DNA of 64,000 nt from Cetorhinus maximus (taxonomy: Eukaryota): assembly GCF_964194155.1 (NCBI RefSeq), contig NC_135894.1, positions 6,200,001-6,264,000 of the forward strand. Reading direction: 5' to 3'. The translations under genes were made by a program, and so were the position numbers. Each line of letters begins with the position of its first letter. Position 1 is the stretch's first letter. Under the pieces are notes generated by a model. That model saw only the letters and a program-made list of their open reading frames with translations, was not told the DNA's origin and made no database searches. Positions 1-64,000 of this stretch are shown here, piece by piece.

Positions 1-89
1 TCTCTTCTGTTCTCTTGAATAATTCAGCATACTTTGCTCTTTTTTTCCCGACATTTCAATGGGTCTGTGCCCTTTGTCCCAAAAGGATG

Positions 90-162
90 CATTTGGATAA
101 GGACTGGAGCCATGGACCTTCAGATTAAATGTCTGATGCTGTACCGATTCGGCTATCCGGCC
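90..162 (-). pseudogene. tRNA-Lys(TTT)-derived pseudogene
   Basis: Minus strand GGCCGGATAGCCGAATCGGTACAGCATCAGACATTTAATCTGAAGGTCCATGGCTCCAGTCC aligns with canonical vertebrate tRNA-Lys(UUU) (GCCCGGATAGCTCAGTCGGTAGAGCATCAGACTTTTAATCTGAGGGTCCAGGG). The T-arm/B-box is decayed. Paralogous to 54090-54161. Confidence 0.75.
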
Positions 163-849
163 TCCATTGAGCATGTTTCCCATAGCAGCCTTCACTGTCT
201 AACTAGAGTCATTACAGCGTCTATTTTTTCCATTCCCTTCTTTGTATTTCACCCCCTACAACGCGTTTCCCTCACAGACAGACCGGCAGCGTCACTTTGG
301 CTTCATTTCACAAACCTTCCAACTTGCATCAACTATTCACTCCTAACCAGTGGATGAGATGTGATGATTGCTGCTATCCTGTTCTGTGCATTAGACCTTC
401 AAAGGTTTGAAGAGTGTATTCATTTCAGGGAGCTATTAAGTTGCAGAAATTGAAGGGGGAAGCACTAAAGTCACAGGGATGGATTTCACGAGTGGGTAAA
501 TGATTTGTAATGGTGTTTGATGTGGGAAAGTGTAATACCATCCCCTTGAAATCAAGACAGCTCATTAGGAGTAAAGTTTAAATAGTGTGAAGCACTAAGT
601 GTAGGTGTCTAAATCGATCTGCAAGCCCGAGAGCATTGATTAAAACGATTCACCATGCACCCCTCCCCACTCTTTCCTGCATAACGTGCGGTAACATAGA
701 CCAGTCAACATCTTCCCTTGCTCTGCTAAACCCGGAATAAATCAAAGTGCTTCCTTAAGTAAACACCTCCAAAGGTAATATTGGTCCATTCGGGCTTCTT
801 AATATTGGCACGTAAACCCAAATGCTTTTTTCGGGCTTTGTTACGTTGA

Positions 850-1272
850 TGTAAACTTCATAACATCTGCCTCCAGTTGATGTCTTGCTGGGTTTTACTG
901 ATTTAGTTTTGTCACGTTTCTATCTTTATTCCTTCATGTTACTTTCGGACGGTTGCAATGCAGCCATTCACAGCCCCATCTAGACATATCCTTTGTTTCT
1001 TTACCATGCCCATTACAACTCTCTATGGATTTTACATCAAGAAACCTTTTCCCTCCTTCCCTCCACCCTCACAGACATTCGCTTTGTACATCCCGCCTCT
1101 TCCTCCTCTCCACAGGATTAACATTTAATATATTTATATCTTTCTTCACTTCTGATGAAAAGTCATCGTTCTGCACAGTTCACTCTGTTGCCTCCACAGG
1201 TGCTCCCTGACCGCTTGAGTATTCCCAGGATTATTTTTTAATATTCCCAGCAATTACGTTGCATTGCTTTAC
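850..1272 (+). mobile_element. Penelope-like element terminal repeat (pLTR), decayed
   Basis: Similar to 34860-35230 and to the reverse complement of 50680-50990. Contains CTGATGA (hammerhead core remnant) followed by the family tail CTCCACAG.TGCT..CTGACC..TGAGTATT.CCAG. Confidence 0.55.
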
Positions 1273-1544
1273 TGTCTGAAAGGTTGGTGGAATCCGATTC
1301 AATCTGAATTTAAAGGGAACTAATTTACAGGGTGACGTGGGAAGCTTGATTGTGGAACAAAATTGTCAGTTCTTTCCAAGAACGGGCACAGAGTAGATGG
1401 GCCGACAGGCCTCCTTCTGAGCTGCAGGATTTGATGAATCACGTCTTTAATTTCTGCGTTGACCGGGAGATTAGAAAATGGCTGAAGACGTGAAGGTGAT
1501 GACCGAATGGTCACAGGTAATTGTCTGATGTTGTGTGCCGAACA

Positions 1545-2266
1545 TGTAATACATGTAAGAGGATTTCAAGCACAGCACAAGTCTATAAATTGCTACTATA
1601 TTAACTCCTAAAACCCCTAATTAACCTCGCTTTCACTTACACTCCCGTTAAGGAAACAATAAAAACAAATATATTTAAACAGACCCCAACAAGTCCACAC
1701 AATACACTGGGCAGAAGTATTCAAAGTGGCTATTCCAAGCTTCGGTCTGTGTAGACAGCAGGCTTAATGCACAAATACTGAAGGCTGTTTGCACTTCCCG
1801 TCGACCTTAGAATGCCTTCCCTGCCATCGTTCTCCTTTATAAATGTTTGTCTTTTTTAATGTAATCCCCATTGTTCCCATAAGTCTTTGAAACTTACCTT
1901 TCTCATAATATGAATCATATTGCTAATCATAGTGCTAATATTATCAGGAACATTTGGAAAAATAAACATGCTGATTGCTTGCCTTCTCCGGCTAGGTGCA
2001 ACATCCAACCATCTCTTTGAAATTAAAACTACTGTGATTTACCTAAAACTGCAAATTCTGCTCACCTCACATTCTAAGACTTCAGCCATGTTTTCCCATT
2101 TAGCATTTCAAACCTAGATTCAGTTGATGAGTCAATGACTCCAGACCAGCTGCCCCCAATTCAATTACATCCCACAAACACTCAGAGAAACTAATCAAAT
2201 CCCACTATGTCCTACCTTTACAATAAATCACAATAATGTTAAGAGAATTATTGTACGTTCGTGACA
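1545..2266 (-). mobile_element. probable solo LTR (Gypsy-type)
   Basis: TG...CA termini (minus strand begins TGTCACGAAC). Similarity to the paralogous segment near 54540 stops at its left edge. No clear TSD. Confidence 0.4.
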
Positions 2267-2699
2267 TCTGGAATTCCCTCCCTTAAGCTCTGTCCCACTT
2301 TACCTCTCTCCTCTTCTTTCAAACACTCGTTCAAATCTACCCATTTGGCCAGACAGTTCGTCATTTTCCTAAGTACCTCCTTGTGAAACTTCGTTTTAAA
2401 TGTTGATATATAACGCTCCTTTCAAGCACATTGGCGAGGGGAAGGGTGGGGAGTTTGTGAAATGCAATAGATACATAGAAGATTCTGCTGTGTTGTTCAG
2501 TTGAGCGGGCTTCAAAATTAATTTGTGTGGATCCGTTCAAAGTTAATATATCACTCCGGTCAGAGCTCGGGTTATGGAATATTGATGAGGGTCACTGCTG
2601 AATCTGGGATGACGAGTTTTATCTAACGTTGGTTCCCATTTTTAGCAGCAGAAACCACAGGATATCCACGTTCATCATGCCGGAACTCCACCATCGATT

Positions 2700-3140
2700 T
2701 GTAATTTGGTAATTTCCATGAGGTGACCAGGACTGCACACAGTTCTCAAATTGTGGCCTAACTAATGATTCATACAGCTCCACCATAACCTCCCTGCAAG
2801 TATATTTAAGCCTCGTCTAATAAACGAAATGATTCTACTTGACTTCTTAAACACCTCATCGGCCTTTCATGTAACATTCGGGAATCTGTGGAGATTCGCT
2901 CCAATGTCCATCACTTCCTCGAAACCTCCCAATCCTCTCTTCATTAATTGTGTATTCCCTGCGACCTGTTTGAGTTCCCCAGCTTCATTACATCGCTCTC
3001 CCCAGGTTGAATTCCATTTGGCATTTTTCTGACCATCTAACCAGTCAATTGATATCTCTTTGCTATCAAACCTCCTCACTATCAAACACAGCCACTTTTC
3101 TCGTTGCATAAAAACGTCATGAAGATTCCCCCTATATATA
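2700..3140 (-). mobile_element. CR1-type LINE RT fragment
   Basis: Minus-strand translation (IDWLDGQKNAKWNSTWGERC) resembles the degenerate W..W.M.FN..KC region downstream of the CR1 RT core. Confidence 0.5.
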
Positions 3141-4319
3141 TTTCCAAATAGTTAATATGTGCCATGAAAAGCGCGGCTAAATATACATGTGGCTTTTTTT
3201 TTTCAGGGGAGAAATCTGGTTGGTGCAAATCCATCTCCCAAATACCCTTAACGCTGATGTTTTCAGGATTCACGTCGATTCTCGGGCGCTGTTTTAAATG
3301 TAAGTTCTCCATTGGCTCTGCCATGCAGCCCGATAAACAAATACCAATGATCTTTGCAGCAAAACAGTGCAACGGATTTGAAACCTTTGCATTATAACCA
3401 CTCACCGTTCATTGGTGACACATAACCTCCTGGGCTCAGAAATCAATGCCGCCCCCGTCTAATTCCAACCAATCCCGAACGCTTCGTTATGAAGACAGCC
3501 AGAAGAGGGTAAACGCGAGGCAAAACAAGATTGAGCTCCCCCAAAACTGTTGTTCTGCGGCTTGTGAAGCGGCGCTGCTGTATGACTGTTAATCAGGTAA
3601 ATACATCAATCACAGCGGCAGTTGGCCTGCTACTTACCGCTTTCCCAACTTGCTCTGATCGCCTCAAGTCATCGATTGAGGGCCAGGCGGAAATATATTT
3701 TGTTCCCTGACATTGCAACGCCCGCGAATGATAGCATCAAATGTAAATTTCAACAGGCACTCGGTAATTTCTCGTTGAAGCCCCCGCCGTGAGTTTGCCC
3801 GATTGTGAGCAACTTCCTTCCAATTCGCCATGAAATCCACACGCTTCAATTCCTACATCCTAGAGATACTGCAACATTTCCACACTATTTTTACTTCAGT
3901 GTTTGAAGTGCTTATGTATTTTATATAATTTAGCATCGTTCCGAAGGCAATTGTGAATGAGTAACTTGCACTGGTCATGCGCGACATGCCCACACCCCAT
4001 GAAATAAATAGAAAAGAGATTGCATAGATACCAGCCTATTGAAGGGAGATTTTGCAGTTTAAGGTTTGCTTTGAGCTGATTATTTTCATCATTGACAAGA
4101 AGGAGAAGGTATCTGTTGCTGAACAGCTTTGTGAAGATCGGATCATTCAGCAGCTCTGGGAGAAACATACACTCACAGCTCGCTGGTAACCTGAACTTTC
4201 AACTGGGCAAATCCGGGAGTTCCAGCCTGTGCGCGATCAATCAGCGAGGAAGATTGCGGAATCCTCCACTCACTGCCCGTTGAATTTGAAAACCAGATAC
4301 TAGGGGAACTTCACCAGGT

Positions 4320-4393
4320 GGCCGGTTAGCTCAGATGGTTAGATCGTGGTGCTAATAACGCCAAAGTCGCGGGTTCGAACCCCGTTCGGGCCA
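4320..4393 (+). tRNA. tRNA-Ile(AAT), near-intact
   Basis: GGCCGGTTAGCTCAGATGGTTAGATCGTGGTGCTAATAACGCCAAAGTCGCGGGTTCGAACCCCGTTCGGGCCA, 74 nt, 5 differences from canonical vertebrate Ile-AAU. A and B boxes are intact. There is one new D-stem and one new acceptor-stem mismatch. Confidence 0.9.
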
Positions 4394-4860
4394 ACGTAAT
4401 TTATTCGAGTTAGAAGTAATTAAAGCCCGGACCCGGTTCAGTTGTTATTCCTCCGCTGTCACATGGAAAGAGCGTTTCGAAAAGTTCTTCTGCAGCGTTG
4501 CAGGCTGTGTTTTTTTTCCATCCATGCTTCTTTCTTCTGGAACATTTCTTCCTCTAGTTCTGACAAATCCGTCCTTCTTTTCACAATTCTGTGCCACAAA
4601 TTTGTTGGCGACAAGACAGCAAAGCTTTGCTACTGTACCACGGATAACTTGCAAACGACGCTCTGCTCAGCATCTCTGGGACAAATATATCCTTACAGCT
4701 CCCTGGTAACCTGAAGCTTTGTCTGGGCAAATACGAGAGTTCCAGCCTGTGCGGGATTTGTCAGGTAAGGAAGAATGCTGAATTCTCCACTCACTGTTAG
4801 ACTGATTTTAAATGCATTTGATCAAACTAGGAACGTGCTGCTTGGCGACCAGTTAGCTCC

Positions 4861-5019
4861 GAGATAAAGGCAAAATGCTGCGGATGCTGGAAATCTGAAA
4901 CAGAAACAGAAAATGCTGGAAAAATCTCTTCAGAGTCATACGGACTCGAAATGTTAACTCTGTCTTTCCCTCCACAGATGTTGTCAGACTTGCTGAGTTT
5001 TTCCAGCACTTACTGTTTT
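4861..5019 (+). mobile_element. short Penelope-like insertion with inverted 5' tail and partial hammerhead (stem II GAGTC/GACTC, GAAA)
   Basis: Flanked by the 14-bp near-duplication GACCAGTTAGCTCC (4847-4860) / GATCAGTCAGCTCC (5020-5033). Carries the family tail CTCCACAGATG.TG.CAGAC.TGCTGAGTTTTTCCAGCA. 4865-4925 is a reverse-complement copy of the tail. Confidence 0.8.
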
Positions 5020-5094
5020 GATCAGTCAGCTCCAATGGTTAGAGGATGATGCTAATAGCGTTAAAGTTCACGGGTTCGATCCCCATTGAACAAT
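5020..5094 (+). pseudogene. tRNA-Ile(AAT) pseudogene
   Basis: GATCAGTCAGCTCCAATGGTTAGAGGATGATGCTAATAGCGTTAAAGTTCACGGGTTCGATCCCC retains the AAT loop and B box but has broken stems. Same cassette context as 4320-4393. Confidence 0.8.
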
Positions 5095-6940
5095 GGGACA
5101 TGGGAGATGTGTGGTAATTCTGTCCCTATTCCAGTTCAGTTGCAGTCCTTCTACTGTTCCATAGTTCGAGGTTCAGTTGTAATTCCTATACTGTCACATC
5201 GGAATGGGATTTCGAATCGGACCGTGTTCTCCTGCCGCATCGCAGGTTGAGCCTTTTTCTCTTCCACATTTCTTGCCTTTGGAAAATTTCTGCCTCTTGT
5301 CCTGACAAATCTGTCCTTTTTCACACTTCTGTGCAATAAACCGGTCAGCATCATGGCGACAAATATTTTCTCCTGTACAGAGAAACACTTGCAGACGAGC
5401 AGTGACATCGCTGTTAACTGTGCCCATGCCTGCCGTTCACTGCAATGCTGCAGGCAAATTACCTCGAGCCAGTTTGCAAGTGTCAGTGCAACCAATCGTA
5501 CTAGCCTACCATAAAGTGATTGCATTGAAGCTATCAACAGCTCTCTACACGACAACAATAACTCGCTTCACAACAATTTCACGCAAATACTGCATCTGTC
5601 AGCAAAGTCTATCCATTATCAAATTTCTCAACAGTCAGTCAGCTGCTGGCGAGGCCAAAAAAACATTTGCTGCTTCGAGATATCTTTTAAAAAAGCAGCA
5701 CAATATACTCCTAATGTGTTGTTAATTATTCTCAAACATGACCGGAACGAAGTAAAATACTGAACCGCGCCAAGTCTACTTCATTGCTGAGCGACTTGTA
5801 AGCGACGGATAAACTAGGTCCCTGAGAAGCCATTGTTTTCCCGTCTAACTTGTCGTAATTCCAATCTCTCTCAGACATTCTAGTGACGAAGACACCCAGC
5901 AGAGGGCAAACCCAACGCAAAATTACTGTGAGCTCTCCCCACGGTTTAGTAGCTTTGCTATATGACTGTTACTGGGATAGATTTTTAAATCACCGAGGGC
6001 AGTCGGCCTGTTATTTGTTCTCTTATTTACTGGTTCCGCAACTTGCTCCAATCGCCTAAAGCCCTGACTGAGAGCCAGGTGGAAATATCTTTTAGTTTCC
6101 TGCACTTGCAACTTCCCCGGCTTTTACTACCAACTTTAAAATTCAACAGGCATTCGTTCATTTCTCGCTAAAGAACCGCTCATAATTCGTAAAAACTGTG
6201 ATCGTTTTACTTCTCATTCGCAATTCAGTTCCAATTCCAAGCTTCACTTGCATCATCCTGAGGACAGGGCAACATCTCAAAACTAATTTTACTTCAATGT
6301 TTGAAGTATTTTCACTTTGTAAAGTTAGCAATCCTTCTCAAGGCAATTTCGGATGAGCAACTTATACTGGTCGTGGAGGCATATCCATATCTCATGTAAT
6401 AAATAGAAAAAGAGAGTTTGGATAACATATCAGCCTGTTGATGGCGAGAAGGTGTTCAGCTTGAGGTTTGCTTTCGGCGGAATATTTTGAACATTCAGAA
6501 GGGGAGCGTTGAAGTTGCTGATCAGCTTTGTGAACATCGGAACAATGAGGCAGCTCTGGGGAAAACTCATTCCCTTCCAAATCCCTGGTAACCTGAAGCT
6601 TTCAATTTACAAAGACGATAGTTCCAATGGTCCAGCTGGTGCGCGTTCAGTCAGCAAGGACTGAGTGTCGATGGTCCTTGGGTCGTTCTTCGGTACCATT
6701 CCAGACACAGAATCCGAGTGACCCCCGCCCCCCTGCTGCCTTGATACTGTCTCAAAGAAGTGTACAGGAAGGATATTGAGCGTATATTGTTTTCATGCTT
6801 TGAAAAAGTGTCTGCATGTATGACAGGAAAGAATCAAGGCGCATAATACTCAGTCGAAACACATCTGAACATTCCCTCTACATACTGTGATATTTATCTG
6901 GCTCTCTCTATCACTGATCTCGTTTCCCTCTTTCTTACGG

Positions 6941-7440
6941 CGAACCTGTTGACAATCATGATTCTCGCCAGAAGAAACTGCGGCCTTTTCAAATTTATCT
7001 GTCTATATGGTGTCTGGAAACAGCAGATCTACTGATCATGTTCTACATATATTAGAATATCAAACTTTCAGCAAATTCTTTACACGTTCATTCCTCTCCA
7101 ACACTTTCATTGTTATGGCAGCACCAAACTTTAAATTGAACAGGCACTCCGTCATTTCGCGCTGAAGCACCCGTCATAAGTTGGCACTGAAGTGGCCGCC
7201 TTACATCTCATTCGCAATTTAGCTCCATTTCCAATCTTCAATTGTCACTGTCATGGCCAGAATTTTAAAGCAAAGTATGTCACTGTGAAAACTGCTACAG
7301 TGACCATAACAGCGGTCTCTGTGCTGATCTATTGGGAGAATTTGCCATTTTGATTTGCTCAGGAACACAAATGTGCATTTCTCAGCAACTGAACAAACTG
7401 CAAAAACGGGTGATCAACAAACTGATCATTAACAATCTTC
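6941..7440 (+). pseudogene. GPR139/GPR142-like GPCR exon-2 remnant
   Basis: Starts (A)NLLTIMILARRNCGLFK after a mutated acceptor (TTACGG) and later reads QNFKAKYVTVKTA. Frameshifted and interrupted by a fragment of the tRNA-Ile spacer (about 7125-7245). Confidence 0.75.
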
Positions 7441-7509
7441 ACTCTGGTTCCCGCCCTGGCGTGGACTTTGTTTCCATCGTCTTCCGGGATAGTGGACTTT
7501 TCCCATGTT

Positions 7510-7700
7510 TTCAGGTGAAGTTCCAGGCAGCAGAATTTTGGATGAGCACAGGTATGTGTGGGGTGGAAGATGGGAGGCCGGCCAGGTGAACACTGGAATA
7601 GTCAAGCCGAGAGTGAACAAAGACATGGGTGAGGGTTTCAGCAGCAGATAAGCTGAGGCAGGGCCGCAATTGGCCGATGTTCAGGATGTTCAAGTACTGA
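7510..7700 (-). mobile_element. L2-type LINE 3' ORF fragment
   Basis: Translation NIGQLRPCLSLSAAETLTHVFVHSRLDYSSVHLAGLP..LIQNSAA matches the L2 ORF2 C-terminal SRLDYCN..L.GLP motif. Confidence 0.75.
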
Positions 7701-8207
7701 GTGTTCATCTGATAACAGCCTGTCAGTCTGTCTAATATCATGTAGTTATATCAGAGATATTAGGTGTAAAATGGATACAGCGTCAGCCACTATTGTTCAA
7801 TATTAGGATTGTTACTGTGTCTGTATCTCTGGAACATTATGTCGCTGCGGGACTTTTCACATTTCACTGCAATCAGAAGCCGACCAAAATTTCCCAGACT
7901 GTGGCCAAGGACTGAGACCCTTTAAAGCTGACATTAGCCCCTTTAGCTCGTCCAATTGGGATAATTCCCTGCAGGATATTTGCTGTTCATGAACCATTAA
8001 TATCAATAATTCCTGTCACTGGGTTCACTGAGAGGGATGAAGAGTCAGTGAACAGAGCGGAGTGTCACAGTTGTTCTGTTCCTGACTCTCCCCCTCCCGG
8101 TCTTTTAGTGAGGACTCGGTCTCCCAGGGAATGTGTTGTCTCCAATTCCGCCCGATTCCCGTCTTTTAACACTGAGAGAACTGACAGCTGTCAGTAACTC
8201 CAGTATC
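7510..8207 (-). repeat. inverted segmental duplication of 45961-46655
   Basis: Near-identical reverse complement, e.g. CCGCCCGATTCCCGTCTTTTAACACTGAG versus CTCAGTGTTAAAAGACGGGAATCGGGCGG. Confidence 0.9.
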
Positions 8208-8739
8208 GGGATCCTGGTGAGTTCATTGTGGTTCAGTGTTTAGACAACACAATAACAAACAAGGTTCACAGAACATATCATAACTCAGATTCAGGAGGGG
8301 ATCAGATACGTGGGCAATCTGCGCTCTCTACCTTCTGATTCAGGTTCCTGAACGTTGCGGAAAAATAATTGATAATTCTGGAATTGTTGATGTTGTGGTC
8401 GTATTAGATGAGGCGTTTTACTTCCCTGTGTCGTGCAAGGTTATCAGAAGATTGTAGGTTGGAGTACTGCAATTTGTCCTATGTTCTTTTGACGCAGATA
8501 AATTGTCGTGTACAGAGGTTCTCGCACACTTTGTGTGTAGAATTCTTTTTTCTAATTCCCTCGGTAAAAACCCTGACTTTAACTCTTTGACGGTGGCACT
8601 GGGTCCGAGATTCCCAGTCAGCGGGAATAGTTTTGCGCTGATCTTACTTGTTCAAATTTACAAAAAAATGCATCGAATGCCTCTTGCAATCATGGGGAAG
8701 GATCTCGGTAAAGGGACGGTCAGTGCGTTAAATGTAGGG

Positions 8740-9625
8740 GCTGAGCTCTGGTTTGATGTCGGGAATTGAAGAGGGTTAGGAGTGAGTTCAAAAGACAAAC
8801 AGATTTGCAGAGGAAGAAAACGGAAAGATTGGCGACGAGGAAGAAAGAGGAATATGAACGGTCTTCACCATCTTTCAAATTTTATTCAATGAAAAATCAA
8901 AAGAGAAAATAATCTCTGTGCCAAGGAGCTGCTGATAGTGCGAAGAACAGAACATAGAGCTGGAATTAGGAGAATCATCGTGTTCACTGAGGGAGAGGAG
9001 ATGGGATAAGAAAAGAAAAGTTGCGAGGGGGCGGGGATGAGTGGCTGGATCCTGAATAGCTGCCGTCCAAAAACAATGGAAATAAAGGGAAAAAATAAGT
9101 TTAATAAATTAATAAAATGGTGACAGATGTTATAATGTAAATTACTCTATCATGTTACAGTCACTGTTTACAAGATACTCGTTGACTGTCAGATTATTAA
9201 TGAATTCTGCCTCGTTAGTCATTACTAAACCGAGTGTGGCCGGCTCCTCTCGGTTTTAAAATACCTTTTTTCAGCAAACTGTCCTGGGTTCAAGCTACCA
9301 ATTCACTGATTTCACTAAAATTCCGATTCAGCCCAGTTTTAGTGAAAGAGCCAGAGTCGGGTGTTCGGACACATAGGGAACTGTCGGCTGACTGTTGGTG
9401 TGAAGGGCCTTTCCTTTCAAGGATCTTTAATATTCCAGGATCTCTAAAAACTACCGCTATTCCTAAATTTTTGAGACGAAATCTGCACTCTCCCCTGTAT
9501 ATGAAACAATGCCCAAGACATTTCCAATTTCCTCTTATGAAGGACAACGCCTACTCCCCTTCGAGGAATTGAACCCCGGTCTCCCGCGTGATAGGCGGGG
9601 ACACTGACGACTATACTAACGAGGA
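8740..9625 (-). repeat. inverted duplication of the tRNA-Asp cassette at 51687-52590
   Basis: Collinear reverse-complement similarity, e.g. CGGCTCCTCTCGGTTTTAAA versus TTTAAAACCGGGAGGAGCCG, including the tRNA-Asp body. Confidence 0.8.
9554..9625 (-). tRNA. tRNA-Asp body with ATC anticodon (variant or young pseudogene)
   Basis: TCCTCGTTAGTATAGTCGTCAGTGTCCCCGCCTATCACGCGGGAGACCGGGGTTCAATTCCTCGAAGGGGAG, 72 nt. Canonical Asp-GUC body with G34>A, D-loop GG>CG and a G6:A67 mismatch. Confidence 0.85.
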
Positions 9626-10279
9626 ACTGCTAAACTTCAGCACAAAGTGGAAAAACCTGGGGTTAACTTCACTCAGTAACAAATGAAAATGCTGAAGTGG
9701 CAAAATATGGGACTGGAGGGGGCTTCCATTAGTTGTTTCCGAGACTTCTGATTGAAGTCGCTGTCGTTCAATTGCTATCAGGAACTTATAATGCTTAATA
9801 ATCCACAAATTGATATTTGTAGAATGAAAGAAATTAAATTGTCCTCCGATCAGCACATTCATATCGTGAAGCATTCATCTTTTATGTAGTGTCTCGGTTT
9901 ACAAATGGGAAAATCTGACCGCCAGTGAGATCCGCGGATGTAACACTCACACCAAACTTCCAGGGAAGTTGTCAATATGGGGAATTGTCGGTGAATACGC
10001 GGCACACGCCTATGCTCAATAATGCGCACGACTGAGGAAAAAATGTAAATTCTGCACCTGCAGTGAAAGTCTAGGAGAGTTCGGAGACAATGAAAATATC
10101 ATCAATTCAGGTTATCTGTTTTGTGGCAAATGCTGGCAAAATAACACTCCTTCTGACCCCATTTTGGGACTCTTAATAATGATAGGGATTTATTTTTCCT
10201 CTTGAAACATTTCCCGACCAGGAACCCAATGAGGGGGAAAAAAAACAAATGTTAAAATGAAAGGTGAGTATATTTATGT

Positions 10280-10843
10280 TCACCCTGCAGTGATGGGGGA
10301 ATTCCCCCCGCCCCCTGTCATTATTGTGTCCAGCCTCCTGCTGGGCCGCCATCTTGCATTTGTGCAGCAGCTGTTTATTATTCGGTTCAGCTCCGTCTCT
10401 CCCGTCACTGGCTCTCCATCCTGTCGATGGTGCTGTCTCATGAACTCCGAGAAGGTAACGCATTCGCTTATTAAAATCACAAGACAGAGTCTCTTTGAGT
10501 GAAACATTTGGACCCAGGCCAAGTGTTTAGTTCACCACCCAGCAGATCCTGGGAATTACATGCAATGCATTCACTTGCTTTATAAATGCCTGGTTACTGG
10601 TTGATATATGCACTCATCCTTGACTGTCTCAATGACATTCAAGGGTAAACGCTTCCACCCGTCTGCTGTAGAAGCTGCGCCCCTGCAGATTGACTTGTGC
10701 AGGACATCACTAGTGAAGAGTGCACGCACCAGGCGGCTTATAACCAGTTTTCTGTTTTCTACATTTTTCAGAGTCTCCAATTTTTCCGGTGCTTCAAAAC
10801 ACATTTGACGATGTTGCAGTTCCACCTTCTCGTGCCCAGGGTT
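10280..10843 (-). pseudogene. BEN-domain protein remnant, two exons (10843-10618 and 10446-about 10280)
   Basis: Spliced translation KVELQHRQMCFEAPEKLETLKNVENRKLVISRLVRALFTSDVLHKSICRGAASTADGWKRLPLNVIETVK|EFMRQHHRQDGEPVTGETELNRIINSCCTNARWR fits the BEN pattern (L..LF..e.L..s...G...k..L....i..vk.....in..c.n.R). The upstream acceptor CTAACTTTCAG is good. The internal donor (ATGAGT) and acceptor (CTCGG) are each one base off consensus. Confidence 0.65.
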
Positions 10844-11374
10844 CTGAAAGTTAGGGAATTAATTAGAGACCCTGATAGTCCGATGGCTGCAAATGTGTGT
10901 TGCTGCTAAAACTTGATGGGATGTGAAAACTAGACAATGTGCTTTCATTTCCTGAGTGAATTGTACTTGCGTCAAAGCTCCTTTCCCACTCCCATTCCTC
11001 AATCCTGCCTCCAGCAGGTATCCTTTGTGTGAAAATGGATTCTTGAGGGCCCTGTAACTTTGTAATTTCGGCATTCATGTGTGGTTGATTGGCAGTTACC
11101 CCCTGAGGTCTGCATAATGCTGGGAATAACTGCTGGTCTGTTTGTAAAATATTTTTAAAAATGTTTCAATGATGGACATTGAACCATCGTAAAGAGCGAG
11201 TCAAAGCCTGATCGCTGCGATTTCTCATTTAAATTCCCAAACCGGAGACAAGAATCATTCATTGGCATCGATCAACCTCAAAGCTTCGAGGCTGAACTAG
11301 ACAGGCCACTATATGCCTTACAGAGCGGGTAGAACAAGGTCTTTCTTCATTCTCTCCAATGTAACATCCCTAAC

Positions 11375-11662
11375 AAGGCCGGCATCCCCATCCCTTGAGA
11401 AAGGTTAAGAGTCAACCACATTTCTGCAGGTCAGGCTGGGTAAGGACAGCAGGTTTCCATCCCTAAAGGACATTTATGAACCTGATGGTTTTTTTTACAG
11501 CAACCGATGATAGTCTAATGTGAGTCAGCATTATTTAAATTAGTTTTATATCCCAGAATTTCTTAAATGATTGTAAATTCGATCAGTTGCCGTAGTTGGA
11601 TTTGAACCTGCGTCCCCTGAGTATTAACCTCCCTGGATTATTAATCCAGTCACATGACCAGA
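11375..11662 (-). mobile_element. tRNA-derived SINE with CR1-like tail
   Basis: Minus strand has a tRNA-like head with B box GGTTCAAATCC, body GGTTCA.AAATGTCCTTTAGGGA.GGAAA.CTGC and tail TCTCAAGGGATGGG. Same family as 60414-60660. Confidence 0.65.
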
Positions 11663-12009
11663 GAAAAAGGCCAGTAAATTAATGTAGGCCCCAGTCTCTC
11701 TGATCCACTGCTTGTGAGCATATTCTCGGGAAAGTCGAGGGTGAGAACATGATTAGACCTCTCAGTTTGACCTAAGTTCACATAATGGAGGGAGGGTTCC
11801 ACAAACACTCACCCACTTTTCATTTTCAGACCTGCTGTCAATTGCCACTGTCCATGACCTCCAAGGGACCAAAAATGCCCCGCATGAGATGTAGCTTTCC
11901 AGGATTCATAGCTTCAATGTAAAGAGGAAACTCGCAGATTACATTATCTTGCTCTGCAGACAAATCCAAGGGCTATAATTTCAGAAGCCGTGGAGGGGTC
12001 CGGGGAACG

Positions 12010-12730
12010 GGGGCGGGGTGGGGGGGATGATCAACGTGAATTTCACTACATTCAATATCAGGATCTCTATTCACACACATCTGTTTTCAGGCGCCTCAAA
12101 CAATTCACCATAATGTGCAGGGACCCGGCAATCACACACTGTAGAGGAAGCTGCTGATTTGTGGGGTGCAGCATGGGACAGAGAATTCTTACCCAGCTTG
12201 TCACACAGAGGACATGCTCGTACCTTGGCCCAGCTGTTCAATTAAGCGCGCGGTCTATCGTTCTCTACACACAGGATAACATTCTCCTGTCTCACGGCTT
12301 CCATTTCAGTCTGTCACACTCGCTGTCTCACAACTGGAATGTCTGGATCTGTGTAAAGTGTTGTTCGATCTGCGATGCTCGACTGCGCATGTCCATTACC
12401 CACCAATGTAAGTTCAGCTGTTACCAAGTGAAGTCCAGCAGAATGTGGCTGTGAAAGCAGCTGGTGAGGGGCTCTGTGTCTTATTGGCCTGATGTGGCTG
12501 TTATCATTCTGACTGGGGGTTAAACGTTGAGTCTCAGCATCCTGCTGCCTTTCCTCCTTCCCTCTGGCTGCCTCACTCGGCTCCTTTCCGCTGTCACTGT
12601 ACAGAGTGTCGGTTTTCACTAATGCTGAGCACTGCTCGGTGCCACTGGTGGAGGATGATACGGTCCTGGTGGGAGATGGTTCCTCCTCCTCCTCATCCTC
12701 CAGCTTGGCCATTATCCCTGCAAACAGGAA
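12010..12730 (-). repeat. inverted segmental duplication of 45197-45900, containing an acidic exon-like segment (12717-12425)
   Basis: Both copies translate GIMAKLE.EEEE.PSPTRTV...VKTDTLYSDSGKEPSEAARGKEERQQ. Bounded by TTTGCAG| and |GTAACA. Confidence 0.85.
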
Positions 12731-12749
12731 TTCACCAAGGCTCCTTAGC

Positions 12750-13060
12750 CAGCTCCTTTCAAACAAACCACCACGACCATCTAAGAGGACATGTGCAGCA
12801 GCGACATGAGAACACCAGCAGCTGAAAGTTTCCCTCCAAGTCACTCAACATCCTGACTTAGAAATATAACACCGTTCCTTCGCTGTCACTGGGTCAAAAT
12901 CCTGGAACTCCCTTCCTAAAAGTACCGTTGTTGTACCTACATCACAAGGACTGCGGCGGTTCAATAAGGCAGCTCACCACCACCTTCTCAAGGGCAATTA
13001 AAGATGGGTAATTAATGCTGGCCTACCCAGCCAAGCCCACAGCCTGTAACTGAATAAATT
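12750..13060 (+). mobile_element. CR1-type LINE 3' end
   Basis: Homologous to 39090-39345. Tail CACCACCTTCTCAAGGGCAATTA..GATGGG...AATGCTGGCC. Confidence 0.7.
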
Positions 13061-13559
13061 TAATTATTGGTAATCAATTCCTGGAGTTGCACTTGGAACC
13101 ACGGTTTCTGGCTGAGTCCAAAAGACCTCACATCTACTATTTTAGAGGTTCTGTATAAACGCGACTTGATGTAGTTATTAATAACGCTATGACTGATGGA
13201 AATGCAGTGGTGAAGTGGGGGATTTGAAGATGTAGGCGCTCTAAGCAAATGGGTTTGTCATATCATCCCTTAATCTACTCTAACCTTCTCTCCCCCTGTA
13301 TTAATCATTTGATTCCACAAATATTATTAAACCTATGCTTTGTAGTTAAAACTTTTAGTTCCAGGAAGTATTTTATTTCCAACCATGTAGCGTTGTGCAT
13401 CGTTGGTCTTTAGCATAGCTGGAATTCAATTGTGCCACAGTTTAATAATTGAATTCAAGCCTATTAAAGCATGACATACAGGAAACGTTCCTTACTTCTG
13501 ACTGGGGCTTGGAGGGAGGGCGTGAGGCTGCGGGGTGCGGTGGGGCTACCGGTATGTAG

Positions 13560-14170
13560 CGGGACCACTGCATTTTCAAGATTGAGAACAATAACCTAGA
13601 CATAGGTGTGCAGGGCATAATTTCAAAATTTGAGGATGGTGCAAGACTGGAAGTATTGTGAACTGTGAGGAGGATAATAATATACTTCAAGAGGGTATAG
13701 GTAGGGGAAGTATGGAATGGGAAGACACAAGGCAGGTGAAATTTAATGTACAGAAATGTGAAGTGATACAATGTGGTCAGGTGAACGAGGGGCGGTGACA
13801 TAAAATGATGGTCCTGATTCTGATTGGATGCAGGAGCAGAGGGACGTGGGTGTACAGGTGCATACATCATTGAAGGTGGCAGGGCAGTTTTAGAAAGCAG
13901 TCCTTCGTCCTGAATACTCGGCTTTATAAATCAGGGCATAGAGAACGAAAGGAACTAAGTAATTAAACTTCATAAAATTCTGGTTCAACTTAAACGAAGG
14001 TTTTAGAAAGAGTTCAGAAAAGATTTACGAGAATGATTCCAAGGATGGGAGAGTTCAATTATGTGGATAAATGGCCAAAGCTGGGGCTGTTCTTCTTCGA
14101 GAAGAGAAAGTTGAGAGATTGGTTAGACGATTCGGGTGGAGAAATTATGGTCATGTCTTAAATTGTGTGG
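13560..14170 (+). mobile_element. CR1-type LINE RT C-terminal fragment
   Basis: Plus-strand ISKFEDGARL (ISKFADDTKL-like), VKFNVQKCEVI and QRDVGVQVH motifs, with stops and frameshifts. Confidence 0.7.
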
Positions 14171-16415
14171 AGGTATAAAGCAAATTATTCCCTATTGTAT
14201 AAAGAACCTGAAAACGTTAACTCTGCTGTCTCTGTTCACAGAAGCTGCCAGGCCCGCGGAGGATTTCCAGCATCCTCTAATTTTATTACAAATATCTGTA
14301 AGGACAGCTGTGGCCAGTCTGTATGGTTCAGAAAGAGGGAAGATTCACCCGCCCCCCATCCCCCTCCCATTTCTTCGTCGCTTTACAGAACAAACCCTGG
14401 TAGGAGTGAAATGCCAGTCATCTTTCGTTTCTGTGGCCTGTTTTGCGGGCAATGATAATTGTGCAAGGCGAGTTCACCGTTTACGAGCTCGATGCGTCAC
14501 TGCAGGGTTGACAATGAAAACTATATTGACGCAGTAATTGTTACAGGCGTCACCTCCGATGCTCTAAATCCAGTAACAACTTCTGCAAACGCAAGTTAAA
14601 TTCGGATGACACTCGCCACTCACAATGGCTTTGCTTTATGGCAGGTAGAATGAAGAAACATCATTTAAATGAAAGAACTAGTGACCGCTCGCTTCTTAAA
14701 CATAAGGTGTTTTTCCATCTGGTTGCGAGATAAAGAGAGCAGAGTCCTTGAATTAACTGCTGTCAAATGCCAAAAGTGGCTGCTTTACAACAAATTTACC
14801 ACATTTTAAGTGATTAGTCATGATTGAGACACAGGTGGGTTTTGTGCTCCTGCCCGCTATATCTTCGATAACATTGATTGCTATTGGCAGATTGGTGCAT
14901 CTTCCCCTTGCATCTGCATTCAAGTGTAACAACCACATTTAGCTCCCCTCTTGATAGCGACCATTGTCCTTCGTAAGGCAATTGTACTTAGGTGAATTAT
15001 TACTGTTTTGTTCGCTGTCAACTGGGGAGATACATAATCGATCTATCGCCAATTGGAAGCAGTAATATTCTCCATAGCTTGACTTTTCAATTTGTGACTC
15101 AACCTTGTGTCCAGTTATAAGGTGTAAACGTCAATATGAACTGTGCATATTCAAGGATAAAATGGTTCCTGCTGCACTAAGTTTGAGCGAGGAATAGATT
15201 TATCTGCCCTAATAGCATTTTTTTCAGTGATATGTCATGACACCCTTTCATTCTCCAAGCGCAGTTACAACCTAAAAGTTTCTTTTCATTTTCCTTATTT
15301 CTTTTTGTTTATGCCCAAGGGTACTTGTGCCATGATACTTGGCCAAAGCATTATAAATGCTCCTAAAGTGAAATAGAGGATTGTAGGCAACATCACTTTC
15401 ATATAATAGGGGCTTTCCCAATTTTACCCAGAGTGCAGTTTAAAATATTAACTCCGGCAATGCAGAACATTACCTTATAATCAGGCGACCGTATTTCGGA
15501 AAGAAATAAAACAAAACAAGAAAAAAAAATCCTTGGAGGCACTGGATCACCCCCAGCAATGTGTCAGGGATGTTATCACGAATTACTTTGAGTACAGGCC
15601 TCCGCAGTAACATTATAGTGTTACAGCTAGAAATGTTAGAATGATTCTCTGCACGGACACAACTATTATTGTTCGTGTAGGGGCTTCCCCAGTGTTGCTG
15701 CGATACTCGATATCTGAAATTTAATGGTCAATGCTGACCATTGCCTGAAAGATAAACTCTGATTCACTCTACGCTGATGCTACAAGATCTCCTGAGTATT
15801 CCCAGCATTTTCTGTTTGTATTTCAGGACAAAAACATTTGGAGCAGGGCATACAAATGTTTGAATGGAGTTTTCATGAATAATGATAGGTTAAAATCAGC
15901 ACCGATAATTTTCTAAATTTTCCTACTATTATTGTTATAGTAGGTAATGTCTAGTACTATTGACTGACAGCAAAAGCATAAATACACGGACATATCCAGT
16001 ATTGATAACGTTCGAGCAATATCATCGCCAGTCATAATAACGCCGAGTCATCACGAGGTATCCACACAGAATACAATAGGTTTAAGTTGTACATTACAGT
16101 CGAGAACAGGTTTACATTCTGCAATGCCTGAGTCCAGATCGCACCAGAATAATATGAAGCTCCAAGAGACCAACACTCTTCAGGAGGAACGTCCCTGTCA
16201 ACATTCAAAGGTGGCAAGCGCAGAACACATCACCTCTGGGGTTACTTTCCGATCATTAATTTTAATTGACGAAGTTTCTGGAACTGAGCTGGTCAATCTT
16301 CCCATTGGCGGACCGGGGTCTCTGACGAGGTAAATTAGCCGCTTGTTTGTTAAGTGACTATAACTAACACGAATTATTAAATGAGCTGATTTCATCAGTC
16401 GAACAGGGGTTGGCC

Positions 16416-16421
16416 TATAAA
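16416..16421 (+). promoter_or_regulatory. candidate TATA box of the GPCR gene
   Basis: CCTATAAAG about 75 nt upstream of the ATG at 16492. Confidence 0.45.
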
Positions 16422-16491
16422 GGGGGAAACAATTACGGTTCTTAAATACAATCAGAAAACTGAGTGAAATCTCGCATCCTTCTAAAAAAAA

Positions 16492-16561
16492 ATGACCCGG
16501 CCAACGATTCTACAAGTAACAGATGTTTACTATCCAATTCTCGCAGCCTTTGGTCTTCCCG
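16492..16561 (+). CDS. GPR139/GPR142-like GPCR, exon 1
   Basis: MTRPTILQVTDVYYPILAAFGLP followed by the canonical donor G|GTAAGT (phase 1). Splices in frame to 18707 to give FGLPANL (TM1). Confidence 0.85.
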
Positions 16562-18706
16562 GTAAGTCAGTGTTGTCTAATAGCTGTTTGATTTCACTGT
16601 TAGTGATTATGTAGTTGATTGAAGGAATGTCTCACTGCCGAGTCATTTCACTGCCAGGATAAATTGCTGAATATCAGCGGGAACCCTAGCCGTTCACAGG
16701 GCCTGTGAGCCGCGGTAATGCTCAGCAGATCCTCACAGTGAAGGAGAATTAGGCTAATGTCCCGCCCCCACAAAACTAAAGCATGTTTTGCTTAGTGTCA
16801 ATGGCCATCATCTCATATGTAATGTTGCCCATTCACTACATTACATTGATAATTCCTAGTACTTCAGCGCCCTCCACCCGGCAGTCGGCGGGAAGTTTTT
16901 TTTGAGGAATACGAAGCTATTCCTCATTCCTCCCTGGCAGCGAATCTTTCCGGATCCACCGCCTACCGTTCAGTTCCTGAGCGGATCCTTCAGACCGCTT
17001 ATAAAGAAGCAAAGGCCAACGTTTTGAATTACATTGGATAGTTTATCTTCAGCTGAAGGTTTTATTTGAATTTTTTGCGTCCTGTAATGGATTTTAAATT
17101 ATATTGAATGCCGCTGGCATCGGATACTCTTCCCGAGATTCTCATCTCCACATAATCAGAAAGAACCGACTGTAAAATTATTTTTAGTGTAACATGGAGC
17201 CCCAGTGGCAATTTATCAAATTCACTCGGTGTATCACTTGGTAACGGCCCGATGACAGGAAGGTTGTTTGAAAGGAAATATGTATATTATTTGACTGTTG
17301 AAATTCAAGAAGATATAAGAATATCCCACTTTCCCTTTACGAAAGTTATATCGGTAACTGGACTGCCTCTGCAAGGTGCTGACGGCTGACTTGCGCTGGA
17401 CAGTTCCATGCAGCCTCAATCTAGCGACAGGGACAATGGTCAATGAAAGGGAATCGGGCGATACGTATGCCGGACGGCTCATCCGATTTAGCCAGTTTTA
17501 CACTGTTGTCCGAAGTCACCATTGGCCCCAGTTGAGGCATCAATGCATTAGGGTCGGCGGTAGTGGGAGGGGTTTGGAGCTACTCTCCGTTACTATTTTC
17601 CAGGCTGAATTCGAGTGACCCTTCTCTCAGCATCATGAAAACATCAGACTGAAATTTAGCGGGAGGACGGCAGAGACCCAGTCCCGATACAGTGTTTCTC
17701 TACACTGAGGGTCAACTCCCTGAAAGAACCGAACTTCCCCTAAGGACCCCGATGGAAGAAGACAATGGACAAAAATTAACTTTTTAAAACATATATTGTA
17801 AAAAATCAAACCAAAGTCAAAAAGTATATAATTAGCTTCTAATTGTATTCAGTAGAAAGTATTGATTATTGTTGAAGTAGCTGATACAACAATGATAAGT
17901 CTCACGGATATCTCAGTTAGCCCACAGCACACATATGGCACTGTGTTCAGTCCTAATGTCTCTCACAACTCAATCTTGCTCCAGCAGTGCTCAACCACTG
18001 TTCTTAACGTAAGGTCTGATTCTCAAGTGGCCTCCAACAACCACTTGAATCCAATCCAGCTACACGGATATGATTATCGAAAGCAAGCCTACTTCTGTGT
18101 GGCCTGTTTCACTGGGGTCACAACAGTCCTGATAGCGGAGTTTTCCCAGAGGCACTGTCACTCACCATTCAATAGCGCTCTCGTGTACAGTATCATTAGC
18201 TCTGTGGCTCATAGCTTTTCTCAGGTTTTAGTATTTTAAGATTGCTCCCATACACAACTCCAACGAGAACCACTGAGCCTTGGCGGCTTCTGCTGAAAAG
18301 TAATTGAACTTTTTAGACTCCTGCTTGTTCTGACCACATGGTGAAACCCGATCTCCCAAACTGTTTACACTTCCCAACCAGTTTCCATTCCCTTACCAAT
18401 TACATGCGCACATTCATTTCTCAGAATCCCGGTGTGCAACGAAGAGATCCCTCTCCCATAAATCTGGTTCCGGTCTCTGTTTCAGCGAGGGGCCAATCTC
18501 AAAAATACTGCCCTTGAAACAATTTAAACACAATAGAGTGCATATTCGTTTATTTATTTTCGGAGTTTCATCAACACTGGCCAATGTTATAAATTGGACA
18601 CATGTATATAACGCTGGGTAGAAATGCACAGTAACATTTCCAATAATATTCTGTGGAAGGTATCTGAGTGTCCATGTTACCTACTTTCTCTCCCTTTTTC
18701 CCACAG

Positions 18707-19642
18707 CGAACCTTATGACAATCGTGATTCTCTCCAGAGAAAATTGCGGCCTTTCAAAATGTATTTCTTTCTATATGGTGTCCATGGCAATAGCCGATTT
18801 ACTGGTCATGCTCAACAATGTTCTTGTGCATAAAATCCTGAGTAAACGTTTTCCACATATAATCCTGTCCTATACACCCATTTGCAAGTTCATAATGTAC
18901 TCAATTAGTACCAACCTGTATTTATCGGTGTGGTTTACAGTCTCCTTCACACTTGACCGGTTTGTGTTTATATGTAGCCACAAGTTTAAGCCAAGGTATT
19001 GCACAGTGAGAACTGCGGCTACAGTTCTAACAACAATCTGTGTCCTCTCACTTTTACAGAACATTCCAAACTGGTTTGCATTTGAACCTCTGCGAACAAT
19101 TAACAATTCTCACTGGGGCTTCCAGCCCAGCCTAGATTTTTATACATCTCCTTTTGGTGTAATATTTATTTGGCTACAAAGCCTTTTATTGACATGGATT
19201 CCTTTCTTTGATATTACTGTTTAATTGTTTGACAGTCAGACGGATTTTAATAGCCAGTCGAGCCCGTAAGGAGCTCCGGGGTCACAGCAGCGAGAATCAT
19301 AATGATCCGGAAATACAGAACCGAAGGAAATCAATTATATTACTGTTCACTGTATCGGCTACTTTTATACTCTTGTGGCTGACAGCAGTCGTTCGTACGT
19401 TAGTCAGTAGTATGCTCATTCATGTACGACCCGATTATGCAGCTCCTGCATACATCGCTACTGAAACCGGATACATGCTCATGTATTTGAGTTCCTGCAC
19501 AAACACTTTTATTTATGCAGCTACACAAACTAAATTCAGAGAAGAGCTGAAGAATATACTGAAATCTCCATGGGCAATAATTTTGTTAATGTTAAAAAAA
19601 ATGCAAAACGAAACCAACTGTTCCTGTTCTAACTATAGTTAA
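18707..19642 (+). pseudogene. GPR139/GPR142-like class A GPCR, exon 2 with a single 2-bp frameshift at about 19206
   Basis: Acceptor CCCACAG|. Motifs MAIADLL (TM2), SVWFTVSFTLDRF (TM3), RRKSIILLF (TM6) and YLSSCTNTFIY (TM7). CCTTTC--TTTG versus paralog CCTTTCACTTTG. The repaired spliced ORF is 335 aa. Confidence 0.9.
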
Positions 19643-20239
19643 CTTGTAGACTATGTTCCAGTTTTGAATGGTGGCCTTTCTGTTGCGACGACAATGAATT
19701 GTGTTTTTTAAGGCATCAGAAATCATTATTCCACATTGTTCCATGTGTTTTATGTCTGCTGATATTCGCACGGGAATTATAATTGTTTCTTGTTATAGCG
19801 GCGCACTTGCAAGTCAGGGGCCATAGAGAACAGTTATTAACATGTTTCAGCATTGGAGTAAAACCTCTCTGTGTTGGCCTTAACTCCCCTCCACTGCAGG
19901 AACTGCATGAGAAGCGCCAGTTTAATAAGCAGCTAAGGTCCCAAAACTTCCAATGTCAACAGCAGTGAATTGAAGTTGTTGTTGCGCATCCCAAACACTG
20001 CGGACGTCCTGACACGTGGACACGCTCTGAAATTGCCCCGGAAGTTTAAATTCCTGATTGACTGATTTGCGCTCTCCTGGACCCGCTGTCATTGTCTGCC
20101 ACACTGAGCTCAGTTTCAGAGATTTGGGTGTCAGATACACGGGACTTGCCTGCATACTCACACTGCGAATGTTACGCTGGTTAAAACTTGATCTATCTCA
20201 GGGATTAACCAACAGAACTGAACGAAACACCAAACTCAA

Positions 20240-20605
20240 CTCTCCAATTCACCACCACCTCCCCCCAACCATGCCGACCCGATCCGACTGCCCACGAGAC
20301 GCAATGGTCCACCGATCCAACTGCCACCCGAATGATTGCCCAGCCCAGCTGAGTACCCTATCTCCACCCGGACTAATCCTTCCAATTTAGCTATTTCCCT
20401 CCCAACCCGCCCCCAGCCACTCCCTCCTCTCCTCAGGACCTGACTGCTGTTCCCCGAACTGACTACCTGCCAACACGGCTGCTCTCCTCAACCCAGCTAC
20501 TCAGCCAACCTGACTACCCACCCGGCTCAATGGCCCACCTGATCCAAAGCGACTACTGCCGATTGGGCGTGATTAACGTGATTACCCACCTATGAAACCC
20601 AACTC
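20240..20605 (+). repeat. C-rich degenerate short-period repeat (CCCACCTGAC-like)
   Basis: Recurrent CCCAC/CCCAAC/CTGAC words. A longer version lies at 31720-32390. Confidence 0.55.
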
Positions 20606-20757
20606 CAGTTCTCTAGGCAAAGGGATTGCTTATTCTCTCAGTCCTAAATTCCTTACATTCGCTAATATGTGGACGTTCGTCCTCAACCATACATAAATTC
20701 AAAATCCAATGAATCTCAACAAAGTGCAGTTGAACCAGTTAATTAACATGTTTCAGT

Positions 20758-21016
20758 GAGAGATGCCTGTGTCCTTCCATCTACTGACGGGAGAAGAATG
20801 GATTTTACAGGTGGGAGCTGCCCAAATGACAGCGTCCGTGCAGGAGAGATTCCAGTCAAACACCTGCAGGCACATTCCTCTGGACTGGATAGGCAGAAAA
20901 AACAGGAATGCCTTGTAATAAATGACGCAGACTGGAAGACCTTCTCGATTATCATTGATAAGATTGTCATGAAGTTTCTCCACATTGTATCCTCTTGTTT
21001 TCTCTTTATATTGTAG
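20758..21016 (+). other. orphan exon-like segment resembling a Cys-loop receptor terminal (MA-M4) exon
   Basis: Follows TTTCAG and ends DWKTFSIIIDKIVMKFLHIVSSCFLFIL*, compared with the nAChR/5-HT3 motif W....vIDr/k plus a hydrophobic M4. No other exons found. Confidence 0.35.
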
Positions 21017-23153
21017 TAGCTGCTATCTTTAGCCATTATATACTAAGTAGCGAATAATATGTCAATTTGCAACAACACGAGGCTATCAGGCCAGTCCTGA
21101 CCCTGCAGTAAGCATCAGTTTCAGGATGAAGTTTTATGGAAGTTATTTAAAGATACGTTATTGCACACTGATTAATAAACTTCGAAAACGTTTACTCGTT
21201 TGATACGGTCTAGAAATATAATCATTTGTCATAAATCATCCTCTCAATTGGCAGCAATGATAAAGGTGAATAGCAAGCTTTATAAATAAACAATTGTTAG
21301 AATTTCAATTATGTTGACCTAGATTGAATTTATCTATTAGACAACAAGTTAAGGGCCTAATACATTTGGCCGATTGGTAAAAAAATCTTGTTCAGTAGGG
21401 GAAATTATCAACATTGAATAAGAATAAGCAAATTATATTCTCACGATATGAAATTGAAATTTAACAATTACAGAATTGTGTAAAGCAAACTTATAGGAAT
21501 TATTATATAGAGGGAGTGAGAACAACGTGTAAAAATGTAGTCGTAGTATTTCAGTTAGTGAAAAATGGAAGATTTGTATCTGCCCACGGTTCGCACCCGC
21601 CGCCCTGCAACCTGCCTCCACCGCCAAATAAAATCATTACCTGCCGCTGCAATTTCTGCCTTTAAATGTATTTTAAATAAAATTGCACGGAGTGCGTTCT
21701 CAATAAGAGAAACATTCATTCCAATGCTCTCGAACCTGATTAAAGCATTTATGCTTCAATAGCGATATAATTATACTGGTTTTGAATAGCCTGTCATTAG
21801 CTGCTTACTTTGAGCGTCACTCTGCCATGTTCTCATTCATGTTGAGATCCTTCAAAAGTCGAACTTCACATTGGAATCCAGTGCGACAACACTGAATAGG
21901 TGCTTGTCAAAGTCACAGATCACACGCATGCAGGATATGAGCGTCTGACCACGTATCACCCCAATCGCATCGATTACACAATGTCGCGCAGCTCCGCCTT
22001 TTTTGCTGCTAAGCTCACCCGCCAAGTTGATGTCACTCCAGACTTGGCTTATGCATTGTTACTCTGCCGGCCTTCTACCGTCCACTATCCAGAAAAGCAA
22101 TATCAGAGAAAGCCCTGATGGCCAGAATGCAACTGGCACTGAGTCCCAATCACACAACACTAGCGCTCGCTGAACATGTACTCTGGTATGGGCAACCCCT
22201 CTATTTAAAAATGTTCATTCTCGTATCAATCCCATCCTTATCCTTGTCTCTACCATCGTCTGCGATCTCCTTCTCTACAGCCTTCTGAAAATTATGTATT
22301 CCTCATATTCCGGCGTCTTGCTCATCTCCCAATTCCTTCACTGGACAATTGTTGGATTTTCTTTCAGATCTCTATGATGTAATCTCTGGAATCTTCTCCC
22401 AAAATCTATTTCTCCCCCTTTAAAGTCGTCATTAAAACTAACATCTGGCCTCTTTTCCTAGTGATTTAAATATCTGTCTCAGTCTCCTTATTTATCCAAA
22501 TACAACATTTGTAAGCCCAACGACGCTATGTTAGCAAGTTAACACCGTGATATCAATGAAAGTTGTTATTTGCTAAAATGAACTATCCATTCTTGCCAGT
22601 CCGTCCCCAACACATGCCTGAATGGTCCTGTCCATTTAACGTGGATGGAGCATAAATTACTGAATATTATTGAGTGTTGGTTCCATTAGTGACACTGAAC
22701 CTCTGATCATCACAGTTTACGGTTTCAGCACAGGAATAGGTTCTAATCCCTGTTCACAGGGTATTCACTGGTAACCAGCACTGGGGCAGAGATTGTCATA
22801 GCGCAGTGACTGTTCTCAACTACTAGGCCATCAATTGCTCCCTACAGGGTTCACCATGTCAGACCAGTTTCAGCTTATGCTGGAGAGATAACTGAAAGTG
22901 GCAACTGCGAAATGCTTTATGACAACGACAAGAAAAAACGTCGAAGCGATTATCATTCCCGGACACCGCCATTACCATTGAGACACACTCAAGAGATCGC
23001 GGCAAGTAAGCACAACGGTTCCCGCTTGCTTCATAGATGATTTTGATCCAATCGTGGTTCCTTATAATCGCACGTGATTTGCTTCTTCCCGCGTTGAAAA
23101 TGCCCGCTTCTTTTCCGGATTAATTTAAAGCCACACATTGCAGAAACAGACAG

Positions 23154-23227
23154 AGGCACTGCTGAGATTCACAATTGGGATCTTCATTTTAATAGACAGG
23201 CGCCTTCACTAAATAAGCCGCGGTGAC
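23154..23227 (-). pseudogene. tRNA-Thr(AGT)-derived pseudogene
   Basis: GTCACCGCGGCTTATTTAGTGAAGGCGCCTGTCTATTAAAATGAAGATCCCAATTGTGAATCTCAGCAGTGCCT aligns with Thr-AGU (GGCGCCGTGGCTTAG...GCGCCTGTCTAGTAAACAGGAGATCC...CCCAGCGGTGCCT). Confidence 0.7.
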
Positions 23228-23794
23228 AACCTGCAAGCAAGCATTGAAATACAAAGCTTTGAATTGTAGATGACTATATTGCTGCAGAATGATCTTAAGA
23301 AAGAGAGGGGAAGTTGTATTAACTCATTTTAACAATCAAGCATCCAGGTAATATCAAGAGAATGCTGGAAATACTCAGCAGGTCAGTCAACATCGGTGAC
23401 GAGAGCAGGAGATGTAACCTTTTAGATCGCTGGCCAATCGAATAAACTGCTCTGTTGTAAAGTAAGTCAGATACCGAATCAGAGGGAGTGTCCAAAATAA
23501 CCTTCACCTCAGCCCTATCCAATCCCGACAGATTGACCTTCATTCAGATGGACATGGCGGGGATCAATAAAATATTTATATGACGCTTGTTATTTGCTTC
23601 TTGCTAGGAGACGCTTTCTGAAGCCTGGTTTTCATTGTATGTCTTCACGCTCTACACTTCCTCCTGACAGGAGAAACAACACACTGCCAAATTTATGGAG
23701 GTGTCACTTCAGTCCCTCAGGAAACATGAGGAACAGATTCAGTCAGACTGGGCAGAACCACCTGATGCTTTATTAGTAAACAAAAAATAAACAC

Positions 23795-26780
23795 CTTGAA
23801 TATCTTCTATGTTGTGCATTCGACTTTCCTGAAAAAATACCTTCTCGATTTTTCAATTTCAATGTCATCTTCTTATAACAGTCAAACGTCAATGCATACA
23901 TCACTTCCTCAACGGCCAACTTCAATTGCTTGGCGTAATTGGGTGCTGCCAGATCTGGCGTCGCATTTAATACAGTTTTCAGACTATCAAATGGCTTCTG
24001 AAACTCCATTGTACATTGCAAATTCTCATTCTTTTTTACTACTTCAGTTAGTGAAGCAAGCACACGGCTTAAATTTGGTACAAACTTCCAGTAACACCAG
24101 CTCATGCCCAGAAATCTCAAAACTTCCCATTTTGTTGTAGCACTGGGAAATCCATGATAGCCATGAATTTCACACCTCTTGGAGCCACCTTTCCATCTCC
24201 AATTGTATGGCTTAAATACATAACTTGCATTGTTGCAAATTCACATTTAGACAAGTTCATCGTTAAATTAACTTCTTGTAATCGAATAAATAATTCTTCC
24301 AGATGCTGTAAATTCTCCTCCCAAGCCTGACTATAAATGATTCGTTCATCAACATAAACAGCATAATTTCATTGATCTGCAACTACTTTGTTTGTCATCC
24401 TGTGATGTGTCACAAGTGCATTCTTCTTACCAAATGGCATGATTTTAAACTGTTATAGTCTATTTGTCGTCACAAAATCCGATTTTTCCTTTGCTCTCTC
24501 CGATAATGATACTTGTCAATATGCTTTTAGCAAGTCAATATTTGCGATAAATGTTGTTTGCCCCACTTTTTCAATGCAATCTCCAACTGTTCTATTAGAT
24601 TTGAATCCTATTTTGTCACCGCATTCACCTTTTGATTGTTCACACAAAGCCTTTGTGTTCCACCTGATTTTGGTGCCAGGACAATGGGTGAACTCAAGTT
24701 ACTGCAACTAGACTTAATGATATAATTTTGAAGCATGAAGTCAATTTATTTCTGTGCTTGTGATCACTTGCTGAATTTAATCCATAATAATGTTGCCTTA
24801 TCGAAGATGAAACACTTACAGGGGCATCTTGCACAGCTAAATCTTTCCTCCCCAATGCATTCCCACAAATAAGAATTTTTGACTGCAAAAGCTTACCTAA
24901 ACCACTTTGATAGATTTTGGAAGGCAATTCAATATTACATTTAAGTACTCAAGTATTCCCTCTTTATCTATTTTGAACAATGGAAAATCAATTTCAGAGT
25001 CCTGCATTTCTAATTCTTCTTCATAATCTACCACAACTAAAAACTAATTTTGTCGTTTTCCCACCTCTTTGGAAGCGGTGAAGAACGCTCTCATCATGGT
25101 TTTTAATAGTTTGATGCAATCCTTCCAAAGCTCTTTGTTGATAAGCTGTTGACTTAAACTGTTTTGTTCCCTAAACTGTTACTTTCGCCCTTAAACAGCT
25201 GTGACATCAAATTTGAAAGCTGATCTGTTTGTTTTTCCTGAGATAAACCATATCTCGTAAAAAAAATAGTCAACCCTTCCACAGTCTCCTTCGTTATGTA
25301 TATATATATTTTAAGATATCGCTTCAGGAAGCCTGGTAGACACATCCATCATTGTCAGTAAATCCTGATTTCCACTTTAATATTATGAAAGGGAGTTACA
25401 CAATCAATTATGGCTCTCATCAAAGGCTAATCAAATGTTGGTATTGAGATTAACGGTACCGATTAATCACAGTTGTGTTTTCCCTATCACCTGACATCTG
25501 TGACAAGTTTACAGAAGGTGACGACAAACCTGTGCAATCCTGGCCAATAAAAACATTTCTGCATTGTTGCCTGTGTCTTCCCAATTCCGAAATGCCTCCA
25601 CATTGGAATTTAATGAACAATGCTCTGAATCTGATTTCTATATCCTAATGGGATGACAATGTGATGTGTCTCTCAGCAGTTTTCATTAGCTGAGACATGG
25701 TCCAGCCTCCAATTTCGCATTTCAAATATCAACCGTAAAGGAATAACACTCTGGGATGCATTTGCCTCTCTTTCTGAATAAACCGTCTGATATAACTGTT
25801 TTAATCCCAAAACCTTTTGCTGCATCTCAATTAACTGCCTTGAATTAAACCTTTCAGCAGAAATATATTCTGTTGTGTCTTTCTGAACAATAATATCAGA
25901 TACATTGCCGGCTAATTGGATTTCAATACCCTCGTCCTGCATTTGAACTGCCTGTCCATCTGGTTTCTCTTGCTTCAAACGTTGTGCCTGTCATCTCATT
26001 ATCACATATTCTGGAAACAATCCATGATGCTCCTCTTGTAACACGTCTGTTAAAAACGCTTCTACACGCTTCTCAAATGCCACATTGGTGATCCAGCGAC
26101 TCATTAACCAAAATAAATTAAACCTCTGCAATGGGCATTTTTTCCACCACCCCAACAATCACTTCGCTAGTTTTTCACTTAGTTTTTAAATTTTCCTTCC
26201 ACAATGGAATATGTTTAGCATCCCCAAGAACCTCACTCAATATGACCTCTTCCTGCAATTCTCTGTATGAAAAACAAACATCACTATCCCACAACAGTAA
26301 TGCTTTACTAGCCGCTGTCTCTCCTGAAATTTTAACATCCTTACCTACTCCACCATGGACACATGGAAAGACATTCCCTTCACACACAAAATCTTTAAAC
26401 ATTTTTACAAACTGCTCTTCATAATTCTCTTGGGTAAATTTTGCACACATTCCAACTTCTTTACCTGTCACTCATTCTCCTGGTTTTACTTGTACACAAA
26501 CCAGGGTTTTTTTCCTGTGCCTGAACACCAATATTCACAGTGCGTTTACTTCCAGAACATGTCTGCACCCCCCACCCCCCACACCACCCCCCCCCCCCCC
26601 CCCCCCCCACCCCCCCAATAATTCCAACAGGTTTTTCCTGCAATTTCCAACACAGTGCCTTCATGTGTCCCAATTTATTAGAATGAATTCACCTCACCTT
26701 TCAGCACCTTCCTTTTCATTCAGAGATAAAACTTCCTGGGGGTTTACAGCTATTCCTTTTATTCCCTGACTCCCTACCTA
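23795..26780 (-). mobile_element. Gypsy LTR retrotransposon internal region, Gmr1-like order gag-PR-INT-RT-RNaseH, decayed
   Basis: Order on the minus strand: zinc knuckle GHMKALCW (about 26670), protease-like VKISGETAASKALL (about 26320), integrase GGHFGIGKT..FYWPGL (about 25600) and FFTRYGLSQEKQTDQLSN (about 25250), RT FKIMPFG (about 24440) and YVDE (about 24350), RNase H LAAPNYAKQLKLAV and QHRRYS. Confidence 0.88.
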
Positions 26781-27124
26781 CCTGCTCCATTAATTCACCT
26801 CCTGGTGCATCCTTTCATCTGTGGAATTATTCTCAACTGTAACTGTCGCCTGTTATTGAGACAATTGGAGTTCCGCTTAACTGCGCTGTTAAGCAATGAA
26901 TTTACTTTTAAATGAATTGGAGGTGAAATTTTGAAGGAGCAGAAAACTGGCTTCCAACTTTGACTTACCATAATTGACGGAAACCATTTTGACTGCCCAC
27001 ATTCCCCAGTAGGAACATTTTTACTATTTTTCAATACTTAAATTTGAGTTGCTTTTTCCCTGAATTTTGCTGTGGCCCTGTTTATGACTGTGCAGCTGCC
27101 GGAACCCATTTTATTTCCAATACC

Positions 27125-27665
27125 TTTTTCACAAAGCCTATTCATGAGAAAATTCCTTTACATTCAGTCAACTGCTGGCGAGGCAAAAAAAGCATTTGCT
27201 GCTTCCACATGTCTTTTTGAAAAAATACTGCACGACGTACTCCTAATGTGTTGTTAAATTACTTTGAAATATGCCCGGAACGAAACAAAATACCGGACCA
27301 AGCAACGTCTACCTTATTGCTGAGCTACTTGTAAGCGACGCGTAAACAAGGTCGCTGAGTAGGCAATGCTTTCCCTTATAGCTTGTTGAAATTCCAACTT
27401 CTCTCGAACAATCTTGTTACGATGCCAGCTAGCAGCGGCAAAATAACAGTGAGCTCTCCCCACCGGGAAGCAGCGTTGCTGTACGTCTGTTACTGAGATA
27501 ATTACATAAATCACAACGGCTGTTGGCCTGATATATGTTCTATCATTTACTGTTTTCCTAACTTGCTTTAATCGCCTAAAGTCCTTGACTGAGAACCAGG
27601 CGGAAACATGTTTCAGTTCGCTGCACTTGCAACTCCCCCGAATTATACGACCAATTTTAAAACAA
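27125..27665 (+). repeat. dispersed copy of the tRNA-Ile cassette spacer (5600-6150)
   Basis: Shared blocks GCTGGCGAGGC.AAAAAA.CATTTGCTGCTTC, CTCCTAATGTGTTGTTAA and AATCGCCTAAAG.CC.TGACTGAGA.CCAGG. Confidence 0.8.
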
Positions 27666-30048
27666 GCCAGAGCCACCAGAGGTGGCCGCACGCCGGTCCA
27701 CCGTCACGGAGGGGTTGGAAAGTCGCATTGCACGAGGTAGCTCGTTTTTCGGCCGGCGCAGACACGATGGCCCAATTGGCCCCTTTCTGTGTTGTAAACT
27801 TTCTGTGATTTCTATGAGTACAGTGTGAAGGTGTCGGCAGAACTCATCAGGAAACGACAACCTGATTTGGCCTCGAGGCCGATCATTCAGTCGGTGAGAT
27901 GAGGTGTCAGAGGGTCCTTGTGTCGGCTGTAACCAGCTAGGGACTCGATGACAAAGGATTGGGTGTAGGTGGAAGGGGAATTGGGTGGAGGGAGTGGTTC
28001 ATGGCCTGGTTATCTTGAGCCAGTTAATGCAATTACAATCAGTATTAATCCGGCAACCATGAAAACCACTGGAAATTCAGGGGCCTTATCTCAGGTAATT
28101 ATTGCAGAAGGAATCATGGCGAATGATAAATTTAGATGGATTGAATGGAAAACTGTGGGCAAATGGGCTAAATGGCCTGAAGGGAACATTATAAATAAGT
28201 AGGCTAGAACGGTTGAAGGGAATATCTGGTAGGGTGGGCTTTATAATTAATTGTATGTGCTGAAGGGAACACTGCTTATTGCCGAGCTGGATGAGTTAAA
28301 TGGATTATTATGGACTTGCTCCTCATTCCTCCCTCGCAAAGAATCTTTGTGGTTCTACCCGCCCCCGCTCATATCCTGAACAGGTCCTTCAGGGCGACTG
28401 TAAATAGACAAAGGGCAACGTTTTGAATTACTTCGGATAGTTTTTTTCTTCAGATGAAAGTTTTATTTGAATTTATTACTTCCTGCAATGGATTAGGACT
28501 CATATTGAACACCGGTGGGACCTGGTGCCCTTCCCGAGATTCCCATCTCCAACTAATCAGAATGAGCCGACTTTAAAATAATTTTTAGTGAAAGATGGAG
28601 CCTCAGTGGCAATTTATGAAATTCACTCGGTGTATCAAAGGGTCATGGCTTGATAACAGGAATGTTGTAGTTAAGGACATTTGTTTACTATTTGACTTTG
28701 AAATTGAACAAGTTATGGAAGTATCCCATTTTCCCTTCACGAAGCTTATATAGGCAACTGGCCTGTCTCTGCAAGGTACTCGCGGTGATTTGCACTGTTG
28801 AGTTCCATTGAGCCTCAATCCAGAGATGGGGCGATGGTCTTTCAAAGGAAATCGGGTGTTATGTACAACCTACGGCTGATCCTATTCAGCCAATTTTACT
28901 CAATTTTCCGAAGTCAACAATAGTCCCAGTTGAGCTATCAATGCATAGGGGCGGTGCGACTGGGTGGAGTTTGGGGCTGCTCTCCGTTAACATCCTCCAG
29001 ACTGAATTCGAGGGACCCTACTCTCAGCACTATGAAAACATCAGTCAGAGATTTACCGGGAGGTCGACAGAGACCCAGTCCATATAGACAGTGTTACTGT
29101 TCACTTTAGGATCAATTCCCTGAAAGAACGTAACTTCCCAAAGGTCCCAGGTGGAAGAAAATAATGGATAAGTTTTCACTTTTTATAGCATTATCTTAAA
29201 AAAAATTCAAACCAAAGTCAACAAATATATAATTAAATGCTAATGGTATTGGGTAAAATAGTATGTATTATAATTGATGTAGCTGATATAACAATGATAA
29301 GTCTCACGCATTTCTCAGCTAGCCCTCAGCACATAGTCGGCACTGTGTTCGGTCCTAAAGTCTCTCACAATTCCGTCTTGCCCCAGCGTTGCTCAGCCAC
29401 TGTCCTTAACGCAGTGTCTAATTCTCAGGTGGCCTCCATCACCCACTGGATCCCAATCCGGATTCACGAAAATGATTATCATCAATAAGGCCTTCTTCTT
29501 TGGAACCCCTTTCACTCGGGTCACAAGAGTTCTGATGGCGGAGTTTTCCCAGACGCACTGTCACTCCACCATTCAGTAACCCTCTCGTATACAGTATGTT
29601 CAGCTCTGGGTAAAAGAAAAAAAAATTCTCAGCTCTTCGGCGTGACTGGGTGGCTCATAGCTTTTCTCAAGTTAGAGTTCTTTAAGATTGCTCCCACACA
29701 CATCTTCAGCGAGAACCCCTGGGACTGCGGCCCTTCAGCTGAAAAAGAATTGAACTATTTAGACGCCTGCTTGTTCTGACCTTATACTGAAATCCAATCT
29801 CCCAGCCTGTTATACTTCCCAATCAGTTTCCGTTCCTGTTCCTGTTTCAGCTGGGGGTAGTCAAAAAAAAAAGCCCTTGAAACTGTTTAATCTCAATATT
29901 TATTTTGCGAATTTCATCAACACTGGCCAATATTATTAATCGTATACGTGTATATAACGCTGGCTAGAAATGCACATAATTTCCCATAATATTCTGTGGA
30001 AAGTACCTGAGTTTCCACTTTATCTACTTTCTCTCCATTTTCCCACAG

Positions 30049-30934
30049 CGAACCTGATGTTAATCGTGATTCTCTCCAGAGGAAATTGCGGCTTTCAAAA
30101 TGTATTTCTTTCTATATGGTGTCCATGGCAATAGCTGATTTACTGGTCATGCTCAACAATGTTCTCGTGCGTAAAGTCCTGAGTAAGAACGTTCCACATA
30201 TAATCATGTTCTATACACCCATTTGCAAGTTCATAATGTACTCAATTAGTACCAACCTGTATTTATCGGTGTGGTTTACAGTCTCCTTCACATTTGACAG
30301 GTTTGTGTTTATATGTAGCCACAAGTTTAAGACAAGGTATTGCACAGTGAGAACTGCGGCTACAGTTCTAACAACAATCTGTCTCCTCTCAATTTTATAG
30401 AACATTCCAAACTGGTTTGCATTTGACCCGAAGAGAACAATTAACAACGTTGACTGGGGTTTCCAACCAAGCCAGGAATTTTATACATCTACTTTTGGTG
30501 CCATATTCATTTGGCTACAAAGTATTTTATTTCCCTGGATTCCTTTCACTTTGATATTACTGTTTAATTGTTTGACAGTCGGACAGATTTTAATAGCCAG
30601 TCGAGCCCGTAAGGAGCTCCGGGGTCACAGCAGCGAGAATCAGAGTGATCCAGAAGTACAGAACCGATGGAAATCGATTATATTACTGTTCACTGTATCG
30701 GGTACTTTTATATTATTGTGGCTGACAGCAATCGTTTGTACGTTAGTCAGTTGTCTGGTCATTCATTTACTACCGGATTATACAGCTCCTGCATATATCG
30801 CCACTCAAACCAGACAAATGCTCATGTATTTGAGTTCCTGCACAAACGCGTTTATTTATGCAGCTACGCAAACTAAATTCAGGGAAGAGCTGAGGAAGAT
30901 TGTGACATCTCCTCGGGCAATAATTCAGGTATAG
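30049..30934 (+). pseudogene. GPR139/GPR142-like GPCR exon 2 pseudogene
   Basis: Paralog of 18707-19642 with a 1-bp deletion at about 30093, a CAG>TAG stop at 30398-30400 and no exon 1 found. DRF and NAFIY motifs are present. Confidence 0.9.
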
Positions 30935-31308
30935 ATTTTTAAAAATGCAAAATGAAATCAACTCTTCCTGTTCTAACTATAATTAAATTGCAGCCAATGT
31001 TCCTGTTTTGATCGGAGGCCTTTCTGCTTCCACGACAATATATTGTTTTTTTTTAAAGTTATCAGAAAACACTGATCCACTTTGTGTCACGTGTTTTATG
31101 TCTGCTGATATTCCATGGGGATTATAATTGTTTCTTCCTAAAGCGGCGCACTTGCCACTCAGGGTGCACAGAGGACAGCCATTAACATGTTTCTGCATTG
31201 GAGTAAAACCTCTCTGCACTGGCCTTTACTCCCTTGTATGGCCGGTACTTCAATGAGAAGCGCCAGTTTAATAACAGCTAGGGACCCAAAACTTTCAATG
31301 TTAATGAA

Positions 31309-31450
31309 CTGCCGAAGGGCCGTGAAGGCTCGAAACGTTAACTGATTTCTTCTCCACCGATGCTGCCAGACCTGCTGAGTTTTTCCAGGCAATTCTGTTT
31401 TTGTTTCGGATTTCCAGCATCCGCAGTAGCTTTTAGCTTTTTGTTTTTAT
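31309..31450 (+). mobile_element. short Penelope-like insertion beginning with a hammerhead motif
   Basis: CTGCCGA-A-GGGCC-GTGAA-GGCTC-GAAAC-GTT-AACTG plus the family tail. Absent from the paralogous site near 19960. Confidence 0.8.
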
Positions 31451-31719
31451 CTCTGTAGTTAACTTAAGATGCTATTGCGCATCCCAAATACTGTGGATGT
31501 CCTTACACGTGCACACGGGCTGAAATTGCCTCGGGAGGTTAAATTTCTGATTGGCTGTTTTGCATTGACCTGGATCCGCTGTCAATATCTCCCAGGCTGA
31601 GCTCACTGTCAGAGACTTGGGGGTCAGATACAGGGGACTTGCCTGCATACTTGCCCTGCGAATGGAACGTTGGGAAAAACTTAATCTAGCTCATAGACTA
31701 AGCAGCATAACTGAACTGC

Positions 31720-32390
31720 TCACCACAACCAGTGCTGAAACTCCACGAACCCCCGAAAAATCTGACTACTCCCCCAACCCTAACTGTGTACCGAACCAAC
31801 TGCCCACCCTACTGATCGCCCACCTCACCTGACTATCCTCTCTCCGCCCCGACTACACCTTTCAATTCGGCTACTTCCCTCCCAACAAGTCCACCCCCTC
31901 CCCGCCACCCCCCAGCCCTCCCCACGACCTGACTGCCCTTTCCAAAACTGACTACCTGCCAACACGATTGCACTCCTTAACCCGTCTACTGACCCAACCT
32001 GGCTACTCACCTGACTCAACGTCACTCCTGAATCAAACTGACAAATGCCCATCGGACTGCCTACACAATCCAGCTGCCCGCTCAACCCGATTACCCACCT
32101 ATGCGACCCAACTGCACACCCAACCTGAATGCCCAACTAGAGAGCGGACTGCCCACTGAACCCAATTACCCACCTAGTTGACTCAACGACCCACTCAACC
32201 TGTGTATCCAACTACACGACCTTACAGCCGGGCCAACCTGATTATCCACCTACGTGATCTGACAACCGGACCAATTCGATTTCCCCACCACCACACCCCT
32301 AACGGCCCAACTGCCTACGCAACTGGATTACTTATCTGCCCAACCCCGAATACATACCCAACGCGATTACCCACTAATGTCACCCAACTC
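31720..32390 (+). repeat. expanded C-rich degenerate repeat
   Basis: Longer counterpart of 20240-20605 with recurrent ATTACCCACCTA and CCAACCTGA words. Confidence 0.55.
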
Positions 32391-33590
32391 TCGTTCTCCA
32401 AGCAAAGGGATTGCTTCTTCTTTCAGTTCTAAATTCCTTATATCCTCTCATCTGTGGGCGATGGTTCCTGATCCTTCAGATCTTGGAAGCAGTGTGCTGC
32501 TTCACACCCTTCTTATGTTAAATCACCTGGGCACAACTCGCCAAACTATATCAATCATATTAATTTCAAAATCCAATAAATGTTCGGAAAGTGCAGATAA
32601 ACCAGTTAATTAATACCTTTCTGTAGGAGTCTAAACAAGTTTCTATTTTAGAATTTTCATTCCCGCATTCAAATCCACCCATGGCCTTGCCTCTGCGATC
32701 GTCTATGATCTCTTCCCTCTCTACAATGTTCTGAGAATTCTCTATTCCTCATATTCTGGCGTCATGTTCATCCATTAATTCTTAACTACACTATTGTTGG
32801 ACTTGCCTTCAGGTCTCTGGGATCTTCACTCTGGAATCCTCTCCCAAAACCCATCTCTCCTCCTTTAAAATCGTCATTAAAACTAACATCTGTTCAGTTG
32901 CACTAATGCTTTAATTATCCGGCTCAGTATCCTTATTTGTCCAAATGCACTCAATGACGTTTTTTTAATTAAGTTACAGTGCGACATTACGACCGTTCTT
33001 ATTTGCTAAAATGAACCACCCGTTCTTGTAAGCCCGTCTCCAACACATATCTGAATGGTTCTGTCCATTTAAAGTGGGTAGAATATTAATAACTGAACAT
33101 TATTGAATAATGATTTCATTCGTGGTACTGAACCTATTATTATCGCAGTTTGAATGTGAATGGCTTCAGCACAGGAAATGAATCCAAGGCCGATTCACAG
33201 CGCATCCAGTGGTAATCAGCACTGGGGCAGACAGTGTCATAGCGCATTGACTTTTCTCAAATACTAGGCCCTCAACTGCTCCCTACATGGTTCAGCATGC
33301 CAGACTAGTTTCAGTTGATGCTGGCGAGATAACTGAAAGTGGCTACATCAAAATACTTTGTGACAACGATAATAAAGATGTAGACGCGGTTATCTTTCAC
33401 GGACTCTGCCAAATTCCCTTGGGATACATTCAAGAGGCCGCGACATGTGTGCACAACGGTCCACATTCGCTTCATAGATAATTTTGATCCAATAGTGCTT
33501 CCCTATGGTCGCACGTGATTTGCTCCTTCCCTCCTGAAAAATGGCCACTTCTTTACCGTATTACTTTAAAGCCGTACATTGCAGAAACAG

Positions 33591-33660
33591 AGGCACTGCT
33601 GAGTGAATTGGACTCTTCAGTTTAAAAGACAGCCGCTTTCACTAAAAAAGGCACGGTGAC
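33591..33660 (-). pseudogene. tRNA-Thr(AGT)-derived pseudogene (paralog of 23154-23227)
   Basis: Same position within the duplication. GTCACCGTGCC...CTCAGCAGTGCCT with a deletion in the T arm. Confidence 0.6.
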
Positions 33661-34244
33661 AACCTGCAAGCAAGCATTGTAATCCAATGTTGTGAATTGT
33701 ATACCACTATATTGCTGCAGTATCATCAAAAAAAGAGTGGGGGGAGATGTATTACCACAGTTTGATATTGTAAAATCCAGCTCATATCAAGAGAATGCTG
33801 GGAATATTCAGTTGGCCAGGCAGCATCTGTGAAGAGAGAAGGAGATGTAAACTTTCAGATCGGTGACCAATCGATTAAACTGCACTGCTGTAAAGGAAGT
33901 CAGATACCGAATCAACAGAAGTGCCCAAAAAACCCTTCACGTCACGGCTATCCAATCGCACCAGGCTGATCTTCATTCAGATAGACATGTCGGGAATTAA
34001 TGAAACACTCGTATGAGGATTCTTATTTGCTTCCTTCAAGGTGCCGCTTTCTGACAGCTGGTTTTCATTCCATGCCTTCACGTTCTATACTTCCTCCTGA
34101 CATGGGAAACAACCCGCCTCCTAATATATGGAGGCGTCACTTCAATCCCTCAGAAAACCTGATGAACAGCATCAGCCAAACAGGGCAGAATAACCTGATG
34201 CTTTATTATCACACTCAACAAGCAATAAACACTTTGAACATCTT

Positions 34245-34490
34245 AAACAAAAACAGAATTACCTGGAAAAACTCAGCAGGTCTGGCAGCATCGGTGGAAA
34301 AGAAAACAGTTGCCGTTTCGAGTCCTCACGACCCTTCGGCAGATCTGAAGTATAGTTAGGAGAGAGGTGAAATATAAGCTGGTTTAAGGTGGGGGGCGGG
34401 GGAAGAGAGAAGTTGAGGGTCGGGTGGTTGTAGGGATAAGCAAGCCGTGATAGGAGCAGATAATCAAAAGATGTCACAGTCCATAAACCA
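34245..34490 (-). mobile_element. Penelope-like pLTR with a hammerhead motif (core at 34315-34342)
   Basis: Minus strand CAGAT-CTGCCGA-A-GGGTC-GTGAG-GACTC-GAAAC-GGC-AACTG followed by CCACCGATGCTGCCAGACCTGCTGAGTTTTTCCAGGTAATTCTG. Confidence 0.8.
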
Positions 34491-34769
34491 TTGCCGCTGA
34501 CCCAGCGTCACAGTCAAAGAATTAAAGCCAGAGATTTCCCAGCGGGAATTAGAAAATAATTCTACACACAAAGTAAGCTGGAATTTCTCTACTCGGTAAT
34601 ACATGTTTCACCCGTTGTTTATTTGAAATCTGAGATTAAAAGAGTTTTCTTAAAAGAGGTTATTAAGAAATATGAGGGAAATGCGAAAATATGGAGGTAG
34701 TTACCAAACTAACAGAAAAACAGAACATGCTCCAGCGAATAAAGGGTCTGAACAAGAGTAAAGGTCGAG

Positions 34770-35230
34770 GAACAGCCCTTGACCTTGCAACTGGGTATGA
34801 TAGAGCATTCTGGACTCAACACTGAGTTCAACAATTTTAGATCAGGACATCTGCCACAATATTGTTCGGTCACGTTTCTTTCTTTACTCCTTCATGTTAC
34901 ATTCGGACCGTTGCTTAGCGGCAATTCACAAACTCAGATGGACACGTCTTTTTTTATTGTTTTCCGACAGCCACTGCAATTTGTTTGTAACCATGGAAAC
35001 TCTCTCCCTGCTTTCCACCCTCATTGTCATTGTCTTTTGTACATCCCACCTCCTCCCGCACTCCACTGGTTTAACCCCTGTCACATTTACATCTTTCTTC
35101 CATTTTGAAAAAAAAATCATCGACCTGAATAGTTCGCCTATTTTCTCCACAGATGTTTTGTGAACTGCTGAATATTTCCACAATTTTCTGTTAATTTCGG
35201 TTTTTCAGTGTCTGTACTAGCTTCCTTTTC
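34770..35230 (+). mobile_element. Penelope-like ORF C-terminus plus pLTR
   Basis: LQLGMIEHSGLNTEFNNFR matches the PLE GIY-YIG C-terminal LGTLQP.GLN.EF motif and is followed by the pLTR tail. Confidence 0.7.
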
Positions 35231-35799
35231 AATCTGAAGGCATTTTGGAAAAAATCTTGAACGCCATTCATATTCCTCTCACTTTCTTCTTCGCCAATCT
35301 TTCAGCTTTCTTGCTCCGCAACTCTGTTTGCCTCTTGAGCTTCGTCCGAACGCCCCTCAATTCCGGACACTAAAACACAGCTCAGTCCCTATTTTGAACA
35401 CGCTGGCTATCCCGGTAACGAATCCGCCCCCGTGATTATTGCACTGATTTGATCCAAACATTTGGAATGCTAAGGTAAACATAAAATCAATCCAGACCTA
35501 TTTCAGTTTCCTGGGAATCTCGGATTAAGGTCCACAGTGAAAATATTCAAGCCAGGGATTCCAGCATGGAAATTAGGAAACAATTCTATGCACAAAGATT
35601 CCCAGAACTTCAGAACTCTCTACAGTACAAGGAAATTAATGCTTGATCGATGGTTGTATTTTAAATCTAAGAATGTAAGATCTTTGTTAGAGGATATTAA
35701 GGGCTATGGGGCAAACGCGAGCATATGGTGATAGTCACCAATCAGCCACAACATCATTGAACATGTTCTAGGGACTAAATGGCCTCAACAGCAATAAAC

Positions 35800-36095
35800 T
35801 TCGAGAGACAACAGATCAACTTCCAACTGGGTAATCTGCAGCCTTCTGGTCTCAACATTGAGTTCAACAAATTTAGATTCTAATATCTGACTCAATGTTG
35901 TTTCGAGCGTGTATTATTTTTCTTATTGCCGGTTTGGTTTGTGACGTTTCTTTCTTTATTCTCCATGTTACATTTGGGTCGTTGCTATGCTGCCACTCCC
36001 ACCTCACCTGGACACAACTTTTCTTTCCTTATTATACTCCCATCACCTGGACACACCTTTTCTTTCCTTATTATACTCCCACAACCACAAAAACT
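35800..36095 (+). mobile_element. Penelope-like ORF C-terminus and pLTR start
   Basis: Translates FQLGNLQPSGLNIEFNKFR. Confidence 0.7.
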
Positions 36096-36099
36096 CGGA

Positions 36100-36700
36100 A
36101 ATGTTACAACGCAGGAGAAGGTCATTCGATCCGTCGTGTCTGATTGAGCAATTCACTTAGTCCCATTCCCCGCCTTCTCCCCGTATGGACGGTCTTCCTT
36201 TCGAGATAACAGTCTCACTCCCTTCTTTATGCTTCCCTCGAACCTACCTTCACCACACTGTCAGGCGTCAGGCTGTGCATTCCAGAACTTAACCACTTTC
36301 TGCGAGAAAAAAATGTTTTTTTCATCGTGTCTCTTTTGCTTTATTTCAAACAACTACTTTAAAGCTGCGCTAGCTCGAACTTGATCATTTCACGGATGGG
36401 AAAACGTGCTTCCCATCCAACCTTTCCAGACCTTTCGCGATCTTCAATCCCTCTAGCAAATCTCCTCTCAACCTTCCTTTCTCCCAGGGAATCAGTCCTA
36501 ACTTCTCCAATCTATCTTCACAACTGAAGCTCCTCATCCTAGGAAATATTCTCGTGAACATTTTCTGCCTTCCTTCCAACATCCTCCACATTTTCACATC
36601 CTTCCAAAAGGGAAGCGCCCAGAACCGGGCGGGATGCACCAGCTGAGGCTGAACCAGAACCTTCTATATATCTTGTTTATCTTATTCCCATTACACCACT
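36100..36700 (-). mobile_element. CR1-type LINE 3' fragment
   Basis: Translates FWALPFWKDV..LEGRQKMFTRIFPRMRSFSCEDRLEKLGL..EKGRLRGDLLE. Confidence 0.8.
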
Positions 36701-36972
36701 CTTTGAGTTTTAGTGCCGTGAAAACCATTGCCTCCTGCCCTCTCAGACAATCACTTTCGAAGTGACCCCATAAACATCGGATCAGACCTAAGCAGTGCAG
36801 GCCTTCCACATCCAGTTGTGAATAGTGGTGGACAATTAAACACTGACTGGGCAAGGAAGCTCCACAAATAAATGATGGCCTTACCAGCGGTTTTCACATC
36901 CATGAAGCAACAATAAAAAAACTGTCAATGTATTCCGGGAATGGCAGCAATCCTACTCCGGGGTCCTATTCC

Positions 36973-37073
36973 GAAGGTTCTGCCGAAGGGCCATGAAGGC
37001 TCGAAACGTTGAATGATTTCTTCTCCCCCAGTGCTGCCAGACCTGCTGAGTTTTTCCAGGTAATTCTGTTTTT
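36973..37073 (+). mobile_element. 101-bp Penelope-like insertion with hammerhead motif and 10-bp TSD
   Basis: TSD GTCCTATTCC (36963-36972 and 37074-37083). GGTT-CTGCCGA-A-GGGCC-ATGAA-GGCTC-GAAAC-GTT. Confidence 0.85.
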
Positions 37074-37620
37074 GTCCTATTCCAGTCACTGTTGAAAGGG
37101 TTCCATAGTGGCCCAGTCCGCTTCTTCAACACTTTGACGGATAGCACAAGGCCACCCTCTGTTTCACTCAGATTCATGTCAAGGACAGTTTCCAGTTGGC
37201 ATGAAACAGCGGAACAAACTTTATTGAAATAAATTGTAGTTGATGGAGATGCCTTTAAAGCCTTGTTTTTTTGCCAGAATTACTTCTCAAACCCCTTGAG
37301 ACATTCGTGGATTAATCCATAATATCCCTGTTTGTGAAGGTGTGTGCGCCGGATCAAGATCAAAGAGCAAAAGAAAATCGGATGTCCTCTGTAACTACTG
37401 CTCTAACCCAGAAACGGTTATCATTCGCTGAACCAGACAAACCCATTAGTTCATTAGAATGATCTGAAGAGGAAGAGATGCTTCTGCACAACTGTGCGCG
37501 CTCGCTTTAAAGGGAATTTCGATCCTATTGTTCTTCTTTATATTCACATGTCATTCTAAATGCTTCCCTCTTACTTAAAAATGCTCAGCTCTTTGCTTGG
37601 TTAATTTGAAAAAAAAGCAA

Positions 37621-37694
37621 AAGCGCCATTGAAATTGGAACTCAGCATTGCCTGCATTACTGATACAAGATATCACGCACCAAACCACAGCGCA
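37621..37694 (-). pseudogene. highly decayed tRNA-Thr(AGT)-like sequence
   Basis: GCGCTGTGGTTTGGT...CAGTAATGCAGG...GAGTTCCAATTTCAATGGCGCTT has tRNA length, an AGT loop and a downstream T-run. Similarity is weak. Confidence 0.4.
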
Positions 37695-38242
37695 AAGTTA
37701 TAAACGACACCAGGCTGCGATGTTTTGAACCATATTCCACTATTTGGTGTAAACACATTGGGAATTCTTCATCTTCTATGGGGATGGGTGGCAGCGAGAA
37801 TTGAGAATTTTCAGGAAAGGAAATTAAGGCGGATATTCAAGCAGGAAGTTCTGGAATGTTTGAGAAGCCGGGAGACACATGATAAACCTGCTCCTATTTC
37901 TCATGTTCTTACAGACACCACACAGAGGAAACACCAGGGTTATATCGAACTTGGAGTGGAAGCAGTGCTGATTCACCAGTGGGATTACGGAGTTCAGTAG
38001 TTTACTTTTGGAGTTCAAGTTTCCTAATCCTAGATTCGTGTAATCATAGAATGGGCTGTTTGGCCCATCGTGTCTGTGCTGGCTCTTTGCAGGAGAAATT
38101 ATTCTACTGTCATTTCCCCGCCTTTTCCCTGATCCCTGCACACTTTTTTTTCTTTTCAGGGATTCAAGTTTTCCTATTGCCTTGATTTACAGAGTTTATT
38201 TTTCCTTCTTCATTATGTCTGTCTTCAGTACTTTCCCTTTAC

Positions 38243-39345
38243 AGGTGAGATGAGAGTGGCTGACCTCGACATCAAGGCAGCTTTTGTCCGAGTGCAACGT
38301 CAAGGATCCCGAGCACAACAGGAGTTAATGGGAAGCAGGGAGAAAACGCTCCGCTGGTTGGAGTCATAACCACCACAAAGGTAAGTTGTTGTTGGAGGTC
38401 AATCATGTAAGTTACAGGACATCACTGCAGGAGTTCCTCAGGGTAGACACCTTGGCCTAAACACCTTCAGCTGCTTCATCAATGACTTTCCCTCCATCAT
38501 AAGGTCAGAAGTGCGGATGCTCACTGATGATGGCACAATGTTCAGCACCATTCGAAAATCCTCACACACTGAAGCAGTCCATGTCCAAATGCATCAAGAC
38601 CAGGACAATATCCAGGCTTGGGTTGACAAGTGGCAAGTAACATTCGTGCCGCACAAGCGCCAGGCAATGACCATCTCCAACAAGAGAGGATCTAGTCATT
38701 GCTCCTTGAGTCCAAAGGCATTTTCATTACTGATTCTCTCATGATCAAAATCCTGGGATACCATTGACCAGAAACTGAACTGGACTAGCCATACAAATGC
38801 AGTGGCAGCAAGACAGGTTAGAGGCGAGGAACCCTGCGGCGAGTAACTCACCTGATGACTCCCCAAAGACTGTCCTCCATCTACATGGCACAAGTCAAGA
38901 CTGTGTTTGAATACTCTGCACTGGCCTGGATGAGTGCAGCAACAACCCTCCAGAAGCTTGACACCACCCAGCAGAAGATAACCCGCTTGACTGGCACCCT
39001 ATCCACCCAACATCCCTCCACCACAAGAGTACAGTAGCAGCAGTGTTCTTCATCCAGCTGATGCACTGTAGGAACTCACTTGGACAGCAAATTCCAATCC
39101 CACGAACACTGCCATCTAGAAGAAGAAGGGGAGCAGATGCACAGGAACGCCGCTACTTGGGAGTTCCCCTCCAACCCTCACACCATTCTGACCTGGAAAT
39201 ATATCGCCGTTCCTTCACTACCTCTGGATCAATACCCTAGAAATACCCCTCCCTCCACAGCTAACGGCACTGTGGGTGTACCTACACCACGTGGAATGGA
39301 CAAGGCAGCTCAGCAGCACTTTCTCAAGGGCAACTAGGGATGAGA
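38243..39345 (+). mobile_element. CR1-type LINE, 5'-truncated RT to 3' tail
   Basis: DLDIKAAF, DITAGVPQG, FSCFINDF, MLTDDGTMF and WVDKWQVTFVPHK motifs, then the tail TTCTCAAGGGCAACTAGGGATG. Confidence 0.88.
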
Positions 39346-39603
39346 TTTTATTCTCTACACATTGACAACCGTGCTTGATGCTGACCTGGTCTAAAATTCT
39401 GCATTCCCTCCCTAAACTACTCCACTTCTCCAGCTCCTTCCGATCTTTAAGATGTTCTTTAAAAACTTCCGCTTTGACCAAGCTTTTGTCATCTGATCTA
39501 ATATCTCCTTCTGTGGATTAGCATCATTTTTGCTTTATTTGTAATTATAACCCTCCTGTTAAGAGTTTTGTGACTTATTGCTATGTACTTATGCTGGCAG
39601 TTA

Positions 39604-39675
39604 GCGATGGTGGTATAGTGCTGAGCATAGTTGCCTTCCAAGCAGTTGACCCGGTTCCGATTCCCGGCTGTCGCA
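39604..39675 (+). tRNA. tRNA-Gly(TCC), divergent and possibly a pseudogene
   Basis: GCGATGGTGGTATAGTGCTGAGCATAGTTGCCTTCCAAGCAGTTGACCCGGTTCCGATTCCCGGCTGTCGCA, 72 nt, with a T-rich terminator. D-loop GG and T-loop are altered. Confidence 0.8.
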
Positions 39676-40324
39676 GTTTCTTTGTTTTTAAACCTCCAAA
39701 TCAGAAACCCCAAGCTTGAAGCTGAATTTGATCCGTTTCGGTGAGATTTTGCTCCGAACACACGGGCGGATTTAATAGAAATATAATTATTTCCCACCTC
39801 CACTTATCTTCCATTTAAAATGTAACTCAGATGTATTCCTTCTTGATGATAATGAAGGTTGTCCCTGAGCTGCGGTGTGGAGCCAGGATAGAATTAGTCG
39901 GATTTGTAAAATTCAGCGATTCTCTGAATATTTTCACTCTGCTGCTTCCAATTTCTTATTTGAATATCGAGTGCTGCGCAGGGATTGTTTTATTGTTCAT
40001 AAAGTGACAGACTGCTCACGCTGGGAATCTGAAAGTATAATAGAAGATGCTTGAAAAACTCAGCAGGTCCTGCAGCATCTGTGGAGACAGGATTATGGGG
40101 TTTCACATTTCACCTTGATTGAAGATTTAACGAATAGACCCGTTATCGAAGCTTTGAAACTGCCGGAGCTACTCAGTTCTCCCAGTATTTTCCATTAGAA
40201 TCATAGAATGGCTACATCACTGAAAGAGGCTATTCTGGCAGTCTAATCTGTGCTGGCCCTCTAAATGAACAATTCACCCAATGCCACTCCCCGTAACCCT
40301 GCAATGCTTTCCTATACCAGTGAG

Positions 40325-40765
40325 TGCGGATGGATTCTTTAAATAAGTCTCTGGTACCTTCTGCGATTGTGGAATTGATTCAGTAAATATCAGTCTCTGA
40401 TACTGTCTGTAATTGTGGGATTGATTCGATCAATTTCAGTCCCTGGCACTATCTGCGAGTATGGGATTGATTCTGTAAATATCAGTCTCTGATACTGTCT
40501 GTAATTGTGGGATTGATTCGATCAATTTCAGTCCCTGGCACTATCTGCGAGTATGGGATTGATTCTGTAAACATCAGTCTCTGATACTGTCTGTAATTGT
40601 GGGATTGATTCGATCAATTTCAGCCCCTGGTACTATCTGCGAGTGTGGAATTGATTCGATGAACATCAGTCTTTGGTACCATCGGTGGGTGTGGGATTGA
40701 TTCTGTAAATATCAATCTCTGTTACTAGCTGTGAGCGTGGAATTGATTCTGTATCTATCCGTCTC
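40325..40765 (+). repeat. 46-bp minisatellite with 92-bp A/B higher-order repeat (about 9.5 monomers)
   Basis: Alternating GGGATTGATTCGATCAATTTCAGTCCCTGGCACTATCTGCGAGTAT and GGGATTGATTCTGTAAATATCAGTCTCTGATACTGTCTGTAATTGT. Confidence 0.92.
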
Positions 40766-42171
40766 CGACTCACGAACAAGCAGCGTTCGGTTTGGGACTA
40801 AATACCTCATGCGTGGTCTTCCGCTGCAAATCAGTAACTGAAATCAACATTTTCTGCAATTCACTTTGATCAGCATCTAAACATAAAAACTGGAGATGGG
40901 GAAACGGTCAGAGAACAATGAAAAATCGGACTTGTCCTTTTAGGAAGCTCAATTTGGGATCATTCCCCACAGGGCATTTGCTGTTTACGATCCCATCTTC
41001 ACAAAGAAATCCTGCAGAAACATAGGAGGAGTGAGGGGGCTAGAAGTTTGCTGGGACTGTGCAATAGTAAATACTTACTCACCTCTGAAGTGAGAATTAA
41101 ACGGAAAGATTTAGTTGATTTTATGATTTCAGTAGGAAAGTAGAGAACATGTCAGCGAATGGGTGAGAGTGCGATCGCAGCAGCAATAAAAGAGGTTTAA
41201 GTCGAGACTGAGGCTTTTTCAGCGAATGAGACGTTTGCAAAAGCAACCATTCTGGTCTGAGACAGGAAGGATCTAGCATGGGACTCTCGACTGTCCTATT
41301 TTCAATGCTATTGGAGAGTTTAGCAGCACACAGAAACCAAATGATTCATGCACTAGGACACCCAAATTCCTTTTCATCTCAGAGCTCTGCAATCTCTCAC
41401 CGGTTGGATTCTGTGCCTCTTTTTTAGTCCGTCCTGTCAAAATGGACAACCTGACGTTTTACTACTTTCTACTCCATTCGCCATGTCTTTGTCCAATCAC
41501 GTAACATATCTAGATGCTTACGCCCTCTTCACAACTTACTTTCCGACCTACAATTGTGTCGTACTTGCTTTACAGCCTTGCCGCATGTTCAAGTCTCATT
41601 TGTCACTTTTAGAGTGTTGTGAAGGGGGTGTTATTCCCGCCGGTAATTTTTGAAAGCGACAGCAGAACGAACCACAATGTATACAGGATTTTAAAACATG
41701 AACATTTCACCAGCTGTAATTCACCTGCCTTCTCCCCGCAACCCCCCACATTGTTAATTCTCCAATCATCATCTAATCCCCTCTTGCTCCGGGAGAGGAA
41801 GTGGGAATGCAGCCTGTGTCTGGCACTGTCAGTATTAGAGGAATGGCCTCTGCAACTCGCAGACATACAGAAGTGGTCACATTAAAAATCCATTGTGTGG
41901 TCCAGAGGCCACTCCCCCAGTTCCTGCTGCTCCCAGGGGCATTTCCACTTCCTGTGCTGGCCGGTGCCCCTTTTCTACTTGTGATCGGGAAGTGAAGAAG
42001 TTCCATGTGGGTCAGGAGTGAGCAGGACCGAGAATGCGAGACTTTGGAGCCGTGGGCCCGAGCGGGGAGAGGCCGCAAGGTTTGAAATTGGGCGCGGGTG
42101 AAGGGCGAGGCCGGAACCAGGTGGATCCCGAGAGAGGGAGGAGTGGCGAATGCAAACAATTATTGTGATAT

Positions 42172-43000
42172 TGGGGAAGGGGAGGGGGGAGTCAGGCCAG
42201 CATGGACACGGGGGGAGGGGGGAGTCAGGCCAACATGGAGACGGGGGAGGGGGAATCAGGCCAAAATGGAGACGGGGGAGGGGGGAGTCAGGCCAGCATG
42301 GATACGGGGGAGGGGGTTCCAGGACTGCATGGAGACGGGGGAGGGGGAGTCAGGCCAGAATGGAGACGGGAGAGGGGGGAATCAGGCCAGCATGGAGACG
42401 GGGGAGGGTGTTCCAGGACACCATGGAGACGGGGGAGGGGGGAGTCAGGCCAGCATGGAGACGGGGGAGGGTGTTCCAGGACACCATGGAGACGGGGGAG
42501 GGGGGAGTCAGGCCAGCATGGAGACGGGGGAGGGTGTTCCAGGACACCATGGAGACGGGGGAGGGGGATTCAGGCCAGCATGGAGACGGGGGAGGGGGCG
42601 TCAGGCCAGCATGGAGACGGGGGAGGTGGATCCAGGACGGCATGGAGACGGGGGAGGGGGAGTCAGGCCAGCATGGAGACGGGGGAGGGGGATCCAGGAT
42701 GGCATGGAGACGGGGGAGGGGGAGTCAGGCCAGCACGGAGACGAGCGAGGGGGAATCAGGCCAGCACGGAGACGGGGGAGGGGGGGTCAGGCCAGCATGG
42801 AGACGGGAGAGGGGGATCCAGGATGGCATGAAGACGGGGGAGGGGGGGTCTGGCCAGCATGGAGACGGGGGAGGGGGGGTCAGGCCAGCATGGAGACGGG
42901 GGAGGGGGGGTCAGGCCAGCATGGAGACGGTGGAGGGGGGGTCAGGCCAGCATGCAGACGGGGGAGGGGGATCCAGGACGGCATGGTGATAGAGGGTGGG
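42172..43000 (+). repeat. G-rich 31-33-bp minisatellite (about 25 units)
   Basis: GGAGACGGGGGAGGGGGGAGTCAGGCCAGCAT interspersed with the variants GGAGACGGGGGAGGG(T/G)G(T/A)TCCAGGA..(C/G)CAT. Confidence 0.95.
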
Positions 43001-44274
43001 AGGAGGGAAGCATGACCGGCATGGAGTTGTTTTTAGTGGGGGAGGCGGGTGAGAGGGGGGAAGAACTTGCTTGAAACAACTACCCTGATTTTTTTCGGAT
43101 ATTTTTTAAAATAAATGGCCCGTTAACCTAATCTTTCTGCGTGTAAGGGCTGTGCCATTGGGAGAATTCTCTGCTTCATCCTCCGAACTGATCTTTATGG
43201 AGACGGGGAACATTCCTGCTGCAGTTTGCAACCTCCTCCACATGATGAGGCCGCTAGTAATGCAGCAATCGGCCCTGTGCTGAGTCAGCCCGCATGGTGC
43301 ACCCTGTGCTAGAAATTGGACTCCCTACTTTCGGGATGTCGAGAAAATAAAATATGACCGCAGGCCAGTCTTTACCACAAGGGGACCTGCAAAACCTCCA
43401 GCACATTCGGGAGATGATCCTCGCTACATGTTTATCTCAACCACGGAACTCTCTTCATCTGCCGCTCATGCTTCATTCAAACATTGTTTCAGTTTCCACC
43501 CTTTCTCAGTGCCATCCCAGCATTGGGAGATGTTTTCTTCAACTTAGTTTAGAGTGGACAAAATGTCCACTGGAGGTTTAATAATTACACCCAAATGAAA
43601 ATGGTCTAGAAACATCTGCATTCCAATAGAGATCTAACAAATCTCTGGATTGGTATAGTCACGAATCCTTGTCATAAACTGTTCCCAGATCATTTTGCTT
43701 CCCGCCACAAATTTTCAGTCTTTTCTGACCATTGCTGCCATTCTGACCATTGACCATTCTCACTCCCTCAGCAGGTTCCTATAAGGCTTTGCCCACTATT
43801 ATTACAATCCCTTTCGGCCATCTGGACATCAGTGACCTTATTGCTGCCGAGCACTCGGCGTCCCCGGCAAATCCAGCCGCAGCGACCCGAAAGTTATGTC
43901 TGGTTTTCTGGTTCGCAGAGCTGCTGACCAGGATCGAGCGGCTGTCTGCGGTGAGCGAGAAGAAGGATCGAGAGGAAGGTGGGGGCGCGCACTGTCAAAT
44001 AGAAGGGGCGAGGGAAGGTCTTGGGGAAAATTTTGAGATTAAGCGGTAAGATTTGTTCTTTATATTCTCCGACTGTAACATCGAGAAGGCCGCAGTGACA
44101 GGGAAAAGCAAGGTTAGCGAATAGGCCTGGGGTCATGGCGAAAAACGTAGAGTGTAAAACTAGCCAGAAAACTGCTTAAAAAATCACTCTGCACAATCAT
44201 TTCTTCAATACCTCCGATTAGACATACATGTATAGGTCAAACTCGACCATTTCATTTTTTGTAAAGATACTAAT

Positions 44275-44877
44275 GTTTATTTTGCAACCTGAGCCAAGAG
44301 TTCGAAGGAATGTTTACATAATCTTTCGCTATTTCCTCATTAAGTCACGATCAACACTCAAAACTAACAAAAATACAAAATAAAGGCCCAGCCCCCACAA
44401 GAAGACAAACCTACGGTCCAATAATGTTTTAGAAAATGTTTAAATCTGACTTCAAAATAGTCTGGAGGAAATGTGATGAAGCAAAGAGTTTAAGCACGCT
44501 GCCCCCGGTTCCGTCGTGCAATCTGGGTGTCTTTGGGCATTACGGTCACTCTTTTGGCATGGATGGCACACAGGTTGGTGTCCTCAAACAGGCCAACCAA
44601 GTAGGTCTCTCTGGCTTCCTGAAATGCTCCAATTGCCGCACTCTGAAACCTCAGGTCAGTTTCGAAGCCCTGGGCAATTTCCCTCACCAGGCGCTGGAAG
44701 GACAGTTGCGGATAAGCAATTCGGTAGAATTCTGGTATCGGTGGATTTCTCGGACCGCGACTGCACCTGGCTTGTAGCGATGAGATTTCTTCACTTTGCC
44801 AGTGGAGGGACAATTCCGGGCTGCCTTGGTGGCCAGCTGCTTCCTGGGCGCTTTGCCGCTGGTGGATTTACAGAGGC
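44275..44877 (-). pseudogene. processed histone H3.3 pseudogene (5'-truncated, frameshifted; coding remnant 44877-44490)
   Basis: [28 protein letters not shown] and [37 protein letters not shown]31 and AAIG are H3.3-specific. Intronless, with a 3' UTR ending AAAAATAAA and TSD AGATACTAAT (44265-44274 and 44878-44887). Confidence 0.92.
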
Positions 44878-45196
44878 AGATACTAATAGCTGCAATAAAC
44901 AAAGAACCCTTTTATTCAATCCTATTCATTGCGAATTGACTTATTTCGGAGACATTCAGATATTCCTTTTGCAGAGTTAAGGAAGGAGCTGAAGACAGCC
45001 CAGCACACTGTTGATCTGCAGCTGGGCGCTGCTACTGACCAGGCTGCAGGAGCGAGCGCACAGAAGGTGAAGAAGTGAAGACCAAGGTCAGTGTGCACCC
45101 TCCTGCTGCTAGTCACCATGGCAATGGGAGTGGCCCTCCACAGAGCAAGGGAAAACAGTGTCATTCACCCGGGCCTGGGTTGGAGACTAGCCGACT

Positions 45197-46655
45197 GCTG
45201 TTTGCAGGGATAATGGCCAAGCTGGAGAATGAGGAGGAGGAGGATCCATCTCCCACCAGGACCGTGTGAACCTCCACTGGTGGCACCGAGCAGTGCTCAG
45301 CATTAGTGAAAACCGACACTCTGTACAGTGACAGCGGAAAGGAGCCGAGTGAGGCAGCCAGAGGGAAGGAGGAAAGGCAGCAGGAGGCTGAGACTCAACG
45401 TTTAGCCCCCAGTCAGAATGAAAACAGCCACATCAGGCCAATGAGACACAGAGCCCCTCACCAGCTGCTTTCACAGCCACATTCTGCTGGACTTCACTTG
45501 GTAACAGCTGAACTTACATTGGTGGGTAATGCACATGCACAGTCGAGCATCGCAGATCCAACATCACTTTATCCACCTCCATACATACTAGAGTTCAGCT
45601 ACTGAGTGTGACAGGCTGAAATGGAAGCCGTGAGACAGGAGAATGTTATCCTGTGTGTAGAGAACGATAGACCTCGGGCTCAAATGAACAGCTGGGCCAA
45701 GGTACGAGCATGTCCTCTGTGTGACAAGCTGGGTAGAATTCTCTGTCCCATGCTGCAATCCACAAATCAGCAGCTTCCTCTACAGTGTGTGATTGTCGGG
45801 ACCCTGCACATTATGACGAATTGTTTGAGGCGCCTGAAAACAGATTTGTGTCAGTAGAGATTCTGCCATTGAAATTCACGTGGATCATCACCGCACCCCC
45901 CATTCACGCCCCCCCAACCCCACCCCCCCCCCCCCCCCCCCCACCGCCCCCCCAACCCCCCATACTGGAGTTACTGACAACTGTCAGTTCACTCAGTGTT
46001 AAAAGACGGGAATCGGGCGGAATTGGAGGCAACACATTCCCTGGGAGACCGAGTCCTCACTAAACTACCGGGAGGGGGAGAGTCAGGAAGAGAACAACTG
46101 CGACACTCCGGTCTCTTCACTGACTCTCCATCCCTCTCAGTGAACCCAGTGACAGGAATTATTGATATTAATGGTTCATGAACAGCTAATATCCTGCAGG
46201 GAATTATCCCAGTTGAGCGTCTTAATGGGGCAAATGTCAGCTTTAAAGGGTCTCAGTCCTTGGCCACAGTCTGGGACATTTTGTTCAGCTTCTGATTGCA
46301 GTGAAATGTGAAAAGTCCCGCAGCGACATAATGTTCCAGAGATACAGACACAGTAACAGTCCTAATATTGAACAATAATGGCTGACGCTGTATCCATTTT
46401 ACCCCTAATGTCTCTGATATAACTACATGATATTAGACAGACTGACAGGCTGTTATCAGATGAACACTCAGTACTTGAACATCCTAAACATCGGCCAACT
46501 GTGAACCTGCCTCAGCTCATCTGCAGCTGAAACCCTCATCCATGCCTTTGTTTACTCTCGGCTTGACTATTCCAGTGTTCCCCTGGCCGGCCTTCCATCT
46601 TCCACCCCACACATACCTGTGCTCATCCAAAATTCTGCTGCCTGGAAATTCACCT
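45197..46655 (+). repeat. inverted duplication of 12010-12730 joined to 7510-8207 through a poly-C tract
   Basis: Direct sequence comparison. The junction is the C-run at about 45890-45960. Confidence 0.9.
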
Positions 46656-47085
46656 GAATCTAGTCCAGTTGACTAATCACCCCCGTGTTTGTTGACCGAC
46701 ACTGGCTCCTCCCCCGGCAATGCCTCAATTTTAATACCCTCATCCTTACTTTAAAATCTCTCCATGACTTCACCTCTTCATTTCTCCATAACCTCCTCCA
46801 GCCCAACAAAACTTCCAGATTCCTGCTCTTCTGCCATCTTGTGCATTCCGGGTTTTAATCTCTGCAGCATTGACAACCGTGCACTCAGCTATCCTAGTCT
46901 AAAATTCTGTACTCCCTCCTTAAACCCCTCCACTTCTCCAGCTCATTCTCATCTTTAGGAAGCTCCTTAAAGTCTACCTCTCTGAGAAAACTTATGTCAC
47001 TAGACGTAATTTCTCCTTTCTTGGCTGAGCATCAGCTTATTTTTTTAATGATAACGCTCCTCTTAAGTTTCTTGGGAGACTTTGC
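46480..47085 (+). mobile_element. L2-type LINE 3' end
   Basis: AETLIHAFVYSRLDYSS..LAGLP and ITPVFVDRHWL motifs plus an L2-like 3' UTR. Confidence 0.75.
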
Positions 47086-47107
47086 AGCTGCAAAAGTACC
47101 GAGTTCA

Positions 47108-47179
47108 GTGATGTTGGTATAGTGGTGAGTGGCTTTGCTTTTCAAGCAGTTGACTCTGGTTCAATTCTCTAACATCGCA
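47108..47179 (+). pseudogene. tRNA-Gly-derived pseudogene with TTC at the anticodon position
   Basis: GTGATGTTGGTATAGTGGTGAGTGGCTTTGCTTTTCAAGCAGTTGACTCTGGTTCAATTCTCTAACATCGCA. The acceptor stem pairs fully. Shares its 3' trailer with 39604. Confidence 0.75.
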
Positions 47180-48270
47180 GTTTGTTGATTTTTTAAAAAT
47201 CTCAAATCAGAAACCCCTCACTCGGATCTTTATTTGATCCGTTTCGGTGCGATCTTGCGCGGAAATCACGCGCAGGTGTAATTCAAATAAAAAGGTTTTC
47301 AACCTTCACTTATCTTCCATTTAAAACATAACTCAGGCTTGTTCCTCATCGCTGATAATGAAGGTTTTCCCTAAACTTTAGTGTGGTGCTGGGATAGGAT
47401 TACTCGGATTCAGTAAAATTCACTAATTCTCTGAACGTTTTCCCTCTGCAGCTTCCTAATTCTTTATTTGAATGTCGATTCCAGCACAGAGATTGTTTTA
47501 TTGTTCAGAAAGGGACAGGCTGCTCACGCTGGGAATCTGAAATAATAACAGAAGGTGCTACAATCAGCTCCCAAAGAGGAAGGTTAGTAAATATTTCAGG
47601 TCTATCGAAGGTTTCAATAATTGACCCCCTAAACCGAAACTATCAGAGCAGCCGAATTTTTCCTGCATTTTTCAATTTTTTGAGATGAGTTCATTCAATA
47701 TTTCACCTCTTTCCCAACTCAATGTTTCCTGTGTAAGTTTCAAGGCTGTGCTCAGTTCTTTGCGTATTTATGTTTTATCTGAAGTGATGTAGGTCATATC
47801 CTGAGAAATCAGACTGAAATGCTGCTTATTCCAGGGCAAAATGTACTTGGGTTTTGTAATCTGCCTTTCGGGGATAGCAGCATGACTTACTAGAAGGGAA
47901 ATGGGCCGTGAAATCCAGTCTTAGTTTCACTGCTGCCTGTGAGCAGAACAAGGCACAGCTGTGATGTCTTGAAGCGTTATACCTCTGGACAAGTATTTAT
48001 GTGTCCCTAATCTAAATATATGAAACCGCACCAATCACCCCGCATTTGCTGACCTAGAAAACTCGCTCCTGACCCGCCAATGCCTCCATTATAAAATTCT
48101 CATTCTCAATTTCAAATCCCTCCATGACTATTTTCCTCCCTTATATAAGTGCACCTTGGAAATCGCTTCACTTGCATTACAGCCGCGTGTGTTTTCGGAA
48201 CAAAATCTCATCTCATCAGAATCAGCTCCTTCTTGGAGCCCCTGAACTCAGAAATCTAAAATGTACAAAC

Positions 48271-48342
48271 TGCGATTGTTGGGAATTGAACCCTGATCAA
48301 CTGCTTGAAAAGGAGCTATGCTCACCACCAGGACACCACAGC
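48271..48342 (-). pseudogene. tRNA-Gly-derived pseudogene with TTC at the anticodon position
   Basis: GCTGTGGTGTCCTGGTGGTGAGCATAGCTCCTTTTCAAGCAGTTGATCAGGGTTCAATTCCCAACAATCGCA with the shared trailer GAGATTTTG.TCCGAA.ACAC. Confidence 0.75.
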
Positions 48343-48899
48343 TGACGACATACAATGGATGGGGCAAAGTATCTCAAAGCATTAGCCATATATTTGAATG
48401 GTGGTTGGCGCCTCCATCATTATAACAACAGAAAATGGTGTTCAGCGGTGATCAGACAGCCTGGCATTAAGATTAACTACAGATCCGATTGGTGAACAGT
48501 GTCAGGTTATGCTACATGGCATGAGGCGACTCTTGGAGTTTTGATCAGACCTAAAGAGAGCCGAAGTTCGGAAAGCATTAAGAAGACAGCGCGCTGACTT
48601 TACAGAAATGCTTGTAAAACAGAGTCAGATAGTGTTCAAATGAAGCGCAGGGAAGCAGACGGATCCCTCATGGTGAGATTGCAGTGCATGGCCTGTGAGT
48701 TCAGTGAGTGGGAGAGGGTTTCAAAAGGACCAGCTCCAGATTAGGTCAGTCAAGAAAGGCGACTGACCAGGGCGTGGACCGGATTGATAGTGAGCGAGGG
48801 AGAGTCAAAGAATGAAAATAAATAAACAAAACTGCATAAACATCAGGCCAGAGAAGGCTGCGATTATATTGGCACAACTTTGGAAAAGTCAGCAAAAGC

Positions 48900-49450
48900 A
48901 GCCACAGTGACAGTCATTCCAGGTACTACAGAAGAAGGAAGGTCAAAGGGACTGTCAAAATTTCCACAAAATTCCCCAGATTGAATTCGGATGCAGCTGA
49001 ACTACCTCCTGAATTCAAAAAGTTTGAACAGAGCTATGGTTTCTTGATTCAGGTGTGCCTGAGCCAGACAAGCAAGCCATTAAAATTCACCTAAATTTGT
49101 GAATGAAGGTCTACGCAGGCTGAACATGTCAGGATTTACAGCAGAAGAGCTAAAGGATGCGCAAAGATATGGGTTATATTGGAAGACCGGTTCAGAGTCA
49201 CGTTCAACTTCAGAATTCATCATCGACATGTCATGTCATTTCCACCACAGACCGAACCCATGGACAACTTCATCAGCAGATGCAGAGAAAGGGGTCCATC
49301 GTATGATTTTTCTAGTGCAGAAATAGTCGGCAGAATTGGTCAGTTGTTAATCACATAGACACATTCCAGCAAGACTTGCAAGACAAGCCCAAAATAAATA
49401 GCATCAAAGAAGTACTCAAGGATAGACATAAGTGTTAAATGAGCTTCGCT
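48900..49450 (+). mobile_element. Gypsy-type gag fragment
   Basis: Frameshifted KQAIKI, EGLRRLNMSGFTAEELKD, FNFRIHH and EPMDNFISRCREKG..DFS, a retrotransposon gag pattern. Confidence 0.6.
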
Positions 49451-51056
49451 GGTCAACGAAGCTTAAAGGTTCCAAGTGCAACACCTACTGTTGATGCACT
49501 CAAACCAAGCAAGGCATGTGCAAGTCAGGAGGACGCATTTACAATGCTGTGTGAACAGGCCTTCATTTATTGACGCAGCTTCCCCTTCCAGTTAGCTGTT
49601 CAATTGTCCACCAAAATGCATGACTCGATGTGGCAGGACTGCAGAGCTTCGATCTGATCCAGTGGTTGTGCCGTCGTTTCGAAAGTGATCGCCTTTGAGG
49701 CAGGAGACAACATTTTTCATGGCACAATGTGCAGGGCTAGGGGGAGAAGCCAGGGAATGTCTCATTCGGAGATCTGCTGCAGACAGGGTGGTCTGAGTGA
49801 CCTTCTGCTGCGCTGTAACATTTCTGTATTCCTGTGGGTACAGTAAAGAATAAAAAAATTGTTCCAGATGAAGTTCTGAGTGGCAGCATAGCAACCACCT
49901 AAATGTCACATGATTTAGAAAGAAAGAATCGTGACAAAACCAAACCAGGAAAAGAAAAATAGGCGCAAGAACCAACATAGAGGCAGATGTTATGGTGTAA
50001 ATTTCTTGAACTGAATGTTGAGTCCAGAAGGCTGTAGGTGAGTTGTTTCCCTCGAAGTTTGCTTTTGCTGAGGCGAGTTAGCCCCTGGAATATGTTCAAT
50101 GACGTTGCGTCTAATTTGTTACTAACTCCATCTGCTCGCCTTTGCCTCAGATTCCTTAATACCCTCCTTTAACAAAACTCGATCAATCTCAGATTGAAAA
50201 TATAACAATCAATCAAACATTAGATTCCGTTCACAGAATGTGACCCTGACGTTCTAGCGCGCTTTGTGTGTAGAATTGTTTCCTAATTTCAATGCCGGAA
50301 TCTCTGGTTTTATTGTTTACACTCCGAGATTACCAGCCAATCGAAATAGGCTCTTCGACTGACTCATCTGTTTCCCTTAGCATCTGGTAAGCTTGTGTCA
50401 AATCACTGCAGAAATCAGGAAGGGGGACTTCATTACTGGGGCAGTCAGTGGCTTCAGCATAGGGACTGAGCTGTGGTTTAGTGTCAGGAATTGAGGAGCG
50501 TTAGGAGGGAGTTCACGAGACAAACAGATCTATTGAGGAAGACAACTGGAAGATTAGCAAGGAGCAAGAGCGAGGAATATAAATATTGTTCGCAACTTTT
50601 TTTCGCAAACCTTTCAAATGGAAAAGGGAAACGGTGTAGTCACTGGAAAATTGGAAAAAAAAAACAGAAACAAAAAAAGGACCCAAAAATGTTTAGGATG
50701 TCACAGAGCATCAGTGTAGACAAACACAGTGAACTGTTTAGGTCGATGGCTTTTCATCAGAACAAAAGAAATTAGAAGAATACAATGTTTAAACCAGTGG
50801 AGAGCGGGAGGGCGCAGGGTTAACAAAAGAGCTGAGTGAGGGTTTTTGTTGGGGCGGTGGGTTGTTGGGGTGGAGGAGAGAAAAGGTTTCATGGTACAAA
50901 AGCTGAACAGAATTGTAATGGTTCTAGTAAAAAAAACAAAGGATGTGTCCAGATGAGATTGTGAATGGCTGCATAGCAACCGGACGTTTTATATTTAATG
51001 AAAGCGCTCTTGGTAAGTATCTTGGCATTTTCCCGGCATTGAAGGGCCTGTCATCA

Positions 51057-51128
51057 GCGTTAGTGGTGCAGTGGGGATATAATCTGTCTTCCGCGCATCT
51101 GATTCGTGTTCCATTCCCGCCAATCGCA
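51057..51128 (+). pseudogene. tRNA-Gly(TCC)-derived pseudogene
   Basis: GCGTTAGTGGTGCAGTGGGG...CTTCC...GTTCCATTCCCGCCAATCGCA, 72 nt. The Gly-cassette trailer resumes at about 51230. Confidence 0.7.
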
Positions 51129-51130
51129 GT

Positions 51131-51228
51131 TTGAGGAAGTCATGCCGACTCGAAACGTTAACTTGGTTACTCTCTCCACAGACGCTGCCAGATCTGCTGA
51201 GCTTTTCCAGCATGTTTTGGTTTATTTT
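51131..51228 (+). mobile_element. short Penelope-like insertion with hammerhead motif
   Basis: TTGAGGA-AGTC-ATGCC-GACTC-GAAAC-GTT-AACT plus the tail CTCCACAGACGCTGCCAGATCTGCTGAG. Absent from the other three Gly cassettes. Confidence 0.75.
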
Positions 51229-51686
51229 ATTGTTAATTTTAAACTTCTCAAATAAGAAACGCCAAGCCCGGAGATTATTTTGATCCGTTAAGATGAGATT
51301 TTGTTCCTAAAACACATGCGGGAGAAATTCTAATGAGAAGATTTCCAACCGCTACTTTCTTCAACACGGATATAACATTCTCAATCCTCAAGTCAGTTGG
51401 CATCATCACTGGCTCTTTCTCTCTCTGCCTCTCTCTCCACCTCTCTATCATTACCTCTGCATAACACACACACACACACACACCATATGTTCACGATTGC
51501 ATTTTGTGGCTTTATATATGATAGATTGCTTTACCCAGGACGATTATTATGCTCGTTTAGATCAGTCGGAAAGCACCTCCTCTACAACAGCGCAATGATC
51601 ATTGCTTTGCTGCGCTGTAAATGAGTTTGTGTGTGCATGTCAGAGGCATGGAAGATCTAAGCATGTACACATCGTGCAGTTCAATT

Positions 51687-51758
51687 CACTCGTTAGCATA
51701 GTGTTTAGTATCCCCATTTGTTACGCAGGAGATTGGGGTTCAATTCCCCGAAGGGGCG
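51687..51758 (+). pseudogene. tRNA-Asp-derived pseudogene
   Basis: CACTCGTTAGCATAGTGTTTAGTATCCCCATTTGTTACGCAGGAGATTGGGGTTCAATTCCCCGAAGGGGCG. Paralog of 9554-9625. Confidence 0.75.
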
Positions 51759-52719
51759 AAAGCTCTGGTATTTATACAGAGAAAGCACGCGAAATTGGAA
51801 ACAGAATTTGAATTTGGTAGGTATATGGGAGACAGATGCTGATAAAGATTGTATATCAACAGAGTCAAGAATCTGCGGTTGCTTTCAGAGATCCCGGAAT
51901 ATGAGCGCACGTTGAAAAGAAGGGCGATGAACCCACACAGTCAGGCGACATTTCCGTGTGCGCGTTAACACAGAAACTGGCTCCTTCACCTCAATTGGGC
52001 TGAAACGGAATTTCTGTGAAATTAGTGGTTTGGTAGATTGAATCGAGGACAGTTTGCTGAAACAAGATACTTTAAAACCGGGAGGAGCCGGGCTATGCTT
52101 AATTTGCGAATGAATATACACGCAGAGTTCATTAATAATCTGACAATAAACGTGCATCTTGTAAACTGTGACCGTAACATGACAGAATAATTTACACTTT
52201 AATCTCTGCCACCATTTTGTTCATTTTTAAAATTTACTTTTTTCCTTCATTTCCTTTGCTTTTTGACGGCAGCTATTCAGAATCAACCATCTTTTGTTTC
52301 CTTGCTTACCCCGTTTCCCCTCCCTCAGTAAACACCAGAATTCTGCCTATTTCAGTTCTATTTGCCGCTCACTGCACTAATCAGCAGCGGCTTGGCACAG
52401 GGATGCTTTTCCCTTTGGGTTCTTCATTGAATAAAATTTGAAAGATGGAGAACGCCAGTCATATTCCTCGCTTTTCCTCCTCGCCAATCTTTCAGTTTTC
52501 CAGTTTTCCCCCTCTGGAACTTTGTTTGCTTCTTGAACTCCCTCCTAACCCTCTTCAAATCCAGACACTAAACCAAAGCTCAGTCCCAACATTTTACCGA
52601 GTGACAGCCCCTTTACAGAAGCCCATACTCATGATTGCAGGAGGAATTTGATAATTTTTTTTGAAAGTTATTTCCAATGATTTGTACCCTAGGACCCACG
52701 GCCGCAGGCACGGATTTAA

Positions 52720-53200
52720 AGCCAGACAACAGTGTAGCTCTCTTTTTAATGCTTCCTTTGAACCTGCCGCCAGCACACTCTCGGGCAGTGCATTCCAGGC
52801 CTTAACCACTTTTTGCAGGGAAAGTAAAGGTTTTCCTCGTGTCACTTTTGCTTTTTTTTAACGAACTACTTTAAATTTCTACCCTCGAAGTCTTGAACAT
52901 TTCACGAACGCTAACACTTCCTCCCTGTCTCTTCTGACCAGGCACCTCGTGATTTTCAATCCTTCTATCAAATCGACTCTCAGCCTTCTTTTCTCCCAGG
53001 AAAACAGTCCTAACTTCTCCAATCTACCATCATAACTGAAGTTCCTCATTCCAGGAGTTTTCTCGTGAATCTTTCCTGCCCTCTTTCCAACATCCTTCAC
53101 ATCACCACATCGTTCCTAAAGAGCAGCGCCCAGAGCCAGACCTGATACAACAACTGAGACTCAACAAGTGCCTTCTACAAATCCTGTGCACCTCAATCCC
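52720..53200 (-). mobile_element. CR1-type LINE 3' fragment
   Basis: PGMRNFSYDGRLEKLGLFSWEKRRLRVDLIE and VVKAWNALPE. Confidence 0.8.
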
Positions 53201-54089
53201 ATTACAACACTTGTTTTTTGTGCCTATTGCCTCCTGTCCTCACAGACAATCGCTTTCGCTGTGCTCCCACAATCAAAGGATCAGATTTAAGCTGCGCAGA
53301 GTTTGCACGGACAGTGGCGAATGATGGTGGAGAATTAAACATCTATAATGGAGAAGAAGGCTCCACAAATAAATGTTGGCCTTGCCAGCTATTCTCTCAC
53401 CCAAGAACGAAAAATAGTAAAAGCTGTCGATGTATTCCAAGCCTCACGGCAACCCTAACCTGGGGTCGTGTCCAAGTCTCAGTTGAAAGAATCTCATTGT
53501 GACCTCAACTCATTGCTACACAGTGACAGAGAGAACATAATCATAGAATGGGCACAATACAGAAGGCCATTTGGCCCTTCCTGTCTGTGCTGGCTTTCAG
53601 AAGGAGAACTTCACCTAGTGTCAATCCTTCGCCTTTTTCCTGATCCCTGTATAACACCGCAGCCCCCCCCCCCCCACCCCCCACCCCCTCCACCCCCCAC
53701 TCGTTTCAGAGCTTCCAAACTTTTCTATTTCCTTGACTATAGTAGAATGATGGTTTAAACCTGTTAAAGTGATTTGTTAGGTTAAACACGGAGAAACTGT
53801 TTCTCCCGCCAGTAACAATGGGGTTGAATCTTGACATGTTTTTGCCTCTGATCCACAGCGATCGCGCCAACCAAGGGAAAAATCAGGAAGCACTTTTCAC
53901 ACTTAGAGTAACTGGAAATCCGGAAACAATTCTAACATCGATCGAAGCTACCACAATTACGAGACGGTGGGTATTTTTCTTCAAACTAAAGGGTTCTCCG
54001 TTTCTTCAGTTCTCCTTGAAGAATTCAACCTCCATGATTAGTTTTGTTGCCGTTTTGCTGGGAGTGAACGCCTTGAGCCAAAAAGGCAA

Positions 54090-54161
54090 CGCCCAAACAG
54101 CAATGGAAACCTGGACCCTCAGGATAAAAGTCTGATGCTGTACCGAAGGCGGGACCCGGGC
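54090..54161 (-). pseudogene. tRNA-Lys(TTT)-derived pseudogene
   Basis: GCCCGGGT...TCGGTACAGCATCAGACTTTTATCCTGAGGGTCCAGG...CTGTTTGGGCG. Flanks match 1-230 and 1270-1540. Confidence 0.75.
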
Positions 54162-54611
54162 TTCGTTTCACATGCATCCCACAGCCGCCTTCACTGTCCA
54201 CAAAGAGGCATCGCAAACTTATGTTGCATTTCTTTCTTTGGCAGTTCTGTTTATTTTCATATTGCCAGTTTTCACGCGACTTTGTTTTTCACCTGAAAGG
54301 AAGGTGAAATCAGATTCAATCGGGATTTCAATGGAACTAATTTACAGAGTAATGGGGAAAAGCTGGATTGTGGAACAGTGTTTACAGATCTATCAAAGAG
54401 CATGGACAGGCTCGATGGGCCGACAGACTTCCTTCTGAAAGATAGGATTCCGCGATTCAGGAGTTTCATTTCGACATGGGCTGGGAGATTAGAAAAGGGC
54501 TCATGAGGGTGAAGGTGATGAGTGAATGATTCCAGACAATTGTCTGATGTTTCGTACATTACATTATGCCTGACATTTTGTACCGACATGGAACAAGGCT
54601 GCATTTGTCTT

Positions 54612-54695
54612 GCTGTGGTGACCGAGTGGTTAAGGTGTTGTGCATGAGTATTGTGTATGCGGTTCGGAGGGAAGGTTCAAACACCGCTCGCAGCC
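54612..54695 (+). pseudogene. tRNA-Ser-like pseudogene
   Basis: GCTGTGGTGACCGAGTGGTTAAGGTGTTG...AGGTTCAAACACCGCTCGCAGC versus Ser (GCTGTGATGGCCGAGTGGTTAAGGCGTTG...AGGTTCGAATCCTGCTCACAGCG). The anticodon arm is decayed. Confidence 0.65.
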
Positions 54696-54974
54696 TCCCC
54701 ATGATTAAAATGATTATCTTCTGCCATCAGTTCCCTGACCTGAGAATGCATTAAATTAAACCCATTGACCCGAAACTTTGAAACACAAATAATTTATACA
54801 GATCAATTAGATAATGTAGATTTGCTAGAAACGTAATGAACAGCAAAAACAGGTGTTCAGGAAACTGGTTGAAATGTATTTTAACAAAGAACCTGAAATG
54901 TTTTGGATGAAAAGCAGGATTTTCAGCTCATGAGCATTAGCGCGGTTTGCTTTCATTCATATGGAGGGGGTTTA

Positions 54975-55615
54975 TCTGCGTGAAAGGATGGTAACAGCTT
55001 GTGTGGCTGCATAGACGCAAGTTTTTGGACAGGAACTCAAATAAATCAACATATAACTTGTTTGAGAGGCGATGTATGTCAGGGATGTAAAATCGGGTCG
55101 GTAATTAACGGCTAAGCTGATAGTTGCAGAACAGACAGCAGCTGTCAACCACAGCATCATAAAACTGCCTGATATAGTGAACAGGCAAATAAAGGGTTTC
55201 ATTCTGTTTTCCACCTCTGTGTCATTCTGATTCTTGCTGTTTTGAGCCCGGAGTCCCCTGCTGTCTCTGGTAGATGTTAACATGTGCCTGATTGTCAAAC
55301 AATTAAATAATAAAATATAAAATAAAATTGAGAAATGGAAATAAAATACATCCGAAAATTCCGCTACCCCGGAAGACGATGGAAAAAAATCCGCGCCAGG
55401 GCGGGAACCCGAGTGAACATTGTTAATGATCAGTTTGTTGATCACCCATTTTTGCAGTTTGTTCAGTTGCTGTGAAATGAACATTTGTGTTCCTGAGCAA
55501 ATCAAAATGGCAAATTCTCCCAATAGATCAGCACAGAGACCGCTGTTATGGTCACTGTAGCAGTTTTCACAGTGACATACTTTGCTTTAAAATTCTGGCC
55601 ATATATCGCTAACAG
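54975..55615 (-). pseudogene. GPR139/GPR142-like GPCR remnant (TM4-TM7), inverted paralog of 7110-7510
   Basis: ILLFNCLTIRHML, DTEVENRMKPFICLFTISGSF and YMLIYLSSCPKTCVYAATQ. Confidence 0.85.
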
Positions 55616-57419
55616 TCACAGTGACAATTGAAGATTGGAAATGGAGCTAAATTGCGAATGAGAATTAAGGCGGCCACTTCAGTGCCAATTTATGACGGGT
55701 GTTTCAGCGCGAAATGACGGAGTGCCTGTTCAATTTAAACATTGTTCCATTTGTTCCTTATGCCTTTCTTCAGCCACAGTGTCTCACTTGTGTTTCAATG
55801 GATCATATATTTTGTCAATCAATATATTTCCTGGACTCTTTAAGAATTATATAAACCTTTCTGATTGTTGGCATACATAAGTATTTGCCAATATTGCAAT
55901 TTTTGTAACAATTTTTATTCCACTCATTCAAATTTGGTTGTGCTCCCCAATCTATTGCAAAGATCTTTGTCATTTCTTGCTATTAACTTAAAGTCCTATA
56001 TACTATGATCATTATAATCCTCTTATTTCCAAACTTATGCTCTCTATCAAGTCCAGATAGATTGCGTTTCTTGCATAATGGGTTGGAAATTTTACTGTTA
56101 GCCTTGTTGATATCCGTGCCCTCAACATCGTTGTCAAACTCATCAGCCTTTTAATTTCGTGGTAGTTGACATTTACCCATGATTATTCATCTATGGTTTA
56201 CTTAACTAATTGCTCGAAATGATTATATGATTATCATTCAACCTCCCTCCAATTTTTAGTTCAGCTGCAGTTTGCCACCGTTAGCATGATTTGATTGTTT
56301 TTAGACAATCAACGGATGAGGTCCTCTACGCCCATCCGGATACCTGAAGTTCGTAGTCTGCAGCCGAGCGGGAAACAGAAACCTTGATATCTGCTGGCAC
56401 TTTACGCCAAAACAGGGCAAAAAGAAACATTATTTGAATGATAAATAGTAATGAGAATCTTTCCAAACTCATGTCTCATTTCACAGCACAGAAGGACAAA
56501 GGCACAACCACTGGAATCTCATTCCTGTAAGTGAGTACAAAGAGGGGAATGCTGATCGAGTTCATTCAGTTCATGGTCACTTAAAAAGAAAACAAAGGAA
56601 AGTAAAGCGACATTTACCCAGTCAATATTCGGTGGGAAAGGAAAATTTATACTTGATCTATTTGCCTGAGTCGGCTTCTTGCCATGTGGAATAATTTCAA
56701 TCTTATTATAAATTGGTTGGTACAAACGAACAGTGAATCGCTGTCGCCAATCACAGCATCTATTGGATGAAAGGTGGAAAGTGGAACTTTTCCCCCCTTT
56801 TCAGACACATGTAAACATTAATTACGTGTTTCCTTGCATCTCAAAATACATCTGGGACAGTTTCAGTACATGTGCATGTGCTGTGTCAGTGCCAGCCTAT
56901 GACTGTATAAAGTGAGAGATGATTTTAAGTGCAGCTCTGCTTTCTGCCTTTGAATGACGCATTTTATGCCAGTTGGCATCTTATAACTTTCTCAATTTAC
57001 AAATAAGTTGGTGTTTTTTTTAGAGTTGTACTTAAAATGGAACATTTTGTTTTTAGGATTTAGGTTATTAAGACTGAGAATCATTCAGTCAAACAATATT
57101 TGTTTTGAAATAGTTTATTCCAGCACTGAATGCTAGAGGTTTGCGAGTGGCAGGTGAGTATGTTTCCCCCTGCAAACTGTTAAACATTTACAGAAATAAT
57201 GCAATAAGTAACAAGTGTTAGACAGATAAAGAAGCAAACACGGGTCTCAGATAGCTCCATTATCTCACAACTGATCTCATCGGCCCTGGCAGGAATTCAC
57301 TTCACAAAGCCTTTCCAACTTTAATAACTACTCTTCAATCAAACTCTCTAAAGTGGAAAGAATCGTCGATATGGCCTTAGGTATTTATGCTCAACATTAG
57401 TGTTTTGTATGAACGGGCA

Positions 57420-58290
57420 GCCCGCATTATAACCCATTCTGTGAACGGTACCAAGATATGGAGCGGAGCAAGTTCTGAGGAGGATGCAAAACATATGAAA
57501 ATGAATATAGTCTGGTTAAGTGAGTGGCCAAAATTTGAGAAATGAAGTATAATGTGCGAAAACATAAGGTCTTCCAGGGACTGGAAGAATATAAAATCAG
57601 AATGATGTCAAAATGAAGATAAACGGTAAGATGATTTGACAAAAGGGACACCGGTATCCAAGTACATGAACGTCAAAATTTCAGCGTGCGTCTGGAGCAA
57701 ACTCAGAAGGGAAAGGCAATAATGCTCTCCATTGCAAGGCAACAGAACAAAATATCGCTGAGACCACAGCTAGAATACATCGCGCAGTTTTGATTAGCTT
57801 ATTTAAAGAACCAGTTAATTGCATTAGAGGCAGCTCAGGGATGAATCAGGGGACCGATTCCTGTGATAAGGGGGGTATCTTTTGAGGGAAGGCTGAGCTT
57901 GCGATGTGGAAAGCATTGAAGTTTAGAGGACCGAAATGTAAGGTTTCTGTTAAATATAAGATTCTGAATGGGATTTATTTGGCCGTTGCTCAAGTTGCGC
58001 TGTTTAAAAATTAACGAGTTTTCCAATTAATTGGGAGAACAGGAGGTATGTGTTCCGTTTAATCGCAGCATTGCTGGTGTTTGAAATTTTCTCCCGCAAC
58101 GGGCAGTGGAGGCTGGATCACTAAGTATATTCAATGTAGATGTAGACACGATTTCGAAGGAGAATAATTTTAAGCATTCTGGGTACTTGTCACAGATGTG
58201 GAGTTAAGAACGCATTGCCTCAACCATGATAGGATTGAATGGTGGGGCAGTCTGGCGAGCGCGATTGATCTACTCCTGTTTATATTTCTG
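57420..58290 (+). mobile_element. old CR1-type LINE fragment
   Basis: Degenerate LSEWPK...YNVRK and RPQLEYIAQF motifs and a CR1-like 3' tail. Confidence 0.6.
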
Positions 58291-59627
58291 ATCTTCTAAT
58301 ATCCTATCAACAATTGGGTGGACCCCAATCAATTTCTTTGTTTTTCAAAAACAAAGAAATTTTCTAAAATACTGTGTGGGCTTCGTTAGGCATTTCATTG
58401 CGCCCATGACTGCGGATGATGCAGCGCATGCGGCTTACGTTCGAATAAGCTGCAGAAAATCCGAAATTCGTTCACGTTGCAACGTGAACCTTGGCCTCTG
58501 TCAAGCAGACTTAGTAATAAACACTTTGAGACCACACCTATCAATGATCCACCTTATAATTTTACATGAGTGCTTTACTTTCTTTGAGATTAAAATATAA
58601 CAACAAGCAATTAAAGCAAATTATTTCCCATCGTGCTAAAATAATGCTAAGTAGCTCCCTAGGCCTGCATCAATCCATAATTATCATTGTCTGTGTATTT
58701 TCTTTCCCCTCCAATCGATATGATTTTTTGATCCTTCCCAGATAAAATCACTTGGAAGAAAACTCTGTCACTAAGAACAGGAATCTTTAATTTGAATAAT
58801 ATGCTGGCTGGATATTGTTTTTATCGAGCACTAAATGTTTCTTTGAAAATTCAATTTTTGATTTCGGACAGGCATTTTGAAGGCTCCTCTTTTGGGACAT
58901 TACTCAATCACCGTCTTTCCAATTTTACATTACCATTGAACTCTTGTTTGCTCATGGGATCTAATCTTCAACTGTTCCATTAGGTCTTATTTCTCTTGCT
59001 TCTTAATTCTATAACCTTTGACATCTCGACGTCTGTGCTCATACTCCTGACTGCAGTTTGCAACCTTTAAGGATCAGAAATCATAGCTTTCCTTCAATGG
59101 CATTCGAAACAATCAGGATTGATTTTAAGGTAGCCTATTAAGGAGCAACAGATTTTATGTGATACCTGGGGAAATTAGACCTGACAAGCAAACAGCACGT
59201 GAGATTTGAGAGCGATCCAGTGAACAAATGACCCAATGGATGCTGACATCTGGAGCTTGTGACGAACAAATTTTCGACTGTAGTTGAAGTGTTCGGAAAC
59301 ACTTCCAATGGTCTTCTTCCATCTTCCTTGGAATTTCTCGATATGGGCATCTGGAAACGGCGTGATGAGAACAGCCACCTGCCTCCGTGCTATTAATACA
59401 CTTCAATTCTATGATTTGGTTTTTTAGCCTGTTGAAAATTATGAAAGTATAGGCACCCATTAACTCGAAACACAAGTGTGTAACTTCATACCGATCTCGC
59501 CTGTGAGATTTCCGCTTGTTGATAAACTTTCGCTTCTATTTACTCATCGCATAGTGAGGCTGAATGTTACCACATCAACTTACGGACGGGCAGTTATAAC
59601 AAATTGTTCATGCATTTGTTTGCGATC

Positions 59628-59710
59628 TTGTGGCTCAGTTGGTAAAACCCCTTTCATTGAACAGGTGAGCCCCAGTTTCAATTCCAACCCCAGGCAGTAA
59701 TGGCCATGAA
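59628..59710 (+). mobile_element. tRNA-derived SINE head
   Basis: TGTGGCTCAGTTGGTAA (A box) and AGTTTCAATTCC (B-box-like) without a cloverleaf. Confidence 0.4.
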
Positions 59711-60413
59711 AATGTTGTTCAACGTAAATCTTATTCCATCCTCAATACCATCCTCTAAAATGGAGAAAGATAAGTGATAATTTCCCCAAAAAGAATAAGG
59801 TCATGGTCTGTTTATGCAATCTGACTGGTATGGACTTGTCATTTGAGGCATAAAACGTTGTGCTCGGGGAAGTACCGGGTTTGGGGGATGTGAGTATTTC
59901 AGAAGGCTTATCAAGTGAGGTGTGGTAAATATTGGTTATATGATAGCTTGCAAGAACGGAAGGGCTCCAGTGTTAATTTTTTAACCACACTTACGTCAGT
60001 TTAAACAAAGTGGAGAACAATAGCAGAAGGGAGAAAATGTAAAGATGTCAGCCAAGACGAAGAGAAGGAAGGGTCTTGATCCCACCAACCAGTCGACGCC
60101 TCCAAAGTCAGAATCGGAGAGGGAGTTAGAGAAATGGTGTGACACAACTTGACAAGGGGAATAAAATAGCGACACACTCAAAAAATTGTATTCAAAATTG
60201 TCCGTCATCTCCCCCATGCATGGTTTCCAGCACCTTGTGCTGTGGCTATCATTTTTAAAAATGGGACTTTCAGTGAAATGGCAAAAACTAACTAAAGTGC
60301 GTTACTTGTGACTAAGCATTCCAAACCTAAACTAATGCAGAACCCGAATGATAATATAGGCAATAAGCTGATACAAAATCTCAAAACAATCTCAGAAGAC
60401 GGAATTAAAATAA

Positions 60414-60660
60414 GGCCGTGGCCAAGTGATAATATTAGTGGACCAGTTATCCAGAATCCATTGTTAATGATTTGGGGATTCGAGTTCGAATGGGGCATGG
60501 TGTGGTGGAAAATTCAGTTCATGAAATGTGGACTTGAAAACTAGTCTCAGAAATGATGATGATTAAAATGTAATGAAATGTTGCAAAATCACAGTTGGTT
60601 CATTAATGTCCTTCAGGGAAGAAAATCTGCCATACGTACCGAGTTTGACAGACATATGAT
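60414..60660 (+). mobile_element. tRNA-derived SINE (same family as 11375-11662)
   Basis: Head with GAGTTCGAAT and body GGTTCATTAATGTCCTTCAGGGAAGAAAATCTGCC. Confidence 0.65.
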
Positions 60661-62800
60661 GGAGGAGTGTCTCTGTTGATTACCGACGATGATAACAAGA
60701 CACAGAGGGAAATCAGTATTTGGAACGCGTTTGGGAAGAAGTGAAAATGATAAGGTGAAGAAATCCCTTTTGGAAGTGGTGTTCAGAATCTGGGCAGTAA
60801 TGGGTAGGGCAAAGTACTAAACGTCAAATAACGAGTTCATATCTGAAAGGCCGAGCGTAATTCATGGAGGATACTCATCTACATAAACTGTAACGATCTG
60901 ATCAACAAATGGGGCGCAGCTGAAGGACTCATAGAATGGTTTCCGGATAGCAGCATTGGATGTTCGGGATCCAACTATAGTGCAGCCCTCAACCTGGTAT
61001 TTTGTAATAAGACAGTATTAATTAAATAGTTCATTATGAAGGCGCCCTAGGTAGACTTGATCAAAACATTACTGAATTTAACACTCAGTTTGATGGAATA
61101 AATGGTGTAGCAAACTAGCATTTTAAACGTAGGTAAGCACAATGATGAGGGCATGAGTGCAGATGCAGCTAAAGCGAACTGTTAAATGAGGTTAATGAAT
61201 AGGTCAATAGAAATGCAGCAACATACAGTTAAAGGGATATTTCAGAATACACAGAATACCTACTTTCCGACTAGAAAGGAAAAAAGAAAAAAATCAAGCC
61301 GTGGGTCCACCAAACGTGGCTAACTCATAAAAAAAAAATAAAGACAATATCAACCTTAACGGTATGAAAAACTAAAGCACTTAACGGTGCAAATGCTGGT
61401 GGGATGTCCGGAGATTGGAGAGATTGTACAGAATATGAAGGAATGCCAAAACAGATGAATAAGGGTGGAAACATTAAAGTATGGTGGTAACCAAGGTGGA
61501 GACATACAGAGCGTGGTAAGAAATTCTATAGATTTCCAATAAGAAAATAATTAACTAAGTAAGCGTTGGTACTAAGAAAAGGATGCCTAGGAAATTATGA
61601 ATTGAAAATAACGGAGCCGGCAAAGTAACTGAACAAGTGATTTGTATTCCTCATCACTACAGATGATGCACGCAACATTCCAGAAATACCTGTAAATCAG
61701 GGAGCAGAATGGCAGAGTTGTGGTTCTGAGCAAATGTTGGGGGCTGCGTCCTGACAAGCGCCAGGTCCAGATGAACTTAATCTCCTGCGGCCCTACAATA
61801 AGTGGCGAGGGAGATAATTTATGCGTTGGTTTTATTTAGTTCAATATGCCAATGATAATGTAACTTTCCATTCGATTTGAAAATAGGGATTGGAACTCGT
61901 TAATTACATAGGGTGCGGGGGGCGTGATTTATGGAGAGGGGAAGGCAGTGCAGGAACCAGGGAAATAAAGGACAGTTAGATTAACAAGAGGAAATATGTT
62001 ATGACAGCGCACTTAACAAATAAACAATGCAAACAGACGGATTCATCATAGTTAAGTAGATCGGAAATCCTCTTTAACAAAAATCAGTGGATTATTTTCA
62101 AGACATGTGCTGCGTATAAAGGTGCACGGTGGATGCACCGTACTTTAGTACAACAATTAGTTATGAAAGCTAACAGAATGTTATCGGTTATTACTGTGAG
62201 AATTTAATATTAATGTAAGTATGCTCCATTTGTGCAGGGAGCTGGTGAGGCCACAACTACAGTATTCTGTACACTATTGGCCTCCTTATTTTTGGAAGGA
62301 TCTACATGTGCTGGAAGCAGTTAACAAACGGCTAAATAGGTTAATGCCAGGAATGAGCAGGTTGCCTTCTGTGGCAACATTTGTCAGACTTGGCACAGCC
62401 ACTGGAGCTTAATGCGTAATAGGTGGTTTGATTGAAATATTTAAGATCCAGAACAGTGTTGACTGGATGGATGTGGAGGTGATCATTCCTCTTGTTGGAG
62501 TATCTAGAACTAGGGGCCACAGTTTAAATTAAAGGGAACACTCGGTAAAGATAGAGATGAAGAAAACGTTTTATCTTCTCTGAGGGCAAGTGAGACCTTT
62601 ACTCCCCTTCCTCAAAAGAGAGTGGAAGTAGTGTATTTTCGACATTTGTTAATGCTGAGTTAGATAAATGTTTGCTGAAGTTGGGGGTGAACTGTTAACG
62701 GCAGTAAGCACGAGGTTAATTCAGATCAGCAGTGACCTTACTGAATGTCGGAGAAGGATCGAGGGGCAGAGTGGCCAACTCCTGCTACATTTCAGTTAAT
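60660..62800 (+). mobile_element. old CR1-type LINE ORF2 remnant (endonuclease to 3' tail, internally deleted)
   Basis: GGVSLL, DPTIVQPSTW/LVFCN and LGRLDQN endonuclease-like remnants, plus LCRELVRPQLQYSVHYWPPYFWKD..LEAV. Confidence 0.7.
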
Positions 62801-64000
62801 TTTTATTCTAATTGTTCGTACGCATGCTCGTTTGTTATTGTTAATTAACGAAGGAATGGAATAACGGTACAGTTTCAGATCCAGTAAGTAAATAGTCAGA
62901 ATCAACTTCCACTTGAGGGGTACCACAAGGAACAATGTCGATCAATCCATTTACCTTTATACCATTATCACCAAACATTTTTAACAAACGTAAAACTTCC
63001 TCAGGTTGCATGTTAAAATGTCTTAAGCAAAGAAAATTTCTGCGGAGTAGAAATATCAGTATACTAAAATAACGATTTCAGAAAAAAAACCTCCTTCTTT
63101 CTTTCAGCTTGCACAAATCTAAACGGACAGAAACTCCCATTGATTCATGATCGCTGGTGTAAGGTATTAAAATCTGATTAGTGCTAGCCCTCATTGCAAC
63201 TCTGCACTGATATATACTCCCAGTAAGGCATGGCAACTGGGGTCAGGTGCACAAGTCTGTTTCGTGACAAACACTCAGTAAATTTGACAGTGGCAAATAA
63301 TTACTACATACATATGCACAACGTACTCTATCACTGATTGTAAGATTCCAGGGCAGTGCACGAAATTTGATTATATTATAATATAGTCCTGCTTGAAGTT
63401 ATAAAGCTTCCGTGTGTTGATCAGTCAAGGAGTGGCCCATCATTTTACTGATGCTGCCGATTTCTGTCTGTTCTCAGTCTCTTTGCAAGACGTCAACTGT
63501 TGAAAACTATTTCACTTTGTAGTTTTCGGCCACTTGATGAGTCATGCTATGGGCCATGCGGAATTTTTTGGCTTGATCTTGAAAGAGCTGGAAATTTTGG
63601 GTCTATCAGGGACCATGTAGAGAAATATAAACATTGTACCAGGTGCTGCCGTAGACTTAGTTTATGGAGTGAATTCTACGTATGCAGGTCGGCGCTATCA
63701 AATACACATGACCAATGTACATCCCAGTGAGCAAATGAGAAGGAGGAATTTAAAGTTTACAGTACACGGGGCTAGTATTCTACAATACTCACCAGTGAAG
63801 GGAACCATTCCTGTATCAACTGCGAGTCGAAATATTCAATGTTCATCATTGTTGTATAAAGGTGAACATATCACTATTGTATTCACAAAAACATGCAGAC
63901 AGTAGCATCTTTATGTTAGACTTGAACCGCACAATATCCATAGGCAAAGATGCGCATATTTTCTATTGCTGCCTCTAGCAGTTGTGCCGTTTATCGCCAG

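Follow-up and report, generated by a model that had tools for sequence, protein, structure and literature searches.

The stretch of Cetorhinus maximus DNA analysed here (64,000 nucleotides of contig NC_135894.1; hereafter the window) contains three damaged end-fragments of a Penelope-like retroelement encoding an RT and a GIY-YIG domain, each with a hammerhead motif. All are pLTR-end insertions with C6C7 cores. Two are short and belong to the young tier, one at 31306..31458 (+ strand; core C3 at 31309, with a long tail to about 31458) and the other at 36977..37075 (+ strand; core C3 at 36980, with a short tail). The remaining one, from the middle tier (stem II GGGUC/GACUC), lies on the minus strand at 34245..34479 with its core C3 at 34342, its limits being a BLAST match (34245-34426) extended by eye to 34479. 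The arrangement CTGCCGA-A-stem II-GAAAC described by the sequence-only reading is present in all three, as are the stem II sequences it gave: GGGCC/GGCTC at 31309, GGGTC/GACTC at 34342 and GGGCC/GGCTC at 36980. In the 31309 copy, stem II (31317-31321/31327-31331) is followed by GAAA (31332-31335) and the ACGU palindrome (31335-31338), with the cut predicted after 31339; its insert is absent from a paralogous segment near 19.9 kb in an empty-site alignment, which worked for this copy only. The motif is not a chance occurrence, since the exact pattern has 14,740 matches in the genome and its reversed control none.

None of the three copies is an intact ribozyme, because either the triplet is broken (34342) or stem I is truncated (31309 and 36980). 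The 5′ arm of stem I is absent at 31309, both short copies being truncated within that arm, and mutation of stem I position 1.3 gives the 36980 copy an extra mismatch. The 34342 copy, which has about 135 nt of 3′ UTR upstream and one mismatch in stem I, has a G for U16.1 at 34313 and so lacks the NUH triplet, with GGC standing in place of GUH. An older sister fragment at 4878..5022 joins an inverted tail (4878-4924, minus strand) to a stem II at 4933 (plus strand). Its stem reads GAGTC/GACTC, as had been claimed; an inversion junction lies in place of the CUGNNGA box, and C15.2 is T. Without a core box it is uninformative on position 6; its tail resembles those of older A6 copies. Two decayed ends of a Penelope-like ORF lie on the plus strand at 34767..34843 and 35808..35878 (75% and 79% identical to the full-length unit of locus L131). 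A comparison with the Rfam hammerhead models, proposed as a check of the motif, gave no match in the window at E≤1, where the copies are damaged.

Assignment of the copies to a Penelope-like element (PLE) is borne out by units elsewhere in the genome. At L131 and L328 (C6U7) we find tandem pLTR-ORF-pLTR units with open 924-codon frames, and at L144 an open frame of the same length that runs up to a C6C7 repeat; in all three the hammerhead sits in the pLTR. The single ORF matches RVT_1 (E 5e-07 to 2e-06) and, C-terminally, GIY-YIG (E 4.5e-04), the latter below the curated cut-off and the former above it in one of two proteins. The L131 and L144 proteins have C-X4-C-X2-C in the RT-endonuclease linker, in agreement with the CX2-5CxxC of Neptune elements, which Nematis elements also have. 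About 130 nt separate the predicted cut site from the start of the long frame, which lies downstream.

To follow position 6 we used 26,231 genome matches anchored on the tail and picked without regard to the core. C or U (together Y6) stands at position 6 in 26,091 of them, rather than the A6 of a CUGANGA core: 19,168 have C (by subtraction), 6,923 U and 140 a purine, with about half of the purine matches being inversion junctions among the 100 of 140 listed. C6, whose rarity would have counted against the sequence-only reading, is therefore not rare. An older tier gives 13,832 matches, with U6 in 74, A6 in 24 and G6 in 2 of the 100 matches listed (counted by eye). In the course of its history A, U, C and perhaps also G have stood at position 6. 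Trees were built from long copies only (44; 59 of 205; and 50 after same-insertion partners were removed). With the ribozyme columns left out, the tree is a ladder from mixed A6/U6 copies across a long branch (0.068, UFBoot 100) to U6 and then C6, and its shortest tips are at the C6 end. By this order, the lineage replaced A6 by U6 first and then went on to C6. In contigs assembled from runs presumed to be RNA, U6 accounts for 97-99% of the depth summed over position 6 for organisms B, C and D, and for 48% in organism A. Position 6 is relaxed, given the passage from A6 through U6 to C6 and the dominance of U6 in the contigs of three other organisms. After the loss of A6 the lineage left at least 37,000 exact-pattern copies (26,091 plus 10,905, with a small overlap possible); it is very abundant and was recently mobile. 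The claim that C6 is a fixed trait of a transposition-competent subfamily, and not decay, holds insofar as C6 is a subfamily trait of young elements with open 924-codon frames. C6 is not specially fixed: position 6 is relaxed, C is one of its states, and the lineage already had U there. The label A6C is too narrow, as U6 came first.

The type I topology with stems I and II is maintained, 95% of cells being paired and one pair showing two-sided change, against a shuffle control that relatedness inflates. In stem II and in the four inner pairs of stem I, pairing survives all of the shared variants. The U-A/C-G difference in stem II had been read as compensatory, and it is a true compensatory change at the subfamily level. 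A U·G subfamily, which transposed in its own right, was the intermediate in the change of stem II from U-A to C-G. The U·G state has 352 matches, with 38 of 100 in inverted pairs and 73 of 100 with one loop, while the C·A mismatch has 122 matches, with 4 of 100 in inverted pairs, compared to 40 of 100 across the family (all counted by eye among the matches listed; p=1.6e-9 for the comparison of pair frequencies). Stems I and II together are predicted to strengthen, from -6.5 kcal/mol to about -12 kcal/mol for the youngest tier. Single 43-nt copies give weak folding z-scores (-0.3 to -2.6), which carry no weight here, and the predicted minimum-energy dimer is not the double-hammerhead fold, by energies that ignore tertiary contacts. 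Pairing of U6U7 with the cut-site strand, considered as a possible switch, was rejected as it is not retained in the C6 tiers. Also rejected was a splice donor (CAG|GT) in the tail, which several older copies lack.

The remainder of the core has been kept. We tallied the columns of real copies, rather than changes per branch, starting from 205 copies and removing loci picked for a purine at position 6 (leaving 184), same-insertion partners (127) and copies with neither C nor U at position 6 (103). Among these 103 independent Y6 copies, partly picked by patterns that fix the core, shared variants occur at 0 of 15 core sites, the figures being 101 of 326 for the UTR (p=0.007) and 14 of 28 for the rest of the ribozyme (p=0.0006); the same columns show no compensating core change alongside Y6. 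Compared with the adjacent tail, the core shows no significant excess of conservation (0/15 against 10/59 variable sites, p=0.2), so part of its constraint could be non-catalytic. No core-mutant subfamily was seen in the core-free lists, read by eye among the 100 matches listed in each. G12 mutants give 1,177 matches, with 4 of 100 listed in inverted pairs, and look like CpG decay after insertion; subfamilies do differ, by contrast, at the CpG sites of position 7 and the loop. The extra base after A9, G10.1-C11.1 and the palindromic 15.2-16.2 are all present, and the NUH triplet is GUU or GUC, with position 17 varying only between U and C at the subfamily level.

We therefore arrive at a minimal type I hammerhead of a PLE terminal repeat in which A6 gave way to U and then C, and which, with a probability of about 0.55, would still act as a slow ribozyme, forming dimers and probably aided by protein, and not be a dead relic. 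The ACGU palindromes would let two repeats on the same tandem transcript pair, and the cuts would fall after GUU or GUC. Loss of A6 would slow the cutting, so that most transcripts are spared and copied uncut, while an occasional cut would still be important enough to preserve G5, G8, A9, G12, A13, A14 and U16.1. A misfold of the core is predicted to disappear with the U6 to C6 step and with the lengthened stem I of the youngest tier. The variant hammerhead is likely attenuated. For comparison, published A6C hammerheads cleave slowly, that of phage Bcep176 having a reported kobs <0.1 per min and strongly reduced activity in Mg2+ (PMC3088659, PMC7151607), and a mutational scan found low activity for single mutants in the CUGA turn (PMC9901934).

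It is rather doubtful, though worth weighing, that the fold was kept while cutting was lost with A6, leaving the element RNA with a structured 5′ end that serves in protein binding, template switching or as promoter-proximal sequence. We looked for an excess of copies starting at the cut site and saw none (a purine stands at position 17 in 103 matches, against 17,762 tails). Their 5′ ends cluster instead in the 5′ arm of stem I (9 ends over 535 positions at risk against 17 over 3,667; p=0.004, for an interval picked post hoc), where TCAGTTC fits the initiator consensus YYANWYY. The insertions at L336 and L346 have G12A in each of their arms, so a template can insert even when the general base is missing, and the tail is conserved nearly as well as the core. 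Such a role also fits accounts of other elements, in which catalytic mutants of PAc inserted unimpaired in vitro and no reads in Anolis ended at the cut site (PMC11167929), and PLE clades without a hammerhead also proliferate (PMC8557442). However, the letters kept coincide exactly with the catalytic ones, G8, G12 and the NUH triplet among them, a pattern that binding or promoter function predicts less directly.

A further alternative is a neutral relic, dead since A6 was lost and so far otherwise unchanged in a few source elements. The small number of sites (15) and of source lineages, the non-significant core-to-tail comparison and the several states of position 6 would suit it. We nevertheless consider it improbable, as the subfamilies differ at half of the ribozyme sites outside the core and at none within it, stem changes preserve pairing, the mismatched C·A state founded no subfamily, and the time span is long, U6 being common to three other organisms. 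It is also very unlikely that Y6 ribozymes are as active as A6 forms through stronger stems or a metal such as Mn2+. The strengthened stems of the youngest tier and the restoration of A6C activity by Mn2+ in vitro agree with this, but U6 tiers with the weakest stems spread widely too, Y6 comes without a compensating core change, and cellular Mg2+ far exceeds Mn2+ (PMC7151607).

Tentatively, position 6 may be free because the element's own protein, or Mn2+, replaces the role of A6, which would make this an obligately gated natural hammerhead, kept in several species and through tens of thousands of insertions. If so, the dated A6-U6-C6 series directly tests whether Penelope elements need ribozyme cutting. 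With a near-invariant core base gone and all the other catalytic bases retained, the lineage provides a natural allelic series for one assay, and descriptors demanding CUGANGA overlook the youngest elements in such genomes. We found no published report of a natural U6 hammerhead or a Penelope Y6 hammerhead; a survey of Penelope hammerhead variants by Lünse et al. reportedly exists, and may already include Y6.

Among known systems, the Penelope hammerhead is nearly universal in PLEs; its activity in vitro is weak, and the sole reconstituted system can insert without it (PMC4209133, PMC8557442, PMC11167929). The copies here share with the min-HHR of metazoan PLEs (Cervera and De la Pena 2014, PMC4209133) the type I topology in the pLTR, a stem I of 4-6 bp, the extra base after A9, G10.1-C11.1, an ACGU palindrome replacing stem III, an abundance of solo copies, and inverted pairs. 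In the part of that source's alignment examined, all rows have A6, which the descriptor demanded, and a cartilaginous fish row is absent; the core variant described there is U3-A8. The young lineage here lacks A6. In domain order and linker the element resembles the Neptune and Nematis PLEs (Craig 2021, PMC8557442), with a shared RT, CX2-5CxxC linker, C-terminal GIY-YIG and tandem and inverted pLTRs. The PAc Poseidon element of Anolis (Frangieh 2024, PMC11167929), whose hammerhead is the only one from Penelope assayed with its protein and required that protein for cleavage, likewise has the hammerhead in the pLTR, a variable tail and copies from uncut RNA; it belongs to the Penelope/Poseidon clade with an ORF overlapping the ribozyme, whereas here the frame starts past the predicted cut and the RT-EN linker has the cysteine motif. 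A natural A6C hammerhead was already known from phage Bcep176 (Perreault 2011, PMC3088659; Naghdi 2020, PMC7151607), with the same C at position 6 as the window copies. That is a single phage motif and not of the minimal form lacking stem III, whereas Y6 is here common to a whole lineage of Penelope hammerheads, in tens of thousands of animal genome copies, and was reached through U6.

The three hammerhead motifs that the sequence-only reading had placed at 31309 (+), 34342 (−) and 36980 (+), named by core position C3, were confirmed by sequence read-out and are the ends of one repeat, spanning about 31306–31458, about 34245–34479 and 36977–37075; a paralogous segment near 19.9 kb lacks the first insert. 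All three copies are damaged. Those at 31309 and 36980 start within the stem I 5′ arm, and 34342 shows GGC at the cut-site triplet. In the sister copy at 4933 the CUGNNGA box is missing. An Rfam scan of the window gave tRNA-like matches only. Related Penelope-like repeats have left additional, older tail remnants at 51138–51239, 14212–14270, 15747–15824, 23365–23398, 35143–35223 and 40011–40087.

The window also holds a direct segmental duplication (about 17000–23500 and 28400–34000, 79–95% identity) with receptor-like ORF fragments at 18622–19221 and 30401–30931, which gave the impression of being GPCR-like by the look of their translation. Sequences at 4320–4393, 9554–9625, 39604–39675 and 95–158 are tRNA-like (Ile, Asp and Gly calls from ARAGORN and a fourth, weak one from Rfam) and are genes or decayed copies. 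The vicinity of 44630–44715 (−) resembles, by eye, a decayed histone H3 segment, and tandem arrays occupy 40300–40805 and 42180–43082 (periods 46 nt and 31 nt).

In the 3.99 Gb genome, loci surrounding motif matches contain an ORF whose end lies some 370 nt 5′ of the motif. Two loci (L131 and L328) hold tandem repeat–ORF–repeat units at a spacing of 3.29 kb, in which the 924-codon frames are open, and at a third (L144) such a frame runs up to a repeat with C at core positions 6 and 7 (C6C7). The protein matches Pfam RVT_1 and GIY-YIG with a C-X4-C-X2-C linker between them, which together with the tandem units upholds the Penelope-like assignment; the carrier is an endonuclease-bearing element of probable Neptune or Nematis type (PMC8557442).

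Exact genome matches number 14,740 for the C6C7 pattern and 15,176 for its A6 version, and reversed-pattern controls gave none genome-wide. Anchoring on the flanks only, with the core left free, yields 26,231 matches, of which 6,923 have U6 and 140 a purine at position 6, about half of the listed purine cases being inversion junctions. The older tier has 13,832 matches (first 100 listed, by eye: 74 U6, 24 A6, 2 G6), and the older stem II pattern 10,905 non-A6 matches (first 100 listed: 89 U6, 9 G6, 2 C6). Trees computed without the ribozyme columns are ladder-shaped, leading from old copies of mixed A6 and U6 across a long branch (0.068, UFBoot 100) to U6 and then C6, with tips shrinking from 0.02–0.05 to below 0.012; the few A6 tips beyond the long branch are deliberately fetched loci. 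Since A6 and U6 are mixed among the old copies, the first switch was not one clean event. In three other organisms T makes up 97–99% of summed contig depth at position 6, and 48% in the basking shark's own run, figures that are not copy numbers and are biased against old A6 by alignment at 82% likeness to a C6U7 copy. The ladder and these contigs together point to U6 as the old, shared state and to C6 as a later step. By subtraction, 19,168 of the 26,231 flank-anchored matches have C6; the proposal that C6 is a subfamily trait stands, but as a derived state.

Of the first 100 listed matches that combine the old stem II with a base other than A6, seven have G6U7 cores, and G6 is common to both arms of an inverted pair at L353 (G000:C1:10127700–10128200); tolerance at position 6 may extend to all four bases. 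One inverted insertion, L359 (G000:C1:11483200–11483700), has an A6U7 and a U6C7 arm, which either mutated afterwards or derive from two distinct template RNAs. At L139 (G000:C16:61116300–61120300) A6 on a young C7 background occurs in both arms, apparently a reversion already present in the template.

Among 103 independent copies with C6 or U6, a sample partly selected by core-fixing patterns, shared variants occur at none of 15 core sites. The UTR has them at 101 of 326 sites (p=0.007 against the core), the rest of the ribozyme at 14 of 28 (p=0.0006) and the tail at 10 of 59 (p=0.2); core-free lists agree on the unvarying core (first 100 matches listed in each). Shared stem variants retain pairing at 10.2–11.2 (A-U, G·U, G-C), 10.4–11.4 (U-A, U·G, C-G) and 2.1–1.1 (U-A, U·G), and outer stem I pairs are not retained in every tier. 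A neutral relic is improbable beside this pattern. Insertions often have two arms in inverted orientation, with template variants common to both. By eye, 38 of 100 listed U·G copies (n=352) are in inverted pairs, compared with 40 of 100 for the family and just 4 of 100 for C·A copies (n=122); the compensatory change in stem II, correctly noticed from the sequence, therefore went via a transposing wobble subfamily. Most mutants of the general base G12 (n=1,177) represent decay outside inverted pairs, in which only 4 of 100 listed are found, but G12A is common to both arms of two insertions with long open frames (L336, L346), and one insertion round thus does not need the general base.

A fold retained with cutting lost, rather unlikely though the most serious alternative, would sit easily with those insertions and with the 5′ ends. 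Starts at the predicted cut site (H17) are not enriched and occur at about the same low rate as those at adjacent positions (a purine at 17 in 103 matches, versus 17,762 tails); most of 30 inspected are junctions. Instead, 5′ ends gather at the stem I 5′ arm, which holds 9 of the 26 that fall within 60 nt (p=0.004, post hoc), 0–7 nt upstream of C3 (young-tier loci L261–L345; window 31306 and 36977). The sequence there fits an initiator consensus, so the ribozyme may be a transcription start and the RNA may be copied without being cut.

We favour, at a probability of roughly 0.55, a slowed, dimer-forming and probably protein-assisted ribozyme whose cutting is itself a prediction. The upstream repeat would drive transcription, two ACGU palindromes would pair, cutting after GUU/GUC would be rare, and reverse transcription would proceed from the tail on mostly uncut RNA. 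A weak ribozyme would leave the message 5′ end intact, which may explain how A6 could be lost. Predicted folds suggest a mispairing of U6U7 with core AACG, which C6C7 together with a 6-bp stem I would abolish. Full activity through compensation is less probable still than a relic. In published work, A6C cleaves at <0.1 per min (PMC3088659) and far more slowly in Mg2+ than in Mn2+ (PMC7151607), single changes in the CUGA turn give low activity (PMC9901934), and an Anolis element hammerhead cleaves only with protein and is not required for insertion (PMC11167929).

Minimal hammerheads of Penelope elements have been described before, as has a natural hammerhead with A6C. Our literature search found neither a lineage-wide A6 loss in an animal retroelement nor a natural U6 hammerhead, though Lünse et al. 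may list such variants. As the family departs from A6, we class it as a variant of the Penelope minimal hammerhead (PMC4209133), with which it shares a short stem I, an additional base following A9, the G10.1-C11.1 pair and palindromic ACGU.
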